A stretch of 64,000 nucleotides of DNA, taken from an uncultured Acidimicrobiales bacterium (GTDB taxonomy: Bacteria > Actinomycetota > Acidimicrobiia > Acidimicrobiales > SHLQ01). The notes under the pieces were generated by a model. It was not told where the DNA came from and did no database searches. It saw only the letters and a program-made list of their open reading frames with translations. Positions 1 through 64,000 of the stretch are shown one piece after another. Made by a program: the position numbers and the translations under genes. Location: positions 17,338 to 81,337 of the forward strand of contig CAZLWE010000004.1 of NCBI GenBank assembly GCA_964562985.1, given 5' to 3'. Numbering within the stretch: position 1 is the stretch's first letter; each line of letters starts with the position of its first letter.

Positions 1-410
1 ACGACACGCTCTTCGATCACGAACTCGAGCTGCCAACGACCACGATCGACCCCGACCGAAACTTTGGCGGTCAGAAATTCGTGTGGCATCGCAAGGACGA
101 AACCGCGTGGGAGCCAGCTCGATTCGACGGTTTCGAGGTTCAGGTCTCGAACATCGCTGCGGCAACCGACGGGTTAGCTGACATGCGCATCCTTCGGCCC
201 GGCACGAGCGATCGATTGGCCGCGGACGCCGACAACGCTGAGTTCCACTTTCTGTTCGTGCTCAACGGAACAGCGCAAGTCGGCATCGGCCCCGACGAGG
301 CGTTCGAAGCGGTCGAAGGCGACGCAGTGACGTTGGCTCCGAGCGACGCGTGGAGCCTCTCCGAGGCATCTGAGGACCTTCGAATCCTCGCAATCCGCCT
401 ACCGGGGTAG
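1..410 (+). CDS. cupin domain protein (5' end possibly outside window)
   Basis: The frame is open from the window edge to the stop at 408-410. GTG at 81 is the first in-window start. The beta-barrel-like pattern FHFLFVLNGTAQV...GDAVTLAP fits a single cupin fold. Confidence 0.55.
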   Translation, partial: DTLFDHELELPTTTIDPDRNFGGQKFVWHRKDETAWEPARFDGFEVQVSNIAAATDGLADMRILRPGTSDRLAADADNAEFHFLFVLNGTAQVGIGPDEAFEAVEGDAVTLAPSDAWSLSEASEDLRILAIRLPG

Positions 411-420
411 GCCCGTCACG

Positions 421-1560
421 ATGGGCGATCACCAAGTACGGCACGTCGATGTTGCAGTAGTCGGGGGCGGTATCGCTGGAGTCAGCGCAGCAGCAGCCAT
501 CGCGCCAACGCACTCGGTCGTTCTGCTCGAACAGGAGTCGGAGCTCGCCTATCACACCACCTCGCGGTCGGCGGCCGTCTACGTCGAGAACGAGGGAGGC
601 CCGATCTTTCATCGGCTGTCTACGGCCAGCCGCCCATTCTTCGATGCCGAACATGTGGTTGAGGGCCTACCAACTCGCTACGTCGAACCAATGCCCGTCC
701 TCGCGGTCGGCAACGAGTCGAACCGCCAAGAGATCATCGACCGTTCCCGGGCCGGCCAAGAGGTGACGCCATCGATTCGGATCCTGGAAGGCGACGAGCT
801 TCTCACCCACTGCCCCATCATCGACCCAGCCTCGGTCACGATCGGCATGCTCGAACCGACTGCGGGATCGATCGATGTGATGGGAGTCCACCAACACTTC
901 CTTCGCAACGCCCGACGTGATGGGGGGCAGGTTCTGCGCTCAGCAAAGGTGCAGTCGGGTGAGCGGCGCGGCGGTCGCTGGTATCTCGAAACCGCTGCGG
1001 GAACGATCGACGCCGAGGTGGTGGTCAATGCGGCGGGCGCGTGGGGTGATGTCGTTGCGTCGTCATGTGGAGTGCAGCCTGTCGGATTACAACCGAAGCG
1101 GCGCACAGCGTTCACAGCTCGAAGTTCCGTCGATCCGACCGGGTGGCCTTTCATCTATTCGTCGATCCCTGGGCTCGAGTGTTATTTCAAGGCAGAGGCC
1201 GGATCACAGCTGTTGTGTTCATTGAGCGATGAGCAGGACTCCGAACCCTGCGATGCTCGACCAGAAGAACTCGATATCGCATTGGCGATCGAGCGGATCA
1301 ACACCATCTCCACGTTGGATCTGCGCTCGGTAACGACCACCTGGGCCGGACTTCGCACCTTTGCATCGGACCGAAATCCGATCTTCGGATGGGACGACAG
1401 CGCAGACGGCTTCTTGTGGATGGTTGGACAGGGAGGTTGCGGCATCGTGACGGCGCCAGCCGCCGGAGAGGTCGCTGGAGCACTGGTCCGTGGCGAGTCG
1501 CTCCCGAGCTCGGTGACCGACCTGGGTCTTACCGCCGAAGCGCTGGCACCAAGGCGCTAG
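421..1560 (+). CDS. FAD-dependent oxidoreductase (DAO / glycine-oxidase-like family)
   Basis: ATG at 421. N-terminal dinucleotide-binding motif VAVVGGGIAGVSAA. Size (379 aa) and the C-terminal GQGGCGI segment are typical of DAO-family flavoproteins. Confidence 0.8.
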   Translation: MGDHQVRHVDVAVVGGGIAGVSAAAAIAPTHSVVLLEQESELAYHTTSRSAAVYVENEGGPIFHRLSTASRPFFDAEHVVEGLPTRYVEPMPVLAVGNESNRQEIIDRSRAGQEVTPSIRILEGDELLTHCPIIDPASVTIGMLEPTAGSIDVMGVHQHFLRNARRDGGQVLRSAKVQSGERRGGRWYLETAAGTIDAEVVVNAAGAWGDVVASSCGVQPVGLQPKRRTAFTARSSVDPTGWPFIYSSIPGLECYFKAEAGSQLLCSLSDEQDSEPCDARPEELDIALAIERINTISTLDLRSVTTTWAGLRTFASDRNPIFGWDDSADGFLWMVGQGGCGIVTAPAAGEVAGALVRGESLPSSVTDLGLTAEALAPRR

Positions 1561-3326
1561 CTCGCCGCGACTGGCGAGAAATGGGAGGCGACAAAATGGT
1601 CCGGCCCTCGTCGCACCAACGTCACGGGGTCGCCGGGTTCGTGCGAGCGGCCATCGAGTTGCCAGAACTCTTCCGCATCTCCATCAACGCTCGCGAGCGC
1701 GTCGGCTCCCTCCAAGCCGGGAACCGCGGCGAGTAGACGCTTGGTATAGGGGTGCTCGGCTCGTTCGAAGATCGAGTCAGTATCACCAATCTCGACGACT
1801 TGTCCGTAGTACATCACCATCACGCGATCGGCGATATTGCGGATCACAGCAAGGTCGTGTGAGATGAACAACATGGTGAGTTCGTGCTCGGCTTTCAGCT
1901 CTTCGAGCAGTTCAAGTACCTGTGCTTGCACCGAAACATCGAGCGCAGAGACCGGCTCGTCGCAAATCAACACACTCGGATCGACCGCCAAGGCCCGAGC
2001 GATACTGATTCGCTGACACTGGCCACCAGAGAACTCAAATGGCTTGCGGCCTCTATGCCGAGGGTCAATACCGACCTGTTCGAGAAGCGACACGAGTCGT
2101 TCATCGGTCCACTTGTCTTGCGTAGCCCAGATTTCAACGCCTTCTTTGATGATGTCCCAAACAGAGCGGCGCGGGTTCAGCGCCGACACCGGGTCCTGGA
2201 AGATCAGCTGGAGGTCGGTGCGGAGTTTTCGTAGGCTGTCTTTGTCGAGCGAAGCCAAGTCGGTTCCGTCGTAGCGAATCGTTCCCGATGTTGGTGCAGG
2301 GATTTGCATGATCGACTTCGCCGTTGTCGACTTGCCACAACCCGACTCCCCCACGATCCCGAGCGTCTCCCCTGCCAATACGTCGAAGGACACATCGTCG
2401 ACGGCGCGGAAGGTCGATCGCGTCGGGCCGGGATAGTCAACAACGAGGTGCTCCACCCGGATCTTGGCATCAGCACCTCGCAGATGGGCGAGTTGATCGT
2501 CTTCCACTTCGGATTCGTCGACGGGACCACGGCCACGGGATTTGGTGATATCAGGCATCGCATCGCGTAGCGACAACGTGTACGGGTGACGGTCATCATC
2601 GAACAGATTCGCTGTTGAGACGGTCTCCATCGTGTCGCCGCGGAACATCACCACAACGTCATCGGTCCGGTCGCTGACCACTCCAAGATCGTGGGTTATC
2701 AAGATCAGGGCCATCTCAAGGTCGCGGCGAAGGCCATCGAGAAGATCGAGGATCTCGCACTGGACCGTGACGTCGAGTGCGGTCGTCGGCTCGTCGGCGA
2801 TAAGCAACTTCGGATTGTTCGCCAGTGCCATCGCAATGACGACTCGCTGGCGCATACCACCGGACAACTCGTGGGGATATTGGCGGGCTCGCCCCTTGGG
2901 ATCTGGGAGGCGAACGAGGTCGAGCAGTTCGTGTGCTCGTGCGGTGGCAGCCGAGCCTGACATCCCCTGATGAAACCTCATCCCCTCAGTGAGCTGATCG
3001 ACGATCCGTTTCACCGGGTTTAGCGAGGTCATCGGGTTCTGAAAAACCATTGCGATGTCGACGCCGTAGAAATGCTTCAGGCGGCTCCGGTCCATCGAAG
3101 CGATCGACGCACCGTCGAAGCGGATATCCCCCGTTACCTCCGCCGTAGACGGCAGCAGATCCATCACGGCTTTCATGGAGACCGACTTGCCAGAACCCGA
3201 CTCCCCCACGATCCCGAGCGCCGCACCCGGTTCGACTACCAACGAGAGGTTCTTCACCGCGTGCACATCACCGGCCGGCGTATCGAAGGTGACCGACAGA
3301 TCGTCGATCTCGAGAAGCGAAGCCAT
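1557..3326 (-). CDS. fused oligopeptide/dipeptide-type ABC transporter ATP-binding protein (two ATPase domains)
   Basis: Two Walker A motifs ([16 protein letters not shown]) and two ABC signatures ([16 protein letters not shown]). Its start abuts the stop of the upstream permease gene. Confidence 0.9.
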
Positions 3327-4213
3327 CAGAAATTGAGTTCTTTGGTGTCGAAGACTTCACGCAGACGATCGCCTGCGTAGTTGAGCGCCAGCACGGTCAA
3401 GAAGACGAGGCCGATCGGGAACAGCGCGGCGTGTGGACCCTCTTGGAGATTGCGAGTCGCGCTCGCCTCTGCGATCTGGTTGCCCCAACTCTCGGCCCCG
3501 CTCACCGAGATGCCGAGGAAGGCCAATGTCCCTTCGGCCACGATCGCGATGCCCATACCAAGCAGAGCAAGTGCCGACATCGGGATGACGACGTTCGGAA
3601 AGATCTCGCGGGTCAGGATCCGCCAATGGCTTGCGCCGAGAACTCGGGCCGCGGTCACGAACTCGCGCTCGGCAAATACCAGCGTTTGCGCCCGTGCGAG
3701 CCTTCCTACTGGAGCGGTCGCCAGGATGCCCAGTGAGATCGAAACCCAAAAAACTGTGCGGCCCAGAATTGTGGTGATGAGGATGGCGAGGATCAATGCG
3801 GGAAACGACAGAAGCGTCGCAAAAAGGAACGACACGAACTGATCTAGCCGACCGCGGAAGTAGCCGGCCGCAATACCGATGGGGCCGCCAAACACGAAGC
3901 CGACCACGATCGCGATAAACCCCACGAGTAGCGAGATTCGTGATCCCCAAATGGTGATCGAGAAGACGTCGCGACCCAGGATGTCTGCGCCAAACCACAG
4001 CCCAGGCCGGGGCCCTTCGAACTGTCCGCCGACCGCGGTCGCTCCGGGGTCCTCGATCGGCAGCACCGGCGCTAGTAGCGCGAGCACGACCATCAAAAGC
4101 ACGAACCCCGCGCTGAGCCAGAAGCCAAACCCGAGTCGCCGGGCAATGGAGGGGGCGTCGGTGGATGCTTCCGCGTCGACCGAGGGGGCTGTGGGGGTGG
4201 AGGCACTAGCCAT
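3326..4213 (-). CDS. ABC transporter permease (DppC/OppC-like)
   Basis: Multi-TM protein of the BPD_transp_1 type, sitting in the operon between the second permease and the ATPase. Overlaps the neighbouring gene by 8 nt. Confidence 0.85.
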   Translation of the reverse strand: MASASTPTAPSVDAEASTDAPSIARRLGFGFWLSAGFVLLMVVLALLAPVLPIEDPGATAVGGQFEGPRPGLWFGADILGRDVFSITIWGSRISLLVGFIAIVVGFVFGGPIGIAAGYFRGRLDQFVSFLFATLLSFPALILAILITTILGRTVFWVSISLGILATAPVGRLARAQTLVFAEREFVTAARVLGASHWRILTREIFPNVVIPMSALALLGMGIAIVAEGTLAFLGISVSGAESWGNQIAEASATRNLQEGPHAALFPIGLVFLTVLALNYAGDRLREVFDTKELNF

Positions 4214-5168
4214 TGGCTTGCACTCGCGGGTCGAGGAACGAATACAGCAAGTCGACGAGGAAGTTCACAACCACGAAGACGACCGACACCACGACGACAA
4301 TCGCCAGCACCACCGGGAAGTCATCGCCGAATATGGCCTCGATGATCGTGAACCCAAGGCCGGGAACGGTGAAGTACTGCTCGACAACGATCGAACCGCC
4401 GATCAGCGCACCCGTCTGAATGCCGAAGACGGTCAGCATTGAGAAGAGCGACGGGCGCAATGCATGCCTGAAGAGCACATGTCGTGATGGCATTCCCTTC
4501 GCCTTGGCGACCGAAATGAAGTCTTCCTGCAAGGTTGCGATCAGGTCTGTTCGGAGGAGTCGTTGGTAGGTGGCGATCAGCGGAACCGAAAGCACCAGCG
4601 CGGGAAGCGAGAGCGACCAAAGCTGAGAAGGGAAGGTGCTGTCGTCATATCGCGTCGGGAAAACGTCGAGTCGGACGGCAAACAGCCAGAATAGGATCAC
4701 CGATAGCGCAAAGACGGGCAGACCGAGTAGTGCGAACGAAACCACCGTCGATGCCTTATCGACGAAGCGGTTCGCCTTAGACGCGCTCCACACGGCCCAC
4801 GGGATCGAGATCACCACCGCAATCAGTTGGGCCATGACCATGAGCAGCGCGGTAACTGGCACACGCTGGGCAAGGATCGACGAGACCGTGGTTCCGTTCG
4901 CAATGCTGCGCCCGAAGTCGCCCTGCACCAGATTGGTTAACCAGAGTCCATAGCGAACGATGAAGGGCTGGTCTAGGTGAAAAGCCTCTTGGGCGTCAGC
5001 GATCGAGGCTTGATCTCGTTCGCTAAGAGTCGCCGGGTCGGCCTCAGCGATTGGACCGACGATCAGAAAGAGCGGGTCGCCAAGGAAGTTGAGTGCACTG
5101 AACGCGAGGAAGGTCACAGCGATAACAACCAGCACCATCTGCAACATTCGAGAGATTACAAAGCCCAT
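4206..5168 (-). CDS. ABC transporter permease (DppB/OppB-like)
   Basis: 320-aa hydrophobic protein with an N-terminus typical of DppB/OppB (MLQMVLVVIAVTFLAF..). Operon context supports the call. Confidence 0.85.
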   Translation of the reverse strand: MGFVISRMLQMVLVVIAVTFLAFSALNFLGDPLFLIVGPIAEADPATLSERDQASIADAQEAFHLDQPFIVRYGLWLTNLVQGDFGRSIANGTTVSSILAQRVPVTALLMVMAQLIAVVISIPWAVWSASKANRFVDKASTVVSFALLGLPVFALSVILFWLFAVRLDVFPTRYDDSTFPSQLWSLSLPALVLSVPLIATYQRLLRTDLIATLQEDFISVAKAKGMPSRHVLFRHALRPSLFSMLTVFGIQTGALIGGSIVVEQYFTVPGLGFTIIEAIFGDDFPVVLAIVVVVSVVFVVVNFLVDLLYSFLDPRVQANG

Positions 5169-5189
5169 CGCCGAGCAAGTCTCGCGGAA

Positions 5190-6929
5190 TTAGTTGGTGA
5201 GGAACAACTGTGGCAATCGGATGACACCACCGTTTTGGCACGGCAGTGCGACGCCATCAGGGGTTGTAGCGTCGCAGACTCCTCCGACCGCTGGGTCGGC
5301 GCCGATCACCCAGTTGGTGTGATTGATGACGATGTACTGGAAGCTGTCGCGGAGGTTCTCTTGGATTTGGGTCCAGATCTCGTAGCGCTCATCGAAGTCG
5401 GTCGTGAGTCGTTGTTGTTGGAACAACGCGTCGCGCTCTTCGTTGCAGTTGCGCGAGAAGTTCACCGACAAGGCGCCGATCGTGGAGCACGAGAGGAACG
5501 TGGAGTCGACCTCGGGGTCCGAGAAGCCGTGGTAGCGCCACGTGGCGACGTCGTAGAGACCGAGGGTGACCTGCTGGATGTGCTGGTCATTGGGCACCAC
5601 GTCGAGGGTGATGTTGAAGAAGTCAGACCATGGATCCCCAACGAAGGCCACGATCTCGTCGAGCGCCGCACTGATGTCGTGCTGCAACTCGATGTCGACC
5701 CGTCCGTCGGTGCACTGGTCGGGAACGTCGGCGCAGTAGGCCTCGATCAGTGGCCCGGCGATCTCTGGGCGATCGTCGGGCTGTTCGATCCCGGGCACGT
5801 GCCATGGGGTTTCGACCGACCAAAGTGTTTCTGCCTCGAGGCCGGTCTCGCCAACGAGGAAGTCGACGTAGCTGGCCTTGGGGAATGCTGCGGTTGCGGC
5901 CTCACGGACACGAATGTCGTCGAATGGTGCGACACCAGCGTTCAACAAGAAGGTGAACTCCTCGCCACTGTTGTCCTCGATCCGGGTGATCAAATCACCT
6001 TCGTCACGAAGCGACAGCACACCTGCGGCATCGGTGGTGTGGGTGATCTCGACATCGCCGCTCAACAACTGATCGGTGCGAGCTGAGCCCTGGGGAACGG
6101 GGAAGAATTCGAATCGGTCGATGATCCCGGGCTCTCCCCAGTAGTTCGGGTTACGCACGAGCACGGTCTCTTGATCCTGGGCTCGACTTTCGATCATGTA
6201 CGGACCAGCGCCGACCGGCAACTGATCGAGCGATGGGTCAGCGTCGCGTGCGTCGAGCCACGCTGGGGAGCCGACCATGCCGACCTGCTCAGCGAAGAAG
6301 AAGGGCAGGTTTGCATTGGGCGAACTACCACGAAGACGGAAGCTGAGTTCGTCGATCCGTTCGATTGGCATGTCGGCATCGAACGCTGGCCGGAAAACCA
6401 ACGACACGAGCGGATCACCGAGGAACGCCTCCAAGTTTCGAATCACTGCGTCTGCGTTGAGCGGCGTTCCGTCGCTGAAAAAGATGCCCTCGCGCAAGGT
6501 GACATCCCACGAAGAGAAGTCATCGGAAGGAGTCCACGACTCGGTCAGGTTGTTGTGCCACTGACCGTCGGCGTCGACAACGACCAGAGTGTCGAAGATT
6601 GCCGTGCCGAGCAGGATCGGCGCCCGGTTGAACGGCGTATTGGTGGGATTGAGGGATCCGGCCTCGGTTTGGAGGGCCATGCGGATGGTTCCGCCTTGTT
6701 GAACCTCATCAACTTCATCGGCACTTGCGACATCGCTACCATCGGCGCTTTCGTCGGCGCCGGTGTTGGCGTCGGCAGCTGAGTCAGCCGCTCCGCCTTC
6801 CGCGGCAGCATCTTGCTCCGCGGCCAAGCCTCCAGAGTCGCCATCCGTCGACCCTCCACCGCACGCCGTAGCGAACAGAGCGAGTCCCATAAGGACGGCG
6901 AATAATCGGACAAGGCGAAATTCAGACAC
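5190..6929 (-). CDS. ABC transporter substrate-binding lipoprotein, family 5 (peptide/nickel type)
   Basis: Lipobox LFATACGG, followed by an acidic low-complexity linker and then a family-5 SBP body. I prefer GTG at 6929 (GGGAGGA 5 nt upstream) over the TTG at 6986 in the ORF track. Confidence 0.85.
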   Translation of the reverse strand: MSEFRLVRLFAVLMGLALFATACGGGSTDGDSGGLAAEQDAAAEGGAADSAADANTGADESADGSDVASADEVDEVQQGGTIRMALQTEAGSLNPTNTPFNRAPILLGTAIFDTLVVVDADGQWHNNLTESWTPSDDFSSWDVTLREGIFFSDGTPLNADAVIRNLEAFLGDPLVSLVFRPAFDADMPIERIDELSFRLRGSSPNANLPFFFAEQVGMVGSPAWLDARDADPSLDQLPVGAGPYMIESRAQDQETVLVRNPNYWGEPGIIDRFEFFPVPQGSARTDQLLSGDVEITHTTDAAGVLSLRDEGDLITRIEDNSGEEFTFLLNAGVAPFDDIRVREAATAAFPKASYVDFLVGETGLEAETLWSVETPWHVPGIEQPDDRPEIAGPLIEAYCADVPDQCTDGRVDIELQHDISAALDEIVAFVGDPWSDFFNITLDVVPNDQHIQQVTLGLYDVATWRYHGFSDPEVDSTFLSCSTIGALSVNFSRNCNEERDALFQQQRLTTDFDERYEIWTQIQENLRDSFQYIVINHTNWVIGADPAVGGVCDATTPDGVALPCQNGGVIRLPQLFLTN

Positions 6930-7086
6930 AGGTTCCTCCCCCAACGGAGATCTTGCTATGTGCTCGTGCCCCGCCCGCCCGAACAAACCGATCGGAAATT
7001 AGAAGGCGAGCTTAGCCGTCCTGCTCAGACTGAGCGAGGCGAGGCAGAAGACCCGCTCCAAGCGTTCACCCAGCCAACGACCGCAA

Positions 7087-7947
7087 CTACTCGCTCGAAG
7101 ATCCATTGCGGCCAAACAACCAGCGCAGGATGAGCAACAGCGCGAAGACCCCCGCCGCTGGAGCCGCCCGCTTTGCCAAGGCGCTTCCGACACCGATGTC
7201 GCCAAGATCGAGCACGTCGTCATCATCGGAAGAGCTCGATGGCGAGAAGGTGGATGTGGGAGTCGGTGCTGGTGCCGGCGCCGAGGCAGGGGTCGCGTCT
7301 GTCGTGGTGGCCGCAGTACCGGCCGCCGTTGCCGCGGTACCGGTCGCTGTCGCCGCTGCCGCAGTACCGGCCGCCGCTGCCGCAACACCGGTCGCTGCCG
7401 CTGGTGCCGCCGGAGCCGCTGCGTCTGCAACCGCATCTTGGACCGTTGCGTCCGCTGGCGCGGTGATTGTCGTGGCCGGGACCGGCTCAGCCAGAGCAGC
7501 CTTCGTTTCAGCGATCTTGGTTTCCAAGCACTCGGCGAACTGTCCGAGCAACTTGCTCGACACGTCTTGCATGACACCGCGCCCAAATTGGGCGACCTTG
7601 CCGGAGATTTTGAGATCGGTGATGATGTCGACTTGGGTGGCCGTTCCGACGGGGACCATCTGCGCGGTGATCAACGCCTGGGCATTGCCTGCGCCGCGTG
7701 TGTCACGGCCTTTGCCGTTGATCACCGCTTTGTAGGTCGTCTCGTCCTTCTCGACGAACTCCGCGGAGCCTTTGTACTCCGCTGTTACCGGACCGACCTT
7801 GATTTTGATCCCACCCGAGTACACGCCGTCGACCTCGTCGGTCAACTTTGCGCCGGGGAGACACGGCGCAATGAACGGGATATCGGTTAGCAGTTCCCAC
7901 GCCTTTTCGATGGGTTCATCAACGGTGAATGAGTTCGTGATTTCCAT
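7087..7947 (-). CDS. CoxG/SRPBCC-family protein with Ala/Thr-rich linker and C-terminal TM anchor
   Basis: The N-terminal ~150 aa match the CoxG pattern (MEITNSF..IEKAWELLTDI..PCLPGAKL..GKVAQFG). The rest is a low-complexity A/T/P tract, an acidic DDDD stretch and a hydrophobic tail. Confidence 0.75.
   Translation of the reverse strand: MEITNSFTVDEPIEKAWELLTDIPFIAPCLPGAKLTDEVDGVYSGGIKIKVGPVTAEYKGSAEFVEKDETTYKAVINGKGRDTRGAGNAQALITAQMVPVGTATQVDIITDLKISGKVAQFGRGVMQDVSSKLLGQFAECLETKIAETKAALAEPVPATTITAPADATVQDAVADAAAPAAPAAATGVAAAAAGTAAAATATGTAATAAGTAATTTDATPASAPAPAPTPTSTFSPSSSSDDDDVLDLGDIGVGSALAKRAAPAAGVFALLLILRWLFGRNGSSSE
7310..7405. repeat. 48-bp tandem duplication inside the CoxG-like linker
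   Basis: Unit 7310-7357 (gccgcagtaccggccgccgttgccgcggtaccggtcgctgtcgccgct) is repeated at 7358-7405 with a few substitutions. It encodes the Ala/Thr/Gly tract. Confidence 0.8.
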
Positions 7948-8018
7948 ACTTCAACGGTAGCCGACGAGTGTTACAAAGGACACACCGTTCAGCGTCGCGG
8001 TGGGAGCCGAACCTTCGT

Positions 8019-8618
8019 CTAGTACCGGTTCAGGAACGAAACGATGTCACCCAGCGAATGTGCGGCCTCTGGGAGCTCATCGTAGAACTCAAACACGTGC
8101 CAAAGCCCCCGCCACACGTTGCACTCGACATCAATACCGGCACGCCACAGCTGGTTCGCCAGGCGAATCGACGGCTCCATCAACAGGTCACGGCTGCCCG
8201 TCGTGATGATGGTCGGCGCCAGACCGTCCATCGATCCAAGCCCAGGAGACACCTGCGGATCGTCGAGCGAAAAGGCTCCCGGATAGACCGACGCGAGGTC
8301 GAGCATCTGTTGATAGCACAGCGACGGATCCTGGTCGATCATTGTGCCGAACAGCTCGCGATCGGTGCGTATGTCAGCGGCCGGCGAGAGCAGGGCGATG
8401 GCGCTTGGCACGCGAACGCCCTCCTGGACGGCGCGCTGAGCGGTGAGTAAGGCCAGGTTGCCGCCGGCGGATTCACCAGCCAGCCGAGCGGCTCGTCGTC
8501 GGGGACATAGCTGTTGCGTTTTGCGAGAGCTTCGGGACTCGGACCGCCATCGTTCGTCATCGTGAGTCCGTGGAGGTGTGCATGTTCCTAATCTGGACGA
8601 GCGGCCGCGACTCTGCAA
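8019..8618 (-). pseudogene. alpha/beta-hydrolase (esterase/lipase, fold-3 type) C-terminal remnant, probably truncated
   Basis: The C-terminal ~150 aa carry the nucleophile elbow GESAGG plus downstream Asp and His regions (GSRDLL, WHVFEF). The ~50 aa upstream are Arg-rich and look out of frame, and a second frame (8339-8560) reads more protein-like. No oxyanion HGGG block is present, and trmL occupies the space where the N-terminus should be. Confidence 0.5.
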
Positions 8619-8642
8619 AATGGGGCGCGATAGCGTGAGGGC

Positions 8643-9161
8643 GTGCAGTTACACATCGCGCTCGTCGCACCGGAGATCGCGCCGAACACGGGCAACATCA
8701 TCCGGCTTTGCGCGAACCTCGGAGCGAAACTTCACCTCGTCGAGCCACTCGGTTTCACCCTCGACGATCGTCAGCTCAAGCGTGGTGGCCTCGATTATCA
8801 CGAGCTCACCGACATCGCGGTGCACGCCAGCTTTAGTGATCTGGTCGGCGTGCTCGAGGGGCACCGGATGTTCACCTTCGGGTCGAGACATACACAGCGC
8901 TACGACACCGTGTCGTTCGAGGATGGTGATGTGTTGGTGTTCGGCGCCGAGCGTCAGGGTCTCTCGCCCGATGTGGCAGCGAGCGTTCCCGACGAGCAGC
9001 AACTGGCAATACCTATGCGACCCGAGAACCGGTCGCTCAATCTTGCGAACGCAGTGTCGGTCGTGGCCTACGAAGCCTGGAGACAACATGGGTTTGCTGG
9101 AGCTGGCCCGATGGGCGCGACCACCGGTGAGACCCCCGGCGCTGCAGCCTTCGATACGTGA
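8643..9161 (+). CDS. trmL: tRNA (cytidine/uridine-2'-O)-methyltransferase TrmL (SpoU family)
   Basis: N-terminus HIALVAPEIAPNTGNIIRLCANLGAKLHLVEPLGF closely matches the TrmL signature. Length is 172 aa and the start is GTG. Confidence 0.9.
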   Translation: MQLHIALVAPEIAPNTGNIIRLCANLGAKLHLVEPLGFTLDDRQLKRGGLDYHELTDIAVHASFSDLVGVLEGHRMFTFGSRHTQRYDTVSFEDGDVLVFGAERQGLSPDVAASVPDEQQLAIPMRPENRSLNLANAVSVVAYEAWRQHGFAGAGPMGATTGETPGAAAFDT

Positions 9162-9170
9162 CCAATCACC

Positions 9171-9905
9171 CTACTTGAGGTTGATGCCCTGGCCCTCGAG
9201 GTAGGGCTGCATGTGTGGTCTACTCTCTTTGCCGAGCAGGCCCGACATGTCCGCGCTCCAGGTGCGATCGACTTCGCCATTGGTGCGTTCGAGATAGTAG
9301 GCCCGCATCTGTTCGTCGTAGCTCTCGATGCCCGAGCGATCGTGGGTCTCGTCGTAGGTTTCGTCTTTCAAGGTCACCGACAACGGAAGCCGAGGCTTGA
9401 GTGCCGGATCTTGATCTGGATGTCCGAGACACATGCCGAAGAGCGGGACAACCTGCTCAGGAAGTTGCAGAAGCTCGGTCATCTTGGCTGGATCGTTTCG
9501 GATGCCTCCGATGTAGCAGATGCCGAGGCCGAGCGACTCCGCCGCCACGACCGCACTTTGCGCCGCGATCGCGCAATCGGTGGCAGCGATGATGAAGTGT
9601 TCAGTCATTCCCGAGTGGAACGCGCCGCCAGCCATCTCGCAGGCAACCGACGACCGGTGTAGGTCGGCGCACCACACGAGGAACACCGCAGCGCTCTCCA
9701 CATAGGACTGCCCGCCCGCGAGTTCGGCGATCGCTGCGCGGGTTGCCTCGCTTCGCACCCGTATGACCGTCGCGCCTTGGAGGTTCGACGACGTAGCTGA
9801 GGCGAGACCGGCCGAGACGATTTGTTCGACCGTCTCGTCATCGATCGGTTCTTCGGTGAACTTCCGGATCGAGCGGTGACTACGAAGCAGTTCGATGACA
9901 TCCAT
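9171..9905 (-). CDS. NfsA/Frp-family NADPH-dependent nitroreductase / flavin reductase
   Basis: N-terminal LLRSHRSIRKF motif. The 244-aa size and overall pattern match the oxygen-insensitive NfsA family. Confidence 0.8.
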   Translation of the reverse strand: MDVIELLRSHRSIRKFTEEPIDDETVEQIVSAGLASATSSNLQGATVIRVRSEATRAAIAELAGGQSYVESAAVFLVWCADLHRSSVACEMAGGAFHSGMTEHFIIAATDCAIAAQSAVVAAESLGLGICYIGGIRNDPAKMTELLQLPEQVVPLFGMCLGHPDQDPALKPRLPLSVTLKDETYDETHDRSGIESYDEQMRAYYLERTNGEVDRTWSADMSGLLGKESRPHMQPYLEGQGINLK

Positions 9906-9931
9906 GCCCGCAGGCTAGATGTCCTTTGCCG

Positions 9932-10288
9932 TTACCCGCCGACAAAACCTGCCAGGGCCACGAGCGAACCCGCCTCGTCAGCCTCAACAAAATAGGTGCC
10001 GAGCTGAGCCATTTTCTCACCGTCGGGGCCAGGACCCCCAAAGCTCACAATGGCCTTGGCGTACCCATTGACCTCGTCGACAGAGTTGACCACCGCAGTC
10101 CAACCTGGAGCATTCGCTGCGAATTGGCCGACGTACTCACTGATCGCGTCTACCCCGACCAGACGACCACCACTTCGTGGGTCTGAATAAGTAGCTGTCT
10201 CGCCAAGTGCACCTCGAATGGTCGCGGTTCGAGAACCCGCATCCGTGTGACTCCACGCCGCGAAGAATCGTTCTATCTCTACCTGCAT
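9932..10288 (-). CDS. NTF2/SnoaL-like small protein
   Basis: ATG at 10288 has GAGGGGG upstream. About 118 aa, with an FFAAWS start typical of SnoaL/NTF2-like folds. Function unknown. Confidence 0.45.
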   Translation of the reverse strand: MQVEIERFFAAWSHTDAGSRTATIRGALGETATYSDPRSGGRLVGVDAISEYVGQFAANAPGWTAVVNSVDEVNGYAKAIVSFGGPGPDGEKMAQLGTYFVEADEAGSLVALAGFVGG

Positions 10289-10375
10289 AGTTCCCCCTCG
10301 GGTCAGAGCCCGCCAGTGACACGCCGCAGCGTACGCCAACCGGCTACCGTAGCGCTACGCCGAAGGAGGCCCGAA

Positions 10376-11371
10376 ATGAAATTTGGTTGGCTTGCCAGTC
10401 ATGAGTCGAATCAACCCGAGGTGCTAATCGACCAAACGGTCCGTGCTGAGGAGGTTGGCTTCGACGCGGTCTTTGCTTCCGATCATTTTCATCCCTGGGT
10501 AGACCAGGAATCAGCGTCTGCCTTTGTGTGGAGCTGGTTCGGTGCAGCCGTCGCTCGCACCAAGCACATCGAGTTCGCCACCTCGGTAACCTGCCCACTC
10601 TTCCATTACCACCCAGCGATGGTCGCCCAAGCTGCGGCCACGGTCGATCGCCTGTCCGACGGGCGTTTCTTTCTCGGCGTTGGTACCGGAGAGAACATCA
10701 ACTCCGGCCCGCTTGGCTATCCCTTCCCCGGCTACAAGGAGCGCATTGCCCGGATGGACGAGGCGCTCGAGATCATGCATCGCCTGTTCGATGGAGAGAA
10801 GCTCGATTTTCCCGGCGAGTTCTACACCTGTGATAAGGCCAAGCTCTACAGCCCGCCGGTTTCAGAGGTACCCATATACATGGCTGCTGGCGGCCCGAAG
10901 TCCGCTGCCTTCGCAGGAGCGAACGCCGACGGCCTAATCACGTCCGTGAAGGACCCTGCAGACACGCTCGAACGAGTGATCACGCCGTTCCGTGAAACGT
11001 CAAACGAAGCTGGTCGCGGCGATCTCCCGATCATGGGAACTCGTTGGGTCGTGTGGGCCGATAGCGACGACGAAGCATGGGAAGCCCTCGCTGCCATGCG
11101 CGGCCTTCGGGCGCCGGGTCGTCTCGAAGCGGTAGACCCGATGGTGTTACGCGAGCGCGCTGACGAGATGGACCGTAACGAAATTCTGGAGAAGTACACG
11201 GTGGTGTCCTCAGTCGATCAGATCATCGACGCATACGCACCGCTCGTAACCGACATCGGCGCCGAGTACATCTCAATTCAGATCGCTGCCGTCGACCTCA
11301 TGTCGACGATCGAGATGGTCGGCAATGAGGTTCTACCAGCGTTGCGCGAACTCGAAACGCCTAAGGGCTAG
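10376..11371 (+). CDS. LLM-class F420-dependent oxidoreductase (G6PD-family-like)
   Basis: ATG at 10376 is preceded by GAAGGAGG. The MKFGWLASHE...DHFHPW...FLGVGTGE pattern is that of the luciferase-like F420-dependent family. The upstream extension in the ORF track is antisense overlap. Confidence 0.8.
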   Translation: MKFGWLASHESNQPEVLIDQTVRAEEVGFDAVFASDHFHPWVDQESASAFVWSWFGAAVARTKHIEFATSVTCPLFHYHPAMVAQAAATVDRLSDGRFFLGVGTGENINSGPLGYPFPGYKERIARMDEALEIMHRLFDGEKLDFPGEFYTCDKAKLYSPPVSEVPIYMAAGGPKSAAFAGANADGLITSVKDPADTLERVITPFRETSNEAGRGDLPIMGTRWVVWADSDDEAWEALAAMRGLRAPGRLEAVDPMVLRERADEMDRNEILEKYTVVSSVDQIIDAYAPLVTDIGAEYISIQIAAVDLMSTIEMVGNEVLPALRELETPKG

Positions 11372-11610
11372 CGCAGCCCGAGGAACAGCGACACCAGGCT
11401 GACGAACGTGACGGCGAGCGCGAGGTAGGTGCCAACGTTCTTGGCCTTCTCAATGTTCACCGCCAGAATCGTCAGCTGCCGGCGCATATCGATCATCTCG
11501 CTCCGAAGCGAACCCACCTCACCCAATATGTCGCCGCGAAGACCAGCCATTTCGGCACGCGTCTCATTCAGCCGTGCCTCAATCAAGGTAAGGCGAGCGT
11601 CGTCGAGCAC
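11368..11610 (-). CDS. hypothetical coiled-coil protein with C-terminal TM helix (possibly frameshifted 5' part up to 11711)
   Basis: Heptad-like charged sequence followed by a hydrophobic tail (YLALAVTFVSLVSLFLGL). A protein-like 5' segment lies in another frame upstream (see findings). Confidence 0.5.
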   Translation of the reverse strand: MLDDARLTLIEARLNETRAEMAGLRGDILGEVGSLRSEMIDMRRQLTILAVNIEKAKNVGTYLALAVTFVSLVSLFLGLR

Positions 11611-11707
11611 CTTCTCAGTATCGGTGACGCTTGCGTACTTGTCGAGAGCAGCCTTGATCTGCGCTTGATCCGCGACTCGATTTCTTTGTACTCCTGCTCG
11701 GTGATCG

Positions 11708-12055
11708 TCACGGAGCGCTCTGTTCCGACAAACCCAGACGTGCCCGCTCGAAGATTCGACCGGCCCGCACCCGTTGGGTGGGTTTGGCTACCGCCTCTCC
11801 TACGACTTCGGTTCGACTGGCCGTAGATCCGCCGACCGTGAAATACCGTCGGTTCACCGCACCGAGGACAACCACCGCATCACCCTGGTCGTAGGCCTGC
11901 ACTGATTTGGGCGCATCGTTCCACACCACGGGCACCGACTGTTTGACACCTTCGGTCTCGACCGCGACGTCCCAATTGGTGACGGTCACTCCCGATGCGA
12001 GCGTTCGCTCAGTGGGCTCACTCGACAACATTCCCTGCACAACGACGATGTTCAT
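11708..12055 (-). CDS. single-stranded-DNA-binding (OB-fold) like protein, no acidic tail
   Basis: MNIVVVQGMLSSEP..R.L.SG..V...DV is the typical SSB N-terminal OB-fold pattern. It is 115 aa and lacks the C-terminal acidic tip. Confidence 0.6.
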   Translation of the reverse strand: MNIVVVQGMLSSEPTERTLASGVTVTNWDVAVETEGVKQSVPVVWNDAPKSVQAYDQGDAVVVLGAVNRRYFTVGGSTASRTEVVGEAVAKPTQRVRAGRIFERARLGLSEQSAP

Positions 12056-12168
12056 CGTCTTGCTCCATTTTCATTTTCTGGACACGGGGGAAGTGCTGAT
12101 CGTCAACCTACCGATCGACTGTGACAGTGAACTTGTGCGTGAGGTCCCATCGCGCTGACAATCTGTCT

Positions 12169-12891
12169 ATGACTCCCGCAAGTCACCTCCGGTGGTTCGA
12201 AGAAAACACCGACTTCTTTGCATCGATCCGAACCGACGACTTGACCCTGCCCGTGTCGAGTTGTCCGGGGTGGATAGTGCTCGACCTGCTCAACCATCTG
12301 TCGTTCGGGCTGGGAGCCTGCTATCCGGTTGCAGCATCGACACCGCCCGAAACGCCACCCGAGTCGATCTTTGCAAAGCTCGATCGAGAGCATTGGGTGA
12401 TCGAGGGAAATGACGCGGTGACCTCATTCTCCGCACATATGCGCACATGCCTAAGTGCACTACGGGCCATCGACCCAGACCGCACATGCTGGACGTACGT
12501 GGGTCCGGGAACGGCTTCGTTCTGGTTCCTTCGGGCGGCAGCCGAGACAGCCCTTCACCGCCACGACGCCGAACTCACGCTCGGAATAACGCCCGCCCAG
12601 ATTTCGAACGAGCGCCTGACCGACGGCCTCAACGAAGCACTCAACTTCGCGCTGCCATTCGCCGCGACCAAAATCGGTTCGCCGAAGGGTTCGCTCACGA
12701 TCTCGTGCCCCGATATCGACCTGGAACGCTCCATCGGTTCCGGTGACGGTCACACAGAAATCTCGGCACCGGGACAAGCGATGCTTCTGGCACTATGGGG
12801 ACGCGAACGAGATCACGGACACGTCAGCGGCTCGCAAGAATTAGCTGATGGGTGGCTCTCGCTTGTCGAGAACGCGTTCGCAGGTCGCTGA
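12169..12891 (+). CDS. maleylpyruvate isomerase-family / DinB-like mycothiol-dependent enzyme domain protein
   Basis: ATG at 12169. The N-terminal block (..FFASIRTDDLTLPVSSCPGWIVLDLLNHL) resembles the MDMPI_N/DinB metal-binding domain. Confidence 0.65.
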   Translation: MTPASHLRWFEENTDFFASIRTDDLTLPVSSCPGWIVLDLLNHLSFGLGACYPVAASTPPETPPESIFAKLDREHWVIEGNDAVTSFSAHMRTCLSALRAIDPDRTCWTYVGPGTASFWFLRAAAETALHRHDAELTLGITPAQISNERLTDGLNEALNFALPFAATKIGSPKGSLTISCPDIDLERSIGSGDGHTEISAPGQAMLLALWGRERDHGHVSGSQELADGWLSLVENAFAGR

Positions 12892-12936
12892 CCAAACAGT
12901 CAGGTGGCTAACCGATGAATCGGGTGAGCCGACCAG

Positions 12937-14016
12937 CTACGTCGAGGAGCCTTCATAGAGCGGGCCATGCTCGATATTGGGAAGCACGTGCTCAGCGAAG
13001 AGGTCGGCTTCTGCGACGTGGGTGTAGCCGCTCAAAATGAACGCTCCCACGCCAACCTCTTGGTAGGCCCGAAGCTTGGCGAGCACCTGGTCGGGGTCGC
13101 CAACTATCGCCGCGCCCGCACCCGAGCGGGCGCGTCCGACGCCGGTCCAAAGGTTCTCCTCGACAAAGCCGTCGTCGGAGGAGGATTCACGCAACTCGTT
13201 CTGGCGAGACACGCCAGCGGACTTGGTGTCGAGGCTCTTCCCACGGATCTTCTCACCCTCTTCGGCATCGAGCTTCGAGAGCAACCGATCCGCAGCAGCG
13301 CGAGCCTCGGCTTCGGTCTCTCGGACGATGACGTGGGCTCGCAGCCCGTACTTCAATTCACGGTCATAGCCCGCGGCGAGTTTGGTCATCTCGGTCACCG
13401 TGTCGCCGACTCCGACGACGGTGTCGGGCCAGGTGAGAAATACGTCGGCATGCTCGGCGGCAGTGTCCTTCGCTGCGGGGCTGAAGCCACCGAAGTAGAA
13501 GGGTGGGCACTTCCCCGACACGGTTCGCATGCGCGGCGGGTCCACAACGAGATCGACGAACTCGCCGTGGTGCTCGACAGACTCGCCGTTGAGGAGCGCC
13601 CGCAGGACGGTCATCCACTCGCGGGTGCGCTGATAGCGGGGTGCCGATTCAAGCGGAGCACCCGGGATGTCGCTCGAGATGATGTTGATCGTGAGTCGAC
13701 CATTTGCCATCTGATCGATGGTGGCCAGCTGGCGGGCGAGCTGGGGCAACCACATCTCCCCCATCCGCACGGCGAGCAGCAGTTGGATCTGCATGGTGTG
13801 CGTCGCGATCGCCGCGGCGAACGATGTCGAATCCATCCCTAGCTGATAGCCCGACGGCAGCAGGACATTGTCATAGCCGAGGGTGTCGGCGGTCTTGACG
13901 ATGTTCGAACAATGCGGCCACGACGATTTCAAGTGGTCCTCTGGAACGCCGAGGTATTCATAGTCATCGTCGCAGAGCGCGCCGAACCATGAAATCTCTA
14001 CTGGTTGATCAGACAT
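12937..14016 (-). CDS. SsuD-type FMNH2-dependent (alkane)sulfonate monooxygenase family protein
   Basis: Start ATG at 14016; the 86-codon extension in the ORF track runs into the upstream AKR gene. Blocks PPFYFGGFS, LTWPD, HVIVRETEAEA, NLWTGVGRARSGAGAAIVGD and FILSGYTH line up with the SsuD blocks I know. Confidence 0.8.
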   Translation of the reverse strand: MSDQPVEISWFGALCDDDYEYLGVPEDHLKSSWPHCSNIVKTADTLGYDNVLLPSGYQLGMDSTSFAAAIATHTMQIQLLLAVRMGEMWLPQLARQLATIDQMANGRLTINIISSDIPGAPLESAPRYQRTREWMTVLRALLNGESVEHHGEFVDLVVDPPRMRTVSGKCPPFYFGGFSPAAKDTAAEHADVFLTWPDTVVGVGDTVTEMTKLAAGYDRELKYGLRAHVIVRETEAEARAAADRLLSKLDAEEGEKIRGKSLDTKSAGVSRQNELRESSSDDGFVEENLWTGVGRARSGAGAAIVGDPDQVLAKLRAYQEVGVGAFILSGYTHVAEADLFAEHVLPNIEHGPLYEGSST

Positions 14017-14071
14017 TTGGACTGAACCCTCTCTGGAAGCGAATCGAAAGTTGTTTGCACGCGGAACCAAG

Positions 14072-14980
14072 TCAAGGGAGCGGTACCCCCTCGCTGGCCT
14101 CGATGAGGTTGTACACATCGTTGCGGTCGAGATGAACGCTCGTGGCCTCGGCCGCGAACACCAGCCGAGCAGGCGTTTGGGTGCCGAGAAGTGCGACCGG
14201 CTTCGACGGGTGGGCCAGTACAAAGGCCACAGCGATCGCCGCACGATCAACGCCTTCGCGTTCGGCCAACTCATCGACGACCGTGAGGAGTTCAGGCCTC
14301 AGGCCCTCACCCGAGAAGAGTCGTCCTCCCGCCATGGGGCTCCATGCGAGGGGAACGACCCCATCGCGCATAGCTCGGTCGAATGTGCCGTCTCGCAGCG
14401 GTTGTGTATGAGCCAACGAATACTCGGGTTGTGTGGACACGATCGGCGCATTCATGTGCGCAGCAAGAGCGTCGTACTGGCCGACGGTGAAGTTGGAGAC
14501 TCCGACCATCGCAATCTTGCCGGCCGCGACCAGCTCGTCGAGCGTGGCAGCAACATCGGCGGGATGCGCGAACATATCCGGGCGGTGAATTTGCCACAGA
14601 TCGATGTGCTCTACGCCAAGGCGACCGAGTGACGCATCGACTGCCGACCGGAGATACTCCGGACTCGAGTCGTACGGCAGCGGCGGCATGATGCCACCCT
14701 TCGTAGCCAAGACCATGCGGTCCCGAAGTTCTGGGGCGGCGGCCAGTACTTCACCGAGTCGTTCCTCGTTTTGCCCGAAGCCCGTACCGCCGTGATCGAG
14801 CCCGTAGACATCGGCCGTGTCGATGAGGTTCATACCGTGGTCAAGGGCCGTCTCGATGAGTTCTTGGTTCTTGGACACGTCGCCCGAAGTAAGGCGCCAC
14901 GTGCCATATCCGAGGGCACCGATGTCGGTACCTGATGCAGAGAATGTGCGATTGGCGAAACTAACGAGGTTGGAAGACAT
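14072..14980 (-). CDS. aldo/keto reductase
   Basis: GYGTWRL...IDTADVYG...LATKGG pattern of the AKR superfamily. It is the first gene of a two-gene operon with the monooxygenase. Confidence 0.85.
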   Translation of the reverse strand: MSSNLVSFANRTFSASGTDIGALGYGTWRLTSGDVSKNQELIETALDHGMNLIDTADVYGLDHGGTGFGQNEERLGEVLAAAPELRDRMVLATKGGIMPPLPYDSSPEYLRSAVDASLGRLGVEHIDLWQIHRPDMFAHPADVAATLDELVAAGKIAMVGVSNFTVGQYDALAAHMNAPIVSTQPEYSLAHTQPLRDGTFDRAMRDGVVPLAWSPMAGGRLFSGEGLRPELLTVVDELAEREGVDRAAIAVAFVLAHPSKPVALLGTQTPARLVFAAEATSVHLDRNDVYNLIEASEGVPLP

Positions 14981-15013
14981 GGTTCTGATGGTAGCTCAAC
15001 TAGACTTGCTGAT

Positions 15014-15027
15014 TGCAAACGTTTACA
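15014..15027. promoter_or_regulatory. LacI-family operator candidate TGCAAACGTTTACA
   Basis: 14-bp near-perfect palindrome in the AT-rich divergent AKR / Gfo-Idh-MocA intergenic region. It differs by 1 nt from the site at 22174-22187. Confidence 0.7.
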
Positions 15028-15067
15028 TTATTGATAAATCAACGACAACACGAGAGTCAAATTTTTT

Positions 15068-16201
15068 ATGACTGACACACACCTTCGGTATGGCGTCATC
15101 GGTACTGGGATGATGGGCGTCGAACACATTCTCAATATCAAGGCTCTCGACAACACCGCGGTGACGGCCATTTGCGACACCGATGAGATCTCTCGCAAAG
15201 CTGGCCTCGAAGCTGCAGGCCCAGATGCGACCGTGTACGAGGACTATCGCGATCTACTCGCCGACGAGACCGTCGACGCGGTCGTAGTTGTCACCCCCAA
15301 CTTCACCCACATCGACGTCATGCGCAACGTGATCTCCTCCGGCAAACATGTGCTCTGTGAAAAGCCGCTGTGCATCACCGCGGCCGAATGCCAAACGCTG
15401 ATCGACGAGTCAGATGGCTACGACGGCGTCATCTGGGTCGGCCTCGAATATCGCTACATGCCCGCCGTCGAGGCACTGATCAAGGAGGTTCGAAACGGCT
15501 TCGTCGGCGATCCGAAGATGGTGGCGATTCGCGAGCATCGATTCCCGTTCCTGGTCAAGGTCGGCGACTGGAATCGTTTCAGCGCGAATACCGGTGGAAC
15601 GCTGGTCGAGAAGACCTGCCACTACTTCGACCTTATGAACCTCATCCTCGACGAGCGCCCATCCCAAGTGTTCGCATCGGGAGCCCAAGACGTGAACCAC
15701 CTGGACGAGACCTACGACGGAAAGCAAAGCGACATCTTGGACAACGCCTTCGTGATCATCGACTACCCGAGCGGCAAACGTGCGCTGCTCGATCTCTGCA
15801 TGTTCGCCGAGGCAACTCGTGATCAAGAAGAGCTTTCAGTTGTGGGCGACAAGGGGAAGGTCGACGCACGGATCCCCACGTCGGAGCTGCACCTTGGGAC
15901 CCGCTCAGGCGAGGGCATCCCCGATATCGGCCAGGTAGAAACCCGAAAAATAACCAACGACGCGATCCAACATGTCGGTCTCCACCACGGAGCGAGCTAT
16001 CTCGAGCACGTCGACTTTGCAGCTGCCATCCAAGCTCACCGCGCAGCTGGTGGCGGCGAAGCCGGTGCGGCGGCGGTTGCTGAGCTCGGCACCCTGGTAA
16101 GCCTCGAAGACGGAATGTGGTCCGTCGCGATGGGCGAAGCCGCCCACCGTTCCATCGAAGAAAACCGCCCAGTCTCCCTGCGCGAAATCATCGGGGTCTG
16201 A
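15068..16201 (+). CDS. Gfo/Idh/MocA family oxidoreductase
   Basis: N-terminal Rossmann motif YGVIGTGMMGVEHI and the EKP motif (LCEKPL). 377 aa. The stop codon lies inside the first REP-like palindrome. Confidence 0.85.
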   Translation: MTDTHLRYGVIGTGMMGVEHILNIKALDNTAVTAICDTDEISRKAGLEAAGPDATVYEDYRDLLADETVDAVVVVTPNFTHIDVMRNVISSGKHVLCEKPLCITAAECQTLIDESDGYDGVIWVGLEYRYMPAVEALIKEVRNGFVGDPKMVAIREHRFPFLVKVGDWNRFSANTGGTLVEKTCHYFDLMNLILDERPSQVFASGAQDVNHLDETYDGKQSDILDNAFVIIDYPSGKRALLDLCMFAEATRDQEELSVVGDKGKVDARIPTSELHLGTRSGEGIPDIGQVETRKITNDAIQHVGLHHGASYLEHVDFAAAIQAHRAAGGGEAGAAAVAELGTLVSLEDGMWSVAMGEAAHRSIEENRPVSLREIIGV

Positions 16202-16250
16202 CCCCTTCCGTCCCCATATGAGACGCGCGGGGTCAGACCCACTTCGTCCC
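16193..16250. repeat. REP-like doublet (left flank)
   Basis: GGGTCTGACCCC (16194-16205) and GGGGTCAGACCC (16229-16240) are exact reverse complements separated by 23 nt. Each is followed by a (T/C)TTC(C)GTCCC tail. Confidence 0.75.
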
Positions 16251-16345
16251 TCTTGTCACACCACCCGGCTACGTTGGCCTTTCGCTCGTTGCGATACCTC
16301 GGAAGCATCACGTTTCCCTCCATTCAATTTCTGGAATCGTGAACA

Positions 16346-17275
16346 ATGCCAAGACGCCCGAGAATCGACTACCCCGGCGCCTACCACCACGTAATGAACA
16401 GAGGCGCCGACCGTCAGGCCACATTTCGCTCCGAACGCGATCACAAGGACTTCACCTGTTTGTGGGCCGAAGCCGTGATTCGCTTTGGGATCGTTGTCCA
16501 CGCCTATGCCTGGATGGGGAACCATTACCACGCCCTAGTGATGTCACCCGACGCACAGCTCAGTGAAACCCTTCGGTGGATTGGCCATGTCTACACCCAG
16601 CGTTTCAACAAGCGCCACGGCCGAGATGGCGCTTTGTTTCGAGGGCGATTCCACTCGGTTTTGATCGACAGCGACGCATATCTACATCGAGTAGCTCGCT
16701 ACATCGAGCGGAACCCTCTCGAAGCGGGTCTTGCCACCCCAGAAAGCCTCGTTCGGTATAAGTGGTCAAGCCTTCAGCATTATCTAAACCCAACCTCGTC
16801 CGACTGGGTGGAGACCAAACCCTTACTCTCTCGACTTGGGTCCCGGCACGAGTACCTCCGACATGTGTTGTCGGATCATTCAGACGACGTGTTGGAGGGC
16901 TTTTATAATCGAGAAGAACAACCGCTTTTGGTGCTCGGCGACCAAGAGTTCGTTGACTCATTGCCCTGCGAAGTTGCCGGACTGAACCCAACCGTGGGTC
17001 TTACACACGTCTCGTTAGCAGAGATTGACTTTGCGCTCAGTCAGGTACGAGCGCTGCGGATCATCGGCACCAGAAGCCGTGGTCTAGCGGTCGAACTCGG
17101 ACAAAGACTTGCTGGCGCTACAAGACGCGAACTGGCCGACCACTACAACTTCAAGACGGTAAGTTCAGTCTCATCAGCAATCTCACGCAGCAAAGCGGAC
17201 CCCAACACCGCCGAAACGAGGCGGGCGATAATGAGCTACTTGGGGCGATCCAGCCAAGGACCGCTTGCGAGCTAG
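16346..17275 (+). CDS. Y1 (HUH) transposase, IS200-like/REP-associated type, with C-terminal DnaA-C-like HTH
   Basis: HUH motif in GNHYHALVM and a catalytic Tyr region RYIERNPLEAG. The C-terminal segment (RRELADHYNFKTVSSVSSAISR) resembles the DnaA domain IV HTH. Confidence 0.8.
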   Translation: MPRRPRIDYPGAYHHVMNRGADRQATFRSERDHKDFTCLWAEAVIRFGIVVHAYAWMGNHYHALVMSPDAQLSETLRWIGHVYTQRFNKRHGRDGALFRGRFHSVLIDSDAYLHRVARYIERNPLEAGLATPESLVRYKWSSLQHYLNPTSSDWVETKPLLSRLGSRHEYLRHVLSDHSDDVLEGFYNREEQPLLVLGDQEFVDSLPCEVAGLNPTVGLTHVSLAEIDFALSQVRALRIIGTRSRGLAVELGQRLAGATRRELADHYNFKTVSSVSSAISRSKADPNTAETRRAIMSYLGRSSQGPLAS

Positions 17276-17283
17276 AGCCGCAG

Positions 17284-17332
17284 GGGGTCTGACCCCAAAC
17301 GGCTCACTTCGGGACGGAGAGGGTCTGACCCC
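17284..17332. repeat. REP-like repeats (right flank)
   Basis: GGGGTCTGACCCC at 17284-17296 and GGGACGGAGAGGGTCTGACCCC at 17311-17332. Confidence 0.75.
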
Positions 17333-17344
17333 ATTGATCTGGGT

Positions 17345-17379
17345 CTGGTTGGCGAGGCTTTGAAGACCTCGCCAACCAG
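17345..17379. terminator. 13-bp perfect hairpin between convergent genes (bidirectional terminator candidate)
   Basis: CTGGTTGGCGAGG-ctttgaaga-CCTCGCCAACCAG lies between the transposase stop (17275) and the permease stop (17423). There is no U-tract on either strand. Confidence 0.5.
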
Positions 17380-17422
17380 GACCTGTGAAGGGGGGAACAG
17401 TGATGCGCTAGGGATCGCTTGG

Positions 17423-18379
17423 CTAACCCTTGACCGAACCAGCCAGTAGGCCGCGGACGAAGTAGCGCTGGAGACTGAAGAAGACAACGATCGGTACGAA
17501 CGCCTGGACGAATGCGCCCGCCGTCAGAAGATGTTCGGTATCGGTGAAGTCGCCCGACAGGTTCGCGATGCGAACCGTCGTAGGTGCATCCGAACCAATG
17601 CCGAGCATCGTGTTAGCGATCAGAAAGTCATTCCACGTCCACAAGAACTGGAAGATCCCGAACGCGGCCAGCGCCGGAACCGACAGCGGAAGCACCAGGC
17701 GCCAGAAGATCCCGAAATGATTCGCTCCGTCGATCTTGGCGGACTCGAAGATGTCCTTAGGCAGCTGCGAGATGTAGTTGTGCAACAAGAAGATCGCAAA
17801 CGGCATCGCGAAGCCAGTGTGGGTGAGCCATACGGAGGCGGATGTGCCAGCAAGGTTGTTCAACGGCACCAACGTGAGTGTCTTGTCGGTGAAAGGAACT
17901 GTGAGGTGAGCCCCACCAAAGGGATCACCGTCGCCGAACAGCTGAAGCAGCGGGATCAAGGCAACTTGGAGCGGCAACGCCAGCAATGAAACCGTCACGA
18001 TGAAGAGCCACTTGCGGCCTTTGAAGTCAATCCATGCAAAGCCGTAGGCGGCAAAGGCAGCGAACGCGATCGGGATGATTGTTGCGGGAATCGCAATGGA
18101 AAGGCTCGTGACCAGCGACGCGGTCAGGCTGCTGGTAGTTCCCGCCGAAAGCACCTCTTGGTAGTTCTCTAGCGTGATCTCGGGTTCGAAGATGATGTTC
18201 CAGAAGGCGTTTCGTCGCTGTCCGTCGCGACTACGGAACGAGTTAACGGCCAAGCTCAGATTCGGGATAGTCCAAATGACGACGATCGCCCACATCGCCC
18301 ACGTCGGAACGTCACTCAATCGCTTATAGAGACGATCGCCCAACCCGTCGCCAGATGAGGGATCGGTTACCGAGCTCAT
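17423..18379 (-). CDS. carbohydrate ABC transporter permease (MalG-like)
   Basis: Six-TM pattern with the EAA-type loop FESAKIDGANHFGIFWRLVLP. Overlaps the upstream permease by 4 nt. Confidence 0.85.
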   Translation of the reverse strand: MSSVTDPSSGDGLGDRLYKRLSDVPTWAMWAIVVIWTIPNLSLAVNSFRSRDGQRRNAFWNIIFEPEITLENYQEVLSAGTTSSLTASLVTSLSIAIPATIIPIAFAAFAAYGFAWIDFKGRKWLFIVTVSLLALPLQVALIPLLQLFGDGDPFGGAHLTVPFTDKTLTLVPLNNLAGTSASVWLTHTGFAMPFAIFLLHNYISQLPKDIFESAKIDGANHFGIFWRLVLPLSVPALAAFGIFQFLWTWNDFLIANTMLGIGSDAPTTVRIANLSGDFTDTEHLLTAGAFVQAFVPIVVFFSLQRYFVRGLLAGSVKG

Positions 18380-20526
18380 GCGTGTCCCTTCTGCAGGCTG
18401 TAGATGTTGTAGACCATGACGGGCAATACGAGCAGGAACATCACGATCGCAATCGAGGCGCCGAAGCCGACGTTTCCAAGCTGGAATGACTCGGTGATCA
18501 TCTGGTTCGCAAGCACGTCGTTACCGAAGGTTCCCCGAAGGCCGGCAACAGCAACGATGTCGAAGACTTTGGTGACCTGCACGATGAGCGTGGTGACCAC
18601 CACGCCGATCGTCGGAAAGATCGTTGGCAGGGTCACCCGGAAGAAGATGTCGGATTCGGTCGCTCCATCCACCTTTGCTGACTCAATGAATTCTTGCGGG
18701 ACGGCCTTGATCGCCGCCGAGATGATCACCATGGCGAAGCCGGTCTGAATCCAAATCAAGATCAACATAAGCCAGACGTTGTTGAAAGGCTGCTCGGTCA
18801 AGAAGGACACCGTCTCGGGCACCAACGCGCCATCAGCATCGAAAGTGAATCCGCCTAGCCGGGGCCCGATGAAGCGATAGAGGAGCCACCCCGAAACGAC
18901 CAACCCGATGGACATTCCAGTGAAAGCCCGATCACTCGTTGCCCGCCTGAAGATTCCCCAAGCGAAAGCTGCGGTCAGCGCTACGAACAGCACGATCATC
19001 AAAATGCGGGGAAGGCCCGAGTTGCTGAGTTCGCCAAGCGCGACCCACACAGCATTCAATGTGCCGGTCTGACTCTGAGAAATCGGACGAGCTTGGAACT
19101 GCAATCGCCACACGATTGACGCGCCGACAAAGGAGATAGCCATGGGCATAAAGATCAGACTCTTGGCAAGGTTCTCGCCGAACTTCGCTCGATCGGATAA
19201 CACCGCGATCGCCGTACCAGCCACCGTCGAGACCGTTACTACAGTGATCACCCACCAAATGTTGTTGAAGAACGTTCCTCGCACAACCGACAAGGCAGCG
19301 AACGACGCCAGGAACAGCGCGAAGAAGACCGCTCCGATAGTGGTTGGGCTCTTCTCAATTGAGGCGTGGCCATTGCGACGAATTCCACCCAACACCGCAA
19401 CGATTGCCGCGATCGCTAACAGGACCAACGCCGCATAGAACAATCGCGAAGTGAAGAAGGCGGCCCAGTTTGAGGTGTCGAAGGAGTCCCGTGCGGTGAA
19501 CAAGCGTTGGTAGTTCGCGAATTGCACGAATTCATCACCGTTGCGATCTTTGAAGGAGAGGATTCCAGTTCGAACCGTCGGGATTACCAGAGCGATAGTC
19601 AGGAATGTGAGGGCGGGGCCGAGGAAGATGAAGCCTCGAGCCCGACTGTCGAAGAGGGCGCGTTCCTTGTGACTCGGTGCGAGCTGCCATCCAAAGCCGC
19701 CCATGATCAGCACGAGCGGCACAACCGTAGAGATGTACGGCGCGTCGACCACTACGGCAAATGGGGAGAGTAGCCAGCCACCGATCGCCCAGCCGAGACC
19801 CGCTCCGATCAAGGCTCCACGTGCTGGCTCACCAGATGACCGGGTGAGCGCTGCCCCAATTGCGCCCACCACCAGCGTCGCCACGATGATGGCGATCCAA
19901 TTGGGGTCTGGCCGTTGCAAGATTCGTGTGTTCGACGCGATGAGCCAACCGGCGACGCCTCCGAGCACGGCTGCCACAGCGAAGCGAGCGAAACGGTTGG
20001 GGATCGACTTCATCACGTAGGCACCGGCGCCAAACAGCAGCGCGCCGATAAGTGGCCATTCGATATGACCAAGGAACCCGGTCCCCACCGCGTCGTTCAG
20101 GAGCAGGGGATCGGAATCAGCGAAGATCGGATCGACTTCGGAGAACAACGGGCCAACCGATCGGTTCCCTCGAAGGATTCCGAAGAGACCGGCGCCGAGG
20201 GTTGCCCCAACGAGGCCGGAGAAGTTGTTCCATCGTTGGCGGGCCTGGTTCACAAAGAGGTTCAGCCCGACCCACAGGCCAATACAGAGGGTCACCGAGA
20301 TCAGCACGGTGGCGAGCATTCGCAGCACCCGTTCGAAGTCGGCGCTACCGGTTAGGCCGCTGAATCCTCCGGCTGCAACGAGCAGGAGGATTACGACACC
20401 CACACCAGCGGCGAAAATGAGACCCGCCTTCAGCGGACGCTCTCGCGACAGTCGCAGAAGGCCGTACAGCGAAGCAATGATGAGGGCGACCAGGACGATG
20501 GCGCCGAGCAACTGCATGGGAAGCAT
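18376..20526 (-). CDS. carbohydrate ABC transporter permease (MalF-like core) with ~300-aa polytopic N-terminal extension
   Basis: The C-terminal part carries the EAA loop IESAKVDGATESDIFFRVTLP. The N-terminal ~300 aa are additional hydrophobic helices. I prefer ATG at 20526 (or 20517), because the TTG at 20586 lies inside an intergenic hairpin. Confidence 0.75.
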   Translation of the reverse strand: MLPMQLLGAIVLVALIIASLYGLLRLSRERPLKAGLIFAAGVGVVILLLVAAGGFSGLTGSADFERVLRMLATVLISVTLCIGLWVGLNLFVNQARQRWNNFSGLVGATLGAGLFGILRGNRSVGPLFSEVDPIFADSDPLLLNDAVGTGFLGHIEWPLIGALLFGAGAYVMKSIPNRFARFAVAAVLGGVAGWLIASNTRILQRPDPNWIAIIVATLVVGAIGAALTRSSGEPARGALIGAGLGWAIGGWLLSPFAVVVDAPYISTVVPLVLIMGGFGWQLAPSHKERALFDSRARGFIFLGPALTFLTIALVIPTVRTGILSFKDRNGDEFVQFANYQRLFTARDSFDTSNWAAFFTSRLFYAALVLLAIAAIVAVLGGIRRNGHASIEKSPTTIGAVFFALFLASFAALSVVRGTFFNNIWWVITVVTVSTVAGTAIAVLSDRAKFGENLAKSLIFMPMAISFVGASIVWRLQFQARPISQSQTGTLNAVWVALGELSNSGLPRILMIVLFVALTAAFAWGIFRRATSDRAFTGMSIGLVVSGWLLYRFIGPRLGGFTFDADGALVPETVSFLTEQPFNNVWLMLILIWIQTGFAMVIISAAIKAVPQEFIESAKVDGATESDIFFRVTLPTIFPTIGVVVTTLIVQVTKVFDIVAVAGLRGTFGNDVLANQMITESFQLGNVGFGASIAIVMFLLVLPVMVYNIYSLQKGHA

Positions 20527-20562
20527 CCCCGGTACTAGGAAGTGAAAAAGAAGACCGGAGGG

Positions 20563-20627
20563 GGCGGGGGCTGACCCGAAGGTCAAACCCCCGCCATATC
20601 CGGAGAGTCAGCCTGACACTGTCAGGC
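20563..20627. promoter_or_regulatory. two intercistronic stem-loops between SBP and permease genes
   Basis: GGCGGGGG..(TGACC-cgaa-GGTCA)..CCCCCGCC at 20563-20595 and GCCTGAC-act-GTCAGGC at 20611-20627. Their position is typical of mRNA-stabilising or attenuating hairpins after SBP genes. Confidence 0.5.
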
Positions 20628-20638
20628 CGAAGCCAGAG

Positions 20639-22126
20639 TTATGGCCAGAAGGTGTCGATTTCGGCGGTGCCTTCCTCGACGGTGGTGTCACCATTCACGA
20701 TCTGGGTACCAACTTCCCAGAATGCGTTGTTCACGTCGCCACCAATGAGGTCCGAAGCGTCGAATCGGAAGATGTCAGCATCCTGAAGGATCGACACGAA
20801 GTTCGACTCGAGCGGGTTCCACAGTGATGGATCGGCGCCGGTGTTTGCGGTTACGAAGCCCGAAAGTACGAGTTCTTCGCTGTCACCCTGCAGGAGTGCC
20901 TGCTGAGCGGTTTGACGTGCGTTGGCGTACTCAGCGCTTGCGAAGTACTCCATGACAGCCCATACCTCTGGACGATCGTTGAATGCGCCAACGAAGGTTC
21001 CGCCACCGAGGACTGGACGATCGGTGCCGTTGCCTGGGAAGAAGAACACGTCGACTGCACCTTCACTGCCATCAGCAACCGGGGTGCCTTCTGGGAAGAA
21101 GGAGGCGAAGAACGATGCCTGGCGGTGCATGAAGCAGTCGCCGTTGACGAGAGGCTCAGCGTTGTCACGGAACGAGGTGGTAGCGATGCTGCCACCTGCG
21201 GCGAAGACGGCACCTGGCTTGTTCCACTCATCGATGATGATCTGGAAAGCATTGGTGAGCTCTGGGCTCGAGAACAGAAGTTCTCCAGCTACCCAAGCGT
21301 CGTAGTTCTCCGGAGTGGTTGTACGGAGCATGATGTCCTCAACCCAGTCGGTGAATGGCCAACCGGTTGCGCCACCGGACTCGATACCGACACACCATGG
21401 GGTGTTGCCGTCAGCGATCATCTGGTCGCTAAGTGCGAACAGGTCGTCGAGGGTGGTTGGAATGTCGTAGCCGGCGGCTTCGAAGCGTGCTGGCTGGTAC
21501 CAAACGAGCGACTTGAGGTCGTTCTTGTTCGGAAGACCGAACTGGGTGCCGTCGAAGTTCGCGAAGTTGATCGCGTCTGGGGTCCAGTTCGCCTGTGCAG
21601 CCTCGATGATCGACGCAGGTACTTCTTGGACGTGTCCAGCGTCTGCGGCATCACGAAGGTTGCCTGGCTGAGGGAACACGGAGATGTCCGGGTTGGTGCC
21701 AGCTTCGAGCTGAATATTGATTTCGGTCTCCCAGTCGGCTGAGCCCTGGTAGATGATCGAAATGCCGTTGGCGTTACCGAACTCCTGCAGTGCTTGGTTC
21801 AGTGCACCAGCTTCGGCTTCGGATCGCTCTGGACCAGAAACGGTCACAACGGGAACAGCGTCGTCGTCGCCTTCACCGGCTTCGGCGGCAGCAGCCTCAG
21901 CCGCTTCAGCGCGGGCTTCTGCGTCCGCAGCAGCTGCTTCGGCCTCTGCCTGAGCAGCTTGTGCTTCAGCTACCGCATCACTTGCTGCGTCGTCGCCGCC
22001 CTCGGCTGCATCGGCCACGGCGTCTGCCGCACCTTCAACAGTGTCCGTTGCCCCACCACATGCCGCGGCGATCAGTGACAACGCGAACAGCGACGCAAAC
22101 AGCTTCATCCATTTGCTTGTCTTCAC
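20639..22126 (-). CDS. sugar ABC transporter substrate-binding lipoprotein (family 1)
   Basis: Lipobox LIAAACGG, an Ala/Glu-rich linker, then a family-1 extracellular solute-binding body. GTG at 22126 has GGGGGAG upstream; ATG at 22141 and 22108 are alternatives. Confidence 0.85.
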   Translation of the reverse strand: MKTSKWMKLFASLFALSLIAAACGGATDTVEGAADAVADAAEGGDDAASDAVAEAQAAQAEAEAAAADAEARAEAAEAAAAEAGEGDDDAVPVVTVSGPERSEAEAGALNQALQEFGNANGISIIYQGSADWETEINIQLEAGTNPDISVFPQPGNLRDAADAGHVQEVPASIIEAAQANWTPDAINFANFDGTQFGLPNKNDLKSLVWYQPARFEAAGYDIPTTLDDLFALSDQMIADGNTPWCVGIESGGATGWPFTDWVEDIMLRTTTPENYDAWVAGELLFSSPELTNAFQIIIDEWNKPGAVFAAGGSIATTSFRDNAEPLVNGDCFMHRQASFFASFFPEGTPVADGSEGAVDVFFFPGNGTDRPVLGGGTFVGAFNDRPEVWAVMEYFASAEYANARQTAQQALLQGDSEELVLSGFVTANTGADPSLWNPLESNFVSILQDADIFRFDASDLIGGDVNNAFWEVGTQIVNGDTTVEEGTAEIDTFWP

Positions 22127-22173
22127 GGGTCTCCCCCTCATATCATTTGCCCGAATCCTTATGAATACAGGCC

Positions 22174-22187
22174 TGCAAACGTTTGCA
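22174..22187. promoter_or_regulatory. LacI-family operator TGCAAACGTTTGCA
   Basis: Perfect 14-bp palindrome 48 bp upstream of the SBP start, in an AT-rich gap just downstream of the LacI gene. Confidence 0.75.
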
Positions 22188-22287
22188 GAACCGAAACACT
22201 ACAGCGCACTGCGCCGAGTGTCACATCGCGAAAGCGAATTTCTTTCCTTTTGACGCTTCGGGGTTACGCCAAAACGGAGATTAGCGG

Positions 22288-23310
22288 TTATGACCGCTGA
22301 GTCGACTGTCGTACGACGAGGTGAGGGGGTTCGAGGGCAGATTGGGTAGACACCTCACCGTCCCCGTCTACGACAGCGAGGAGGCTCTGTGCTGCCAACA
22401 TGCCGAGGTTTCGTGGGACCAACCGCACTGTGGTGAGACCCGCCATCTCGGCAATTTCGTGGTCATCCACGCCAACGATCGCTATGTCCTCGGGAATGCG
22501 GAGTTGTCGATCTTGCACCGCACGAAGTGCACCGAAAGCCATCTCGTCAGACATCACAAAGACGGCTGTAGGAGGATCGGCAAGATCGAGCAACCGCTCC
22601 ATCGCCTGACGGCCGCCCTCGGCGGTGAATCGGCCGGATTGCTCTAGTTCATGATCGAGGGATATTCCCGCAGCCGCCAAGGCTCCGGTAAACCCAGCGA
22701 GCCGAAGACCAGGGACAGAGAACGCCAACGGGTGATTTGGTTGACCCGAAATAAGTGCGACCCTCGTGTGACCAAGCGCTAGGAGATGCTCAGTCGCCAG
22801 AAAGCCGACGCGGTAGTCGTCCACAACAACGCTCGGAAAGTGTGCGGTCTTGAAACCTACGGTCACGAGCCGAACGCCGGCATTCGCGAGTTCGCTCGCC
22901 GCATCCTCGGAGATGTTGAGGTCGACCAGGATGAGTCCGTCGACCCGCTTCTCGACTTGCCCAAGGTCGTTCAGAAAATCATCGCGGCTGCCAGGGTCTT
23001 CGAGCGGGTGAGCGATCGCCTCGTAACCGTTCCCATTGAGATACTCGATCGCTCCGGCAAGAAAACGCGAGAAATACCAGCCGTCGACAGTAGGCGTCGC
23101 GATCTGCACCAAGTTTGTGCGGCCCGTAGCGAGACGCGCTGCGCTGGGATCGGCGCGATAACCCATCTCCTCGGCGATGGCCTGCACCCGTTCCTTGGTC
23201 GAAGCAGCGACGTTGGGAAGGCCTCGTAGCGCTCGCGAGACGGTCGCGACAGAGACCCCTGCCGCTCTAGCGACATCCTCGATCGATGGGCTACGCCGAC
23301 GTTCATTCAT
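22288..23310 (-). CDS. LacI family transcriptional regulator
   Basis: N-terminal HTH SIEDVARAAGVSVATVSRALRG followed by a periplasmic-binding-protein-like sugar-binding core. 340 aa. Confidence 0.9.
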   Translation of the reverse strand: MNERRRSPSIEDVARAAGVSVATVSRALRGLPNVAASTKERVQAIAEEMGYRADPSAARLATGRTNLVQIATPTVDGWYFSRFLAGAIEYLNGNGYEAIAHPLEDPGSRDDFLNDLGQVEKRVDGLILVDLNISEDAASELANAGVRLVTVGFKTAHFPSVVVDDYRVGFLATEHLLALGHTRVALISGQPNHPLAFSVPGLRLAGFTGALAAAGISLDHELEQSGRFTAEGGRQAMERLLDLADPPTAVFVMSDEMAFGALRAVQDRQLRIPEDIAIVGVDDHEIAEMAGLTTVRLVPRNLGMLAAQSLLAVVDGDGEVSTQSALEPPHLVVRQSTQRS

Positions 23311-23535
23311 CGCCTTTCGAAGTTATCGGGCCAACCCCACCTAACGAAATCAGCATCGGGCTAGGAGATTCGGACCGTTTCTAAAGAGACATCTAGGTAG
23401 GAATCCTCAGGTGGCAAGGACAGCACCTGTCCTACTGTGGTCTCAACAGGCCTTACGAGCGGCGGAGTAGTTCCGATCTGAGGGCAATCACCATTTCGAG
23501 CCGATCGGTCAATCCGGTCGGCTCGAACTGCGTTT

Positions 23536-24612
23536 TCAACGAATGAGCTCTTGGCACGCGGCGAGCCAGCGGTCGTTCTCCTCTGGTGAGCCGATCGTGA
23601 TTCGTAGCCCAAAGTCCGGGAAGGGTCGGGTAATGACCCCACGCTTTTCACACTCGGTAGCGACCTGCATTGTCGTAGCGCCCGTTGGGATGAACACGAA
23701 ATTCGCGTGGCTATCGACAACCGGTATCTGGAGGGCCCGAAGCCCTTCCACACATCGGATCCGCTCGCTCGTAAGTTCGTCCACTCGAGCCATCGCCGCA
23801 TCGACATGTTCGATGGCCGCAAGCATCCCTGCTTGGGCAAGGTTGTTGACGCTGAAGGGCAAGCGGGTTTTGTTGACCTCCGCGATCACCTCGGGATGAG
23901 CAATGCAGTACCCAGACCGGAGTCCCGCAAGCCCAAATGCTTTGCTAAACGTTCGAGTAACCACCACGTTTGGGAACTCGGGTTGCAGGTCTCGGACAGG
24001 GTCACCCAGTGCCGGATCGTTGAACTCGCGATAGGCCTCATCGACGACGACGATCACGTCGTCGGGGATACGAGCGACGAGATCGGCGACATCGGCCATT
24101 GACACCGCCGTCCCGGTTGGGTTGTTGGGGGTTGCGAGAAACACGACGCTCGTCTCATCGGTAACCGCTTCTGCGACCGCGTTGAGGTCAAAGCCGTACT
24201 CCCGAAGCGGCACCTTCACAGCGACCGCATCAAACAGTGTGCAAAAGACGGGATAGATCTCAAATGAATGCCACGGGAACACCACCTCATCACCCGGGCT
24301 CACGTAGGTCATAAAGATCTGTTGCAGCAACCCACTGGATCCACAGCCGACGGTCACCCGCTCCGCGGGAACGCCTTGCCAACGACCGATCGCCTCACAG
24401 ACGTCGGCCGCCGTGTTGTCGCCGTAGCGATTCACACCATCAACGGCAGCCCGAATTGCGTCGGCGACCGGAGGTACCGGTGGCCACGGATTCTCATTCG
24501 AAGCCAGCTTGATGCTGTTCGAAATCCCGTGCTCGGCCTCAACCTGGCCAGAGGCCTTGCCGGGACGGTATCCGGCTAAAGCGCTCAACGAAGGGCGCAC
24601 CCGTCCGATCAT
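23536..24612 (-). CDS. class I/II aminotransferase (histidinol-phosphate / aromatic aminotransferase-like)
   Basis: LASNENPWPP motif and PLP-lysine block RTFSKAFGLAGLRSGY. ATG at 24612 gives 358 aa; the longer call in the ORF track adds an Arg-rich leader. Confidence 0.8.
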   Translation of the reverse strand: MIGRVRPSLSALAGYRPGKASGQVEAEHGISNSIKLASNENPWPPVPPVADAIRAAVDGVNRYGDNTAADVCEAIGRWQGVPAERVTVGCGSSGLLQQIFMTYVSPGDEVVFPWHSFEIYPVFCTLFDAVAVKVPLREYGFDLNAVAEAVTDETSVVFLATPNNPTGTAVSMADVADLVARIPDDVIVVVDEAYREFNDPALGDPVRDLQPEFPNVVVTRTFSKAFGLAGLRSGYCIAHPEVIAEVNKTRLPFSVNNLAQAGMLAAIEHVDAAMARVDELTSERIRCVEGLRALQIPVVDSHANFVFIPTGATTMQVATECEKRGVITRPFPDFGLRITIGSPEENDRWLAACQELIR

Positions 24613-24857
24613 GTAATCACCTGAGTTGCATCGTTTAGTGGTTTCGCCGCTACGGTACACCAGCAGATGCCTCGCTATTTGGGGCCATCGCGGCAGTCCC
24701 GCCAATTGCGTGGGTCCAGCCAACGGCAGTGCCTGTTTCGCACAGGATTGCTACGCAAGACGCAAGCAGCGTCGGTCGACGTGCGGTTTTCCCGTGGGTC
24801 GTGCGCTGCTTGTATTACGCGAGGAGACTTGTCATCGCGACACCGACCGATCTTCGA

Positions 24858-27800
24858 ATGCTCGAGGACTACGCCCAGGCTGCTATCGACGGCCTGGCAA
24901 ACACTGAACAATTAGCGATTCTCGAAGCTGACACCGACGCGTGGTCAGCCGCGCTCTGGCGGCTGCTCGACTCCGCGGACGCAAAGCTCGAACGAACTCG
25001 GAAGACCTTCCGGGGCCCCGCCCGAGCAACGGTCCTTGCCGATCTTGACGAAGACTGTTTCCGCATCGACGACGCACTCACGGCTCTGATCGGCCCAGCC
25101 AAGGAAGAAGAACTCCAGCCGCTGCCTCGAAACCGCAAGCAGGCTCCGTCAGAGAAGACCGGTACCGCGCAGCTGCAACTCTCATGGAACGATGGCCAGT
25201 TGGTCGCGTGGGTCTCGGGCCACGACGCCCGCTATGAGCAGGAGCCCGTAATTCGCGAACACCTCGAAGCTGCTGGTGGCGGAAACATCGATTGGCAAAC
25301 TCGCGGCACACTGCGTGTCCCGACGAGCCAGCGCGTACCGGCCGTCGCGACCCCAATGGCCAATGCACTTGGCTGGCTCGTCGCCCAAGCACGGCGGAGC
25401 CATGATCCCCGCTTCGCCCCGAGCATTCGCTGGATGGGGCTTGCCGCAGCGACCGCGGTCTCCGCCGTGGCCCAGGGCCGTATGGCTCCACAAATGCGCC
25501 AGTCTCGCCGAGGCTCAAAGCAAAAAGGGTCGTCGGCCTATTCGGTTCGATGGCTGCCGGGCTTGATCGATGCCGACGTGCTCAAACAGCTGATGGATAC
25601 CGTGCCCGGCGCAGCCATGGTGGGCCAACAACGCCAGGAGCCATTGGCATTCACCACAGCCGTGATGGGCGACGTGACGAACACGATCGTCCGGATGGCA
25701 GCTGCGCAGGCCGAACTGCCGGCACCACCGCCAGAGGTGAAGGACCGCCACGACGTCTCCGAGTCCTTCCTCGGCCGACTCGACGGCACCCCCTTCCAAG
25801 CGCCCGACTCATCAGCGGCCGAGATCGCTCGACGTGTCGACCGTTGGTCAGCTCCCGTCGTCGGCACCAAGAATCCAAAGCTCACCGTGCAGTTGGCAGC
25901 GCCCGATGAATCGAACGCGTGGCTCGCGTCGGTACTCGGTACATCATCAGCCGGGGTCCTCGAAGCGTTCGAGGTCGTGCTTGCCGAAGCATCGAAGGAT
26001 CGAGCACGCCTGTTCGAGCATCAGGCGTCCCGGCTCGAACGCCTCTTCCCTGCCCTGTTACGCCCTGGTGGAAGGCGACGCGGCGAAGTGATGTTGAGCC
26101 AGGACGAAGCATGGGAGCTGATGACCGACGTTGGTCCCGTGCTTCGGGCTGCCGGCTTCGACGTCCGGGTTCCGCCGCTGTCGCGCAAAAAGGCCACTCC
26201 GTCGCTGCGTCTCACCGCGATCGATGCCGAGGAGTCCGTCGTCGGTGCACAGCAACTGGCGAACGTCCGCTGGTCCGCCATGTTCGATGATGTCGAGTTG
26301 ACCGCGGCCGAGATCGCACAACTCGCCACACAAGCCAAGCCACTGGTGAAGTCTCGCGGGCAATGGATCGAACTCGAACAAGCCGACCTGGCACAAGCAG
26401 CGGCAGCGCTGGCAGAGCGAGCAAACCAAACCCAGCTCAGCGGCGCAGACATGTTGCGCCATGCGATGGGCTTGGAGGGCGACCCGCTCGGCGGTGGCGT
26501 CAGCATCGCTGGATCGGGTTGGGCCGCCGAGCTGTTCCAGAGCTTGGGTGCACTTCCCGAAGACCCCGACACCACTCCCGATGGTTTCCGCGGTGAACTC
26601 CGCAGTTACCAGGCCGACGCACTGGCCTGGATGAACTTCCTCGACGATGCCGCTCTCGGCGGCTGCCTGGCGCTCGACATGGGCCTCGGCAAGACCCCAA
26701 CAACCCTGGCCACCCTCTTCGCGAATCGCGATAACGGACCGGGGCTGGTCATAGCCCCACCTGCTGTCGTTGGTAACTGGGCGGCGGAATCTCGCAAGTT
26801 CTTCCCGGATATGGCCGCGCATGTCCACCACGGCGCGTCTCGGGCGAAGGGCAACCTTGAACGCGCCTTCCGCAGAGCAGACATCGTGATCACCACGTAT
26901 GGCACAGCCGTCCGTGACATGGACGAGCTGGTAAAGATCACCTGGGGCAAAGTCGTCATCGACGAAGCACAGGCGATCAAGAACCCTCAAGCCGAAACGT
27001 CACAACAACTTCGCCGACTCGAGGCCCGCACACGGGTCGCGCTCACCGGCACGCCGATCGAGAACGGCCTCGGCGACCTGTGGTCGATCATGGATTGGGC
27101 GAACCCTGGTCTCGTCGGGGCCCGCGCACCCTTCATCGCACAGCTCACGCCCGACAAGAAGAGTGGTTCGGCGAAAGGCGGCGAGGAAGCGCTTCGAGCC
27201 CTAAACGGCATCTTGGTCTATCGCCGAACGAAGACCGAGCCCGACATCGCGGCAGAGCTTCCGGATCGCATCGACGAGCTCGACCATTGCGCGATGACAC
27301 CCGAACAGGTAGGCCTCTACCAGGCGGTGCTCGACAACCTTGTCCGTGAGACTTCGGGTCGCGATTCAGGTACGCCGGAACGAAAGGGGGCCGTTCTCGC
27401 AGCGATCACCGCCCTCAAACAGATTTGTAATCACCCGGTCAATTTCGAGGACGACGGAGGCGAGCTTGAGGGCCGTTCAGGCAAGTTGGCTCGACTCAAT
27501 GAAATCATGGACTCGGTATTTGCCGCCGACGAGAAGATGCTGATCTTCACGCACTTCGCTACCTGGGGCGAACGCCTATCGACGTATCTCTCGGAGCGCA
27601 CCGGAAAGAAGATCGAGTGTTATCACGGCGGTCTTGCGCGAGGCGCTCGCGACCGCATGATCGATCAGTTCCAAAGCGCCGAGGGCGCAGGGGCCTTGGT
27701 GCTTTCGTTGAAAGCTGGCGGCACAGGCCTCAACCTCACCGCCGCGAACCACGTAGTCCTCTACGACCGGTGGTGGAACCCGGCGGTGGAGGACCAGGCC

Positions 27801-28079
27801 CGCGACCGTGCCTGGCGTATCGGCCAGACGAAGACGGTCATCGCGCACCGCCTCGTGTGTCCCGGAACCGTCGATGAGCGTGTCGAAGAGATCGTGGCGG
27901 GTAAGCGCCAGATTGCGAACATGGTGCTGCCCAAGTCCAGTTCGGTGGGCGATCTCGACGCAGAACAATTGCAAGTGGCCCTGGGGATCGATCCAGACTT
28001 GTTGCTCACGGCCGATTCTTCCCCGCTCGCGAGCACCGACGTTGACGATGCGGCCGACCCCGTTGGAGCGTCGACATGA
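24858..28079 (+). CDS. SNF2-family helicase (HelZ-like) with large N-terminal domain
   Basis: SNF2 ATPase motifs LALDMGLGKT, DEAQAIKN and TGTPIEN, plus helicase-C motifs (LSLKAGGTGLNLT, QARDRAWRIGQ). The start is uncertain (24858 ATG or upstream). Confidence 0.85.
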   Translation: MLEDYAQAAIDGLANTEQLAILEADTDAWSAALWRLLDSADAKLERTRKTFRGPARATVLADLDEDCFRIDDALTALIGPAKEEELQPLPRNRKQAPSEKTGTAQLQLSWNDGQLVAWVSGHDARYEQEPVIREHLEAAGGGNIDWQTRGTLRVPTSQRVPAVATPMANALGWLVAQARRSHDPRFAPSIRWMGLAAATAVSAVAQGRMAPQMRQSRRGSKQKGSSAYSVRWLPGLIDADVLKQLMDTVPGAAMVGQQRQEPLAFTTAVMGDVTNTIVRMAAAQAELPAPPPEVKDRHDVSESFLGRLDGTPFQAPDSSAAEIARRVDRWSAPVVGTKNPKLTVQLAAPDESNAWLASVLGTSSAGVLEAFEVVLAEASKDRARLFEHQASRLERLFPALLRPGGRRRGEVMLSQDEAWELMTDVGPVLRAAGFDVRVPPLSRKKATPSLRLTAIDAEESVVGAQQLANVRWSAMFDDVELTAAEIAQLATQAKPLVKSRGQWIELEQADLAQAAAALAERANQTQLSGADMLRHAMGLEGDPLGGGVSIAGSGWAAELFQSLGALPEDPDTTPDGFRGELRSYQADALAWMNFLDDAALGGCLALDMGLGKTPTTLATLFANRDNGPGLVIAPPAVVGNWAAESRKFFPDMAAHVHHGASRAKGNLERAFRRADIVITTYGTAVRDMDELVKITWGKVVIDEAQAIKNPQAETSQQLRRLEARTRVALTGTPIENGLGDLWSIMDWANPGLVGARAPFIAQLTPDKKSGSAKGGEEALRALNGILVYRRTKTEPDIAAELPDRIDELDHCAMTPEQVGLYQAVLDNLVRETSGRDSGTPERKGAVLAAITALKQICNHPVNFEDDGGELEGRSGKLARLNEIMDSVFAADEKMLIFTHFATWGERLSTYLSERTGKKIECYHGGLARGARDRMIDQFQSAEGAGALVLSLKAGGTGLNLTAANHVVLYDRWWNPAVEDQARDRAWRIGQTKTVIAHRLVCPGTVDERVEEIVAGKRQIANMVLPKSSSVGDLDAEQLQVALGIDPDLLLTADSSPLASTDVDDAADPVGAST

Positions 28080-28450
28080 GCCGAAAGCGATCCAACCAGC
28101 AACAAAAGGGCCGGAAGAAGAGCAAGGCGAAGGCCAAGAAGAAACCGGTCCTAGACCCGGTTGCGTTCTGGGGCGACCACGACACGCTTCCCGAGATCGA
28201 CGGATTTGCGATCTCTACACCCGATCCGGTTGCGGTCATCAATTCGCTCGGACAGCCTCCGCTACCAGGCCATGGTGCCGCAGCACCGCACTACTTTCAG
28301 TTGGTATACGGCCGCGCCACACAACTCGCGTCCGCACTCGCAATGGCGGGCGGAATCGATGACCTCACCCCCGAGATCATCGAAGAGGAAGAGGACGAAG
28401 AGCTCGAAGCTGCAGACGAGGGCAACGAAGTCGAGTCCGAAGAGGAATAA
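28076..28450 (+). CDS. hypothetical small protein, Lys/Arg-rich N-terminus and poly-Glu C-terminus
   Basis: ATGA overlap with the helicase stop suggests translational coupling. 124 aa with MSRKRSNQQQKGRKKSKAKAKKK at one end and EIIEEEEDEELE..SEEE at the other. Confidence 0.6.
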   Translation: MSRKRSNQQQKGRKKSKAKAKKKPVLDPVAFWGDHDTLPEIDGFAISTPDPVAVINSLGQPPLPGHGAAAPHYFQLVYGRATQLASALAMAGGIDDLTPEIIEEEEDEELEAADEGNEVESEEE

Positions 28451-28475
28451 CCTCCCCGGCGCGGCAAGCGCTGCC

Positions 28476-29075
28476 CTAGAAGTCGCAGATGTAGATGCGG
28501 ATCTGATCGACAAATGATAACGAGGCGAACATGGAGAGCGATACCGTGCTGCTGCCGGAGAAGGTGACGGTGTCGTTGTTGCCCTCTGGCGGTATCTCCA
28601 TTCGGCGACGCCCTACCCCGTAGTTGACCCCCGGCACGCCCCACTGCGCATCGGTAGCGGCTAACGAGGCGTCGGTGAAGTCGTACCCGACGATCGTTCC
28701 GGGCAAGGTCACGGTTCCCGTAAGAGTGGCCGTTCCTGTCGCTGGGGAATAGTGAATGAGATACGAACTGACCAGCTGACCTGTCGGGAGGGTCATTCCC
28801 GAGTCGGTGGATTGCCCGGAGGTCAACGTGTTACAGGCCTCGGCAAAGACAAAGAAGTCAGTGTTTGATGAGTACGTCGTGCTGTCAGGTCGCAGCGACT
28901 CCCCTGACGACAGCGTCGCGAAGATCGCGTCGCCGGTGACGGTGGGATCCGGTGCAGAAGCTGCGGCTGCGGCGACACGATCCAAGCCAACCACCGAAGG
29001 CGCAACCCACACAGCGGTCGTCGCGGCCGCGGCCGTCAAGACCCGCCTTCGAGACCGATTGCGCAATTCCGTCAT
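28476..29075 (-). CDS. secreted hypothetical protein with twin-arginine signal
   Basis: ATG at 29075 gives MTELRNRSRRRVLTAAAATTAVWVAPSVVG, a Tat-type signal. I recognised no other domain. Confidence 0.55.
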   Translation of the reverse strand: MTELRNRSRRRVLTAAAATTAVWVAPSVVGLDRVAAAAASAPDPTVTGDAIFATLSSGESLRPDSTTYSSNTDFFVFAEACNTLTSGQSTDSGMTLPTGQLVSSYLIHYSPATGTATLTGTVTLPGTIVGYDFTDASLAATDAQWGVPGVNYGVGRRRMEIPPEGNNDTVTFSGSSTVSLSMFASLSFVDQIRIYICDF

Positions 29076-29178
29076 CTCACACCTTGTATTTACCCTTCGG
29101 CCCCTATCGGCATTGGGCACCGTACGTTGAGCGAGCCACATCGCTGCTCTGCAGAACGGTCGGAATCGCATGGGCTAG

Positions 29179-29874
29179 ATGCTTGGATGGCACCGGTTGA
29201 GCTGCCAAGCTCAACCAGTGCTCCACCTCCCTGAGACTTTGCCCGTCGTCCTTGTGCCCGGAGGGCTCTACGACGATCCCCCGGTAACCGCCCAGTGGTT
29301 TTGGGTAGAGACCGGTGTCGCTCCAATGTTGCAACGACGCAAGGTAGACGTGATCGTGCACGATCGGCCGATCTCACCGAAGTCATGGGAGGAAGAAGCG
29401 AGCGTACTCGAGGCGACCATCGCCGGCGCGGGACACGATCGAGCATCGCTTGTTGCTGGCTCCAACGGATGCAGTGTTGCGCTTCGCCTGATGCTCGACC
29501 GACCTGACCTCGTGGCCCGTGTGATGCTGTGCTGGCCCGCGACCGCAGGTCACCCGGTAATTGACGGCTTGGCACACACGATCATCTCCGACGTACACGA
29601 CGATGCAGCGGCCACCGCTCTGCTCACCGGCAGCCCAATCCGTGGCGTTTCAGTCGACGAACTCTCGACGATTACTGGCGAGGTCGTGGTGTACCCATCG
29701 ATGCCCGAAAGCCAAGCGCACCAGCGATCGACGGTGACCGAACTCCTCTCCTCGATCCCTGGCGTCATGCTCGTCGGTGGAAGCCCCGAACCCTTCGATG
29801 ACTCGTTTGCGGATTTCGTAGAGGGATTCGTGGACCTCGTGGAAGCGTTCTCGAGAGTCCACCACGACGACTAG
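29179..29874 (+). CDS. alpha/beta hydrolase-fold protein (putative)
   Basis: VVLVPGG near the N-terminus and a nucleophile-elbow-like VAGSNGCS. 231 aa. Weak call. Confidence 0.45.
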   Translation: MLGWHRLSCQAQPVLHLPETLPVVLVPGGLYDDPPVTAQWFWVETGVAPMLQRRKVDVIVHDRPISPKSWEEEASVLEATIAGAGHDRASLVAGSNGCSVALRLMLDRPDLVARVMLCWPATAGHPVIDGLAHTIISDVHDDAAATALLTGSPIRGVSVDELSTITGEVVVYPSMPESQAHQRSTVTELLSSIPGVMLVGGSPEPFDDSFADFVEGFVDLVEAFSRVHHDD

Positions 29875-29882
29875 TTCTCTCG

Positions 29883-30638
29883 CTAGAAGAATCGATCGCC
29901 GACGAAGCGAACCACAGGTTCGGGAAGCACGCGGATGGCGCCGACCATCGCCTTGTTGATGGCCCCGGGGATGTGTCGGCGATCGCCCGCCGCTGCGGCG
30001 TCGAGACCGGCACGGGCGACTTCGTCCGCCGTCTGCCAGACAAAGTCGGGGAACTCGTCGGTCGTGTAGTCGCCCCGTTCATGGAACTCGGTGCGGGTTA
30101 GACCAGGGCACAGCGACGTCACGGTGACCCCGGAGTCAGCGAGTTCGGATGCGAGCGCGTTGGAGAGCGACACCACGAATGCCTTCGTCGCGGAGTAGGT
30201 GCTCGAACGGGCCATCGATGTGTAGGCGGCTACCGAGGCGACGTTGAGGATCGATCCCGTGCCCTTCGCCTGAAGCGTCACGGCGGCGGCGTGACTAAGG
30301 CGGTGTAGCGCAAGCACATTGACCCTCACCATGTCGGTCTCTACATCACGGTCATGGGTGATGAACTTGCCGTTGAGTCCAAAACCCGCGTTGTTTACGA
30401 CGAGGTCGATGTCGCCAACCTCGATGCGTTCCTCGACGGTTCGAAGCTGGTCAATGTCGCTCAGGTCAGCTGCGAGCACTTCGGCCTCGACCGGGTGTTG
30501 TTCGGCGATGGCGTTCAATCGATCGACGTCGCGAGCTACCAGCACTACGGGCACTCGACGTCGGCCAAGCTCTTGGACGATCGACAGGCCGATACCACTC
30601 GATGCACCCGTTACTAACGCCTTACTCCATGACGACAT
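29883..30638 (-). CDS. SDR family oxidoreductase
   Basis: TGASSGIG cofactor motif and the YSATK catalytic motif. 251 aa. Confidence 0.9.
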   Translation of the reverse strand: MSSWSKALVTGASSGIGLSIVQELGRRRVPVVLVARDVDRLNAIAEQHPVEAEVLAADLSDIDQLRTVEERIEVGDIDLVVNNAGFGLNGKFITHDRDVETDMVRVNVLALHRLSHAAAVTLQAKGTGSILNVASVAAYTSMARSSTYSATKAFVVSLSNALASELADSGVTVTSLCPGLTRTEFHERGDYTTDEFPDFVWQTADEVARAGLDAAAAGDRRHIPGAINKAMVGAIRVLPEPVVRFVGDRFF

Positions 30639-30688
30639 CGGCTCAGCTTAAAGCCGGTCGTCCGCAGGGCCGACCAACCCCAATCCAC

Positions 30689-31309
30689 CTATTGGAATTC
30701 GACGACGATCGGGTCATCTTGGATCGACGTGGAGGTGAAGTGCGTTGCGACGAACTCGCCGGCCTGTGATCGCACAATCAGCTGGTTCTGATTGGCCAGC
30801 GTGAATCCGACGATCGCGCCGTCGGCAAAGATCGCGGAGAGCGGGCTTGAGCAATTCGGTAATGGGTCGTCGTTGTTGATTATCCAGCCGCCCTGAGCTG
30901 CATTCAGAGTGGAGAATTCGCCGGTGGTGCATTCGTCCCGAAACCACGAGACGATTCCCTCTCCTTCTCGCCATGCGAAAGAGATCGCCGCGTCGTGGAC
31001 CTCCGAGTCGATCGAGTCGATCAACCAGGCGGTGCCTCGCAGGGGAAGAATCTCGCTGGCATTGCGAATCTGGCCAAGACTCGCACTCTCAATGGTTGGC
31101 AAGTCCCGCGACGGTTGGAAGTCGTCAGAACTCGAGCGACCGATGGCCGCGTCGTCGTCTTGGGCGGTTTCGACGGTGCCTTCTTCGGCCCCCTCAACAG
31201 TTTCGCCAACCACGCCACTATTTGTCGTTGTTATGGCGTCGCTACCACAACCAGCCAACGCAAAAGCCAGAAGCAACAGTCCAAGCCACCTCTTCGCCGA
31301 AGTCGTCAT
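30689..31309 (-). CDS. hypothetical lipoprotein (possibly META/HslJ-like)
   Basis: ATG at 31309 gives the lipobox LAFALAGCGS. The C-terminal half loosely resembles a META domain. Low functional confidence. Confidence 0.5.
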   Translation of the reverse strand: MTTSAKRWLGLLLLAFALAGCGSDAITTTNSGVVGETVEGAEEGTVETAQDDDAAIGRSSSDDFQPSRDLPTIESASLGQIRNASEILPLRGTAWLIDSIDSEVHDAAISFAWREGEGIVSWFRDECTTGEFSTLNAAQGGWIINNDDPLPNCSSPLSAIFADGAIVGFTLANQNQLIVRSQAGEFVATHFTSTSIQDDPIVVEFQ

Positions 31310-31360
31310 ACATCTACTATGTCGGACCGAGCGGCACAAAGTTGTGAGCCACCACACGAG

Positions 31361-33835
31361 TCAGCACCACGGTTTGAGCTGAACCTTGGCGTCGACCATG
31401 CGTCCGGGGAGTTCGATCTGCCATTCGCCGGACTCGATCCAGGCTTTGTCGGCTCGTTCGCCCGCATCGACTTCGTCTTGGGGTCGGTACGCCCATGCCA
31501 TTCCGACCGCGGCGCCGACGGTGTGTCCCCACATGCCATCGGTGACGTAGCCGACCCGCACACCATCTCGGTAGACGGGCTCGTGATGATGTAGCAGTAC
31601 CGACTCGTCGTGGACGGCCACCTGAATCAGGCGGCGAGCGTTGCCAAACGCCTTGGCCTTGGCCAGCGCTTCCTTGCCACGGAAGTCCTTGTCCCAGTCG
31701 ATGGCGAAGTTGAGACCCGACTGCACCGGGTTGTCGTCGGGGGTGACCTCGTGGCCCCAGTGGCGGTAGCCCTTCTCGAAGCGAAGGGAGTTGAGCGTGT
31801 GGTACCCAGCAAGCTCCATTCCGTGGGGCTTGCCAGCTTCCATGAGCTGGTCGAAGACGTGCACCGCGAACTCGGTGGGGACATAGAGCTCCCAACCAAG
31901 CTCTCCCACGTAGCTCATGCGGTTGGCCCGCACGTAGCAACTGCCGATGTCGATTGGTTGATGGGTAGCGAACGGGAACGCCTCTTCACTCATATCGGCT
32001 TGGGTAAGGCTCGCCACGATGTCTCGGGATGCCGGTCCCATCACCGCGAGGACTGCATAGGCAGAGGTGATGTCGGTGACGGTCGCGTTCGCTTCGCCGC
32101 CGCTTCCTGAGACAGCACCGTGGTTCAGAATCGCTTGTTCGATCGCAAAGAGGTCACGGGCACGCGTTCCTGCACCACCGATCACCCAGAATTCGCGCTC
32201 GGAGATTCGACTCACGGTGAGGTCGGCCTCGATCCCGCCTTTGTCGTTGAGCCACTGGGTGTATACCGAGCCGCCTACGTCCCCGGTGACCGGGCCTGAT
32301 GACATGTAGCTCATCACGTCCGCTGCATCGCGTCCCTTTACAACGAACTTCGCGAAGGAGGTCAGGTCGAAGAGTCCAGCCTTTTCTCGGACTGCGGTGT
32401 GCTCGATGCGGTTGGAATCGTGCCAGTTCTGACGTCCCCAGCTGTACTCGTATTTCGCTTCGATACCGAGGTCGGGCTTCGCGTAGAAGTTGGCGCGTTC
32501 CCACCCCATAACCGAGCCCCACGCAGCACCGTGCGCCTCCAGCCGGTCGTGCAGAGGCGAGCGACGAATGTCTCGAGCCGTCTCGTACTGGCGGTGTGGC
32601 CAGTGCGGCGCGTAGAGCAACCCGAGTCCCTCGACGGTGCGGTCTCGCAGGAACTTCTCCGTGCCGTGGAATTGCTCGAATCGACGAATGTCGACATCGG
32701 ACAGGTCGATATGTTGTTCGCCCTCGGTCATCCAATAGGCAAGTGCCATACCCGCGCCACCGGCGGATTGGATGCCGATCGAATTGAAGCCCGCGGCCAC
32801 CCACATACCCGGCAGGTTCGGCGCCTCCCCGAGGATGTAGCTGTCGTCGGGAGTGAAGCTCTCGGGTCCGTCGAAGATCAACCGCAGGCCAGCCTCGTGC
32901 AGCTCGGGCACACGATCGAAGGTTGGCGGCAGATACTCCGCCAAATGATCAGCGTCTGGATCGAGCGTGATGAAGGACTTATCGGTCGGCGGTGGGCCGA
33001 CGGCTGGCCATGGGTCGGCGACGGGCTCGAACAACCCAACGAGCAGCGAACCACCCGCTTCAGGCTTGAGGTACGCATAGCGGTCAGGGTCGCGAAGGAC
33101 CGGCCATTCGGCATTGAGGCCCTCGATCGGTTCGGTAACCACGTAGTAGTGATGCGCAGCATGCAGCGGCACCTGTACACCATGTTTGAGAGCGAGGTGA
33201 CGGGTCCAGAGCCCGCAGGCCAGCACGACCTGCTCGGCTTCAATGCGCTGACCGTCGTCGGTGATCACACCGATGCAGCGGCCGTTCTCGACGATGAGAT
33301 CATCTACCCCGGTGCCCTCGTAGAGCTTGGCACCGCCCATGCGAGCACCCTTCATGAGGGCTTGGGTCACGTCGGAGGGACCAACCGATCCATCTTCAGG
33401 TAGCCAGATACCACCGACGATGTCGTCGATGTGACACATCGGGAACTTGTCGACGATCTCGGCGGGTGTGATCTCATCGGCGATCACGCCGAGGTAGCGA
33501 GCCATCGCCGCGGTACGACGAAGCTCTTCCCAGCGATGTTCGGTGCTGGCGAGCGAGATCGCCCCGGGTGCGAGGAAGCCGGTGGCCTGGCCGGTCTCCT
33601 CTTCCAGCGTCTTGTAGAGCTCAAGGCTGTATTGGGCGAGACGGGTCAGGTTCTCCGTCGCCCGGAGCTGCGCGACGAGACCCGCGGCATGCCAGGTAGT
33701 TCCGCCGGTCAGCTCGTGACGTTCAAGCACCGCAACATCGCTACGCCCCAGCTTGGTCAAGTGATAGGCGACCGACGCTCCGACGATTCCTCCACCAACA
33801 ACGACGATCTCCGCGCGATCAGGAACATCAGCCAT
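31361..33835 (-). CDS. dimethylglycine/sarcosine dehydrogenase-family protein (FAD oxidoreductase + GcvT folate-binding domain)
   Basis: N-terminal VVVGGGIVGASVAYHL DAO domain and a C-terminal aminomethyltransferase-like domain. 824 aa. Confidence 0.85.
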   Translation of the reverse strand: MADVPDRAEIVVVGGGIVGASVAYHLTKLGRSDVAVLERHELTGGTTWHAAGLVAQLRATENLTRLAQYSLELYKTLEEETGQATGFLAPGAISLASTEHRWEELRRTAAMARYLGVIADEITPAEIVDKFPMCHIDDIVGGIWLPEDGSVGPSDVTQALMKGARMGGAKLYEGTGVDDLIVENGRCIGVITDDGQRIEAEQVVLACGLWTRHLALKHGVQVPLHAAHHYYVVTEPIEGLNAEWPVLRDPDRYAYLKPEAGGSLLVGLFEPVADPWPAVGPPPTDKSFITLDPDADHLAEYLPPTFDRVPELHEAGLRLIFDGPESFTPDDSYILGEAPNLPGMWVAAGFNSIGIQSAGGAGMALAYWMTEGEQHIDLSDVDIRRFEQFHGTEKFLRDRTVEGLGLLYAPHWPHRQYETARDIRRSPLHDRLEAHGAAWGSVMGWERANFYAKPDLGIEAKYEYSWGRQNWHDSNRIEHTAVREKAGLFDLTSFAKFVVKGRDAADVMSYMSSGPVTGDVGGSVYTQWLNDKGGIEADLTVSRISEREFWVIGGAGTRARDLFAIEQAILNHGAVSGSGGEANATVTDITSAYAVLAVMGPASRDIVASLTQADMSEEAFPFATHQPIDIGSCYVRANRMSYVGELGWELYVPTEFAVHVFDQLMEAGKPHGMELAGYHTLNSLRFEKGYRHWGHEVTPDDNPVQSGLNFAIDWDKDFRGKEALAKAKAFGNARRLIQVAVHDESVLLHHHEPVYRDGVRVGYVTDGMWGHTVGAAVGMAWAYRPQDEVDAGERADKAWIESGEWQIELPGRMVDAKVQLKPWC

Positions 33836-33850
33836 CTACGCGCACCAACC

Positions 33851-33960
33851 AATCTGTGGTCCGATTCCGTTACTATCGCCCGGTTTTCGACCACAGGTCC
33901 CAAAGCCAGCCAATCTGTGGTCGGTGGCCGTTACTATCGCCCGGTTTTCGACCACAGATT
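33851..33960. repeat. tandem pair of ~50-bp hairpin elements (AATCTGTGGTC...CTATCG...GACCACAGATT)
   Basis: Copy A is at 33851-33896 and copy B at 33912-33960. They share the loop core CCGTTACTATCGCCCGGTTTTC. Stems are 8-11 bp. A third copy lies at 62872-62919. Confidence 0.8.
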
Positions 33961-33968
33961 CCTTAGCG

Positions 33969-36413
33969 CTAGCCACGGAGTTGCTCGTTTTGTGGGTCGA
34001 AGGCTGGTTCGGAAAGGACCCTGGCAGGTTTCATTTCGCCGAGGATCATGACGCCGAGTTCGTTGCCGGGTTCGGCGTGGTCGGCGGTGACGTAGGCGAA
34101 GGCCAGACTCTTGTCGACGGTGAAGCCGTAGCCGCCAGACGTGGTGAGGCCGATCGCGTCGGCGTCGTCTGCGGGGCTCGCAAATACCCCTTCGCCACCA
34201 AGGCAGTCGGCAGCACCAGCCACGTCAAGGCCACCAACGTCGACGTCGAGGTAGACGAGCTTCCAGGGGTTACCTGATGGCGGTCGGTCGAGTGCGTCCT
34301 TGCCGACAAAGTCGCCCTTGTCTCGTTTCACGAAGAACTCGACACCTGCCTGTATTGGACCGATGTCGTGAGTGAGTTCGTTGCGAGTGAGGTACGCCTT
34401 TTCGATACGAAGTGAGTTGAGCGCGTGGCCGCCGAAGTCGGCGATGCGGTGCCCCTCCCCCGCTGCCCAGAGTGCGTCGTAGACGGCTTCCATCTGGTCG
34501 ACGTCCATGTGAAGTTCCCAGCCACGAGCGCCGGTGAAGCCAACGCGAAGTCCGTACACATCAACACCGGCAATGCTCATGGGGCGAGCTGACAAGAACG
34601 GGAACGCTTCGTTGGACACGTCGGCTTCGGTGCAGGCTGCCAGCACCTCGCGAGCCTTTGGTCCGACAAGTACAAGCACGCCACGCTTGGTCGAGTAGTC
34701 CTCGATCGTGACGTCTTCACCATCGGCTACCGAGTGGCGTAGCCAGTCGAGGTCGCGCTGTTCGCCCATGGCACCGGAGATCGCATAGAACGAGTCATCG
34801 CCGGCCTTGGTCAAGGTCATTTCGGTCTCGATACGGCCCTGCTCGTTGAGCAGGTAGTTCAGCGAAATGCGACCTTCCTTAGGGATACGTCCGGTGGTGA
34901 TCCGGTTCAAGAAGGTCTCGGCGTCGGGGCCGGTCACCTCGTACTTGGAGAACGCGGTGAGGTCCATCAGGCCGACGCGTTCGCGCACGGCCTTGCACTC
35001 CTCGGCTACCGCGGGATACCAGTCTGGGCGGCGCCAACCGTGGGCGTCTTCGAGGGGCTGGTCTTCGGGGACGAACCACTTGGGTTGTTCCCAGCCGTAG
35101 AACTCGGTGAACATCGCCCTCTTGCCCTTGAGCTTCTCGTACAGGCTCGATACACGCACGGGACGGTTGGCGAGGCGCTCTTCGCCCGGCGGGTGCACCC
35201 GAAACATCCACTCGTAGTCTTCGACCGCCTTCGGGTCGACGTAGTCGTGGTCGGCCCAGCCGAATCGGCGGGGGTCGTAGTGACGCAAGCTGAGTTCGGT
35301 TTCGCCATGCACCATCCAGCGAGCGAGCTCTCGGCCAGATCCTGGACCCCACGCGAGTCCGATCGACGACCCGGTGTTGAGCCAGTAGTTCTTCAAACCG
35401 GGTGCCGGGCCGAGGAGCATGTGGCCGTCGGTCGTGTGGGTGATCGCGCCGTGCACCCAACGTTTGATGCCGACCTCGCCCATCGCCGGAGCTCGGTCGA
35501 AGGCCTCGGCCAGCCACGGGGCGATCTTGTCGATGTCTTCGGGGAAGAGCGGGTTCTCTGCTTCCCAGGGAACGCCGTCCTTCCAGCATTGCTCGGCGCC
35601 TTCGTGTTCGTAGATGCCTATGAGACCAGCGGTCTGTTCCTGGCGGATGTAACCGGCTGCGCGGTTGTCGCGCATGACCGGCATTTCCCAGTCGAGGTTC
35701 GCTGCCATTTCGGGTAGTTCTTCGGTGACAAGGTAGTGGTGCAACACGTTGGCTTGCGGCACGGTGAACCCACTCATGGCCGCGACCTGATCGCCGTAAC
35801 AACCGGCGGCGTCTACGACGTGTTCACAGGTGATCGTGCCTTTCTCGGTCACGACCTGCCATTCGCCATTGGGTTGCTGGGTGACTTCGAGAACCCGGTT
35901 GCGGCGGCTGATCTCAGCCCCCAACGAGCGTGCGTGGTTAGCGAACGCCATGGTTACCCCGGACGGGTCGACATGGCCTTCGCCTTCGGTCCAAATGCCA
36001 GCGATGACGTCGTCGAAGTTGTACAGCGGGTTGAGCTTTTGCAGCTCGTCAGGTGGGAGCAGCTCGATCGGGTACCCAATGTATTTGCCGACACCCAGGT
36101 GCGTCTTGAGCTGGTCGAGTTCATCATCGTTGTAGGCAACCCGAATGCCCCCGGGCGTGTGCAGCGATACCTCTTGGCCGGTCTCGGCAGGCAGTTCGTG
36201 GTAAAGCTCGAGTGCGTAGTGATGGAACGCAGCCGTCGTGTAGTCACCGACCGAGCGTGTGATCTGCCCCGCTGCGTGCCACGTCGAACCCGATGTCAGT
36301 TCGGCCTTCTCGACGAGGATGCACTCGGTCCATCCTTCCTTCGCCAAGTGATACAGCAGCGATGCTCCATGTACCCCTCCGCCGATGATGACTACTCGTG
36401 CTGTTTCGCGCAC
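33969..36413 (-). CDS. dimethylglycine/sarcosine dehydrogenase-family protein, paralog 2
   Basis: Same two-domain architecture as the neighbour (VIIGGGVHGASLLYHL...GcvT-like C-terminus). 814 aa. Confidence 0.85.
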   Translation of the reverse strand: MRETARVVIIGGGVHGASLLYHLAKEGWTECILVEKAELTSGSTWHAAGQITRSVGDYTTAAFHHYALELYHELPAETGQEVSLHTPGGIRVAYNDDELDQLKTHLGVGKYIGYPIELLPPDELQKLNPLYNFDDVIAGIWTEGEGHVDPSGVTMAFANHARSLGAEISRRNRVLEVTQQPNGEWQVVTEKGTITCEHVVDAAGCYGDQVAAMSGFTVPQANVLHHYLVTEELPEMAANLDWEMPVMRDNRAAGYIRQEQTAGLIGIYEHEGAEQCWKDGVPWEAENPLFPEDIDKIAPWLAEAFDRAPAMGEVGIKRWVHGAITHTTDGHMLLGPAPGLKNYWLNTGSSIGLAWGPGSGRELARWMVHGETELSLRHYDPRRFGWADHDYVDPKAVEDYEWMFRVHPPGEERLANRPVRVSSLYEKLKGKRAMFTEFYGWEQPKWFVPEDQPLEDAHGWRRPDWYPAVAEECKAVRERVGLMDLTAFSKYEVTGPDAETFLNRITTGRIPKEGRISLNYLLNEQGRIETEMTLTKAGDDSFYAISGAMGEQRDLDWLRHSVADGEDVTIEDYSTKRGVLVLVGPKAREVLAACTEADVSNEAFPFLSARPMSIAGVDVYGLRVGFTGARGWELHMDVDQMEAVYDALWAAGEGHRIADFGGHALNSLRIEKAYLTRNELTHDIGPIQAGVEFFVKRDKGDFVGKDALDRPPSGNPWKLVYLDVDVGGLDVAGAADCLGGEGVFASPADDADAIGLTTSGGYGFTVDKSLAFAYVTADHAEPGNELGVMILGEMKPARVLSEPAFDPQNEQLRG

Positions 36414-36445
36414 CGAACCCCCAAGAGATGTAACCCTGTCCTACA

Positions 36446-36462
36446 AGTTAGACACTCTAACT
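36446..36462. promoter_or_regulatory. 17-bp palindrome AGTTAGAcacTCTAACT (operator candidate)
   Basis: Perfect 7-bp arms, 33 bp upstream of the start codon at 36413, in a 78-bp intergenic gap. Confidence 0.4.
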
Positions 36463-36491
36463 AACCAAGTCCCATACCGCGAAGCCGCCGC

Positions 36492-36983
36492 CTACACGTC
36501 CTCGCCGTACATGTACCTCAGCGGGTCGGCGAGGAGTTCGATTCGTTCGTTGTCGGGGCCGCGGAAGTAGATCGAGGTTTCGTGTTCGAACTCGATCTCG
36601 ACTCCGGCCTTGGCCAATGAAACCCGAGCAGCGTCTTGGGCAACTTGGGTGACGGAGATCGCGATGTGATGAAAGCCCCCGAGCACCTCTGCGTACTCCC
36701 CCAGGTCGAGGCCGGGGAAGTCGAAGTACGCGAGCAGGTTCCCATTGCCCACGTCGAAGAAGAAGTGGGTCGAGCCCGGAAAGTCGCGGTTCTCGAACAG
36801 CTCCGTAAGCGGGAACCCGAGCACGTCCTGGTAGAAGCGAATCGTTCGTTCGACGTCGGTACTGATGAGCGCGAAGTGATGAACCCCTCGACCGGCGGAG
36901 ACAGGCCGTTCACCCTCAGGTCGTAAATGCCGCTCGCGTAGCGCGGCCCACTCATCAGTGCGGTCGTTCGTTGTGGAGTCCAT
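36492..36983 (-). CDS. VOC (glyoxalase/bleomycin-resistance/dioxygenase) family protein
   Basis: HHFALISTDVERTIRFYQDVLGF and HHIAISV are VOC metal-binding modules. ATG at 36983. Confidence 0.75.
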   Translation of the reverse strand: MDSTTNDRTDEWAALRERHLRPEGERPVSAGRGVHHFALISTDVERTIRFYQDVLGFPLTELFENRDFPGSTHFFFDVGNGNLLAYFDFPGLDLGEYAEVLGGFHHIAISVTQVAQDAARVSLAKAGVEIEFEHETSIYFRGPDNERIELLADPLRYMYGEDV

Positions 36984-37055
36984 CACTTCCCATTCTTGTT
37001 CATCTTGGCGTCGATGTTGTGAGCGAAGGAGCAACTCGGTTAGAGACGAAGCCCA

Positions 37056-44219: not shown

Positions 44220-46149
44220 CGATCATGTCCGTTTCGAGCTCATCTCGCTTGGGTTCGCGGGGCAGACTCACCAGGAACGCCGCGCCGACTTCGACCTGTG
44301 GATCGAGTTCGATAGAGCCGTCGCAGTTCTCGACGAGCTTCTTCACGAGCGCGAGACCCACGCCGCTTCCCGGAGCCTCATCGGACAACCGGTTAAAGAG
44401 GCGGAACGCCGCTTCGTGGTTCTCGACCGCTATCCCGGTTCCGTTATCTTCCACTCGAATGACGACAGACGCCCCATCAGCTTGCGAAGACAGGGCGATC
44501 TTCGGGGCCCGGCCTGGGTGGCGATACTTCAAGGAGTTCCCGATCAGGTTTTGGAATATGCGTCCCATAGCGATCGGCTCGACCGCCGCCTCGCCAAGGT
44601 CTTCCAACTCAACCTCCGCATCGAGTTCGCGAATGAGGGCATCGAAGTCTTGGATCACGGCCTCGGCAATCGGGGTGATAGGTACTGACTCCACATCTCG
44701 GGTGTTCACCGACGCGCGAGCGTGCTCGAGCAGCTTGTCCATCGTGACGCACATGCGTTCATAGCCATCGACAATGTGGTGGGCGTAGTCGACCAGCTCC
44801 TCTTTTGGAAGCTCATCTTCGGACGACTCCCGCAAGATCAGTTCGGCATATCCGCCGATCGAGCGCAACGGCGTTCTGAGGTCGTGAGCGGTGGCGTATG
44901 CGTACTCCTCAAGGTCGGCGTTCGAACGAGCGAGCTCGTCGACGGTCTCGGCGAGGCGATCCCGCGCGGCATCTCGCTCATCGGCGCGTTCCACAGCGGT
45001 ACTCAGCGCTGCTTCAGCGAGCGCTTGCTCTCGGCGATACCTCCTGTTCACGATCAGTCCGCCGCCGATCAGCAACGCGACCGACGCGAATCCACCGAAG
45101 GCACTTATCGAACGCGAGGTGAGTTGCGCGTTTCGCACTCGCTCCAAGAAGTCGTCATCGGGTGCGGTTACCGCAACCACCCAATCAGGGTTATTCGCGA
45201 GCGTGGTCACGGCGAACTGGAAGTCGGTGCCTCCGGCGGAACCGCTGATCAGCTCGTTTATGTCGCCACCGTCCAAATCCCTGACGAGATTCGACACGAA
45301 GTCGACCGGGGGTTGTTCAAGGTCAGCGGCTTGGGCGAGTTGACCGTCACCTGCGCTGGCGCCTTGCGGGTGAGCCACCACGCTGAGCTCGCGGTCGAGA
45401 ATGAACGACTCCCCATTCGGTGAGGCCCGTCGCTCGGCCATAAAGGTCGACAGTGCGTCGAGTCGAATATCGATTCCGATAACCGCTTCGATGTCACCGT
45501 CGGTGCCTGGTACCGCTTGTGCTCGGGTGACACCGGGGAGTCCGCTGCTGAAGAACACATACGGCGGAGTCCACACACCGGATCCGTCAGCCTGCAGCGC
45601 AAGATCGAACCACGGCCGAGTACGTGGGTCGAACTCGTCCGCGGGATCAAACGCAGCGTTGAGCTCGAGCGCATCGGAGTCTCGGTCGGTGTTGAGGACG
45701 GTTCGCCGACCAAGGTCGTCGATCACAATGTCCTTTGTGACGTAACCGTCTGCTTCGTTACGGACGACGTAGGTGAACGAACCGTCGTTGCGCCCGATGA
45801 AGATGCCATCGAAAGACTCGTTCACCCGGAGCACTTCGAAGAAGACCTCGTCGACTCGAAGCCCGGTGCCTTCATCAAAGTCACCTCGGGCGAGTAGCCG
45901 GGAGAGTTCGGTCGCGGAACGCTCAGCGGGGGCGAGGAAACTCTCGGTGTTCACCACGGTTTCGTTCGAAACCGCGGAGATAACCTCGCGCATGTCCTCG
46001 ACGATCGCGTCCTCGCTCGTGAGCCGGAAGGTCAACAGCACGCTGAGCAGCACGATTAGCGCCGTAACGGCCGCACCAATACCGAACAGAAGAATTCCAA
46101 CCGAACGCTTCGCCGGATCGCTGCCGACGTTGGCCCATGGGCCCGACAT
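44212..46149 (-). CDS. sensor histidine kinase with extracytoplasmic Cache-like domain
   Basis: TM helix, ~280-aa periplasmic domain, second TM helix, then H-box ATAHDLRTPLRSI and HATPase N/G boxes (NLIGNSLKY, DNGTGI, GSGVGL). Confidence 0.85.
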   Translation of the reverse strand: MSGPWANVGSDPAKRSVGILLFGIGAAVTALIVLLSVLLTFRLTSEDAIVEDMREVISAVSNETVVNTESFLAPAERSATELSRLLARGDFDEGTGLRVDEVFFEVLRVNESFDGIFIGRNDGSFTYVVRNEADGYVTKDIVIDDLGRRTVLNTDRDSDALELNAAFDPADEFDPRTRPWFDLALQADGSGVWTPPYVFFSSGLPGVTRAQAVPGTDGDIEAVIGIDIRLDALSTFMAERRASPNGESFILDRELSVVAHPQGASAGDGQLAQAADLEQPPVDFVSNLVRDLDGGDINELISGSAGGTDFQFAVTTLANNPDWVVAVTAPDDDFLERVRNAQLTSRSISAFGGFASVALLIGGGLIVNRRYRREQALAEAALSTAVERADERDAARDRLAETVDELARSNADLEEYAYATAHDLRTPLRSIGGYAELILRESSEDELPKEELVDYAHHIVDGYERMCVTMDKLLEHARASVNTRDVESVPITPIAEAVIQDFDALIRELDAEVELEDLGEAAVEPIAMGRIFQNLIGNSLKYRHPGRAPKIALSSQADGASVVIRVEDNGTGIAVENHEAAFRLFNRLSDEAPGSGVGLALVKKLVENCDGSIELDPQVEVGAAFLVSLPREPKRDELETDMIGA

Positions 46150-46395
46150 TTACGCCGTCTCCCCAGATGAGAAGTCGGTGAGTCGGTTAGTTGCCTCGCC
46201 GGTGAGCATCGTCAACTGCTCGGAGATCTCGCGGAGCGCCTCGACATCTGGTGATTCCAGTGCCAACGACTCGGCCAATAGGTCGGTGAGGATCGATAGC
46301 CCGCGGACCGGCGAAGCGAGCGAGTGCTTGATCTCGCTGCGGAGCTGCAGCTCCATTTCCCTGTCCGCGTCAGCTACTTCGCGAACCATCGCCAT
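46150..46395 (-). CDS. small DHp (HisKA)-like stand-alone protein
   Basis: 81 aa. SEIKHSLASPVRGLSIL parallels the kinase H-box. The stop TAA directly abuts the kinase ATG, and GAGG lies upstream of its own ATG. Confidence 0.55.
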   Translation of the reverse strand: MAMVREVADADREMELQLRSEIKHSLASPVRGLSILTDLLAESLALESPDVEALREISEQLTMLTGEATNRLTDFSSGETA

Positions 46396-46520
46396 CCACC
46401 AACCTCAACGCGTCTCAACGAAATCGTCCCGCACATACCCCCCTACGGTAGCGCTCCAGCGGGCAGCCCTTAGGTCATTTCCCAGTGGATGCACTCGACC
46501 ACCCCGTCTAAGGTGGCACG

Positions 46521-47120
46521 GTGAGCCATCCACTTGTCCTCGTCCGCCATGGTCAAACCGAGTGGAGCCGCACCGGTCAACACACGGGCCGTTCCGACAT
46601 CGACCTAACGGATCGAGGGCGAAACGAAGCAGCGCTGGTTGCGCCGACCCTCGACGGATGGGGGTTCGCCCACGTGTTCTCATCGCCGCTGCGCCGGGCG
46701 CTCGACACCGCCAAGCTCGCAACAGCGATCATCGGCGGCGACATCGTTGTCGATGACATCTTTATGGAATGGGACTACGGACCCTACGAAGGCCGCACGA
46801 ACGCCGAAATCCAAGAGGCTGAGCCGGGCTGGTCGAAATGGGAAGCCACGATCGAGGGCGGCGAAACAGCATTCGACGTCGGTGCGCGAACCGACCAGGC
46901 GATCGAGCAAATGGTAGCGGCCTCTTCAGATGGGCCAGTTCTTCTTTTCGCCCACGGCCACTTCCTGGCAATCATGATCGCTCGGTGGTTGGGCTTCGAT
47001 GCCACCGCCGGAAAGCGGTTCATCATCCAGACGGCAACCGTGAGCCAACTGAGCACAAAGCGCGGTGACCGGGTCATCAAAACGTTAAACCATCGCTGCG
47101 GCCAAATGCTCGCTCCCTAG
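46521..47120 (+). CDS. histidine phosphatase (phosphoglycerate-mutase-like) family protein
   Basis: LVRHGQTEWS catalytic RHG motif and a C-terminal AHGHF. GTG start. Confidence 0.85.
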   Translation: MSHPLVLVRHGQTEWSRTGQHTGRSDIDLTDRGRNEAALVAPTLDGWGFAHVFSSPLRRALDTAKLATAIIGGDIVVDDIFMEWDYGPYEGRTNAEIQEAEPGWSKWEATIEGGETAFDVGARTDQAIEQMVAASSDGPVLLFAHGHFLAIMIARWLGFDATAGKRFIIQTATVSQLSTKRGDRVIKTLNHRCGQMLAP

Positions 47121-47303
47121 CCGAGCCGGTTCGTCCCTTCCCCGCGTACCAATTCCTGTGAGAACAAGTGGCTGAAACCACCTTTTCGGTGAAAACCGAC
47201 GCATAATCGTCGAACACGTGGAACCACCTGCAGCAATAGCCAAAATATCGGTTCGGTCAGCTGGGGCCTCGCGTGTAACACTCATTCGCTACGAGAGGCT
47301 CTA

Positions 47304-48329
47304 ATGACCGGCAATAACCACTTCACATTCAGCGACGTCGGCATTGTGTCCTTGGCGGCCGTTGACGCTCCTGAAGTGGTGACCTCAGCAAGCATCGATG
47401 AGCGACTCGCGCCGTTCTATTCGCGCAACGACGCCGAGCCTGGTCTCCTCGAATCGCTTGCAGGTATTCGCGAGCGGCGCATGTGGCCCGAAGGCGTTTC
47501 CTTTATGGCCGCTGCGTCAAAAGCTGGCGAAAAGGCAATCGTTGATTCAGGTATCGACCGGGGAAAGATCGGTCTGATGATCGATTCGAGCGTCTGTCGT
47601 GAACGACTCGAACCATCTAGCGCAGTCACCGTGCACGACCTGCTCGGACTGCCCTCAAACTGTCTGAACTTCGACGTAGGCAACGCTTGCCTTGGGTTCC
47701 TCAACGGCATGCATCTTGCGGGGACCATGCTCGAAGCCGGCCAGATCGACTACGCACTAATCGTCGACGGCGAGGACGTTCGCCAGATCCTCGACACCAC
47801 GATCGATCGACTGAATCACCCCGACGCCGTGATCGGCGACCTGTTCGCCAACTTTGCCACTCTCACCCTGGGAGGCGGCGCAGCAGCGATGGTGCTTGGT
47901 CGCCAAAGCGAGAACCCGGGCAGTCATCGCTTTGAGGGTGGTTTCTTTCGCGCAGCCACCCACTACAACCATCTGTGCGTCGGTTCCCTCAACGGCATGA
48001 ACACCGACACGCGCGGCTTGCTCGAAGCTGGCAACGAAACGGCCAAGCTGGCCTGGGACCACGCAGGCGACATGAAAGAGGGCTGGTATGACATGACCCA
48101 CTACGTCATGCATCAGGTCTCGGAGGTTCACACCCAAGCCATCATCGACACCATCGGCATCGAAAGTGATCGTGTCGCTCGAAGCTTCACCACCTACGGC
48201 AACGTCGGCCCCGCCGCAATCCCGGTAACCCTCAACTCCATCCAACCGGAGCTGGTCTCAGGCGACGGCATCATGTTGATGGGAATGGGTTCGGGGCTTA
48301 ACACCGCCTTTTTCGAACTGCAGTGGTAG
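47304..48329 (+). CDS. oleA: OleA-type thiolase-fold condensing enzyme (KAS III-like)
   Basis: FDVGNACLGFLNGM (active-site Cys), IDYALIVDGE, LTLGGGAAAMVL, HQVS..HT and GNVGPAAIP are blocks I recognise from characterised OleA. Sits directly before oleBC. Confidence 0.8.
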   Translation: MTGNNHFTFSDVGIVSLAAVDAPEVVTSASIDERLAPFYSRNDAEPGLLESLAGIRERRMWPEGVSFMAAASKAGEKAIVDSGIDRGKIGLMIDSSVCRERLEPSSAVTVHDLLGLPSNCLNFDVGNACLGFLNGMHLAGTMLEAGQIDYALIVDGEDVRQILDTTIDRLNHPDAVIGDLFANFATLTLGGGAAAMVLGRQSENPGSHRFEGGFFRAATHYNHLCVGSLNGMNTDTRGLLEAGNETAKLAWDHAGDMKEGWYDMTHYVMHQVSEVHTQAIIDTIGIESDRVARSFTTYGNVGPAAIPVTLNSIQPELVSGDGIMLMGMGSGLNTAFFELQW

Positions 48330-50923
48330 ACGCGGGCACAGTCGAACAGGCCCAGCTGCCCCCACACAATCTCGACGCGCTCGACCCCGCCTGGTCTCGG
48401 CTCGTCACCGCTGCCTGCGCCGACGGCGAACGTACCTTTCACGTGCTGGACTCGGCTCCAGAGGCTGACCCCTCGACCCCCACCGTGTTGTGCGTGCACG
48501 GCAACCCGAGCTGGTCCTATCTCTGGCGACGATTCTTCGCAGGCGTTTCACCCTTTCGTTTCGTGGCTCCCGATCACCTCGATATGGGTTTCTCGGAGCG
48601 AACGGATACCGAGCGCCGCCTCGCCGATCGGGTGTCGGATCTCTCGGCCCTCACTGACGCCATGGGGATCTCGGGACCCGTCATCACCTTGGCGCACGAC
48701 TGGGGCGGACCGATCTCCTTGGGTTGGGCGCTCCAGCATCGTGAACAACTCACCGGCGTCATCCTCTCCAACACGGCGGTCCATCAGCCCGAGGGGGCCT
48801 CGGCTCCCACCGTGATCCGCACCGTCCGCCGAGGTGGGATCGTGAAACGAGCGACAGTCGACTCCACCGCATTCATCACCGGCGCGTTCGAGATGTCGCG
48901 GCCACGGACACCCCCCGAAATTCGAAAGGGCTTCCTCGCCCCCTACGACCGGCCGGAACGTCGAGCCGCGATTCAGACCTTCGTGGAGGACATCCCCCTA
49001 GAGCATGACCACCCGACTCGGGCCACACTCGACGACATTGCTAGCGGGCTCAGCGAGTTGTGCGACGTGCCCTCTTTTCTACTGTGGGGAGCGAAGGACC
49101 CGGTCTTTTCTGATCTCTACCTGCACGACCTCGAAGCTCGTCTGCCGCACGCCGATGTACACCGCTGGCCAAACGCTGGCCACTTCGTTTCCGAAGATGC
49201 GCCGGTCCACGACGCGGTGACCGCATGGCTCGAGAACCTCTCGGCCGTAGCGCCGATTCACGATGCCGAAGGTCTGACCGCGCCCACGACTCTTCTCGAC
49301 CCAATCGCAGACCCCAAACGCGCAGAAGTCACCGCAATCGTCGAGATGACCGGCGATGGCGCATCGATCTCCTTCGCTGAGTTCAACGCTCGGGTCGACG
49401 CGACAGCGGCGGGCCTCCTGGGAGCCGGGGTGGAGAGCGGCGATCGCGTAGCGGTGATGATTCCGCCCGGAATCGACCTGGCCGTCACCGTGTACGCCGC
49501 GTGGCGCGCAGGCGCCGTTGCGGTGCTGGTCGATGGAGCGCTCAGCCCGCCACAGATGACAGCTGCGCTCCGTTCGGCGAACCCGAAGTGGCTGATCGGT
49601 ATCACCCGCGCCCTTGCTGCGGCCCGTGCACTCCGGTGGCCGGGAACGACGATTTCACCCTCCCCTCTCTCGAACGCTCAGCAGCGAGCGCTCAGCACGT
49701 CGCTCGACATCGCCACCCTGGCAATGAACCATGTCGACGATCCGCTGCCGCAGTTACCTACCGCCGGAGATCATGCCGCGGTGGTGTTTACGTCCGGCTC
49801 GACAGGGCCATCCAAAGGGGTGCGCTACACCCACGGACAGATCGCATCGCAGCGAGACAAGATGCGCTCCCAGTACTCGATCACCGACGATGACCGTCTC
49901 GTCGCCGCCTTCGCACCGTTCGCGCTCTACGGACCGATGCTCGGGATCACCTCGGTCGTTCCCGATATGGATGTCAGCGCCCCGGCCACACTCGATGCCA
50001 AGAACTTCGCAGCAGCGATCGCCGCGGTCAACGCAACGATCGTGTTCGCCTCGCCCGCCGCGCTCGAGAACATCGTCCGCACCAAGAGTGCCATCGCGCC
50101 ATCGAAACGGTTTCCGCTCGACGAGGTACGCCTCCTGCTAAGCGCTGGCGCTCCAGTCCGGGTGTCCCTGCTACAAGCAATGCGTGACGTAACACCGAAC
50201 GCAATCGCCCACACTCCCTACGGCATGACCGAGTGTCTCCCGGTGGCAAGCATCAGCCTTCCCGAGTTGGAAGCCATCGGCACCGGCGATGGGGTCTGTG
50301 TGGGTCGCCCGCTCCCTGGTGTTGAGGTACAACTCGAACCCATCACCGACGACGGCCTCGGCGAACTTCTCGTGCGCGCCGACCATATGCGAACCGGATA
50401 CGACCGGCTCTGGTTCACCACCCACCAAGCAACGCGTCCAGAAGTTGGTTGGCACGCAACGGGAGACATCGGCCGGATCGACGAAGCAGGCCTCCTGTGG
50501 GTATCCGGGCGAGCCGCACACATGCTCACGGTCCCATCGGGAACGACGACTGCGGGCCTCGGACCGGTCGGGATCGAGAAGGTCGTCGAACAGATCGATG
50601 GCGTCTACATGGCGACCGCCGTTGGCATAGACGGCGTCGAAGTGTCGGGGCAGAAAGTGGCGGTCGTCGTGCAACTCGATAATCCCTCCGGCTCACCCAA
50701 GCACTGCGGCCTGGAGATCACCGACGCCGTTCGAGCTTCGATCGCGCAATGGCTGACAACGATCGACCAACGTCACGGCACTAACCGCTCGCTCGATGTG
50801 GTCGCGGTGCTCGAAGTACCGAAGTTGCCCGTCGACCGTCGGCACAATTCGAAGATCGACCGAACCCGTGTGGCCGAATGGGCCAACCGTGTGCTCGCTG
50901 GCGGAAGTCTGAAGGGGTTGTAG
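48323..50923 (+). CDS. oleBC: fused OleB (haloalkane-dehalogenase-like alpha/beta hydrolase) - OleC (AMP-dependent synthetase) protein
   Basis: The N-terminal domain has HGNPSWSYLWRRF and HDWGG. The C-terminal domain has the AMP-binding motif VFTSGSTGPSKGV. The GTG start overlaps the oleA stop. Confidence 0.8.
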   Translation: MVDAGTVEQAQLPPHNLDALDPAWSRLVTAACADGERTFHVLDSAPEADPSTPTVLCVHGNPSWSYLWRRFFAGVSPFRFVAPDHLDMGFSERTDTERRLADRVSDLSALTDAMGISGPVITLAHDWGGPISLGWALQHREQLTGVILSNTAVHQPEGASAPTVIRTVRRGGIVKRATVDSTAFITGAFEMSRPRTPPEIRKGFLAPYDRPERRAAIQTFVEDIPLEHDHPTRATLDDIASGLSELCDVPSFLLWGAKDPVFSDLYLHDLEARLPHADVHRWPNAGHFVSEDAPVHDAVTAWLENLSAVAPIHDAEGLTAPTTLLDPIADPKRAEVTAIVEMTGDGASISFAEFNARVDATAAGLLGAGVESGDRVAVMIPPGIDLAVTVYAAWRAGAVAVLVDGALSPPQMTAALRSANPKWLIGITRALAAARALRWPGTTISPSPLSNAQQRALSTSLDIATLAMNHVDDPLPQLPTAGDHAAVVFTSGSTGPSKGVRYTHGQIASQRDKMRSQYSITDDDRLVAAFAPFALYGPMLGITSVVPDMDVSAPATLDAKNFAAAIAAVNATIVFASPAALENIVRTKSAIAPSKRFPLDEVRLLLSAGAPVRVSLLQAMRDVTPNAIAHTPYGMTECLPVASISLPELEAIGTGDGVCVGRPLPGVEVQLEPITDDGLGELLVRADHMRTGYDRLWFTTHQATRPEVGWHATGDIGRIDEAGLLWVSGRAAHMLTVPSGTTTAGLGPVGIEKVVEQIDGVYMATAVGIDGVEVSGQKVAVVVQLDNPSGSPKHCGLEITDAVRASIAQWLTTIDQRHGTNRSLDVVAVLEVPKLPVDRRHNSKIDRTRVAEWANRVLAGGSLKGL

Positions 50924-50925
50924 GC

Positions 50926-51903
50926 ATGCGAGTGCTTCTCACCGGTGCCACCTCGATGATTGGCCGCGAGACGGTGAAACGTTTGCGTGCCCGCGGCGAT
51001 GTCGTGACCGTGCTCCAACGCTCCCCCTTCGGCGACGCCGACGCCTGCATCCAAGGTTCGATCACCGATGCGTCGGTCCTGGTCCAAGCTGTCGCCGAGC
51101 AGGATGCGGTCATCCACCTCGCAGCCAAGGTCGACATCGTCGGATCCTTGGAGGACTTCACTGCGGTCAATGTGGAAGCTACAAAGAACCTCATCGTCGC
51201 AGCCCAGGCGGCTGGGGTGAGCCGTTTCGTCTACGTGTCCTCACCATCGGTCGCCCACGGTGGCGACAGTATCGTCGGTGGCGGCGCTGGGCCCGCCGAC
51301 CCGACGAGTACCAGCGGCCACTACGCCACCACCAAGGCAACGGCCGAGATCGCTGCCCTGGCCTCGTCGACTCACGCCATGCCGATCGTTGCCATCCGCC
51401 CACACCTCGTGATCGGGCCAGGCGATACCCAACTGATCGAGCGCTTGATCGATCGGGCGAAGGCGGGACGCCTGCCATTGGTCGGCTCCGGCCTTGCGCT
51501 CGTCGACGTCACATGGGTCGACAACGCAGCCGACGCGCTGGTCGCCGCCGTCGACGCGGCACCCGCACACGGTGGCGAGTCGTTCGTTGTTTCCAACGGC
51601 GAACCCCGCACCGTCGAGGAACTGTTCACCCGCATCATGGACGCCGCCGACATCGACTGGTCGCCCCGTCGAGTACCAGCCAAGGTGGCCATTGGGGCGG
51701 GAACCCTCATCGAGAAGATCTGGGACCGCACCGACCGCGACGATGAGCCACCGATGACCGGCTTCGCCGCCGAACAACTCGCCACCGCCCACTGGTTCGA
51801 TCAACAACGAACCCGCGATGCACTCAACTGGGAACCGGCGGTGTCGCTCGCCGAGGCCTGGCCGATCCTCGCCGATCACTACAGATCCGGCGGACCTCAG
51901 TAA
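50926..51903 (+). CDS. oleD: OleD-type NAD(P)-dependent reductase (3-beta-HSD/epimerase family)
   Basis: ATG at 50926 gives MRVLLTGATSMIGRE (Rossmann fold) and a YATTK catalytic motif. It starts immediately after oleBC. Confidence 0.8.
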   Translation: MRVLLTGATSMIGRETVKRLRARGDVVTVLQRSPFGDADACIQGSITDASVLVQAVAEQDAVIHLAAKVDIVGSLEDFTAVNVEATKNLIVAAQAAGVSRFVYVSSPSVAHGGDSIVGGGAGPADPTSTSGHYATTKATAEIAALASSTHAMPIVAIRPHLVIGPGDTQLIERLIDRAKAGRLPLVGSGLALVDVTWVDNAADALVAAVDAAPAHGGESFVVSNGEPRTVEELFTRIMDAADIDWSPRRVPAKVAIGAGTLIEKIWDRTDRDDEPPMTGFAAEQLATAHWFDQQRTRDALNWEPAVSLAEAWPILADHYRSGGPQ

Positions 51904-51913
51904 TATCGCCACC

Positions 51914-52495
51914 ATGGCGATGTCGTTCTCGAAACTGGTGGCTCGGGCAGAAGCCGAACTTCCCGCGGACAAAACCCCCAGCGACGAAATCGTTGCGGTG
52001 GCTAGCACGCAACTTTCAGGCGAGGGACAGGGCGCGGCAATGGTGGGCGGAGCACTTGCCCCACTCTTCGGTTTCTGGGGAATGCTGCTGGCGCTGCTTC
52101 CGTTCGCTCGCCTCCGGGTGAAGGCAGCCAGAAACAATCGAAACCCTGAGGGCCTCTCCGAACAAATCCACTATCGGGTCTTCCACTTGGTCTTCCGGCG
52201 GGATCGCCTCGACGTATATTCGCGCCGGCGGCGCGGCCGGTTCGGGCCGCTGGTCCAGTCATTCCCCTACGACAACATGTCCTACGGCCGCGGGGATCAC
52301 CCGGCAGGCATGGCCATTGAAACGTTTCTCCGCGTCGACGACATCGTGTTGCCCGTACACGGATGGTTCGAGCGAGACCTACGCAAAGCGATCGGCTCGC
52401 TTGGCGTCACGATCGAACCGATTACTGGTCCAGTCTCACAGATCGAAAAGCAGCTCCAATCCAGCGGAGCCCAGATAGCCAAGGAAGCCACATGA
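51914..52495 (+). CDS. hypothetical membrane protein
   Basis: ATG at 51914. One hydrophobic segment (GGALAPLFGFWGMLLALLPF). The ATGA overlap with the next gene supports translation. Confidence 0.5.
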   Translation: MAMSFSKLVARAEAELPADKTPSDEIVAVASTQLSGEGQGAAMVGGALAPLFGFWGMLLALLPFARLRVKAARNNRNPEGLSEQIHYRVFHLVFRRDRLDVYSRRRRGRFGPLVQSFPYDNMSYGRGDHPAGMAIETFLRVDDIVLPVHGWFERDLRKAIGSLGVTIEPITGPVSQIEKQLQSSGAQIAKEAT

Positions 52496-53187
52496 TCACT
52501 ACCGAACGAGTTGCCGACGACAACGTTCTACTTATCCAGCTCGACGACGGGAAGGCCAACGCCCTCACGGCCGATGCGATCGCCCAGATCCGTTCCCATA
52601 TCGATGAAGCTGCAGCCGACGAATCGATCGTCGCTGTTGTGATCGCTGGCCGAGAAAACCGATTTTCCGGCGGTTTCGATCTCGGGGTCATGATGGCCGA
52701 CGACGTGCAAGCGATCGTTGACCTCGTAGCCGACGGGGGTGATCTCGTCGCCGACGCGTTCGACGCACCGATTCCCGTCATCGCCGCGTGCACCGGCCAT
52801 GCCGTAGCTGCGGGGTCGTTGTTGCTACTCGGTTGTGATGTTCGTGTGGGTGCCGTAGGCGACTTCAAGATCGGCTTGAACGAGGTCGCCATTGGTATGG
52901 TCGTCCCCGACTGGGCCATGACCATCGCCGAGACCCGCCTCAGCAAGCGCCATATCCAACGGTGCATCGCCAATGCTCGGCTACTCAATTCGAAAGAGGC
53001 ATGCGACGCCGGTTTCCTCGATGAGGCCGTTGCACCTGACGCAGTAGTCGATCGGGCGATCGAGCTCGCAGCAGAATTCGCGGCGCTCGATGCCACCGCC
53101 TACGCCGGCACGATGGAGGCATTTCGTGCCGCCACGGCAGCAACCATGCGTGAGCAAGCGACCGCCATGCGATCGCTCCCGGGCTAA
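52492..53187 (+). CDS. enoyl-CoA hydratase/isomerase (crotonase) family protein
   Basis: ATG at 52492. The DDGKANALT...FSGGFDLG...GHAVAAGSLL pattern is that of a crotonase fold. Confidence 0.8.
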   Translation: MITTERVADDNVLLIQLDDGKANALTADAIAQIRSHIDEAAADESIVAVVIAGRENRFSGGFDLGVMMADDVQAIVDLVADGGDLVADAFDAPIPVIAACTGHAVAAGSLLLLGCDVRVGAVGDFKIGLNEVAIGMVVPDWAMTIAETRLSKRHIQRCIANARLLNSKEACDAGFLDEAVAPDAVVDRAIELAAEFAALDATAYAGTMEAFRAATAATMREQATAMRSLPG

Positions 53188-53265
53188 ACCGCCTGAACTC
53201 CGAACTCGCGAACAACCTATGACAAGCTGTTGCGACATCTGTTCGTCACTCGTGGAGCTGAGCCC

Positions 53266-55545
53266 ATGGCAATCACCGACATACCAGCATTCGCCCGCGC
53301 GGACGGGCCGGACAAAGTCACCGGATCCGGTCGCTACACCTCCGACATCAACCTCACCGGCCAGCTGACCGCCAAGTTTCTCTACGCGGGCGTCAGCCGC
53401 GGCCGTATCACCAAACTTGACGTCGACGCCGCGCGAGCCATGCCCGGCGTATTTGCCGTACTCACCGACTCCGACGTGCCCGACGTTCGCTATAGCTACG
53501 GACTCGCGGACCGCACCCTCTTCGCCAAAGACGAAGTTCGCTTTGAAGGTGAGGTCGTTGCTGCGGTGGCGGCGATTGACGAAGCCACTGCGATGGCAGC
53601 CCTCGATGCCATCACCTACGAAGTAGAGGAACTCCCTCCGGTACTCGACCTTGAGACGGCGATCGCCGACGACGCCCCGCTGGTCCACGCGGATCTCGAT
53701 AGCTACGAGGTAACGGGCGACACGCCGCATTGGGGCAACGTCGCCACCCACTCCACGATCGAGATGGGCGACGCCGAGGCGGCGCTCGCCAAGGCCGACC
53801 ACGTCATCACCGGCCGCTATATCTCCGATGCCAGCCACGCAACCCCGATCGAACCTCGGGCCGTCATCGCCCAATGGGAAGGCTCCCGAGTCACCATCTG
53901 GACCAGCACCCAGGTTCCCTTCGACGCCCGCAACGGGGTGTGTGAAACCCTCGAACTTCCGGCAAGCCAGGTGCGCATCATCGGCCCACATGTTGGCGGC
54001 GGGTTCGGCGGGAAGTGCGGCGCACACTTCGAACCACACATCGCCGCACTAGCCAGGGCAGCGAAACGACCGGTGAAGCTCGTGTTCTCCCGCTGGGAAG
54101 AGTTCGTGGCGCCCGATCGCCGACGCGAAGCCATGCTGATCGACGTCACCACCGGCGTCATGAACGACGGCACCATCGTCGCTCGGACCGGAACGCTGCT
54201 GCTCGACAACGGCGCCTACATGGCCGACTCGTCGTTCTTTCCACAAGCCGCCGCCATGCACCTGATCGGCCCGTATGCGATCCCGAACGTGCACATGGAT
54301 GGCAAGCTCGTCTACACCAATCATCAACCCTCTGGCTCGGTGCGCGCACCGACGGCTCCGCAGGGATGTTGGGCGGTCGAGTCCCATACCGATGAGGTCG
54401 CAGCGGCCCTCGGTATGGACCCCGTAGAGTTTCGTCTCAAGAACATCGTCAAAACCGGTGGCGTCGGCCCGGCCGGGCAGACCTACGACGAGATCGGCCT
54501 CGATCAATGCCTGACGCTGGCCGCAGAGTCCGCCGGGTGGGGCCAAGACCTTCCGGAGAACGAAGGCCTCGGAGTCTCAATCGGTTGGTGGCCTAGTTTC
54601 GCGGGCAGCGCTGGCGCGTACGCCAAGATGCACGGTGACGGCTCGGTGCAGGTGATCACCGGCGCCGCCGAGTGCGGCACCGGTTCGGTCATGACGCTGC
54701 GGATGCTCGCCGCCGACGAACTCGGCATCGCCGAAGACGCCATCGAGTTGATCTATCAAGACACCGCCGTCGCGCCCGCTGGCCCGGGTGCCAGCGGTTC
54801 GATGACGTTGTTCAACCACGGCCGCGCGGTCGAGAACGCGGCGAAGCAAGTCGCCGGTCAGCTCAAAGAGCTCGCCGCCACTGAACTCGAAGCGAGCGCC
54901 GACGACATTGTTCTGGCAGGCGGAAACGCTTCGGTCGCAGGAACGCCAAGCAAGGCCGTCGCCATCGTCGAACTTGCAGCGGGTAGCGAGACCGGTGAGA
55001 TCCTCGGAAACGGCACTGCCGAGGTGCGCGAGTGGCCGGAGCTAAGTGGATCATCATGCGGCGGAGAGCAAGGCTTCTCGTCCTTCCTCGCTCCCCAGTT
55101 CTCTTGCCATGTCGCTCGGGTCCGTGTCGACCCCGACACCGGCGTCACCCGCGTGCTCGAGGTTCATGCAGCGCACGACTCGGGCACGATCATCAATCCC
55201 ATGGCCGCGCACGGTCAAGTCGAGGGCGGCATCTTGATGGGCGTGGGCCAAGCCCTCACCGAAGGAACCCGCTATGGCGACGACGGTCGCCAACAAAATG
55301 CCGGGCTGCTCGAGTACAAGCTCCAGACGATCGCCGACGCTCCCGAAATCACCACCCAGTTCGTGGAGATCTTCACCGAGAACGCCGGCCCACGAGGGGC
55401 CAAGGGCTTGGCCGAGGCTCCCAACGTGGCTACCTGTGGTGCGGTCAACAACGCCATCACCGCGGCGAGCGGCGTGCGGGTGAAACAGCTACCGATGACC
55501 GCCGAGCGAGTGTGGACCGCTCTCGATAACGAGGAGACCTCATGA
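53266..55545 (+). CDS. xanthine dehydrogenase-family molybdopterin-binding large subunit
   Basis: KVTGSGRYTSD a/b-hammerhead start and a GGGFGGK block. About 760 aa. No CODH-type AYxCSFR loop seen. Confidence 0.85.
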   Translation: MAITDIPAFARADGPDKVTGSGRYTSDINLTGQLTAKFLYAGVSRGRITKLDVDAARAMPGVFAVLTDSDVPDVRYSYGLADRTLFAKDEVRFEGEVVAAVAAIDEATAMAALDAITYEVEELPPVLDLETAIADDAPLVHADLDSYEVTGDTPHWGNVATHSTIEMGDAEAALAKADHVITGRYISDASHATPIEPRAVIAQWEGSRVTIWTSTQVPFDARNGVCETLELPASQVRIIGPHVGGGFGGKCGAHFEPHIAALARAAKRPVKLVFSRWEEFVAPDRRREAMLIDVTTGVMNDGTIVARTGTLLLDNGAYMADSSFFPQAAAMHLIGPYAIPNVHMDGKLVYTNHQPSGSVRAPTAPQGCWAVESHTDEVAAALGMDPVEFRLKNIVKTGGVGPAGQTYDEIGLDQCLTLAAESAGWGQDLPENEGLGVSIGWWPSFAGSAGAYAKMHGDGSVQVITGAAECGTGSVMTLRMLAADELGIAEDAIELIYQDTAVAPAGPGASGSMTLFNHGRAVENAAKQVAGQLKELAATELEASADDIVLAGGNASVAGTPSKAVAIVELAAGSETGEILGNGTAEVREWPELSGSSCGGEQGFSSFLAPQFSCHVARVRVDPDTGVTRVLEVHAAHDSGTIINPMAAHGQVEGGILMGVGQALTEGTRYGDDGRQQNAGLLEYKLQTIADAPEITTQFVEIFTENAGPRGAKGLAEAPNVATCGAVNNAITAASGVRVKQLPMTAERVWTALDNEETS

Positions 55546-56435
55546 CCCTCACGATCGCGACCTCGCTCGATCAGGTTCTGGCCGATCTGGCCGCAGGTGC
55601 CCGTCCCATTGCAGGCGGGACCGACCTGGTCGTCGGCGCCCGCCAGCACAAGTCGGCCATGCCCGAAAGCCTCGTGGCAATCGACCGCCTCCAAGAGCTC
55701 GCTCAAATCGACCGGACCGACACCCACACGTCGATCGGTGCGGGCGTGACCCACGCTCGGCTTATGACCGACGACGCTGTTGTAGCTGATTTCACCGCCA
55801 TCGCAGACGCCGCTGCGCTGGTCGGGTCTCCGGCGACACGCAATGTCGGAACTCTAGGCGGCAACGTGATGAACGGATCGCCGGCGATGGACACCGGCGC
55901 ACCGCTGGTCGTGCTCGGAGCGGTCGCGGAGCTGGCGAGCACCGAAGGGACTCGATCGGTATCGCTCGACGAGCTGTGGCTTGGCCCCGGCACGACGAGC
56001 GCTCGTAGCGACGAGCTCTGCACGGCACTAACCATCCCGAACCAGACGGGCTCCTCGGGCTCGGCATACGTGCGTCTCGAATATCGCCGAGCGATGGAGA
56101 TCGCTGTGGTCGGTGCGGCCGCGAACGTCACCCTCAACAACGATGGCTCGGTGGAAAGTGCTCGCGTAGCGCTGACTGCAGTCGCACCAACGATCCTCGC
56201 GGTTGATGGACTCGATCGACTGGCTGGTCTCCATCCGGATGAGGCCGCCGAGGCTGCCTCGGCGGCCGCGTCGGAACAAGCCACTCCAATCAGTGATCTG
56301 CGGGCGAGCGATCGCTACCGACGACACACGATTGGGGTCATGGCAAGACGCGCTGTTGAAGCGGCAGCTCGCCGAGCAGCCGGAGAAGACATCGCAGTAC
56401 CCGTGAATCGAGCACTCGGAATTGGAGCGTCCTGA
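55542..56435 (+). CDS. XDH-family FAD-binding medium subunit
   Basis: IAGGTDLVVGARQ and GTLGGN motifs (CoxM/FAD_binding_5 type). Overlaps the large-subunit gene by 4 nt. Confidence 0.85.
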   Translation: MTLTIATSLDQVLADLAAGARPIAGGTDLVVGARQHKSAMPESLVAIDRLQELAQIDRTDTHTSIGAGVTHARLMTDDAVVADFTAIADAAALVGSPATRNVGTLGGNVMNGSPAMDTGAPLVVLGAVAELASTEGTRSVSLDELWLGPGTTSARSDELCTALTIPNQTGSSGSAYVRLEYRRAMEIAVVGAAANVTLNNDGSVESARVALTAVAPTILAVDGLDRLAGLHPDEAAEAASAAASEQATPISDLRASDRYRRHTIGVMARRAVEAAARRAAGEDIAVPVNRALGIGAS

Positions 56436-56914
56436 TGTCTGGAAAGAACGCAGTAGAGCTCACGGTCAACGGCGCGACCTACCCCGTGTCTATCTCTACC
56501 GATCGCACGCTTTCGACCGTGCTGCGAAACGAACTGGGCCTGACCGGAACCAAGGAAGGCTGCGACGACTGTGAGTGCGGCGCCTGCATGGTGTTGCTCG
56601 ACGGACAGCCGATCAACTCATGTTCCTACCTCGCAGCCCAGGCGCAAGGCCGTGACATCACCACTGTGGAGGGTCTCGCAGACGGTGACGACCTCCATCC
56701 GCTCCAACGCAACATCTTGGCTACCGGCGGCGTTCAGTGCGGCTTTTGTACCCCGGGCATGTTGATGTCGGCAACTGCCCTACTTGCGGACAACCCCGCA
56801 CCCACGGACGACGAGATTCGTCTCGGACTATCGGGCAATCTGTGCCGTTGTACCGGCTACGCCCGCATTCTGTCCGCGGTCGCTGTCACCGCCGTCGAAC
56901 TGCGGAACGATTAG
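56435..56914 (+). CDS. (2Fe-2S)-binding small subunit
   Basis: Cys clusters C..C.CGAC and QCGFCTPG...CRCTGY. 159 aa. Confidence 0.9.
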
Positions 56915-58449
56915 GTCACCACAATTCGGATCACGAACACCCGCTGACCATTCACCGGATCGGTCGCAGTGATCCGGGTGACCGCCGTTCCGCTCGCTCG
57001 GCGACGCGGAGTAAACGACATCGCTCCGTTGGCATCGATCGAAGGATTCGCCGAGAACAACGACGTGTCGTCGGTCGAGATCTGGAAGCGAGAGCCTGCT
57101 GGCGGCACAACTTCGCCCGAGCTCACCGCGAGCCACGGAATGAGCTGAGGACCAGCGTTGGCTGGAAGCCGAATCTCTCCGTCAGAGGAGAACGATCCAT
57201 CGATGACACCCTCGACTGTGACGAGGAGTACCGCTTGCGCGCATTCGTCGAACTCGGTACAGACCTCGTAGATGATGTTCGCCTCGCCCGCGGCGTTCGC
57301 CGGTGGATCGTAGGTGATCTCTCCGCCGCCGACCGATACAGTCCCCGAGCTTGCACTCACCAGGGTGAGAGTCGTGGGGTCGATGGCGGCATTTGCTGGC
57401 CCGTCATTCGCGAGCACGTCGACGACGACGGAGGTGTCCTCGAGGGTCGTGGCCACATCGTCAACGAGCACCAGTTGGGGTGCTGCGACATCGAAGGTAA
57501 TCGTTGCCGAAGCGCGCTGACCCTTGACGTCAGAAACGACATAGGTAATCGCCGTGGCGCCAAGCTCGTTGGCTGCAAGGAACTCAACCCAATCATCACC
57601 GAACTCGACAGAACCAGTCGCAGGTTCGCTTACCTCGACGATGCGAAGACCCTCTGTGCCACCATCGTCAAAGTCGTTCCCGAGGGGGGCGACTCGAATG
57701 CGTTGCGCGAGGAGGGTTTCGAACTGATCGTCGGCAGGCTGCGGAGGCGCGTCGCCGTCGGCGATCGTCACGCTTCCTTGGGCAAACCCGCCATCGCCGT
57801 CGGCAATCACATACGTGATCTCCCACGGGCCGGCGATCTCGGGGTTCGTTCGGAATTCGATCACGGTCTCGTTATCAACGATCTCGACCTCGCCACCTCC
57901 CTGGGCGACTACGGCCTCCACGATCTGGAGTGTTGTGTCCTCAACATCCGAGTCGTTCTCTAGGACTGGGATGCGGATGATCTGCTGACCGCTGGCAAGT
58001 TCGGCCTCGTCGGAATTCGCACGCGGCGGGTCATTTCGTGACATGACATCAGCGACGATCGTTCGCTCGGCGCATTCCTCGTCAGTGCACACGGTCACCA
58101 CCACGGTGACCGTCCCGACCGCGTTCTCGTCGGGCTCAATGACCAAAGTCGTGTCTTCGATCTCCACGGTCGCGGGACCATCGATCGACTCGACGGAAAT
58201 TTCTTGCGCCGTCCCGTCCTCGTCCAGCTCTACCTCGAGAGTCTGGTCCTCGATAACAGTTACTTCTTCTGGCGCTGCCTGCTGGAACGCCAGATTCTCG
58301 GGAATGTCGGCACGTAGCCAACCCAGCGTGAACACGGCGACGACCGCCGCAGCAACGAAGGACACAAAGGCGAGGGCGCTCAGGATGGGCAGGGCTCGAC
58401 GAAGTCGAGATCCCTTCTCCTTGTCGGGGTCATAGACCACCATCGACAT
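56911..58449 (-). CDS. membrane-anchored surface protein with repeated cadherin-like (xNDxD) domains
   Basis: N-terminal TM helix (ILSALAFVSFVAAAVVAVF), then ~4 repeats each carrying an ANSDE/LENDSD/LGNDFDD/LANDG-type motif. Its stop overlaps the convergent 2Fe-2S gene stop. Confidence 0.6.
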   Translation of the reverse strand: MSMVVYDPDKEKGSRLRRALPILSALAFVSFVAAAVVAVFTLGWLRADIPENLAFQQAAPEEVTVIEDQTLEVELDEDGTAQEISVESIDGPATVEIEDTTLVIEPDENAVGTVTVVVTVCTDEECAERTIVADVMSRNDPPRANSDEAELASGQQIIRIPVLENDSDVEDTTLQIVEAVVAQGGGEVEIVDNETVIEFRTNPEIAGPWEITYVIADGDGGFAQGSVTIADGDAPPQPADDQFETLLAQRIRVAPLGNDFDDGGTEGLRIVEVSEPATGSVEFGDDWVEFLAANELGATAITYVVSDVKGQRASATITFDVAAPQLVLVDDVATTLEDTSVVVDVLANDGPANAAIDPTTLTLVSASSGTVSVGGGEITYDPPANAAGEANIIYEVCTEFDECAQAVLLVTVEGVIDGSFSSDGEIRLPANAGPQLIPWLAVSSGEVVPPAGSRFQISTDDTSLFSANPSIDANGAMSFTPRRRASGTAVTRITATDPVNGQRVFVIRIVVT

Positions 58450-58553
58450 AGCTACTAGTCCCTGCGAGTCCGGCCGCGCTGATGCGCGACACCTTTAGGT
58501 TCTATTCGACCTATATCGGCCTGATTTAAGTGCCCGGGATGTTTGGGAGCGGG

Positions 58554-59552
58554 CTAGGTTCGGTCTCGGAGCAAGACCATTCGGTCACCTTTGCGGCAGT
58601 TCTCTGGAACGACGTCGGCTTGTGGCATGCGGTCACCACCGCGGATGATCCCCACAAGCGTCGCTCCAGATGGAATGGCATCCTCGCCATTCGCGGTCGC
58701 CGCAACCTCTACCAACTCGATGCCCTTGCCAGCATCCAGCAGATCATCCAACACAGTGACCGCGGCCGGGTCATGCGATCCAAGGCCGAGCATTCGTCCA
58801 ATGGCTGCGGTGGAGTCGATGACCTCGTCGGCGCCGCCCTGAGTCAGCAGATGCAGGTTCTGGCGTTCTTTCACACCAACGGTGATGTGCGCCTTCGGGT
58901 TGAGCTCGCGTGCGGTCAACGTGATCAACACCGCGGTGTCGTCGCGGTTTGGAGCAACGATGATCTGGGCCGCCTGAGCAATACCGGCTTGCTCAAGGAT
59001 GTCGATGTCGCTCGCGTCGCCGACGACGCCTACATACCCGATGCGGGTACCAGCTTCGATCGCTTCCTCGCTTCGGTCGACAACGATGATCGACGCGGGG
59101 TCGACCCCTCGGGAGACAAGGTCTTTCGCCGCGGCATTTCCGGTCTCGCCGAAGCCACAGATGATGGTGTGATCTTTCACGTCTTGTCTCCAACGTTGTT
59201 TGGCCCGAAGAATGCGGGATTGTTCGGTAAGCACCTCAACCGTTGTCGACACGACAAGGATCAGGAACATGATGCGGGCTGGGGTGATCAACAGGATCGT
59301 GCCGAGACGGGCGCCTGGGCTTACCGCAGAGATGTCGCCGTAGCCAGTCGTGGTGACGGTTACCGAGGCGTAGTAGATCGCATCGAGCAGGCTGATCGCA
59401 TCGCCCGTGGTATCGACGTAACCGTCGCGAGACAGGCGAACGACTAGGGCCACGAAAATCACGAGTCCAACAGCGAGCGCTACGCGCTTCCCGACCGCCG
59501 CCTGTGGCGAGAGCGCTCGCCGCGGAATACGAATGTCGTCAACGTAGGCCAC
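58554..59552 (-). CDS. two-TM potassium channel with RCK (TrkA_N + TrkA_C) domain
   Basis: Selectivity filter TVTTTGYGD, followed by the Rossmann-like ICGFGETGN and a C-terminal TrkA_C-like segment. Confidence 0.85.
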   Translation of the reverse strand: MAYVDDIRIPRRALSPQAAVGKRVALAVGLVIFVALVVRLSRDGYVDTTGDAISLLDAIYYASVTVTTTGYGDISAVSPGARLGTILLITPARIMFLILVVSTTVEVLTEQSRILRAKQRWRQDVKDHTIICGFGETGNAAAKDLVSRGVDPASIIVVDRSEEAIEAGTRIGYVGVVGDASDIDILEQAGIAQAAQIIVAPNRDDTAVLITLTARELNPKAHITVGVKERQNLHLLTQGGADEVIDSTAAIGRMLGLGSHDPAAVTVLDDLLDAGKGIELVEVAATANGEDAIPSGATLVGIIRGGDRMPQADVVPENCRKGDRMVLLRDRT

Positions 59553-59595
59553 CTCCCGACATTAGTGAGTGGGCCGGGGCCGATCGTGGAGCCAG

Positions 59596-60444
59596 CTACC
59601 CGACCAACGCTGGGCTTTCCGTCCGGCGCAGAGCCACAGCGAGTTCCTTGACGGCGAGCACCACGAAGAACTGCAAGATGCTGAGCCCCGAAATCGTCGC
59701 GCCACCGGCGGTGCCGAAGTGAAAACTGATGAGCAGGCCCGCAACGACCGACAGCGAGCCGATGAGAATCGATACTCCCATGATCGCTGGGATACGACGA
59801 GCGAGCAGGGTCGCTGTTGCCGGTGGGCCGACGATCAGTCCAAAGACCAAGAGCGTGCCGATGGCCTGGAAACTGGCCACGATGCTCACGGTCAGAAGCG
59901 TGAGCAAGATGGCCTGAGTGAGTTGCGGACGCATCCCAAGGGTTTGTGCCTTTTGGCGATTGAAGGTGAGCGCTAGGAATGGCCGGTACATCACGATGGT
60001 CACCACAACCACGACGATCGCTGCGATCGCCTGATTTCGAATGTCCTCGGCAGTGATTCCAAAGACGTTTCCGAAGAGCAACGCGGTGACCTCGACGGCG
60101 AACGATTGCACCCGGGAAACAATGATGATCCCGAGCGCCAACATGCCGACGAAGAGCAACCCAATCGCCGTGTCGTCGCGCACGGTGGTTCGGTTCGAGA
60201 CAACACTGACCAACCCGCTCATCACAATTGCGGCAACAAAGGCCCCGATGAGCGGGCTGAATCCGAGAAGGACCGCCACGGCGATACCTGGGATGACACC
60301 GTGAGCGAGCGCATCCCCGAGAAAGGCGAGTCCGCGGATGACCACCCACGTGCCAACGATCGATGTAGCAACAACTGCGACCAAGCTGCCGATCAAGGCC
60401 CGCTGCATGAATGCAGGTTCAAAGGCCTCGATCAGCCACTCCAT
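59596..60444 (-). CDS. znuB: metal ABC transporter permease (ABC-3, ZnuB-like)
   Basis: 282-aa polytopic protein with the ABC-3 family pattern, located downstream of the TroA-type SBP. Confidence 0.8.
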   Translation of the reverse strand: MEWLIEAFEPAFMQRALIGSLVAVVATSIVGTWVVIRGLAFLGDALAHGVIPGIAVAVLLGFSPLIGAFVAAIVMSGLVSVVSNRTTVRDDTAIGLLFVGMLALGIIIVSRVQSFAVEVTALLFGNVFGITAEDIRNQAIAAIVVVVVTIVMYRPFLALTFNRQKAQTLGMRPQLTQAILLTLLTVSIVASFQAIGTLLVFGLIVGPPATATLLARRIPAIMGVSILIGSLSVVAGLLISFHFGTAGGATISGLSILQFFVVLAVKELAVALRRTESPALVG

Positions 60445-60456
60445 GCTCGCCTCCGA

Positions 60457-61536
60457 CTATGAGCCGAGGGCGTCTGCCATGCGGTTGGCGTTGGTTCGCA
60501 CCATGTCGATGTAGGTCGCACCATCAGAGTCTGCGTCACCGAGTGACTCGGTGAACAATTCGACGACGGAAATGTCGCCAACTTCGTCGGCGATCGTGTT
60601 GATCAGTTCGTCGGAAGCCGAGACGTCACTGAAGATCGCGGGTACGCCCTCGTCTTCGATCGTGTGGACGAGTTCGGTGAGCGCTTCGCCGTCTGCGCCT
60701 TCGAGGGTGCTTCCACTTGGGATCACGGCGCCGACAACTTCGAAGTCGTACTGGTCGGCGAAGTACCCGAAGACTTCGTGGTTGGTGATGAGTACACGCT
60801 GCTCGTCGGACAGCCCGGCGAACACCTCAGTGACCTCAGCATCGAGTGCTTCGAGTTCGGCGACATAGCTGTCGGCATTGGCTTGCACGGATTCGGCGTC
60901 GATACCCTCGACCGTCTCGATGAGGAATGCGGCGATGCCTTCGACGGCTACGGCCATACGAACCGGGTCGGTGAAGAAGTGTGGATCTGCGCCGCCCTCT
61001 TCGTGGCCGTGCTCGTCACCTTCTTCATCGTCATGCTCTTCGCCCTCTTCATCGTCATGCTCTTCGCCCTCTTCATCGTCATGCTCTTCGCCCTCTTCGT
61101 CGTCATGGCCGTGCGAGTCACCCTCAGCAAACTCCAAGGTCTCGACGGCGTCGATCGCGTGATGAACCGAAATGCCATCGCCTTCAGCGGCTTCGATGGT
61201 GTCCCAGAGTCCTTCTTCGAAGAAAGCGCCGTTGATGATCAGGGCGTCGGCGTCGCCGACGAGCGCGATCTGTTGTGCCGATGGCTGGAAGTCATGTGGG
61301 TCGGCGCCCACGGGCATGATCGTCTCAACGTTGGCGAGGTCACCAACGAGGTTGCCTACGACATCACCCAAGATGTTGGTGGTGACCGCGATGGTCGGTG
61401 CATCTTCGGTGTTGTCAGCAACCGCGGCTTCGGTGATGCCAGCGACGTTGACTTCGGCGTCGGAGCCGCAGGCGGCGGCTACAAGGCTGAGGGCAGCAAA
61501 CCCTGCCACCAATCGTCGAACTGTTTGCTTGCTCAT
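60457..61536 (-). CDS. znuA: metal ABC transporter substrate-binding lipoprotein (TroA/ZnuA-like) with His/Asp/Glu-rich loop
   Basis: Lipobox LVAAACGS. The central loop HGHDDEEGEEHDD(EEGEEHDD)x3..HGHEEGG is typical of Zn-specific ZnuA. Confidence 0.8.
   Translation of the reverse strand: MSKQTVRRLVAGFAALSLVAAACGSDAEVNVAGITEAAVADNTEDAPTIAVTTNILGDVVGNLVGDLANVETIMPVGADPHDFQPSAQQIALVGDADALIINGAFFEEGLWDTIEAAEGDGISVHHAIDAVETLEFAEGDSHGHDDEEGEEHDDEEGEEHDDEEGEEHDDEEGDEHGHEEGGADPHFFTDPVRMAVAVEGIAAFLIETVEGIDAESVQANADSYVAELEALDAEVTEVFAGLSDEQRVLITNHEVFGYFADQYDFEVVGAVIPSGSTLEGADGEALTELVHTIEDEGVPAIFSDVSASDELINTIADEVGDISVVELFTESLGDADSDGATYIDMVRTNANRMADALGS
61000..61119. repeat. 24-bp tandem repeat (about 4-5 units) encoding the ZnuA acidic/His loop
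   Basis: ttcatcgtcatgctcttcgccctc is repeated exactly at 61024, 61048 and 61072, with degenerate units on both sides. Confidence 0.85.
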
Positions 61537-61554
61537 GCGATACTCCAGCAGTAA

Positions 61555-61569
61555 TGAGAATGATTATCA
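61555..61569. promoter_or_regulatory. Zur/Fur-type box TGAGAATGATTATCA
   Basis: A 7-1-7 palindrome with 6 of 7 arm matches, in the AT-rich divergent znuA / znuC gap. It resembles the actinobacterial Zur consensus TGAAAATGATTTTCA. Confidence 0.7.
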
Positions 61570-61628
61570 CTCACACTATAGAGGTGGGGCCTGCACCAAC
61601 AAGGCGGCCTCGCGAAGTTTCCGTTCGC

Positions 61629-62393
61629 ATGTGTCACACGTACTCTGACCCCGTGACCTCGGCGATCTCCACCGTCAACTTGTGTGCCGACTACGGCGAC
61701 ACACACGCCTTGTGCGATGTGTCGATTGACGTTCCCGAGGCCGCATCACTTGCAGTCATCGGACCCAACGGGTCCGGCAAGTCCACCTTGCTCGGTGTGC
61801 TCGCCGGAACGATCGACGCGGTTTCGGGCACGGCCAACGTTGCCGGCAAGCTGCCAGCGTTGGTTTTGCAATCCACCGACGTCGACCGCAGCCTTCCAAT
61901 CACCGTCCGAGACACGGTGTCGCTTGCCCGCTATCCGACCGTTGGGCTATTCCGACGCTTCTCTGCGGCCGATAAGGCCGCGGTTGACGAAGCACTCACT
62001 CGCCTCGACATCGCCGACCTCGCCGATCGCCAACTGCATGAACTCTCGGGCGGCCAACGCCAACGGACCTTGGTAGCCCAGGGCGTGGCTCAAGAAGCCG
62101 ACGTCCTACTTCTCGACGAACCGATCACCGGCCTCGACATGACGTCGCGGTCGGTCATCTTGGATCTCATCGACGAAGAGGTCGCCAAAGGCAAGACGGT
62201 CGTGTTGACGACCCACAACCTCGAAGAAGCCCGGCTGTGTAGCTACGTGCTGCTGCTCAACTCGTCAGCGCTTGCGTTCGGGACACCCGACGAGGTGATG
62301 AACGTGGAGAACCTGCGGCGCGCGTTCGGGGGCAAGTTCCTCCAAGTCGGCGATGAGTTCATCTTGGACGACCCGCACCATCACCACCACTAA
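61629..62393 (+). CDS. znuC: metal ABC transporter ATP-binding protein (ZnuC-like) with C-terminal HHHHH
   Basis: Walker A GPNGSGKS, signature LSGGQRQR and Walker B LLLDEP. The start is uncertain (ATG 61629 or GTG 61653); the ATG at 61554 lies inside the Zur box. Confidence 0.8.
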   Translation: MCHTYSDPVTSAISTVNLCADYGDTHALCDVSIDVPEAASLAVIGPNGSGKSTLLGVLAGTIDAVSGTANVAGKLPALVLQSTDVDRSLPITVRDTVSLARYPTVGLFRRFSAADKAAVDEALTRLDIADLADRQLHELSGGQRQRTLVAQGVAQEADVLLLDEPITGLDMTSRSVILDLIDEEVAKGKTVVLTTHNLEEARLCSYVLLLNSSALAFGTPDEVMNVENLRRAFGGKFLQVGDEFILDDPHHHHH

Positions 62394-62431
62394 CGGCGGC
62401 TGGCCGTGCGAGTTTCGCTATCCTCATCGAC

Positions 62432-62869
62432 ATGACCACGACCGACATCGACGACGAAGTTGCCGCGATGCTCGCGAAGGCCGAACAGCGATACACCACC
62501 GGCCGCAGGCGTCTAGTTACCGCGCTGCGAGAGGGCGGCCGCCCGCTCACGATTGGCCAGATCGGCGAGCTCGCCAAGGACCTCCCCCAGTCGAGCGTGT
62601 ACCGAAACCTCACGATCCTCGAAGAGGTCGGCGCGGTCACCCGCATCGTCACCTCCGACGAGTTCGCCCGATACGAGTTAGCCGAGCATCTGACCGGCCA
62701 TCACCACCACCTCATCTGCACGAGCTGTGGTGATGTAGCCGACTTCGAGCTCGACCACGCAACCGAGCACACGCTTGACGCCGCGCTTCACAAGGCCGCG
62801 AAGGCAGCTGGCTTTCAAGTCGGCGAACACCGCCTCGACCTGCTCGGCACCTGCACAAACTGCACCTAG
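62432..62869 (+). CDS. zur: Fur-family metalloregulator (Zur-like)
   Basis: 145 aa with HHHHLICTSCG...C..C metal-site motifs. Located downstream of znuC. Confidence 0.75.
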   Translation: MTTTDIDDEVAAMLAKAEQRYTTGRRRLVTALREGGRPLTIGQIGELAKDLPQSSVYRNLTILEEVGAVTRIVTSDEFARYELAEHLTGHHHHLICTSCGDVADFELDHATEHTLDAALHKAAKAAGFQVGEHRLDLLGTCTNCT

Positions 62870-62871
62870 AA

Positions 62872-62919
62872 AATCTGTGGTCCGAAATTGGTCGATAGCT
62901 CGGAAACCGACCACAGATT
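62872..62919. repeat. third copy of the AATCTGTGGTC...GACCACAGATT hairpin element
   Basis: 11-bp perfect stem. The loop (cgaaattggtcgatagctcggaaacc) resembles the reverse complement of the loops at 33851-33960, sharing the CGATAG core. It starts 3 nt after the zur stop. Confidence 0.75.
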
Positions 62920-63086
62920 CCTTCCTGGCCACGCGAATTCGGAACAGGTCATGGATAGCACGTAAGAACCTTCATAATCCGGCCCGATCTGGCCCATATC
63001 GACCAAACGCGCACCGATAGCTCACCTATGGTTGGACCATCGCCGACCATTGGCTGGAACTAGAAAGGTGACGATCGGTGACCGAT

Positions 63087-63305
63087 TCACAGAGCGACAA
63101 GAACGGAACGAGCTGCGATCTCAACCTTGACCGGGACCGCTTCATCACGCGTCGAATCCCGAAGAAGGCGCTCCACGTCCTCGACCTGACCTTCCTGTTC
63201 GACTTCGCCCGCATCGAGGCCTTCGCGAATCAACGGCGTTTCGGCTTCCCTAGCTAGCGCCGACGCGAGCCGGTGAGCGTCACGTGCCGAGAGACACGCG
63301 CGCAT
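63087..63305 (-). CDS. hypothetical small protein (possible ribbon-helix-helix fold)
   Basis: ATG at 63305 gives MRACLSARDAHRLASALAREAETPLIREGL.., which loosely fits a strand-helix-helix pattern. No partner toxin ORF is evident. Coding status uncertain. Confidence 0.25.
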   Translation of the reverse strand: MRACLSARDAHRLASALAREAETPLIREGLDAGEVEQEGQVEDVERLLRDSTRDEAVPVKVEIAARSVLVAL

Positions 63306-63478
63306 TGCAAGACCATAACCAACAGGTAAGAATCGTCTCGACTGGCGACCGTTTGTACTGTACTGCTGCCAGTATTTTTCGGAGCCGCATTCGGGTCTGT
63401 GTTGTTGTCCGGGTCCGCGCCAAATCAACCACTAACAGGTAGGTACATCATGACCCTGATTCCATGGGGAGGCGCCCA

Positions 63479-64000
63479 ATGACGTCTCCCAAGAAGGTCG
63501 CCAGTTGGCGGCTAATCGCTACTCTTCTCGCTCTTGTCCTGGTGGCAGCAGCTTGCGGTAGCGACACAAGCACCGAACAAGCAAGCCCAGAGACAGACGT
63601 AGCTGGAGAGAGTATTGAGTCCGAGGAGACCGTGGCCGATGTAGCCGCGGAAGCCGAGGGCGAGGCAGATACTGCCGTTCGCACCCTGAATCTGGGTGCT
63701 ATTCCCGACCAGGAACCGGAGCGCCTCCAGCGCACCTACGACCTGCTCGCCACGTACCTCGAGGCAGAGATCGACAACCTTGCGGTCGAGTACATCCCGG
63801 TAACCGAGTACTCATCGGCGGTAACCGGCTTCAGCACCGGCGATCTCGACGCCGTCTGGTTCGGCGGTTTGACCGGCGTCCAGGCACGCCTCGAAGTCGA
63901 AGGTTCCACCGCCATCCTCCAGCGAGATATCGATGAGGACTTCACGTCGGTGTTCATCGCACGTGCCGATAGCGGCATCGAGCCGTTCAACTCCGTCGAT
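63479..64000 (+). CDS. PhnD-family (phosphonate/phosphite-type) ABC substrate-binding lipoprotein, 3' partial
   Basis: Not in the ORF track because it runs off the window. ATG at 63479 follows GGGGAGG. Lipobox LVAAACGS. The block LNLGAIPDQEPERL...YSSAVTGFSTGDLDAVWFGGLTGVQA matches the PhnD family pattern. Confidence 0.7.
   Translation, partial: MTSPKKVASWRLIATLLALVLVAAACGSDTSTEQASPETDVAGESIESEETVADVAAEAEGEADTAVRTLNLGAIPDQEPERLQRTYDLLATYLEAEIDNLAVEYIPVTEYSSAVTGFSTGDLDAVWFGGLTGVQARLEVEGSTAILQRDIDEDFTSVFIARADSGIEPFNSVD

Follow-up and report, generated by a model that had tools for sequence, protein, structure and literature searches.

Does a gene cluster of an uncultured aquatic Acidimicrobiales bacterium, in which a sulfonate monooxygenase-like gene lies among sugar genes, serve the breakdown of sulfoquinovose (SQ), a sulfosugar of plants and algae? 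The genes and operators concerned span positions 12937-23310 of the 64-kb stretch of DNA that we analysed (hereafter the window). The initial annotation, whose open reading frames were all recovered, had seen in them a sulfo-ASMO-like SQ desulfonation regulon in which a SmoC-like monooxygenase, a SmoB-like aldo/keto reductase (AKR) and a sugar ABC importer come under a common LacI operator. This central idea was upheld: of the outcomes named beforehand as refuting it, neither a nesting of the monooxygenase within SsuD/MsuD nor a loss in relatives of the AKR-monooxygenase pair beside the transporter was observed. The interpretation as a whole, partly supported by our analysis, was right in outline. 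The homology to characterised enzymes, the conserved residues, the synteny and the conserved operators make it likely that this is a sulfo-SMO (sulfo-ASMO)-type SQ catabolic locus, and they suggest probable substrates, inducer, cofactors and sources of ATPase and reduced flavin.

The monooxygenase and the aldo/keto reductase

The gene at 12937-14016 (minus strand) encodes a Bac_luciferase (LLM) protein according to Pfam, predicted to be a SmoC-like FMNH2-dependent SQ monooxygenase. Against the PDB it scored 348 bits with AtSmoC (7OLF, 49.6% identity) and 347 with RoSmoC (7OH2), the identities of the SmoC entries having been checked against PMC8795539, compared with 218 bits for MsuD, 197 for SsuD and 100 for SfnG, and its identity to SsuD/MsuD was 36-37%. 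Full-length matches among 1.84 billion representatives fell into two groups, one at 315 bits or more with 48-62% identity and the other at 221 bits or less with at most 40% identity. In the neighbour-joining tree the protein grouped with the characterised SmoC and outside SsuD/MsuD in 100 of 100 bootstraps, forming a clade that neighbours the proteobacterial SmoC sequences and is not nested inside them. By sequence, it is a relative of the SQ monooxygenase SmoC.

Like SsuD and MsuD, the window protein is an LLM TIM-barrel protein with FMNH2/O2 chemistry and has the same residues for binding the sulfonate and the FMN phosphate, but it lacks their 6-residue loop insertion and has, at its N-terminus, the SmoC-type motif SWFxALCxDDYxYLGVP. 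Its Y128, S179, W196, R226, H228, Y331 and H333 correspond to RoSmoC Y136, S189, W206, R236, H238, Y341 and H343; these residues also occur in MsuD and SsuD and are therefore no proof of SQ specificity.

The homologues are labelled 'alkanesulfonate monooxygenase' in the source databases and the top NCBIfam model is SsuD, so that the LLM/AKR pair could be taken for an ordinary sulfur-scavenging alkanesulfonate system of the SsuD/MsuD type, with the sugar genes lying beside it by coincidence. However, the protein reached only 267 bits on that model (TIGR03565), far under its cutoff of 518 bits, and 257 on PRK00719 (cutoff 510), while its SmoC score stands 130-150 bits above those of MsuD and SsuD, from which the bootstraps also separate it. 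Unlike the SsuD/SsuE and MsuD systems, it has neither ssuABC nor ssuE as neighbours; both are absent from the window, as the initial annotation had noticed for the vicinity of the pair, and an ssuEADCB-type neighbourhood is not conserved in 80 related loci either, across which the monooxygenase remains paired with an AKR and a sugar importer. An alkanesulfonate system is thus already contradicted and appears extremely improbable.

Adjacent to smoC on the same strand, across a 55-bp gap, lies the gene of an Aldo_ket_red protein (14072-14980, minus strand), a SmoB-like reductase whose closest solved relative proved indeed to be SmoB, the comparison that the initial annotation had in view (7BBY/7BBZ, 152 bits, 39% identity), with only a moderate margin over E. 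coli YdhF at 126 bits. Residues D54, Y59, K94, H132, R133, W213, F222, T267 and R272 match SmoB D71, Y76, K104, H151, R152, W232, F241, T284 and R289, and the protein therewith keeps the catalytic tetrad, Arg152 and the ligands of the NADPH 2'-phosphate. In the alignment to SmoB, the glucose-contacting Lys120 is absent and the 9-residue loop that bears it is deleted. In the pathway that we propose, the SmoC-like enzyme would use FMNH2 and O2 to cut the C-S bond of SQ, giving sulfite and 6-oxo-glucose, and the AKR would be the NADPH-dependent reductase that converts 6-oxo-glucose to glucose.

A GH188 sulfoquinovosidase homologue

Transcribed divergently from smoB is the gene at 15068-16201 (plus strand), whose product carries the Pfam family GFO_IDH_MocA with the Rossmann domain PF01408. 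It had been counted as an 'extra' Gfo/Idh/MocA enzyme, a view that has to be abandoned: in a phmmer search of the PDB the protein matched ArSqgA (8QC3) with 318 bits at 45% identity, FlSqgA (8QC2) with 300 and 8ZN9 with 296, the next match being at 120, and it is a homologue of the GH188 NAD+-dependent sulfoquinovosidases (PMC10755693). The residues K99, Y128, R158, L162, K164, E181, H185 and H306 equal ArSqgA K107, Y136, R166, L170, K172, E189, H193 and H321, so that the sulfonate binders Arg166, Lys172 and Leu170 (through its backbone amide), as well as all other named SQ-contacting residues, are identical in the window protein. Given that these residues are all kept, the glycosidase is not missing from the locus. 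The initial annotation was correct in finding no GH31 sulfoquinovosidase at this locus, yet the glycosidase step is present in a non-GH31 form, GH188. No signal peptide was found in the protein, and SQ would be freed from its glycoside in the cytoplasm.

The same enzyme logic might act on another sulfonated sugar or glycoside, for instance another 6-sulfo-hexoside, in place of SQ or SQ-glycerol. The SmoC-like protein forms a clade of its own that is about 49% identical to characterised SmoC, and there is no SmoC-SQ complex to define the specificity residues; the AKR is without the Lys120 loop, and the binding protein described below is not of the SmoF type. Against this stand the GH188 homologue, in which the ArSqgA contacts to O2, O3 and O4 of SQ and the sulfonate binders are all kept, the far greater abundance of SQ than of any other natural sulfosugar (PMC10755693), and the occurrence of published GH188 members in SQ clusters that represent five types of pathway. 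We therefore consider a different sulfosugar unlikely and retain SQ or its glycoside as the predicted substrate.

The importer

A 500-aa lipoprotein solute-binding protein is encoded at 20639-22141 (minus strand); its signal peptide has a terminal LIAAAC lipobox, behind which comes a linker rich in Ala and Glu. Pfam gave no match for it, but a PDB search with a profile built from 13 orthologues matched family-1 (CUT1-like) sugar-binding proteins, among them a xylo-oligosaccharide (XOS)-binding protein, 3VXB and AcbH, with an E-value of 1e-17, bearing out its earlier assignment to family 1. SmoF (7OFY/7NBZ) was not among the best 60 PDB matches of this profile, the weakest of which had an E-value of about 0.01, nor was it listed in a single-sequence PDB search with E-values up to 1; by these searches the protein has nothing more in common with SmoF than the fold class and is not SmoF-type. 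We infer that its ligand is SQ-glycerol and/or SQ.

The MalF-type permease (18376-20517, minus strand) is, as had been remarked, very large. Its start is probably at 20517, where the gene is called on an identical contig, and not at 20586 as in the longer open reading frame (18376-20586), which gives a protein of 713 aa. Only its C-terminus shows a weak BPD_transp_1 match (residues ~537-724), and it has an N-terminal extension of ~300 residues with about 8 membrane helices predicted by a hydropathy scan. No Pfam family matches this extension, which is kept in the loci of 49 relatives at 28-65% identity. The MalG-type permease (17423-18379, minus strand) has BPD_transp_1, with GlcU, UgpE and MalG as its best NCBIfam models, and is 52-94% identical in relatives. 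Neither a Pfam sweep nor tblastn with a MalK-type ATPase revealed such an ATPase in the 64-kb window, in agreement with the initial annotation; a MalK-type ATPase gene lies directly downstream of smoC in the loci of 43 relatives. We propose that SQ-glycerol and/or SQ would be imported by the binding protein and the two permeases, with an unlinked MalK/MsiK-type protein as the putative ATPase.

The LacI repressor and its putative operators

The regulator at 22288-23310 (minus strand), the first gene of the array, is confirmed as a LacI-family repressor by its Pfam LacI HTH and Peripla_BP_3 domains, and a LacI homologue occupies the equivalent position in 34 of the 61 relatives with enough flank. 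Both of the 14-bp palindromes noted earlier in the promoter regions of the binding-protein gene and of the AKR/Gfo pair are real. The putative operator O1 (TGCAAACGTTTGCA, 22174-22187) lies 33 bp upstream of the binding-protein start, and O2 (TGTAAACGTTTGCA, 15014-15027) lies in the 87-bp divergent sqgA/smoB promoter region. They are the sole sites in 64 kb at three mismatches or fewer, which, counted per strand, makes 4 matches, a total that alone is not beyond chance, at least 4 matches having been obtained in 12 of 100 shuffles. Since the match total by itself is within chance, the case for the operators rests on their placement in two promoter regions and on their conservation in relatives. 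Of the 42 relatives that have the binding-protein gene, 32 show an operator-like palindrome near its start, and of the 16 with the divergent arrangement, 11 have a palindrome at the corresponding place; where smoBC has joined the transporter operon, the site precedes the gene of the binding protein. Through the two near-identical palindromes, the LacI repressor may bind ahead of the transporter operon and between sqgA and smoBC, where their divergent promoters lie, and it would presumably be released by SQ or SQ-glycerol.

Conservation of the cluster in related genomes

We compared 80 Acidimicrobiia loci, of which 61 have at least 8 kb of flank. SmoB adjoins SmoC in 77 of the 80, and the same binding protein and permeases lie alongside smoBC in 47 of the 61, so that the AKR-monooxygenase pair beside a sugar transporter, first noticed in the window, is conserved in relatives. 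In 24 of these 47 loci the transporter and smoBC form one co-directional array in which a permease gene leads straight into smoB. Ilumatobacter nonamiensis YM16-303, a cultured bacterium, carries such a LacI-SBP-permease-smoBC array. SqgA is present in 22 loci. In 28 relatives the cluster comes with a GH13 alpha-glucosidase-like gene beside LacI, which leaves room for a broader alpha-glucoside role of the transporter.

Taken further, this would mean that the ABC importer and LacI serve general alpha-glucoside or oligosaccharide uptake, that smoBC and sqgA are mere neighbours sharing a regulator and that SQ enters elsewhere. Apart from the GH13 gene adjoining LacI, such an arrangement would suit the proteins of solved structure closest to the binding protein, which bind neutral oligosaccharides (xylo-oligosaccharides, acarbose/galactose, raffinose), and the homologous GH13 of a Marinovum sulfo-SMO cluster, a broad alpha-glucosidase without SQase activity. 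However, the transporter and smoBC stay together in most of the loci with sufficient flank, and in 24 relatives as a single array; the split arrays have a second operator copy at the sqgA/smoB promoter, and no other transporter is conserved near smoBC in relatives. We judge a general uptake system quite unlikely, and the importer is more plausibly the SQ-glycerol or SQ transporter of the pathway.

Flavin supply and other functions sought in the window

A dedicated flavin reductase had been reported as lacking, and indeed none is present in the cluster. The gene at 9171-9905 (minus strand), earlier named as the nearest NfsA/Frp-like candidate, encodes an NfsA-type nitroreductase (NADPH:FMN oxidoreductase) that passes the NCBIfam NfsA equivalog model (283 bits, cutoff 223), but it is 3 kb from smoC with four unrelated genes between, and the synteny comparison found it near the cluster in no relative. 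It is a candidate FMNH2 donor only, and probably not a dedicated part of the system; the FMNH2 would be supplied by a reductase whose gene lies elsewhere. Scanned with Pfam, the remainder of the 64-kb window gave no ssuABC, ssuE, GH31, TauE or Flavin_Reduct, and no sulfite exporter or oxidase was found in the 64 kb.

Relation to known sulfo-SMO systems

The locus resembles smoABCDEFGHI of Agrobacterium tumefaciens C58 (Sharma et al. 2022, PMC8795539) in the adjacent order of smoB then smoC, in uniting within one regulon an ABC importer that depends on a binding protein and a glycosidase that acts on SQ glycosides, and in its predicted products, glucose and sulfite. Agrobacterium SmoC has a micromolar affinity (Kd 3 uM). 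It differs from it in having a LacI regulator where Agrobacterium has the GntR-type SmoD, an NAD+-dependent GH188 glycosidase where Agrobacterium has the GH31 SmoI, a binding protein that is not SmoF-type, and an extra membrane domain of ~300 residues in the MalF-type permease. The window cluster is also without a SmoA flavin reductase and without the ATPase SmoE, and its host is a Gram-positive Acidimicrobiia bacterium.

Sulfo-SMO clusters in which a GH188 SqgA replaces the GH31 enzyme have been published, for example from Roseobacter-clade bacteria (Kaur et al. 2023, PMC10755693). The window shares with them a GH188 SQase beside SmoB/SmoC, no GH31, and the named ArSqgA residues, and differs in phylum, regulator and transporter lineage. 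The presence of sulfo-SMO clusters in Actinomycetota was noted in 2026, and a 2026 ISME J survey took as its criterion SmoB and SmoC within 10 ORFs, genes that are adjacent in the window. To call the locus an 'undescribed variant', as the initial annotation did, is therefore too strong. Since the pathway is already known from proteobacteria, the locus represents a new lineage for the pathway and not a new kind of system. We found no description in the text of the literature of the Acidimicrobiia architecture and its operators, although the GH188 member list in the supplement of PMC10755693 has many Acidimicrobiia and Ilumatobacter entries.

An inserted REP/RAYT element

Between the sqgA gene and the permease operon lies a 309-aa Y1/REP-associated transposase-like gene (16346-17275, plus strand) that had been overlooked; it has a Y1_Tnp match, and its match to the REP-associated tyrosine transposases is below the NCBIfam cutoff. 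The gene belongs to a REP/RAYT element (16187-17338, plus strand), which is an insertion outside the pathway, bounded by 65-nt inverted repeats at 16187-16251 and 17274-17338. The palindromes GGGGTCAGACCC occur within these repeats and nowhere else in the window. There is an overlap between the first repeat and the stop codon of sqgA.

Gene organization of the locus

The reading frames of the initial annotation were all recovered at their positions, and Pfam and NCBIfam models assigned a luciferase-like monooxygenase (LLM) gene, smoC (12937-14016, minus strand), an aldo/keto reductase (AKR) gene, smoB (14072-14980, minus), a Gfo/Idh/MocA gene, sqgA (15068-16201, plus), a small binding-protein-dependent permease (17423-18379, minus), a large one of the MalF type (18376-20586 as an ORF, minus), a LacI-family regulator (22288-23310, minus) and an NfsA-type nitroreductase (9171-9905, minus). 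For the large permease, 20517 is the probable start, giving 713 aa, as in the gene call on an identical metagenome contig. The 500-aa solute-binding lipoprotein (20639-22141, minus) had no Pfam match and was assigned through its orthologue profile, which matches family-1 sugar binding proteins. The G+C content is about 60%, and the exact monooxygenase sequence is also present on JGI and Logan metagenome contigs. Its closest named relatives (70-94% identity) are almost all Acidimicrobiia, being MAGs from Acidimicrobiales and Ilumatobacteraceae together with one isolate, Ilumatobacter nonamiensis YM16-303.

A 309-aa Y1/REP-associated transposase-like gene (16346-17275, plus), previously overlooked, stands between the Gfo gene and the permease operon. 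This gene (IS200-like or REP-associated tyrosine transposase-like) has a 65-nt inverted repeat on either side (16187-16251 and 17274-17338); the first runs over the sqgA stop codon, and each holds two GGGGTCAGACCC palindromes, found nowhere else in the 64 kb. The whole element (16187-17338) looks like a RAYT/REP unit, and a Y1 gene 41-45% identical lies at the same position in four of the related loci described below (L005, L010, L012 and L014). On the other side, in the block from NfsA to smoC (9171-12891), lie two small ORFs and the genes of a SnoaL-like protein, of a second luciferase-like oxidoreductase (within 10247-11371) and of an MDMPI_N (mycothiol-type) protein. This intervening block occurs only on contigs of the same organism and not in relatives, and the second LLM, SnoaL and MDMPI genes were therefore rejected as parts of the pathway.

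Monooxygenase, reductase and sulfoquinovosidase homologues

When the LLM was compared with all PDB sequences, the top matches were 7OLF (348 bits) and 7OH2 (347 bits), the Agrobacterium tumefaciens and Rhizobium oryzae SmoC proteins, both sulfoquinovose (SQ) monooxygenases (PMC8795539), against 218 bits for MsuD, 197 for SsuD and 100 for SfnG. Identity was 49.6% to AtSmoC versus 36-37% to SsuD and MsuD, and the score with the SsuD equivalog model (267 bits) was under its 518-bit cutoff. When 1.84 billion cluster representatives were scanned with HMMER, the full-length matches fell into two groups, one at 315 bits or more with 48-62% identity, the other at 221 bits or less with at most 40% identity. 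In the neighbour-joining tree the LLM and both SmoC landmarks share one side of a split with SsuD and MsuD outside; the LLM and the landmarks were separated from SsuD and MsuD in this way in 100 of 100 bootstraps (the exact split in 78). In line with the initial interpretation, the LLM is not nested in the SsuD/MsuD clades. Its own clade neighbours the proteobacterial SmoC clade without being nested within it. Seven residues to which FMN-phosphate and sulfonate binding is assigned in RoSmoC (Y136, S189, W206, R236, H238, Y341 and H343) align with Y128, S179, W196, R226, H228, Y331 and H333 of the LLM, but since MsuD and SsuD also have them they are no marker of SQ specificity. Two features specific to SmoC are found in the LLM as well, the N-terminal SWFxALCxDDYxYLGVP motif and the lack of the 6-residue loop of SsuD/MsuD.

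The closest solved relatives of the AKR are SmoB structures (7BBY and 7BBZ, 152 bits, 39% identity), followed by E. coli YdhF at 126 bits. Its conserved positions, in SmoB numbering, comprise Arg152, Trp232, Phe241, Thr284 and Arg289, the last two being 2'-phosphate ligands, as well as the catalytic tetrad; the 9-residue loop that holds the glucose-contacting Lys120 of SmoB is missing.

The Gfo/Idh/MocA protein had been regarded as an extra enzyme in a cluster devoid of a GH31 sulfoquinovosidase. However, it scored 318 bits to 8QC3 (ArSqgA), 300 to 8QC2 (FlSqgA) and 296 to 8ZN9, the next match being at 120 bits; 8QC3 and 8QC2 are the founding GH188 NAD+-dependent sulfoquinovosidases (PMC10755693). 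Identical residues are aligned with the SQ contacts of ArSqgA (K107, Y136, E189, H193 and H321) and with its sulfonate binders (R166, K172 and, through its backbone, L170). These scores and conserved residues point to the "extra" dehydrogenase as the missing sulfoquinovosidase. The protein has no signal peptide, and import of the glycoside must therefore come first.

Transporter and unlinked functions

The binding protein is a lipoprotein, with a signal peptide ending in a LIAAAC lipobox followed by an Ala/Glu-rich linker. A SmoF-type identity was rejected by PDB searches, SmoF (7OFY, 7NBZ) not being among the matches listed for either the single sequence or a 13-member profile; the nearest solved relatives have neutral oligosaccharides as ligands. 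The binding-protein gene is separated from the permease genes by 121 bp, and two G+C-rich hairpins in this gap (GGCCTGACAGTGTCAGGC and GGCGGGGGTTTGACC..GGGTCAGCCCCCGCC, at about 20563-20628) could act as an intra-operon attenuator or mRNA-stabilising element setting the ratio of binding protein to permease.

The MalF-like permease is indeed very large, as first described: an N-terminal extension of about 300 residues with about eight predicted membrane helices (19552-20517) is retained in the loci of 49 relatives at 28-65% identity. It belongs to no Pfam family. A weak match to TauE (E 0.007, 16 bits against a cutoff of 32.6) raised the idea of a sulfite exporter fused to the permease, but the match was taken as spurious because only one of 17 orthologues reproduces it. 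The extra membrane domain could serve a separate function such as sulfite handling or sensing.

The reported lack of an ATPase gene, of GH31 and of a dedicated flavin reductase holds across the whole 64-kb window, in which MalK-type ATPase, GH31, TauE, Flavin_Reduct and sulfite dehydrogenase genes were all searched for and none was found; the ATPase of this organism must therefore be encoded elsewhere. As for NfsA, 3 kb off, a role as the dedicated flavin reductase was rejected because it is near the cluster in no relative; it stays a candidate source of FMNH2.

Candidate LacI operators

Two palindromes, TGTAAACGTTTGCA at 15014-15027, inside the 87-bp divergent AKR/Gfo region, and TGCAAACGTTTGCA at 22174-22187, 33 bp upstream of the binding-protein start, are the only such sites in the 64 kb at up to three mismatches. 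The raw count was reached in 12 of 100 shuffles and is within chance, so the evidence lies in placement and conservation. Of the 42 related loci that have the binding-protein gene, 32 show an operator-like palindrome close to its start; where sqgA and smoB are divergent (16 loci), such a palindrome stands between them in 11. A scan for sigma-70 promoters and terminators gave fewer sites than in shuffles.

Conservation in related genomes

We mapped the window proteins onto the ORFs of 80 loci obtained from one scan of GTDB species genomes, and counted the transporter, LacI and SqgA genes in the 61 loci whose flanks extend for 8 kb or more. The AKR-monooxygenase pair is conserved beside the sugar transporter: a SmoB-like gene adjoins the SmoC-like gene in 77 of the 80 loci, and the same binding protein and permeases are found in 47 of the 61, with LacI in 34 and SqgA in 22. 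The small permease gene leads straight into smoB in 24 of the loci, I. nonamiensis included, forming a single co-directional array LacI-SBP-permease-permease-smoB-smoC (SBP, binding protein). The window layout, with two operators and a split array, is common to its closest relatives (L005-L014 and L022).

Clustering of the unassigned neighbour genes revealed 43 loci in which a MalK/MsiK-type ABC ATPase (ABC_tran + OB_MalK) is encoded directly downstream of smoC, usually on the other strand (for example L051:5843-7111), and 28 in which a gene of the GH13 alpha-amylase family is close to LacI (for example L076:13023-14654, and L072, which is I. nonamiensis). The GH13 of a Marinovum sulfo-SMO cluster has broad alpha-glucosidase but no sulfoquinovosidase activity (bioRxiv 10.1101/2023.03.31.535182); GH13 genes near sulfo-SMO clusters thus recur in two phyla.

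Proposed pathway and relation to known systems

Homology, residue conservation, synteny and operator conservation support the pathway here, and the locus probably serves SQ catabolism; the main residual doubts concern the identity of the substrate and the SQ specificity of the transporter. Import of SQ-glycerol and/or SQ would rely on the two permeases with their binding protein and on an MsiK-like ATPase from an unlinked gene, and SqgA, using NAD+, would cleave the imported glycoside. SmoC with FMNH2 and O2 would then yield 6-oxo-glucose and sulfite, and SmoB with NADPH would produce glucose, while LacI, acting at the common palindrome, may keep both promoters repressed as long as no SQ-derived effector is bound. 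In this scheme we infer the substrates, the effector, the cofactors and where the ATPase and FMNH2 come from.

The chemistry and enzyme set are the same as in the sulfo-SMO (sulfo-ASMO) pathway (PMC8795539). In contrast to the Agrobacterium cluster, that of the window has a binding protein that is not SmoF-type, lacks a flavin reductase and, as initially noted, has a LacI-type instead of a GntR-type regulator; the N-terminal extension of about 300 residues on its MalF-type permease is a further difference. The suggestion of an undescribed variant, however, goes too far, since GH188 replacing GH31 in sulfo-SMO clusters is already published and the supplementary family list of that study includes many Acidimicrobiia and Ilumatobacter sequences (PMC10755693). 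The locus is a known pathway with a lineage-specific transporter and regulator, and leaves the understanding of SQ chemistry unchanged. A January 2026 review still gives sulfo-ASMO as restricted to alpha- and beta-Proteobacteria, one 2026 survey names Actinomycetota in a single sentence, and our literature search on sulfoquinovose and Acidimicrobiia turned up only an unrelated paper and no discussion of the architecture in this class.

The catalogue of organisms turning over SQ in water is still growing, and the locus and its 80 relatives provide a concrete conserved architecture for Acidimicrobiia. With I. nonamiensis as a cultured carrier, a sequence for the candidate operator and a new candidate family of SQ binding proteins, this architecture allows precise targeting of growth tests, binding assays and metagenome annotation. 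We tentatively suggest that Acidimicrobiia of the plankton and of sediments (Ilumatobacteraceae and their relatives) may form a large putative guild of complete SQ mineralisers, with lineage-specific import (a non-SmoF binding lipoprotein and a MalF-type permease fused to a conserved membrane domain of about 300 residues and about eight helices), LacI control and FMNH2 from a housekeeping reductase.

Five loci (L008, L013, L015, L027 and L045) have SmoC-like genes 77-85% identical on contigs binned outside Acidimicrobiia, as Verrucomicrobiales, Chthoniobacterales, Deltaproteobacteria, Gammaproteobacteria or Azotimanducaceae MAGs, and L008, L013 and L027 also carry the Acidimicrobiia-type transporter array. 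Mis-binning is the probable cause, recent transfer being less likely.

Elsewhere in the window, two tandem DAO + GCV_T fusion proteins of about 820 aa (31361-36413; dimethylglycine/sarcosine dehydrogenase-like) suggest catabolism of methylated amines of the glycine betaine type, and 53230-56914 encodes a three-subunit molybdopterin, FAD and [2Fe-2S] dehydrogenase of the CoxLMS/xanthine dehydrogenase family.

Follow-up and report, generated by a model that had tools for sequence, protein, structure and literature searches.

The window analyzed here, a 64,000-nucleotide stretch of DNA, contains a gene for a 309-aa Y1/HUH transposase-like protein (16346-17275, + strand; open reading frame list, Pfam Y1_Tnp) lying between an upstream Gfo/Idh/MocA (inositol-dehydrogenase-like) gene (15068-16201, +) and a convergent ABC-permease gene whose stop codon lies at 17423. 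The upstream gene was recognized by its Pfam GFO_IDH_MocA N- and C-terminal domains, its TIGR04380 match being below cut-off. Four GGGGTCWGACCC cores bracket the transposase gene within 65-nt inverted arms. The GC content of the gene (0.55-0.56) is slightly under that of its neighbors (0.58-0.62). No tnpB adjoins it in the open reading frame list, and no second Y1 gene is present in the window.

The transposase and its flanking palindromes

The protein comprises a Y1 core (approximately aa 1-145), a WSS linker (aa 140-142) and a DnaA-domain-IV-like helix-turn-helix (HTH, approximately aa 215-300). Pfam Y1_Tnp (PF01797) matches aa 13-123 (E = 1.4e-8, 35.3 bits against a cut-off of 23). Among 39 aligned homologs, the HUH motif H60-Y-H62 and the catalytic Y119 are invariant, as are Q85, N123, W140 and S142. 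The original prediction of an intact 309-aa HUH/Y1 gene with HYH and YIERNP motifs was thus borne out, including at the point on which it had staked itself beforehand, the presence of the catalytic residues H60, H62 and Y119 on alignment. The signature Y119-I-E-R-N123-P124, in which P124 is at least 90% conserved, is of class 2 (Y-x3-NP) and not of class 1 (Y[IV]ENQ); the family consensus reads YIELNP where the window protein has YIERNP. Both N59-H-Y-H62 and W140-S141-S142 fit the key motifs of subclass 2.1 (Table 1, PMC6006769), and the position of the W[EQ]/FQ motif is occupied by T84-Q85 (TQ). The sole NCBIfam match was REP_Tyr_transpos (NF047646), a model of short classical RAYTs, at 46.2 bits and hence under its 80-bit equivalog cut-off.

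An AF2 model of the transposase (pLDDT 90.7, pTM 0.80) shows the TnpA-type fold, with the HUH on a beta-sheet and the tyrosine on an alpha-helix. Its top Foldseek match was E. coli TnpA-REP with a REP hairpin (4ER8; E = 1.4e-6, TM 0.72), ahead of the IS608/ISDra2 TnpA structures; 4ER8, 2A6M, 2XM3 and 2F4F all reached a probability of 1.00. A PDB sequence search with the single window protein returned no match and the A1 family profile matched DnaA domain IV structures only (E = 2.2e-10), so that recognition of the Y1 kinship needed Pfam and the fold search. The DnaA-C-like tail that had been proposed therefore stands at the level of the family (profile E = 2e-10; PF08299, Bac_DnaA_C, detected in 11/39 homologs) but falls below the Pfam threshold in the window protein alone, which has an 11-residue deletion. 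Both the sequence and the predicted fold show an intact transposase.

The two arms, 16187-16251 on the left and 17274-17338 on the right, are 75% complementary (inverted match I1). The left arm is a doublet of two repeat units with a predicted single-strand hairpin (I1; I3, with 19-nt arms; DNA folds): unit L1 (16193-16214, +) reads GGGGTCTGACCCC + TTC + CGTCCC and the inner unit L2 (16229-16250, +) reads GGGGTCAGACCCA + CTT + CGTCCC. The right arm holds a core-only copy (17284-17296) and unit R2 (17311-17332, -), which reads GGGGTCAGACCCT + CTC + CGTCCC. Exact copies of GGGGTCTGACCCC start at 16193 and 17284, and one-mismatch copies at 16229 (GGGGTCAGACCCA) and 17320 (AGGGTCTGACCCC). Across the window, GGGGTCTGACCCC has 10 strand-matches with up to 2 mismatches compared with 2.6 expected, a number reached by no shuffle, and all perfect and one-mismatch sites flank the transposase gene. 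The GGGGWSAS motif, here GGGGTCAG, lies on one strand of all four cores; in L2 and in both right copies it is oriented toward the gene. The feature had been placed at 16193-17332; its left boundary should be at about 16187 and its right boundary at 17338 or beyond. The 22-mers at 16229-16250 and 17311-17332 are indeed inverted (20/22 complementary, I2), but the former is the inner left copy and not an outer one as supposed.

The first 13 nt of the repeat form a perfect self-palindrome (GGGGTCWGACCCC). In the repeat, GGGGTC/GACCCC forms the stem around a loop of 1-3 nt; the 13-nt core by itself gives only a 5-bp stem. For the left doublet the fold has, as predicted, a 12-bp stem, together with an inner stem of 4-6 bp (dG -16.8/-18.5 kcal/mol, z -4.1/-4.6); a central T in both cores makes the fold of the right doublet weaker (z about -2.4). 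On both sides of the gene the units are organized as 36-nt tandem units or doublets. Bracketing of the gene by inverted cores was thus confirmed, but the CGTCCC tail said to accompany them follows three of the four and is missing at 17284. In those three units CGTC(C) lies 4 nt from the core and is a candidate tag. The tetranucleotide GTAG adjoins none of the four cores. When the palindrome string was looked up in the literature, the only matches were primers and virus sequences without relation to it.

The Gfo gene ends in ...ATC GGG GTC TGA and GGG GTC TGA corresponds to 16193-16201, which places its stop codon inside the first palindrome, as the original prediction had noted; the in-frame TGA is owed to the central T of unit L1. 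Orthologs without the element end in ...EIL, ...EILN or ...EILTGMVAESA, and those with it in ...EI[ILT]GV*. Judged from these C-termini, the gene takes its stop codon and the two codons before it from the palindrome. Between the left repeats and the transposase gene lies a TGTCACAC box (16254-16261, +; conserved block in alignment A2), identical in four syntenic lineages and present too in another slot (L013), which is a candidate operator, promoter element or HTH site. In the leader upstream of the ATG (16309-16341, +), CACGTTTCC (16309-16317) can pair with GGAATCGTG (16333-16341), possibly occluding the ribosome-binding site; RNAalifold on only four leaders gave a weak signal of 14 pairs, 2 with compensatory changes. 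Downstream, a perfect 13-bp hairpin (17345-17379; I5; dG -18.8, z -6.8) between the right arm and the convergent ABC-permease stop is probably a bidirectional terminator-like structure, which the terminator scan did not call because it has no T-run. Its counterpart in lineage L148 lies between the right-flank palindromes. Scans for sigma-70 promoters and intrinsic terminators found nothing, and an Rfam search gave a sub-threshold Actinomyces-1 match only.

Residence of the gene and spread of the repeats

The identical transposase protein was found on 5 contigs and in one context only: of the four places shown, two are long contigs with the same neighbors and two are short (about 1 kb) with the same flanking cores. 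The same slot between the Gfo and ABC-permease genes is occupied in L005, L007 and L148, that is, in at least four lineages including the window. Syntenic transposase orthologs are 57-67% identical and the neighboring genes 75-93%. Synonymous divergence across these lineages is saturated in all genes compared (pS 0.6-0.8), while the transposase has a pN of 0.23-0.32, far under pS, and is most constrained in its N-terminal domain (pN 0.13 versus 0.31 in the C-terminal part). The transposase is under purifying selection. The core palindrome is likewise kept in all syntenic lineages despite the saturated synonymous sites. The description of the element as inserted, in the sense of a recent event, does not agree with these data; the slot has been retained through deep divergence. 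A site that at first looked empty, beside P0129, the Gfo ortholog closest in sequence (96.5% identical), in fact contains a divergent Y1 allele. Only the slot of L149 was found to lack a Y1 gene; a DUF805 gene stands there, so that no clean pre-insertion target sequence can be derived. On plasmids the transposase family is rare (24/72,556 records), and phages hardly carry it.

The same core flanks homologs of 39-67% identity in three different genomic slots, and the Y1 gene is consistently bracketed by GGGGTCWGACCC-core units in inverted orientation, as also seen in L005, L007, L148, L011 and L015. Related genomes moreover carry matching units as extragenic doublets and arrays away from the gene. 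For example, at least 7 arrays are spread over 3 contigs of the Acidimicrobiales MAG CALHXU01; they lie between ordinary host genes with no Y1 gene nearby, and their units are about 90% like the flanks of L005. Unit similarity and contig naming link L005 to this MAG, which falls short of proof. Similarly, in the Gaiellales MAG DASRQS01 one unit type flanks a Y1 gene (L061) and forms a doublet on another contig (L037). Among the at least 118 genome loci listed, 38 hold two or more cores within 8 kb.

In some lineages complementary arms of their own lengthen the palindrome: L011 has a perfect one of 41 nt, and L013 has CACTTG/CAAGTG. Doublets form long stems (the left doublet of the window, L108). 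Palindromes provide or abut the stop codons of several genes (window, L005, L007, L148, L011, L045). The CGTC tag varies to TGTC or CCTC in relatives and is absent from L007, L013 and L148. In Acidobacteriota units, a DnaA-box-like TTACACAC or TTTCCACACA adjoins the core, and GTCAC at a fixed offset is confined to Acidimicrobiales units. Two broader patterns were considered and rejected. General compensatory covariation beyond the 13-nt core was barely above shuffled controls in mirrored flank pairing (137 unique clustered cores), and since the palindrome is extended in some lineages only, we make no covariation claim. A universal motif downstream of core plus CGTC had about 0 information beyond the forced pattern (150 units, many of them chance singletons).

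Within the same genome, we found no further intact core in 62.9 kb of the window and a 9.6 kb extension from the same population (about 72 kb). One degenerate unit, CGGGTCAGAGCCCGCCAGTGACA (10299-10322, +; a 2-mismatch match, alignment A3), lies in the spacer between SnoaL_2 and luciferase genes, and the orthologous spacer of L149 holds a better-preserved doublet. A metagenome scan returned 13 unrelated matches, none from samples holding this organism, and the window's contig is absent among the at least 118 genome loci listed in the scan of genome contigs. Searching with a protein encoded at the right end of the window gave no match. The dispersed repeat population in this genome appears small or decayed, and with no other intact unit in about 72 kb the element may now act on its own flanks only. 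Of the proposed REP family with a cognate transposase, the cognate flanking palindromes and the arrays in relatives were recovered, but the about 72 kb of the window's own genome contributed a single relic.

Relation to described Y1 transposase classes

Y1 genes with GGGGWSAS in flanking repeats have been described as the TIRYT/TIRtron class (Di Nocera et al. 2013, BMC Genomics 14:522; PMC3733652), and TnpA-Y1 subclass 2.1, which carries C-terminal HTH domains of the Bac_DnaA_C, HTH_23 or HTH_28 type, was defined by Quentin et al. (2018; PMC6006769) with the motifs NHVH/NH[YF]H, YIELNP/Y[IV]HLNP and a proximal serine (SS) (Table 1 therein). Subclass 2.1 corresponds to the Group 1 RAYTs of Bertels et al. 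2017 (PMC5581495). As judged from its motifs, its HTH tail and the motif in its flanking repeats, the transposase matches the TIRYT class and subclass 2.1. Given that this class had already been described in PMC3733652 and PMC6006769, the locus is not a new REP/RAYT system.

With published TIRtrons the locus shares a Y1 gene that is RAYT-like but exceeds classical RAYTs in length, conserved HUH and tyrosine residues and GGGGWSAS inverted repeats; self-complementarity, dimers or clusters and families of moderate abundance have also been described for some TIRs. Unlike these, the window has GGGGTCWGACCCC as a perfect self-palindrome, tandem 36-nt units or doublets to the left and right of the gene and CGTC(C) 4 nt off, its host is of Acidimicrobiia type and its genome showed no dispersed family in about 72 kb. 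Subclass 2.1, specifically 2.1.2, shares NH[YF]H, YIE(L)NP, the SS motif and the Bac_DnaA_C/HTH C-terminus; its genes number about 1-2 per genome and are mostly chromosomal (PMC6006769). No REP-like sequences were reported near subclass 2.1 genes (PMC6006769), whereas here the flanks are REP-like and relatives carry dispersed arrays; the W/F-Q motif also differs (T84-Q85). Actinobacteria are unmentioned in the main text of PMC3733652, and in the 2018 complete-genome survey Actinobacteridae had only IS200-type subclass 1.1 Y1 genes (PMC6006769).

E. coli TnpA-REP (subclass 2.2; 4ER8; PMC3479197) is the best structural match and is, as the window gene appears to be, a single-copy, vertically inherited Y1 gene; in E. 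coli REPtrons and BIMEs, too, the palindromes acted on flank the gene and their units form doublets. In contrast to that system, the window has no GTAG tag and no bulged long REP stem, the protein has an extra 165-aa tail with an HTH and scores below the NCBIfam equivalog cut-off, and the repeats fall far short of the hundreds of copies seen in E. coli. IS200/IS608/ISDra2 TnpA (subclass 1.1) shares the HUH/Y1 fold and presumably the single-strand cut-and-rejoin chemistry, but here there is no Y[IV]ENQ, no multiple identical copies were found, TnpB is missing, and the ends have another architecture. Finally, CGTC-tagged REPs have been reported without a dedicated transposase (Di Nocera 2013; PMC3733652). 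These are also short GC-rich palindromes followed by an unpaired CGTC, often in head-to-head dimers; their stems of 8-9 bp begin with two A/T positions, their loops measure 4-5 nt and the tag sits directly at the stem foot (PMC3733652). Here the tag is set off by 4 nt and not all relatives have it, which makes the resemblance a lead only.

A probable TIRtron in an actinobacterial genome

We consider it likely, with a probability of roughly 0.78, that the locus is a TIRtron, a single chromosomal locus, passed on vertically, in which the gene for a TIRYT-type Y1/HUH nuclease-ligase of single-stranded DNA is paired with the palindromes that the enzyme recognizes. We infer hairpin recognition, cleavage and the tag role of CGTC from homology to TnpA-REP of E. 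coli and to TnpA of IS608. Where DNA is single-stranded, as for instance at a replication fork, units and doublets would fold into hairpins, and the Y1 core would bind these and cut beside them with CGTC(C) as the candidate tag. The cut would leave a 5'-phosphotyrosine link via Y119, and rejoining would excise, copy or rearrange units, which would account for the 36-nt tandem arrays as well as for the dispersed doublets. Through its DnaA-domain-IV-like HTH the protein may also bind double-stranded DNA, the TGTCACAC box being a possible site, and so achieve autoregulation or targeting.

Alternatively, the HTH and not the Y1 core might read the repeats, as double-stranded terminal inverted repeats or operators whose palindromy reflects dimer binding, in a mainly autoregulated locus that is possibly an exapted DNA-binding gene. 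The homology of the HTH to DnaA domain IV, the conserved TGTCACAC box, the DnaA-box-like sequences beside Acidobacteriota cores and the lack of general covariation beyond the core are all consistent with this, as is Di Nocera's choice of the name TIRs, not REPs (PMC3733652). We nevertheless regard it as unlikely: the invariant catalytic residues and the N-terminal domain as the most constrained part argue that nuclease chemistry has been kept, the palindrome is lengthened in several lineages by differing complementary arms, doublets such as that of L108 form long stems, and GGGGWSAS is unlike a DnaA box (Quentin et al.; PMC6006769).

The palindromes could also be primarily host elements (terminators, mRNA-stabilizing hairpins or stop-codon donors) with the Y1 gene adjacent only secondarily. 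Their position at convergent gene ends, the stop codons they provide or abut and the strong extra hairpin at 17345-17379 would suit such a role, but it is made very improbable by the recurrence of the same core beside Y1 homologs, both in three slots unrelated to one another and in another class, Gaiellales, by the match of the core to the published TIRYT motif (PMC3733652), by the lack of T-runs and by the absence of copies from many other gene ends in about 72 kb. That an ordinary autonomous IS200-like element was recently inserted between the Gfo and ABC transporter genes, with the palindromes as its mere ends, can hardly be maintained in spite of the IS200/IS605 Y1 superfamily membership, the bracketing inverted repeats, the slightly low GC content and the Y1-less slot of L149, as the saturated divergence across at least four filled slots at just 57-67% Y1 identity, the single context of the identical protein, the missing TnpB partner, the class 2 signature and tandem palindromic ends unlike IS200 subterminal hairpins all stand against it.

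A more elaborate form of the TIRtron reading would make the unit a GGGGTCWGACCCC palindrome with CGTC(C) 4 nt away and a TGTCAC/TTACACAC box, and thus a true REP family with a bipartite code in which the Y1 core reads the hairpin and cuts at CGTC while the HTH reads the DnaA-box-like sequence. This is distinctly doubtful. If true, subclass 2.1 would have cognate REPs, contrary to the 2018 entry of no REP, such REPs would be spread over many phyla including Actinomycetota, and there would be a pointer to the missing transposase type for CGTC-tagged palindromes.

Overall, the locus is a fairly ordinary find and no new kind of system. Its points of interest are modest: an Actinomycetota host, REP-like arrays in a subclass reported without any, and a possible CGTC tag. 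As a TIRtron, it would offer a documented example of the least-studied large RAYT-like subclass, with deep syntenic persistence, a 13-nt palindrome strictly conserved while neutral sites are saturated, and flanking repeats in a REP-like tandem or doublet arrangement. The host range of the class is widened to Acidimicrobiia and Gaiellales, the genome of the window being of marine Acidimicrobiia type. For the biochemistry of subclass 2.1, the two arms at 16187-16251 and 17274-17338 offer concrete substrates, with TGTCACAC as the candidate HTH site.

The Y1 gene and its flanking palindromes

The RAYT-like Y1 gene of the window (16346..17275, + strand) encodes a 309-aa protein matching Pfam Y1_Tnp over aa 13-123 (E=1.4e-8). 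Its sole NCBIfam match is REP_Tyr_transpos, at 46 bits and thus under the 80-bit equivalog cut-off. Throughout an alignment of 39 homologs, which are 32-66% identical to the window protein, H60 and H62 (N-H-Y-H), Q85, Y119 and N123 (Y-I-E-R-N-P) as well as W140 and S142 (W-S-S) are unchanged. The AlphaFold2 model is confident (pLDDT 90.7, pTM 0.80) and its top PDB match is 4ER8, E. coli TnpA-REP with a REP hairpin (E=1.4e-6, TM 0.72), with the TnpA structures of IS608, ISDra2 and IS200 ranking behind. The original prediction also assigned the protein a DnaA-C-like HTH tail. This is right at the family level, because positions 217-307 of the family profile align with DnaA domain IV structures (E=2.2e-10) and 11 of the 39 family members match Pfam Bac_DnaA_C, but the window protein taken alone has no Bac_DnaA_C match in Pfam. 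The C-terminal DnaA-like domain carries an 11-residue deletion in the clade of the window protein.

The repeats flanking the gene share a 13-nt palindromic core (written GGGGTCWGACCC). Perfect copies of the 13-mer GGGGTCTGACCCC are located at 16193 and 17284 and 1-mismatch copies at 16229 and 17320, with no further perfect or 1-mismatch copies in the 64 kb. Allowing up to two mismatches yields 10 strand-matches against 2.6 expected, a number reached in none of 100 shuffles. CGTCC(C) is found 4 nt past the core in three of the four window cores. Inverted 65-nt arms (16187-16251 and 17274-17338) are 75% complementary, and the 22-mers at 16229-16250 and 17311-17332 show a 20/22 inverted match; the former had been taken for an outer copy and is in fact the inner left one. 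Folded as single-stranded DNA, the left doublet is predicted to form a 12-bp stem with an inner stem (dG -16.8/-18.5, z -4.1/-4.6), and the right doublet a weaker structure (z about -2.4). As predicted, the stop codon of the upstream Gfo/Idh/MocA gene (16199-16201) falls within the first palindrome: the gene ends GGG GTC TGA, the TGA arising from the central T of the first core copy. With ORF, cores, arms, fold and Gfo stop checked, the initial observation as a whole is confirmed, subject to small corrections.

Several side observations concern the same DNA. An upstream-gene stop in or abutting the first palindrome recurs in loci from other genomes or contigs: L005 (9789-9791), L007 (9741-9743), L148 (contig k141_456586, 1803-1805), L011 (about 9885) and L045 (4195-4197). 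The GGG GTC TGA ending belongs to Gfo in three lineages, to Dtd in L011 and to an ORF in L045, and the stop in L148 is TAG followed by GGTCAGACCC. In L149, with no Y1 gene in this position, the Gfo C-terminus reads ...EILTGMVAESA. Between the right repeats and the convergent ABC permease stop lies a perfect 13-bp hairpin (17345-17379, dG -18.8 kcal/mol, z -6.8) that lacks a T-run; since a similar hairpin in L148 sits between right-flank palindromes, it may be part of the element. A 17-nt inverted match of 82% complementarity between the Y1 leader and DNA past this hairpin (16305-16321 and 17390-17406, GCATCACGTTTCCCTCC / GGGGGGAACAGTGATGC) may be due to chance. The same probably applies to a sub-threshold Rfam match to the Actinomyces-1 sRNA at 17204-17319 (26.8 bits where the gathering score is 39.1, E=0.1), which takes in the right repeats as well as the 3' end of the Y1 ORF.

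Repeat units in related loci and a possible recognition scheme

The core GGGTCWGACCC is present on the Y1 flanks in L005, L007, L148, L011 and L015 and upstream of the gene in L013. Its presence beside Y1 in these diverged lineages means that the 13-nt core has been kept outside coding sequence, against a background of saturated synonymous sites. L005 carries four 36-nt tandem units per side in inverted orientation, and L148 five cores on the left and three on the right. The sequence surrounding the core is lineage-specific, and in several lineages differing complementary arms extend the palindrome (a 41-nt perfect palindrome in L011, CACTTG/CAAGTG in L013, ATTTG/CAAAT in L015, GGTTG/CAACC in L045), with no general covariation signal for the extension beyond the core. 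L014, a more remote homolog that has the Bac_DnaA_C domain in full, is flanked by plain inverted repeats GGGGTCAAATCTTTT.

By homology with TnpA-REP and IS608 TnpA, units and doublets would fold on single-stranded DNA, and the Y1 core would bind the folded units, cut nearby via Y119 and the HUH-bound metal, and rejoin. Such cut-and-rejoin events would produce doublets and arrays in tandem and, from time to time, a new extragenic copy. A candidate counterpart of the GTAG tag is the CGTC(C) located 4 nt off the core; CGTC is absent from L007, L013 and L148 and relatives carry CCTC or TGTC variants, so the tag is not universal. Duplex DNA may be a target of the HTH domain, and its recognition of the repeats as double strand may form part of the mechanism.

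An TGTCACAC box (16254-16261) between the left repeats and the Y1 gene is invariant in all four syntenic lineages. In Acidobacteriota units, a DnaA-box-like TTACACAC or TTTCCACACA occurs at a similar distance, the DnaA-box consensus being TT[AT]TNCACA. Five loci from Acidobacteriota/Vicinamibacterales MAGs (L039, L089, L113, L082, L126) carry units composed of GGGGTCAGACCCCGGNCGTCCG and then (A/G)TTACACAC or ATTTCCACACA. A DnaA-box-like sequence adjoining the core is of interest because enzymes of the associated class have a DnaA-domain-IV-like tail. In the leader (16300-16341), CACGTTTCC is able to pair with GGAATCGTG immediately before the ATG (also written CACGTTTCC/GGAAWCGTG), and two of these pairs are compensated in L007. 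The pairing suggests translational occlusion resembling that described for IS200.

Dispersal of units

Neither the other 62.9 kb of the window nor a stretch of 9.6 kb past its left end yielded any more intact units. One decayed unit (10299-10322, CGGGTCAGAGCCCGCCAGTGACA) lies in the spacer between SnoaL_2 and luciferase genes, and the orthologous spacer of L149 (1095-1145) harbors a better-kept doublet, GGGGTCAGAC...GGGGTCCGACCCC, though its Gfo|permease slot holds no Y1. Species-representative genomes scanned with GGGGTCWGACCCNNNNCGTCC gave at least 118 loci, the source contig being absent among the matches listed. In metagenomes a scan brought up 13 unrelated matches, none of them in the samples with this organism. 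Among these listed matches, 38 of 118 loci had two or more cores within 8 kb, from Acidimicrobiales, Gaiellales, Acidobacteriota, Hyphomicrobiaceae, Planctomycetota, Omnitrophota and others, and just one of the 38 had a Y1 gene nearby.

The Acidimicrobiales MAG CALHXU01 contains at least seven arrays on three contigs, with 36-nt units much like the L005 flanks, among ordinary host genes (MOSC, DUF805, MDMPI_N, SBP_bac_5). In the Gaiellales MAG DASRQS01, one unit type is found both beside a Y1 gene (L061) and as a doublet on a separate contig (L037). Because of these arrays and this doublet, dispersal of cognate units is real in relatives; in the window's genome any such dispersal appears low. 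In a different phylum, the Alphaproteobacteria MAG JACKEQ01 (L026) presents an unusually dense array of fifteen GGGTCWGACCC cores within 8 kb, a stretch with no Y1 gene.

Residency of the locus and its place among known classes

Y1 homologs occupy several genomic positions. An alternative slot, between hemB and mreB, is common to P0043 and P0027, which are 39-43% identical to the window protein, and P0015 is located between dtd and lnt. If the palindromes had a purely host-regulatory role, their presence with the gene in unrelated slots and classes would be left unexplained.

In the window, Y1 lies between Gfo/Idh/MocA and convergent ABC permease genes. This slot also holds Y1 homologs in L005 (67% identity), L007 (61%) and L148 (64%), where Y1 comes after the aldo-keto reductase and Gfo/Idh/MocA genes, in that order, and before the convergent permease genes; in a related lineage, L149 (Gfo 87% identical), it holds a DUF805 gene and no Y1. 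Proteins beside Y1 are 75-93% identical among the syntenic lineages, and all genes compared show saturation at synonymous sites (pS 0.60-0.82). Set against this saturation, a Y1 pN of 0.23-0.32 (0.13 in the N-terminal catalytic domain versus 0.31 in the C-terminal part) indicates purifying selection, strongest at the nuclease core. The identical Y1 protein occurs on five contigs that derive from different samples; two long ones have the same neighbours, and two short (~1 kb) ones have the same flanking cores. The family is nearly missing from phages and rare on plasmids, with 24 of 72,556 records, all below 45% identity. The locus is an old resident rather than a fresh insertion, and its synteny, divergence and single context are at odds with a recent autonomous IS. 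As Y1 stands at a convergent junction between two transcription units, no operon is interrupted.

The neighbours at 12937-21500, conserved in order with L005, L007 and L149, resemble a cluster for utilisation of the sugar/inositol type: a LacI regulator, a solute-binding protein, two ABC permeases, Gfo/Idh/MocA, an aldo-keto reductase and luciferase-like monooxygenases. L148 and window DNA are 95.6% identical through the second left palindrome (14393-16240 vs L148 1-1851) and 73-78% identical from the Y1 gene on (16298-21500 vs L148 2010-7257), with protein identities of 96.5% for Gfo, 64% for Y1 and 84-93% for the permeases. This drop comes either from homologous recombination with its breakpoint at the repeat array or from a chimeric assembly at shared repeats.

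TIRYTs, or TIRtrons, were defined as RAYT-like genes with flanking inverted repeats sharing GGGGWSAS, some of them self-complementary, in dimers or clusters and forming moderately abundant families (Di Nocera et al. 2013, PMC3733652). They correspond to TnpA-Y1 subclass 2.1 and to Bertels' Group 1, with motifs NH[YF]H, YIELNP and SS, a C-terminal Bac_DnaA_C, HTH_23 or HTH_28, about 1.9 copies per genome and the entry 'REP: no'; for Actinobacteridae, subclass 1.1 only is reported (Quentin et al. 2018, PMC6006769). With NHYH, YIERNP, WSS, a DnaA-like tail and repeats GGGGTCAG, the window protein and its flanks agree with this class in each of these features. The core palindrome string is absent, as a bacterial repeat, from the searchable literature. 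By its features the locus is a genuine and intact representative of an established class, TIRYT / TnpA-Y1 subclass 2.1, in an Acidimicrobiia-type genome, with unusually REP-like flanks. What is new is confined to the host range, the repeat architecture (self-palindromic core, 36-nt arrays, stop-codon donor) and a hint of a bipartite recognition code.

What the first reader, a model, noticed from the sequence alone, without database searches (positions are those of the whole stretch)
33851..33960. Tandem duplicated ~50-bp hairpin element between two paralogous dehydrogenase genes
Two adjacent copies of AATCTGTGGTC-(27 nt loop containing CCGTTACTATCGCCCGGTTTTC)-GACCACAG(ATT) fill almost the whole 133-bp gap between the two DMGDH/SarDH-family paralogs. 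They sit where the terminator of the upstream gene and the promoter of the downstream gene should be. There is no U-tract, so they are not canonical intrinsic terminators. The conserved loop sequence argues for a sequence-specific element (a protein-binding site, a small MITE/REP family, or a processed RNA) rather than a generic stem.
Basis: seen in the sequence. Interest (0 to 1): 0.55.

Follow-up and report, generated by a model that had tools for sequence, protein, structure and literature searches.

The report
Dispersed palindromic repeat, nuclease-linked
The two hairpins are copies of a short palindromic DNA repeat scattered through the genomes of a group of uncultured Acidimicrobiales; they were inserted between two formerly abutting genes, and the repeat family consistently brackets one nuclease gene that may spread it, which would be a new partner type for such repeats.

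Summary
Two 61-nt tandem units (33845-33905, 33906-33966) fill the 133-nt gap between two minus-strand DMGDH-family genes that are only ~32% identical.

They are not a local scar, operator or canonical terminator. They belong to a dispersed REP/REPIN-like family, (A)AATCTGTGGTC, then 25-28 nt of variable, partly paired interior, then GACCACAGATT(T). A third copy lies at 62872-62919. About 55 copies occur in 38 loci from about 10 uncultured Acidimicrobiales MAGs.

- Copies sit 2-15 nt from stop codons and are enriched between convergent genes.
- They have no target-site duplication and no strand bias.
- Tandem copy number varies at orthologous sites.
- Interiors evolve in concert within each genome while the arms stay invariant.

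Relatives with 78-86% identical dhB have dhA and dhB 2-3 nt apart, so the pair is an insertion into a once-coupled junction.

The window also holds a RAYT-like gene, but a different palindrome (GGGGTCWGACCC) flanks it.

Family-1 hairpins flank, on both sides, every sampled homolog of a 301-aa protein with an AbiEi-like DNA-binding module and a Vsr/DUF559-type nuclease domain. More distant homologs, as far as Tsukamurella, carry their own private hairpins. I infer, without proof, that this nuclease is the family's partner.

The parts
33906..33966 (-). Family-1 palindromic element, copy A (next to the dhA stop codon). Arms AATCTGTGGTCG and CGACCACAGATT; interior GAAAACCGGGCGATAGTAACGGCCACC on the sense strand.
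   Evidence: Covariance model R1 scores 66.5 bits, E 8.6e-19. Orthologous copies exist in L015 and L006.
33845..33905 (-). Family-1 element, copy B (next to the dhB start codon). Its outermost arm positions are degenerate (ACCTGTGGTC).
   Evidence: R1 scores 57.0 bits.
62866..62925 (+). Third family-1 copy, beginning 3 nt after the TAG stop of a Fur/Zur-family gene (62432-62869) in a znuA / ABC-transporter cluster.
   Evidence: R1 scores 55.6 bits.
33969..36413 (-). dhA, the upstream DMGDH/SarDH-family gene (814 aa). Context only.
   Evidence: Pfam DAO, FAO_M, GCV_T, GCV_T_C.
31361..33835 (-). dhB, the downstream DMGDH/SarDH-family gene (824 aa), about 31-33% identical to dhA. Context only.
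   Evidence: Orthologs with 92-78% identity were used to compare the junction.

Best explanation
SHOWN. The two hairpins are tandem copies of a dispersed, extragenic, REP/REPIN-like palindromic DNA element ('family 1') specific to a clade of uncultured Acidimicrobiales. The unit has two nearly invariant inverted arms, (R)RAATCTGTGGTC and GACCACAGATT(YY). Between them lies a 25-28-nt interior that varies between genomes but keeps a short inner stem. The pair was inserted into a dhA-dhB junction that was ancestrally 2-3 nt wide. It has been kept since in at least three species. Its arms stayed invariant while its interior tracked the subtype of each genome's other copies.

INFERRED. The family is kept and spread at the DNA level by a sequence-specific protein that recognises the arms. 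The best candidate is a single-copy 301-aa protein ('X') with an AbiEi-like wHTH DNA-binding module and a Vsr/DUF559-type nuclease domain. Hairpins of this family flank its gene on both sides in every genome sampled. This is the same layout as REP arrays around a RAYT gene. Cleavage or nicking at the arms, followed by repair templated on another copy, would account for four observations:
- the invariant arms
- the homogenised interiors
- the tandem arrays of variable size
- the lack of target-site duplications

INFERRED, secondary. When transcribed, each copy forms a stable hairpin (-17 to -43 kcal/mol) in either orientation. Here this uncouples dhB translation from dhA. It probably also acts as a 3'-end-protecting or weakly attenuating structure rather than an efficient terminator, because these copies lack the AUUUU tail of the family consensus.
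For: Family and distribution:
- A pattern scan of 185,579 species genomes found 38 loci, all in Acidimicrobiales MAGs.
- About 55 copies were counted with relaxed matching.
- Lone half-sites occur only at chance level: 11 seen against 13.4 expected.

Structure:
- The outer stem is invariant, including in 14 tandem partners that the search pattern did not select for.
- The inner pair at columns 23-40 covaries: GC 26, CG 13, UA 5.
- One genome carries the compensatory outer-stem variant GGTT/AACC.

Insertion:
- dhB orthologs found by protein search have dhA and dhB 2 nt apart (L057 at 86% identity, L060 at 78%), 3 nt apart (L059), or separated by an unrelated 96-nt spacer (L058).
- The window, L015 and L006 carry the tandem pair.

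Dynamics:
- One site is filled in L024 and empty in L027.
- Orthologous sites hold 1 versus 2 and 1 versus 3 copies.
- The array upstream of X holds 2-4 copies in samples with the identical X protein.
- Interior identity is 0.71 within genomes and 0.44 between genomes. Orthologous copies score 0.22-0.56, below their own-genome paralogs at 0.58-0.82.
- There is no target-site duplication. Hairpin stability shows no bias towards the transcribed strand: 8 versus 9.

Link to X:
- Five X protein clusters (P0241, P0242, P0251, P0252, P0264), retrieved by protein identity only, all have hairpins on both sides. The upstream core ends 74-87 nt before the start codon (68 nt at P0264/L079). The downstream core begins 3-13 nt after the stop codon; at L079 it overlaps the last 27 nt of the ORF.
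- At 61% identity (L079) the flanking hairpin has a diverged stem but the same architecture.
- At 22-28% identity, Tsukamurella paralogs carry private flanking hairpins that are not dispersed elsewhere in 150 kb.
- X keeps an invariant D...ExD...H set of residues.
- The AF2 model (pLDDT 90.8) matches the AbiEi antitoxin 6y8q over its N-terminal part. Its C-terminal part matches the I-Bth0305I homing-endonuclease catalytic domain 3r3p, TM 0.78.
- AbiEi proteins bind inverted repeats (PMC7319586).
Against: - The link to X is purely positional. No activity, binding or co-occurrence across whole genomes was tested.
- Four of the five Acidimicrobiales X loci share related synteny (bioB-X-4HBT, or Peripla_BP-X-Aldedh). 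They are therefore partly one inherited locus, not independent events.
- The flanking copies are in direct orientation. That is also what insertion of X into a pre-existing hairpin or array would give.
- X is absent from the 64-kb window and from 37 of the 38 family loci, so its presence in the window's own genome is not shown.
- Gene contexts rest on my own crude ORF caller.
- The 38 loci were selected by an exact 22-nt match, which inflates the apparent invariance of the arms.
- No transcript data exist, so every RNA-level effect is inferred.
Confidence: 0.6

Rival explanations
1. The family is above all a selected RNA element: a sequence-conserved, bidirectional terminator or mRNA 3'-end stabiliser, like TRIT of mycobacteria. 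Its spread and conservation would reflect that function rather than a DNA-level mobilising enzyme.
For: - Enriched between convergent genes: 19 of 39 clusters against 10 of 52 intergenic gaps in the window, Fisher p = 0.0035.
- Copies lie 2-15 nt from stop codons.
- The consensus has an A-run, then the stem, then AUUUU(C/G) on both strands. The T-run is slightly longer where transcripts exit: 3.3 in convergent, 3.0 in co-directional and 2.4 in divergent contexts.
- Canonical terminators are not above chance in this genome.
- TRIT is a precedent: 147 palindromic copies at stop codons (PMC3152330).
Against: - Six clusters lie between divergent genes, and many lie inside tight operons 12-26 nt from the next start codon.
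- Only 2 of about 53 gene ends in the window carry it, and most convergent pairs overlap or lie less than 15 nt apart with no hairpin.
- Hairpin stability shows no bias towards the transcribed strand.
- The window copies lack the U-run.
- Termination does not need 11-17 invariant bases, nor genome-wide homogenised interiors.
- Term-seq in M. tuberculosis found minimal overlap (2-4%) between each class of predicted terminator, TRIT included, and mapped 3' ends (bioRxiv 10.1101/2022.06.01.494293).
Confidence: 0.2
2. X is a selfish, homing-type endonuclease gene that inserts into pre-existing hairpins and duplicates its target. Family 1 spreads by some other means, such as an unseen second RAYT, another transposase, or recombination alone.
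For: - The flanking hairpins are direct repeats, 85-100% identical in the interior, as target duplication predicts.
- The X nuclease domain is closest to a homing-endonuclease catalytic domain.
- Tsukamurella has three X paralogs in 150 kb, each with a different private hairpin, as expected if each inserted into a different local hairpin.
- The genome does have a working-looking REP-RAYT locus.
Against: - In the Acidimicrobiales, X was found at one conserved locus per genome sampled, not inserted into many of the tens of available hairpins.
- One Tsukamurella pair is inverted rather than direct: 93% as an inverted repeat against 78% as a direct one.
- The only RAYT seen, and its four orthologs, are flanked solely by family 2.
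- Arrays next to X change size between samples that carry the identical protein. The arrays next to the RAYT-like gene likewise differ in size between its orthologs (2-5 units).
Confidence: 0.17
3. The hairpins are an operator or regulatory site specific to the dimethylglycine/sarcosine catabolic genes, or a scar of the duplication that produced the two paralogs.
For: Location between two paralogs. The two copies have identical interiors.
Against: - The same element follows a zur-like gene in the window. Elsewhere it flanks prfC (RF3) and lies near secE and other housekeeping genes.
- The paralogs are only about 31-33% identical.
- Relatives keep both paralogs with no element between them.
Confidence: 0.02
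4. DNA-uptake-sequence-like signal: inverted pairs of an 11-mer, as with Neisseria DUS pairs.
For: An invariant 11-mer occurs as inverted pairs downstream of genes.
Against: The half-site never occurs alone above chance, with 11 lone 8-mers against 13.4 expected. Only 5 exact 11-mers occur in the window, all within hairpins.
Confidence: 0.01

Closest known systems
REP / REPIN elements with their RAYT (REP-associated tyrosine transposase), e.g. Pseudomonas fluorescens SBW25 and E. coli (PMC3116915, PMC3337134, PMC5581495)
   Same: - Short extragenic palindromes in tens of copies.
- Two highly conserved inverted ends separated by a less conserved spacer whose length and hairpin-forming capacity are kept, with compensatory changes.
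- Tandem clusters and no target-site duplication.
- Vertical persistence at orthologous sites.
- A single-copy nuclease gene bracketed by arrays of the repeat.

My data are.
   Different: - The arms are not themselves short palindromes.
- I saw no GTAG-type 5' tetranucleotide.
- The unit is about 49 nt; REPIN ends in SBW25 are 71-110 bp apart.
- The RAYT-like gene of this same genome is flanked by another family, GGGGTCWGACCC.
- The bracketed gene is a wHTH plus PD-(D/E)xK (Vsr/DUF559) protein, not a Y1 HUH transposase.
TRIT (Tuberculosis Rho-independent terminator) motif of Mycobacterium (RNIE paper, PMC3152330)
   Same: An actinobacterial hairpin conserved in both sequence and structure. It is largely palindromic and so bidirectional, clade-restricted, and narrowly positioned at stop codons. 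Its authors also suggested that an unknown factor recognises the sequence.
   Different: A different sequence and a different clade. TRIT copies overlap coding ends (around -8), whereas family-1 copies start 2-15 nt after the stop codon. I could not obtain the TRIT sequence or M. tuberculosis DNA to test homology, or whether DUF559-type genes sit among TRITs.
MITEs derived from DDE-transposase insertion sequences
   Same: Terminal inverted repeats, small size, intergenic location, multiple copies.
   Different: No target-site duplication. No autonomous IS with these termini in about 400 kb sampled. The unit is only about 49 nt. Each 'end' flanking gene X is a complete hairpin, not half of one.
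MIRU-type intercistronic tandem repeats of mycobacteria (own knowledge, not checked here)
   Same: Units of 50-60 nt in variable-number tandem arrays between genes of operons in an actinobacterium.
   Different: MIRUs are direct repeats without marked dyad symmetry and are proposed to carry small coupling ORFs. Family 1 is a hairpin, and most copies are single.
AbiEi antitoxins (6y8q; PMC7319586) and the Vsr-like homing endonuclease I-Bth0305I (3r3p), as relatives of protein X
   Same: X residues ~1-195 superpose on AbiEi, a protein that binds inverted repeats. The C-terminal ~100 residues superpose on the I-Bth0305I catalytic domain and on the DUF559 protein NGO0050.
   Different: No AbiEii toxin gene lies next to X. 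X is not inside an intron. The fusion of the two modules, and its bracketing by hairpins, is not described in the papers I could search.

Membership tests
REP/REPIN-RAYT system | Short palindromic sequence, extragenic, repeated many times in the genome | tested here: met
   There are 3 copies in 64 kb. About 55 copies occur in 38 loci from about 10 MAGs, up to about 14 exact-match loci per MAG. All true copies are intergenic.
REP/REPIN-RAYT system | REPIN layout: two conserved inverted ends, a variable spacer that keeps hairpin potential, and compensatory changes | tested here: met
   Arms invariant. Interior identity 0.44 between genomes. The inner pair covaries (GC/CG/UA). One outer-stem compensatory variant, GGTT/AACC.
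REP/REPIN-RAYT system | Each conserved end (REP) is itself a short imperfect palindrome recognised as a hairpin, with a conserved 5' tetranucleotide | tested here: not met
   The arm (R)RAATCTGTGGTC has no self-complementarity, and no GTAG-like motif is conserved at the flanks.
REP/REPIN-RAYT system | The repeats flank the cognate RAYT gene | tested here: not met
   The RAYT-like gene at window 16346-17275 scores 35 bits on Pfam Y1_Tnp (cut-off 23) and 46 bits on NCBIfam REP_Tyr_transpos (cut-off 80). It and four orthologs (L061-L064) are flanked only by GGGGTCWGACCC arrays with a 36-nt period, with no family-1 copy. A second RAYT elsewhere in the genome cannot be excluded.
MITE (DDE transposon derivative) | Terminal inverted repeats plus a target-site duplication | tested here: not met
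   TIR-like arms are present. No direct repeat of 2-4 nt appears at any offset in 32 single copies.
Canonical intrinsic (Rho-independent) terminator | G+C-rich hairpin followed immediately by a 7-9-nt U-rich tract | tested here: not met
   The window copies end in AUUGG or AUUCC. The family consensus has only AUUUU(C/G). The terminator scan did not flag them.
Integron attC site | R''/R' core sites (RYYYAAC ... GTTRRRY) following a cassette ORF within a cassette array | tested here: not met
   There is no GTTRRRY core in the arms. Copies follow conserved housekeeping genes, and tandem copies have no ORF between them. The stem / internal-loop / stem architecture does resemble attC.
Any Rfam family | Score at or above the family's gathering threshold | tested here: not met
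   No hits over the whole window at gathering thresholds. At E<=10 only two chance-level microRNA-precursor matches (mir-46 at 15 bits, mir-274 at 13.4 bits), far below their gathering scores.
TRIT (Mycobacterium) | Match to the TRIT covariance model or sequence | not testable with these tools
   Neither the TRIT model nor mycobacterial genomes were available. I have only the published description.
Vsr/DUF559 (MTES_1575-type) PD-(D/E)xK nucleases (for protein X) | Restriction-endonuclease-like fold with a conserved acidic/His catalytic set | tested here: met
   - Pfam MTES_1575, E 8e-9 (35.9 bits, just under the 38.2 cut-off).
- DUF559, E 8e-4.
- Invariant D232, E243, D245, H250, D259 across 44 homologs.
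- AF2 model (pLDDT 90.8) against 3r3p, TM 0.78, and 3hrl, TM 0.74.

The most novel reading that the evidence does not exclude
Actinomycetota harbour an undescribed class of element: a gene for an AbiEi-like wHTH plus Vsr/DUF559 nuclease, bracketed by its own 40-50-nt hairpins. This layout is seen from Acidimicrobiia to Tsukamurella. In one Acidimicrobiales clade the hairpin has escaped and multiplied as a REP-like family. The nuclease keeps that family homogeneous through cleavage and templated repair. This would be a second, non-RAYT route to REP-type genome repeats. It might also explain other sequence-conserved actinobacterial hairpins such as TRIT.
Probability: 0.4. Interest if true: 0.78.

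Novelty: new variant of a known kind. Interest (0 to 1): 0.6.

Why it matters
REP-type repeats and their domesticated RAYT transposases are the one well-studied case of a long-lived, vertically inherited repeat-plus-enzyme partnership in bacterial genomes. They are known mainly from Proteobacteria and Cyanobacteria.

Here one Acidimicrobiales genome carries a RAYT-like gene with its own repeat. It also carries a second, similarly built repeat family that is tied by position to a quite different enzyme, a DNA-binding Vsr-like nuclease. If that enzyme is the partner, three things follow:
- REP-like repeats have arisen more than once with different catalytic machinery.
- The very common and uncharacterised actinobacterial 'DUF559 / AbiEi-domain' proteins gain a testable function.
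- The unexplained sequence conservation of actinobacterial stop-codon hairpins such as TRIT gains a candidate explanation.

At this locus, the insertion shows how such a repeat can split a translationally coupled gene pair and then persist across species.

Tried and rejected
- **Known RNA families.** Rfam at gathering thresholds over the window found nothing. At E<=10 on the gap it gave only two chance-level microRNA-precursor matches, far below their gathering scores. The tRNA scan found nothing.
- **Plasmid search.** Megablast of the locus against plasmids gave no match.
- **DUS-like reading.** Rejected, because lone half-sites occur at chance level.
- **Target-site duplications.** None at any offset.
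- **Strand test.** I expected the sense strand to fold better if the element worked as RNA. There was no bias, 8 versus 9. The interior orientation relative to the upstream gene is also mixed.
- **K-turn and attC readings of the internal loop.** Considered from the sequence and dropped. The GA/GA geometry does not fit, and there are no attC core sites.
- **First RAYT search.** tblastn and phmmer with E. coli RayT over about 400 kb found nothing. This was a FALSE NEGATIVE. Pfam later showed a RAYT-like gene in the window. That gene turned out to pair with another repeat family, so the RAYT explanation for family 1 was rejected on that evidence.
- **Metagenome pattern scan.** Of 17 hits, most were unrelated long palindromes that happen to contain the 10-mer. 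Only L042 looks like family 1. Four contigs of about 70% G+C carry GATCTGTGGTC...GACCACAGATC hairpins of similar build, but their homology is unproven.
- **Covariance-model search for diverged copies in the window.** No additional copies.
- **Literature.** Searches for Acidimicrobiia repeats, and for DUF559 or MTES_1575 together with palindromes, found no prior description.

Full report
**1. The observation**

The region holds two head-to-tail 61-nt units, 33845-33905 and 33906-33966, which are 85% identical. Each unit is a hairpin:
- Copy 2 has perfect 12-nt arms, AATCTGTGGTCG and CGACCACAGATT, 25 nt apart.
- Copy 1 has 8-bp arms, CTGTGGTC and GACCACAG.

Neither the hairpin pattern nor the shared 30-mer occurs in any of 100 dinucleotide-preserving shuffles of the window.

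Both flanking ORFs are on the minus strand: 33969-36413 ('dhA', 814 aa) is upstream and 31361-33835 ('dhB', 824 aa) is downstream. Both carry DAO + FAO_M + GCV_T + GCV_T_C domains. They are distant paralogs, about 31-33% identical. The hairpins therefore cannot be a by-product of a recent gene duplication.

**2. A dispersed family**

The window holds a third copy at 62872-62919, starting 3 nt after the stop codon of a Fur/Zur-family gene. I scanned one genome from each of 185,579 species for AATCTGTGGTC-N20-32-GACCACAGATT. The scan returned 38 loci, all from uncultured Acidimicrobiales MAGs, with up to about 14 loci per MAG. Relaxed matching gives about 55 copies.

The half-site does not occur alone above chance: 11 lone 8-mers against 13.4 expected. 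The conserved unit is therefore the hairpin, not a DUS-like word. A covariance model built from 54 copies finds only the three known copies in the window. Rfam has nothing comparable.

**3. Anatomy**

The consensus is (C)YAG-RAAATCTGTGGTC-[25-28 nt]-GACCACAGATTTY-CTRG.
- The 9-11-bp outer stem is invariant. This holds even in the 14 tandem-partner copies that the search pattern did not select for.
- The interior differs between genomes but keeps a 3-6-bp inner stem. One of its pairs covaries: GC 26, CG 13, UA 5.
- Some genomes have fully paired interiors (L028, L031).
- One genome carries a compensatory change at the top of the outer stem, GGTC/GACC to GGTT/AACC.

The arms are the conserved part, and the 'loop' is the variable part.

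**4. Genomic context**

I called genes with my own codon-usage ORF caller, which is crude. Of 39 classifiable clusters, 19 lie between convergent genes, 14 between co-directional genes and 6 between divergent genes. The window's own intergenic regions split 10 / 32 / 10. Convergent sites are enriched (Fisher p = 0.0035). Divergent sites are not depleted (p = 0.78).

Other features:
- Copies usually begin 2-15 nt after a stop codon.
- There is no target-site duplication.
- Hairpin stability does not favour the transcribed strand: 8 versus 9.
- The orientation of the interior relative to the upstream gene is mixed.
- The consensus tail AUUUU(C/G) is slightly longer where transcripts exit. The window's copies have only AUU.
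- Hairpin-plus-U-tract terminators are not above chance in this genome.
- Most convergent pairs in the window overlap or lie less than 15 nt apart with no hairpin.

The family is therefore not the organism's general terminator.

**5. History of this locus**

L015 (MAG CAYUKM, dhB 92.6% identical) and L006 (MAG CALHTB, 88.6%) hold the same two genes with the same tandem pair between them. Arms and the GGCGATAG apex are conserved. Linkers and the rest of the interior have diverged.

I then retrieved further dhB orthologs by protein search, which is independent of the DNA pattern. Their junctions are as follows:

| Locus | dhB identity | dhA-dhB junction |
|---|---|---|
| L057 | 86% | TAG-AG-GTG (2 nt) |
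| L060 | 78% | TGA-GT-GTG (2 nt) |
| L059 | 82% | 3 nt |
| L058 | 86% | unrelated 96-nt spacer |

The ancestral state was therefore a tightly coupled pair. The 133-nt gap was created by insertion of the repeat in the ancestor of the window, CAYUKM and CALHTB genomes.

**6. Dynamics**
- One site is filled in L024 and empty in L027.
- Two orthologous sites hold different numbers of copies: 2 versus 1, and 3 versus 1.
- Interiors are 0.71 identical between different loci of one genome but 0.44 identical between genomes.
- Across the CAYUKM versus CAYTUB/CALHTB comparisons, orthologous copies (0.22-0.56) resemble each other less than they resemble their own genome's paralogs (0.58-0.82).

This pattern is concerted evolution, or repeated replacement. 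It points to an active DNA-level process that reads the arms.

**7. The RAYT test**

My first search with E. coli RayT found nothing. That was a false negative. While checking another palindrome, GGGGTCWGACCC ('family 2'), I found that it brackets window 16346-17275. This is a 309-aa protein with a Y1_Tnp domain:
- Pfam scores it at 35 bits, above the cut-off of 23.
- NCBIfam REP_Tyr_transpos gives a full-length match at 46 bits, below its cut-off of 80.
- HUH and Tyr motifs are visible.

Orthologs at 67-48% identity sit in the same synteny. They are flanked by arrays of 2-5 family-2 units with a 36-nt period and carry no family-1 copy. The genome thus has a RAYT-like gene flanked by its own REP-type repeats, but family 1 is not that gene's repeat.

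**8. A different bracketed gene**

In L020 one gene is flanked by a family-1 tandem pair on each side. It encodes a 301-aa protein ('X') with AbiEi_4 wHTH and MTES_1575/DUF559 domains. I found homologs by protein search and fetched their contigs by exact protein identity.

Every homolog is flanked on both sides:
- P0242 (73% identical), P0251 (69%) and P0252 (68%) carry family-1 hairpins of three different interior subtypes.
- The upstream core ends 74-87 nt before the start codon. The downstream core begins 3-13 nt after the stop codon.
- There are 1-4 upstream copies. The number differs between samples that carry the identical protein.

P0264 (61% identical) sits in a different synteny on a 4.45-Mb contig. 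It is flanked by two 96%-identical copies of a different 51-nt hairpin, CGAAATTGAGAGGAT...ATCCTCTCAATTTCG, with the same architecture. The downstream copy there overlaps the last 27 nt of the ORF.

In Tsukamurella tyrosinosolvens NCTC13231, three paralogs (22-28% identical) lie within 150 kb. Two are bracketed by their own private hairpins, and the third has one upstream. None of these hairpins is dispersed elsewhere in the 150 kb.

X itself looks like an active nuclease:
- It keeps an invariant D...ExD...H set of residues.
- Its AF2 model (pLDDT 90.8) superposes on the AbiEi antitoxin over residues ~1-195.
- The last ~100 residues superpose on the I-Bth0305I homing-endonuclease catalytic domain.
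- AbiEi proteins bind inverted repeats (PMC7319586).

**9. Interpretation**

*Shown:*
- The finding is two copies of a clade-specific, dispersed REP/REPIN-like palindrome.
- The pair was inserted into an operon junction and retained.
- The family evolves in concert within genomes.
- Its hairpins always bracket gene X in the genomes sampled.

*Inferred:*
- X recognises the arms and, through cleavage and templated repair, spreads and homogenises the family. This role is analogous to that of RAYT for REPINs (PMC3116915).
- At the RNA level, the hairpins uncouple dhB from dhA and may protect or attenuate the transcript.

**10. Main rivals**
- The family is chiefly a TRIT-like terminator or stabiliser.
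- X is a homing-type gene that merely inserts into hairpins. The direct orientation of its flanks fits this reading.

**11. Caveats**
- The 38 loci were selected by exact arm sequence.
- Most X loci share ancestry, so they are not independent events.
- Gene calls are approximate.
- X was not seen in the window.
- No expression or biochemical data exist.

I found no description of this gene-hairpin association in the searchable literature.

Noticed in passing
window 16193-17332: There is a RAYT-like gene at 16346-17275 (+), 309 aa. It scores 35 bits on Pfam Y1_Tnp and 46 bits on NCBIfam REP_Tyr_transpos, and many homologs carry a C-terminal DnaA_C-like HTH. A second palindrome family brackets it: GGGGTCTGACCCC at 16193-16205 with GGGGTCAGACCC at 16229-16240 upstream, and copies at 17283-17296 and 17321-17332 downstream. 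Orthologs (L061-L064) share the synteny and carry arrays of 2-5 units with a 36-nt period. This looks like a REP-RAYT locus in Acidimicrobiia.
   Followed up: yes
window 17345-17379: A perfect 13-bp hairpin, CTGGTTGGCGAGG-N9-CCTCGCCAACCAG, lies just after the family-2 repeats, between the RAYT-like gene and the convergent gene. A similar GGTTGGCGAGG...CCTCGCCAACC hairpin lies downstream of the RAYT ortholog in L062 (3035-3075).
   Followed up: no
window ~20560-20650: The most stable 3'-end structure in the window (-42.4 kcal/mol) lies downstream of the gene 20639-22141(-). It consists of GGCCTGACAGTGTCAGGC plus GGGTTTGACC...GGGTCAGCC, and may be a degenerate relative of family 2.
   Followed up: no
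window 62920-63463: About 545 nt with no convincing ORF lie between the third family-1 copy and the next gene, a phosphonate-binding protein. This is unusually long for this compact genome. Rfam found nothing there at gathering thresholds.
   Followed up: no
L017 2590-2730: A half copy of family 1 (GAAAATCTGTGGTCCGCTGCC, at 2603) is followed by a family-2 unit (GGGGTCAGACCC, at 2632) and then a full family-1 copy (2673). This looks like one repeat inserted into another.
   Followed up: partly
L060 5481-5620: In a relative that lacks the dhA-dhB insertion, a long palindrome with roughly 29-bp arms (ATGGGGTCAGGTCTGACATAGCAAGAGGT...) follows the dhB stop codon directly. It contains GTCTGAC/GTCAGAC cores like those of family 2.
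   Followed up: no
L058 1691-1786: Another relative (dhB 86% identical) has an unrelated 96-nt spacer at the dhA-dhB junction, with no family-1 or family-2 motif. Its origin is unknown.
   Followed up: no
L081-L083 (NZ_LR134454.1, 1-150000): The record named 'plasmid 12' of Tsukamurella tyrosinosolvens NCTC13231 carries pks13, fadD32, serS, gltB and similar genes, so it is evidently a chromosome fragment. It holds three X-type genes (RS09230, RS09310, RS09515). Two of their hairpins share a GTTCTG(C/T)GA stem motif reminiscent of the family-1 variant GTTCTGTGGTC.
   Followed up: partly
L041, L044, L048, L054 (metagenome contigs, about 70% G+C): These contigs carry hairpins GATCTGTGGTC-[internal loop, inner stem, loop]-GACCACAGATC, built like family 1. 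L041 and L048 come from the same sample and share flanks. They may represent a wider superfamily in high-G+C Actinomycetota, or may be coincidental.
   Followed up: partly
L003 ~1700 and L073 1270-1360: Runs of N (masked stretches or scaffold gaps) lie directly next to family-1 copies or inside arrays. Assemblies probably undercount array sizes.
   Followed up: no

Follow-up and report, generated by a model that had tools for sequence, protein, structure and literature searches.

Does a compact trio of genes in an uncultured Acidimicrobiales bacterium encode a complete pathway for long-chain olefin biosynthesis, or does it only resemble one? The window examined here is the whole 64,000-nt stretch of DNA from contig CAZLWE010000004.1 of assembly GCA_964562985.1. 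Within it, oleA, a fused oleBC and oleD all lie on the + strand at 47304-51903, so that four enzyme modules are held inside 4.6 kb. Gene order, membership of the first product in the OleA family, intact catalytic residues in all four modules and conserved synteny are direct observations. Considered together with what follows, the locus very probably constitutes a functional three-gene ole operon that would turn two fatty acyl-CoAs into long-chain internal cis-alkenes.

The layout of the genes is tight. As an earlier sequence-only reading had claimed, three co-directional genes overlap or abut one another, and the ORF list places them on the + strand with a 7-nt overlap (GTGGTAG) between the oleA stop codon and the GTG start of oleBC, followed by a gap of 2 nt between the TAG stop of oleBC and an ATG at 50926 (Table 1). 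The span given in that reading holds, and the three ORFs lie within it, but 50878, where the longest oleD ORF begins, is probably not the true start. That start is most likely 50926, since every homologue, like the models of the OleD family, begins its alignment at residue 17 of the longest ORF (MRVLLTGATS), and a Shine-Dalgarno-like run, GAAGGGG, lies upstream of this ATG. The 46-nt overlap between oleBC and oleD that a start at 50878 implies is probably not real.

Table 1. Coordinates of genes, domains and candidate signals at the ole locus of the window.
Feature	Coordinates	Strand	Remarks
Candidate -10 element	47202-47207	+	CATAAT; putative (inferred only); ~97 nt upstream of oleA
Shine-Dalgarno-like sequence	47293-47298	+	GAGAGG; 5 nt upstream of oleA ATG; invariant in 4/4 aligned upstream regions
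oleA ORF	47304-48329	+	341 aa
oleBC ORF	48323-50923	+	866 aa; GTG start; one fusion polypeptide
OleB domain	48425-49252	+	~residues 35-310; Abhydrolase_1, 4.5e-23
OleC domain	49322-50902	+	~residues 334-860; AMP-binding, 1.1e-53
oleD, longest ORF	50878-51903	+	341 aa
oleD, from likely start	50926-51903	+	325 aa; ATG

Pfam domains were recovered across the three proteins with E-values from 1e-10 to 1e-54: ACP_syn_III and ACP_syn_III_C in the oleA product, Abhydrolase_1 and AMP-binding in the oleBC product, and Epimerase/3Beta_HSD in the oleD product. An ORF check of the three genes detected neither frameshifts nor internal stops. A consensus scan for terminators gave only weak terminator-like matches inside genes, and searches of the window for tRNAs and Rfam families gave no matches. 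None of the ORFs, junctions or domain content of the locus is attributable to chance.

The first gene had been read as a condensing enzyme of the KAS III fold with OleA-like features, and its product does group with OleA rather than FabH. In PDB sequence searches it matched the X. campestris OleA structures (3ROW, 3S21 and 4KTI) with 286 bits, an E-value of 2e-84 and 43% identity, compared with at most 63 bits for any FabH, PqsD or CorB chain (best FabH E-value, 1e-16). On the NCBIfam OleA model NF006720 it scored 403.5 bits and passed the cut-off of 285, the X. campestris enzyme itself scoring 478 on the same model. Scores on FabH models ranged from 87 to 102 bits against cut-offs of 249-292 (for TIGR00747, 87 against 292). 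The catalytic residues Glu103, Cys129, His270 and Asn300, among them the Cys and Glu that the sequence-only reading had marked for checking, are all present. They are invariant in 25 homologues and align with Glu117, Cys143, His285 and Asn315 of the X. campestris protein. Moreover, residues 103-130 match the OleA search pattern EPxx[AS]x(14,18)DxxNACL of Surger et al. (PMC7158056), in the form EPxx[AS]x16DxxNACL. Because the Cys-His-Asn triad and the Glu sit together in one protein, OleA is by its sequence of the homodimeric type and not of the LstAB/NltAB heterodimer type (10.1101/856955).

The second gene encodes the 866-aa fusion. Both of the peptides noted earlier are present in it, HGNPSWSYLWR spanning residues 59-69 and TSGSTGPSKG residues 490-499. 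Its N-terminal half is haloalkane-dehalogenase-like, as had been suggested. Matches to the OleB domain among haloalkane dehalogenases in the PDB include the HLD-III enzyme DhmeA (8CKP and 8OOH), and in the PDB alignment Asn150 stands where HLD-II enzymes have their catalytic Glu. The OleB pentad of Asn61, Asp126, Trp127, Asp259 and His287 is complete and invariant in 122 fused homologues, and it agrees in composition and spacing with N63/D129/W130/D258/H286 of DhmeA (PMC10503415). As in the HLD-III pattern, the pentad comprises an Asp nucleophile, a His base, an Asp acid following strand 7 and a stabilizing pair of Asn and Trp. The domain is thus a predicted subfamily-III haloalkane-dehalogenase-like beta-lactone decarboxylase. 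Given its fusion to an adenylating enzyme within an ole cluster, the physiological reaction is more probably decarboxylation of a beta-lactone than dehalogenation.

The C-terminal half carries the ANL motifs as defined in 10.1101/856955, namely A3 (TSGSTGPSKG), A5 (YGMTE, 633-637), A7 (TGD, 713-715), A8 (Arg730) and A10 (Lys844). The motif residues checked are mostly invariant in the 122 fused homologues, with slight variation in A7 (two positions) and A3 (one position). The relevant published study recognizes beta-lactone synthetases by a machine-learning classifier of 34 active-site residues and not by a motif; here the assignment was made by the ranking of NCBIfam models. Three models linked to beta-lactone synthetases rank first, namely PRK09274 (331 bits), OleC-Xanthomonas (257) and OleC-Shewanella (233), and the next generic ligase model follows at 173. 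This ranking favors the earlier proposal of an AMP-dependent synthetase of the beta-lactone-synthetase type, and the OleC domain is predicted to behave as such an ANL adenylating enzyme. All three scores fall below the curated cut-offs of models tuned to proteobacterial and standalone proteins (331 against 478 for PRK09274, 257 against 900 for NF045786 and 233 against 850 for NF045785). The actinobacterial fused reference consisted of Kineococcus and Brevibacterium loci together with the NCBIfam models, in place of M. luteus proteins, and the fused proteins of these two genera show the same order of models, nearly the same scores and the same failure to reach the cut-offs.

The third gene, previously taken for a 3-beta-HSD-type reductase, fits that description in its Pfam domains and adds a more specific one, in that the two best NCBIfam models are those of OleD (NF042422 at 269 bits and NF042423 at 228), ahead of the next family, HpnA, at 114. 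The protein possesses a TGATSMIG nucleotide-binding motif and the residues Ser108, Tyr133 and Lys137, a catalytic Ser-Tyr-Lys set that is invariant in 22 homologues. A role as an extended-SDR 2-alkyl-3-oxoalkanoate reductase is predicted. The score of 269 bits lies under the curated cut-off of 580. The OleD family is a divergent one, since the functional homologue NltD is just 36% identical to XcOleD (10.1101/856955). By sequence model alone, OleC and OleD would be classed as divergent relatives and not as certified equivalogs, because both score below the curated NCBIfam cut-offs. In PDB sequence searches no solved OleB, OleC or OleD structure was retrieved, the matches being generic haloalkane dehalogenases, FadD13 and SDRs. 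With four modules present, their catalytic residues intact and their order conserved, the proposal of a full OleABCD enzyme set nonetheless stands.

How these modules could act together can be modelled on the established biochemistry of Xanthomonas and Micrococcus. One acyl chain would be loaded onto Cys129 of an OleA homodimer, Glu103 of the partner subunit would deprotonate the alpha-carbon of the loaded chain, and the resulting carbanion would attack a second acyl-CoA to give a 2-alkyl-3-ketoalkanoic acid without decarboxylation. OleD, using NAD(P)H, would then reduce the keto group to yield the 2-alkyl-3-hydroxy acid. The OleC domain would adenylate the carboxylate at the expense of ATP, upon which the beta-hydroxyl would close a cis-beta-lactone. 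Finally, the OleB domain, with Asp126 as nucleophile, His287 as base and Asp259 as acid, would remove CO2 from the lactone and release a cis-olefin of 2n-1 carbons. The labile lactone would presumably be handed over within one assembly, an idea in keeping with the fused polypeptide and with genes that overlap or abut. Enzyme activities, expression of the operon, chain length, physiological role and olefin production itself are predictions of this scheme.

Among the alternatives, the least improbable is that the pathway stops short of an olefin, ending either at the beta-lactone or at a ketone that arises when the beta-keto acid decarboxylates spontaneously. In the former case the product would be a lipophilic beta-lactone natural product, as in the oleACD-type clusters for lipstatin and nocardiolactone. 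OleA, OleC and OleD are indeed common to both pathways (PMC7064751), and PRK09274, the best model for the OleC domain, is the very model whose cut-off is passed by ligases from lipstatin-type clusters (582 and 617 bits). What defines beta-lactone clusters, however, is that they lack oleB (PMC7064751), whereas here an OleB with a fully conserved pentad is covalently fused to OleC, and a single OleA bears both Cys and Glu in place of an A/B pair. Furthermore, a domain search found no NRPS, formyltransferase, P450 or glycosyltransferase beside the ole cluster, unlike L033 and L034, two lipstatin-type clusters that served as a contrast; these came from a plasmid search for annotated ole clusters, which returned no ole cluster. 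An end point at the lactone or ketone is therefore improbable.

Even less probable is that the ole cluster is intact but silent, or is decaying, and contributes nothing to the lipidome. In its favor, no full promoter emerged from a scan for the sigma-70 consensus. Against silence or decay, the block GACGCATAATC at 47198-47208, which contains the candidate -10 element, is identical upstream of oleA in the window and in three related loci (L001, L002 and L003), while the sequence around it varies among the four. The proteins are also 78-92% identical to those of close relatives in which the gene order is the same. The intact ORFs, the retained catalytic residues, the conservation among relatives and the upstream block therefore indicate purifying selection.

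Conservation of the triad extends well beyond these close relatives. Every related locus of sufficient length retains the order oleA-oleBC-oleD, and these loci cover Acidimicrobiia, Kineococcus and Brevibacterium, the last two with OleBC identities of 38-44% and OleA identities of 42-44%. Among the best 120 OleBC matches listed (at least 52% identity), all 120 have both Abhydrolase_1 and AMP-binding, and a few are truncated. Two homologues with 55% identity to OleBC carry the JGI name 'olefin beta-lactone synthetase'. Triple-fused OleB-OleC-OleD proteins also exist among the relatives. The least probable alternative, that these are unrelated housekeeping neighbors (a FabH-like initiator, a fusion of haloalkane dehalogenase and fatty acyl-CoA ligase, and a sugar-nucleotide/sterol-type epimerase/dehydrogenase), can appeal to generic homologue annotations such as 'alpha/beta fold hydrolase' and 'acyl-CoA synthetase/pimeloyl-ACP methyl ester carboxylesterase', to Pfam domains at superfamily level only and to the sub-threshold scores of OleC and OleD, but it runs against the low FabH scores and the passed OleA model, the translational coupling, the strict co-occurrence of the three genes where OleBC identity is as low as 38%, and the Ole-specific models that outrank every generic one.

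Downstream of the triad, a 193-aa ORF with one TM segment is followed by a crotonase gene, and the two are joined by ATGA coupling at 52492-52495. This coupling, noted in the sequence-only reading, is real; the accessory role that was suggested for the pair was rejected on the synteny of related loci, where the two genes are not conserved with the ole cluster. Both occur at that position only in L003. The membrane protein alone is found in L001 and L002, the former ending before the crotonase position. Neither was found downstream in L004 and L006, and in L024 the crotonase lies on the opposite strand.

What, then, does the locus add? No new mechanism, since the pathway with its four chemical steps is already established, as is the fusion of OleB to OleC. 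Its value is modest, being taxonomic and ecological, in that the fused form of ole occurs outside the Micrococcus group in which it was described. A survey from 2020 recognized Micrococcales as the only Gram-positive order with an ole cluster (PMC7158056), and the intact cluster is now seen to be strongly conserved across many Acidimicrobiia genomes; the literature searched contains nothing tying Acidimicrobiia to ole genes. It can be predicted that uncultured aquatic Acidimicrobiia hold long-chain alkenes in their membranes and feed biogenic hydrocarbon pools. A broader proposition, to which we would give roughly even chances, is that ole is a conserved, vertically kept trait of much of the uncultured aquatic Acidimicrobiia, present as oleA-oleBC-oleD and, in certain lineages, as just two genes, one of them encoding a natural OleB-OleC-OleD triple fusion. 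If so, these abundant planktonic and sediment actinobacteria would supply natural waters with very-long-chain alkenes, a source so far unrecognized, and the triple fusion would offer a ready-made, single-chain OleBCD assembly for structural work. Triple-fused OleBCD proteins could also find use in enzymology or engineering.

Several known systems can be set beside this one. The lipstatin and nocardiolactone clusters (lstABCDEF and nltABCD) have OleA-like, OleC-like (PRK09274) and OleD-like enzymes in common with the window, and share the first three chemical steps with the ole pathway (PMC7064751; 10.1101/856955). They lack OleB, use two OleA-like proteins as a heterodimer and often include an NRPS and a formyltransferase, in contrast to the window with its OleB domain, single OleA and absence of tailoring genes. 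The HLD-III enzymes DhmeA, DmbC and DrbA share with the OleB domain both the fold family and the pentad of Asp-His-Asp plus Asn-Trp (PMC10503415); the difference is that the domain here is fused to an adenylating enzyme within an ole cluster.

The OleABCD system of X. campestris, which has been characterized both biochemically and structurally, resembles the window in its 43%-identical OleA and likewise in its HLD-III type OleB pentad, and the OleC and OleD models of the Xanthomonas lineage are among the best matches. There, four separate genes are found and OleB stands apart from OleC, whereas here the two are fused, and OleC and OleD of the window score far under equivalog cut-offs tuned to proteobacterial proteins. 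The cluster of M. luteus and other Micrococcales (oleA, oleBC and oleD, with KEGG K25044 for OleBC) has the same gene order, a single homodimer-type OleA and the same tight coupling. The Micrococcus-type fusion of OleB and OleC in one polypeptide (PMC7064751; PMC7158056) is present here too. The sequence-only reading had tied this arrangement to Micrococcus-type Actinobacteria; the arrangement itself is borne out, but the host differs from the Micrococcales, being an Acidimicrobiales bacterium. Every ole-bearing genus whose lipid profile was analyzed produced olefins (PMC7158056).

The three genes at 47304-51903 very probably form a working olefin cluster. The sequence-only reading of this region as an OleABCD set is supported as a whole, since OleA, OleB, OleC and OleD modules were all identified with conserved catalytic residues. 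The three co-directional ORFs it described are present in the ORF list at exactly the positions given, and the two peptides it quoted occur at residues 59-69 and 490-499 of the fusion protein. Among the coordinates, only the oleD start needs correction. OleD family models align only from residue 17 of the long ORF, and homologues in related loci begin at a point equivalent to 50926, so that the true start is most likely 50926, yielding a 325-aa protein. The junction sequences show coupling: oleA and oleBC overlap by 7 nt (GTGGTAG), and the TAG stop of oleBC is followed 2 nt on by the ATG at 50926, with GAAGGGG 5' of it.

Features of the window and of related loci discussed in the text
Feature	Location	Strand	Details
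Y1 transposase ORF	16346-17275	+	309 aa; N-terminal IS200-like Y1 domain (E 1.4e-8)
Two large ORFs	18376-22141	-	736 aa and 500 aa; adjoin ABC permease gene
Tandem paralogues	31361-33835, 33969-36413	-	~820 aa each; DAO FAD-oxidoreductase and aminomethyltransferase (GCV_T) domains
RTX protein gene	40426-41790	-	454 aa; RTX calcium-binding repeats, C-terminal transglycosylase-like domain
Thiolase gene	41993-43162	+	upstream of ole cluster
Response regulator and Cache-domain histidine kinase genes	43791-46149	-	between thiolase and phosphatase genes
Conserved block GACGCATAATC	47198-47208	+	~97 nt 5' of oleA
oleA	47304-48329	+	341 aa; ORF list
oleBC fusion gene	48323-50923	+	866 aa, GTG start; ORF list
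oleD, longest ORF	50878-51903	+	ORF list
One-TM protein gene	51914-52495	+	193 aa, directly 3' of oleD
Crotonase/enoyl-CoA hydratase family gene	52492-53187	+	ATGA-coupled to 193-aa ORF; NF004858 215 bits (cut-off 171)
Xanthine/CO dehydrogenase family genes	53230-56435	+	molybdopterin-binding and FAD-binding subunits
Triple fusion P0044	L030-L032, 5001-8747		1248 aa
Triple fusion P0034			1237 aa
Lipstatin-type cluster, Streptomyces sp. NBC_01001 plasmid	L033, 3901-12890		beta-lactone cluster
Lipstatin-type cluster, Rhodococcus qingshengii plasmid	L034, 3931-12598		beta-lactone cluster

Pfam places the OleA protein in superfamily domains only, and sharper tests were therefore applied. Crystal-structure sequences of Xanthomonas campestris OleA (3ROW, 3S21, 4KTI and others) matched it with an E-value of 2e-84 and 286 bits, against 63 bits for the top FabH match, with 43% pairwise identity over the full length. 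It also scored 403.5 bits on NCBIfam model NF006720 (cut-off 285). When the X. campestris sequence was rebuilt from the PDB alignment and scanned against NCBIfam, it reached 478 bits on the same model, which, though generically named, is therefore judged from these scores to be in effect an OleA family model. Four residues have been studied in the X. campestris enzyme, Glu117, Cys143, His285 and Asn315 (PMC7064751, 10.1101/856955); their aligned counterparts, Glu103, Cys129, His270 and Asn300, are invariant in 25 homologues, so that the catalytic Cys and Glu singled out by the earlier reading are in place. The search pattern of Surger et al., EPxx[AS]x(14,18)DxxNACL (PMC7158056), occurs at residues 103-130. 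Because the triad and Glu reside in a single protein, its sequence assigns it to the homodimeric OleA type and not to the heterodimeric LstAB/NltAB type of lipstatin and nocardiolactone clusters (10.1101/856955).

Domain and PDB searches identified residues ~35-310 of the fusion as a haloalkane-dehalogenase-like alpha/beta hydrolase with catalytic residues Asn61, Asp126-Trp127, Asp259 and His287. In the alignment, Asn150 stands where subfamily II enzymes have their catalytic Glu, and the predicted pentad is of the subfamily III type (Asp-His-Asp plus Asn-Trp), the subfamily to which X. campestris OleB belongs. Its spacing matches that in DhmeA (N63/D129/W130/D258/H286; PMC10503415), and none of the five residues varies among 122 fused homologues.

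Residues ~334-860 make up an ANL adenylating enzyme in which all core motifs are present and conserved. No curated NCBIfam cut-off was exceeded by this OleC domain; its three top models were PRK09274 (331 bits), OleC-Xanthomonas (257) and OleC-Shewanella (233), against 173 bits for the top generic ligase model. The meaning of PRK09274 was probed through plasmid-borne matches annotated with its name, which lie in lipstatin-type clusters. The ligases of these clusters exceed the PRK09274 cut-off, scoring 582 and 617 bits, and their next-ranked models are those for OleC. All three models are thus tied to beta-lactone synthetases, and the claim that the OleC half is such an enzyme is supported. 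Fusions from Brevibacterium (331/268/235) and Kineococcus (351/266/235) give nearly equal scores in the same model order; judged by these profiles, the window protein thus behaves like other actinobacterial OleBC proteins.

The 325-aa OleD is an extended SDR whose two top NCBIfam models are both OleD models, at 269 and 228 bits, under their cut-off of 580, with the next family at 114. Its nucleotide-binding motif and Ser108, Tyr133 and Lys137 are conserved among homologues. Following published Ole chemistry (PMC7158056, PMC7064751), OleA would condense two acyl-CoAs to a 2-alkyl-3-keto acid, OleD would reduce it, the OleC domain would adenylate the resulting acid and close a cis-beta-lactone ring, and the OleB domain would decarboxylate the lactone to a cis-alkene of 2n-1 carbons. 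Enzyme activities, chain lengths and physiological role are what we infer from this analysis.

The small membrane protein and the crotonase had been suggested as accessory, and this was rejected, as neither is conserved cluster-wide in related loci. The 193-aa protein, with one hydrophobic segment (residues ~43-66) and no Pfam or NCBIfam family match, has counterparts only in the closest relatives, loci L001-L003. Its divergence far outpaces that of the ole genes: in L002 it is only 37% identical, as against 78-84% for the Ole proteins. The crotonase occupies this position only in L003, leaving its link to the cluster unsupported; L002 lacks it there, L004 and L006 gave no match to it, and in L024 it lies on the opposite strand. 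Both genes differ from the cluster in their distribution and are therefore placed outside the ole system. Upstream, the oleA 5' regions of the window and L001-L003 share the conserved block GACGCATAATC, which may be a -10 promoter element. A consensus scan of the window found no full promoter. A large-subunit homologue of the xanthine/CO dehydrogenase family occurs 3' of the cluster in several Acidimicrobiales loci, namely L002, L003, L004, L006 and L024. The relatives L030-L032 carry a thiolase gene, an SDR gene, a histidine phosphatase gene and two opposite-strand DUF3179 genes, in that order, before oleA; in the window, the response regulator and histidine kinase genes, on the opposite strand, separate thiolase from phosphatase.

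Elsewhere in the window, the tandem paralogues are of the dimethylglycine/sarcosine dehydrogenase type, which would fit a metabolism that uses methylated amines or glycine betaine. The Y1 transposase ORF is about twice the typical IS200 transposase length. The 736-aa and 500-aa ORFs gave no significant Pfam match, and the C-terminus of the former is weakly permease-like.

Relatives of the fusion protein are very numerous. All 120 fusion homologues among the best matches listed (at least 52% identity) carry both hydrolase and AMP-binding domains, and the named sources among them are Acidimicrobiales, Acidimicrobiia, Ilumatobacter or Ilumatobacteraceae. The closest loci in the genome collection are uncultured Acidimicrobiales MAGs (78-87% identity to the fusion), whereas Kineococcus (42-44%) and Brevibacterium (38-39%) are far lower; the source is therefore an Acidimicrobiales bacterium, and a Micrococcus-type host is discounted. 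Window G+C is ~61%. In tblastn searches with the window proteins, the order oleA-oleBC-oleD was kept in all loci long enough to tell, and many Acidimicrobiia loci share the identical 7-nt overlap. The histidine phosphatase 5' of the cluster is syntenic only in Acidimicrobiia-type loci, including two contigs binned as Verrucomicrobiota. These two (L005 and L027, Verrucomicrobiales and Chthoniobacterales) carry the Acidimicrobiales-like phosphatase-oleA-oleBC-oleD order with 70-73% (OleA) and 59% (OleBC) identity to the window, as a result of mis-binning or else of lateral transfer.

In some relatives the cluster consists of two genes, with oleA preceding a gene for a natural triple fusion of OleB, OleC and OleD; the literature examined on ole genes does not mention such a protein. 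P0044 comprises OleBC (residues 1-852), a low-complexity linker of ~75 aa and OleD (928-1247); the very same sequence recurs on at least 24 contigs, which come from different samples, so it is no gene-calling artefact.

An intact OleB domain divides hydrocarbon from beta-lactone natural-product clusters (PMC7064751). The two lipstatin-type clusters, on large actinobacterial plasmids, each contain an OleA-like (KAS III) gene, a small ORF, a PRK09274 ligase, an SDR, an NRPS and a formyltransferase, without OleB. They differ from the window in having a second OleA-like subunit and tailoring genes, both absent here. The three-gene form with fused oleBC, as in the window, was first described in Micrococcus luteus and is typical of Micrococcales (PMC7064751, PMC7158056); the fusion has its own KEGG orthologue, K25044 (PMC13170169), and a 2026 MAG study lists oleBC in 'Actinobacteriota'. 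Since the fused form is already known, and a literature search, with the supplements checked, found no link between ole genes and Acidimicrobiia, the window cluster is a known system with a modest extension of its host range.
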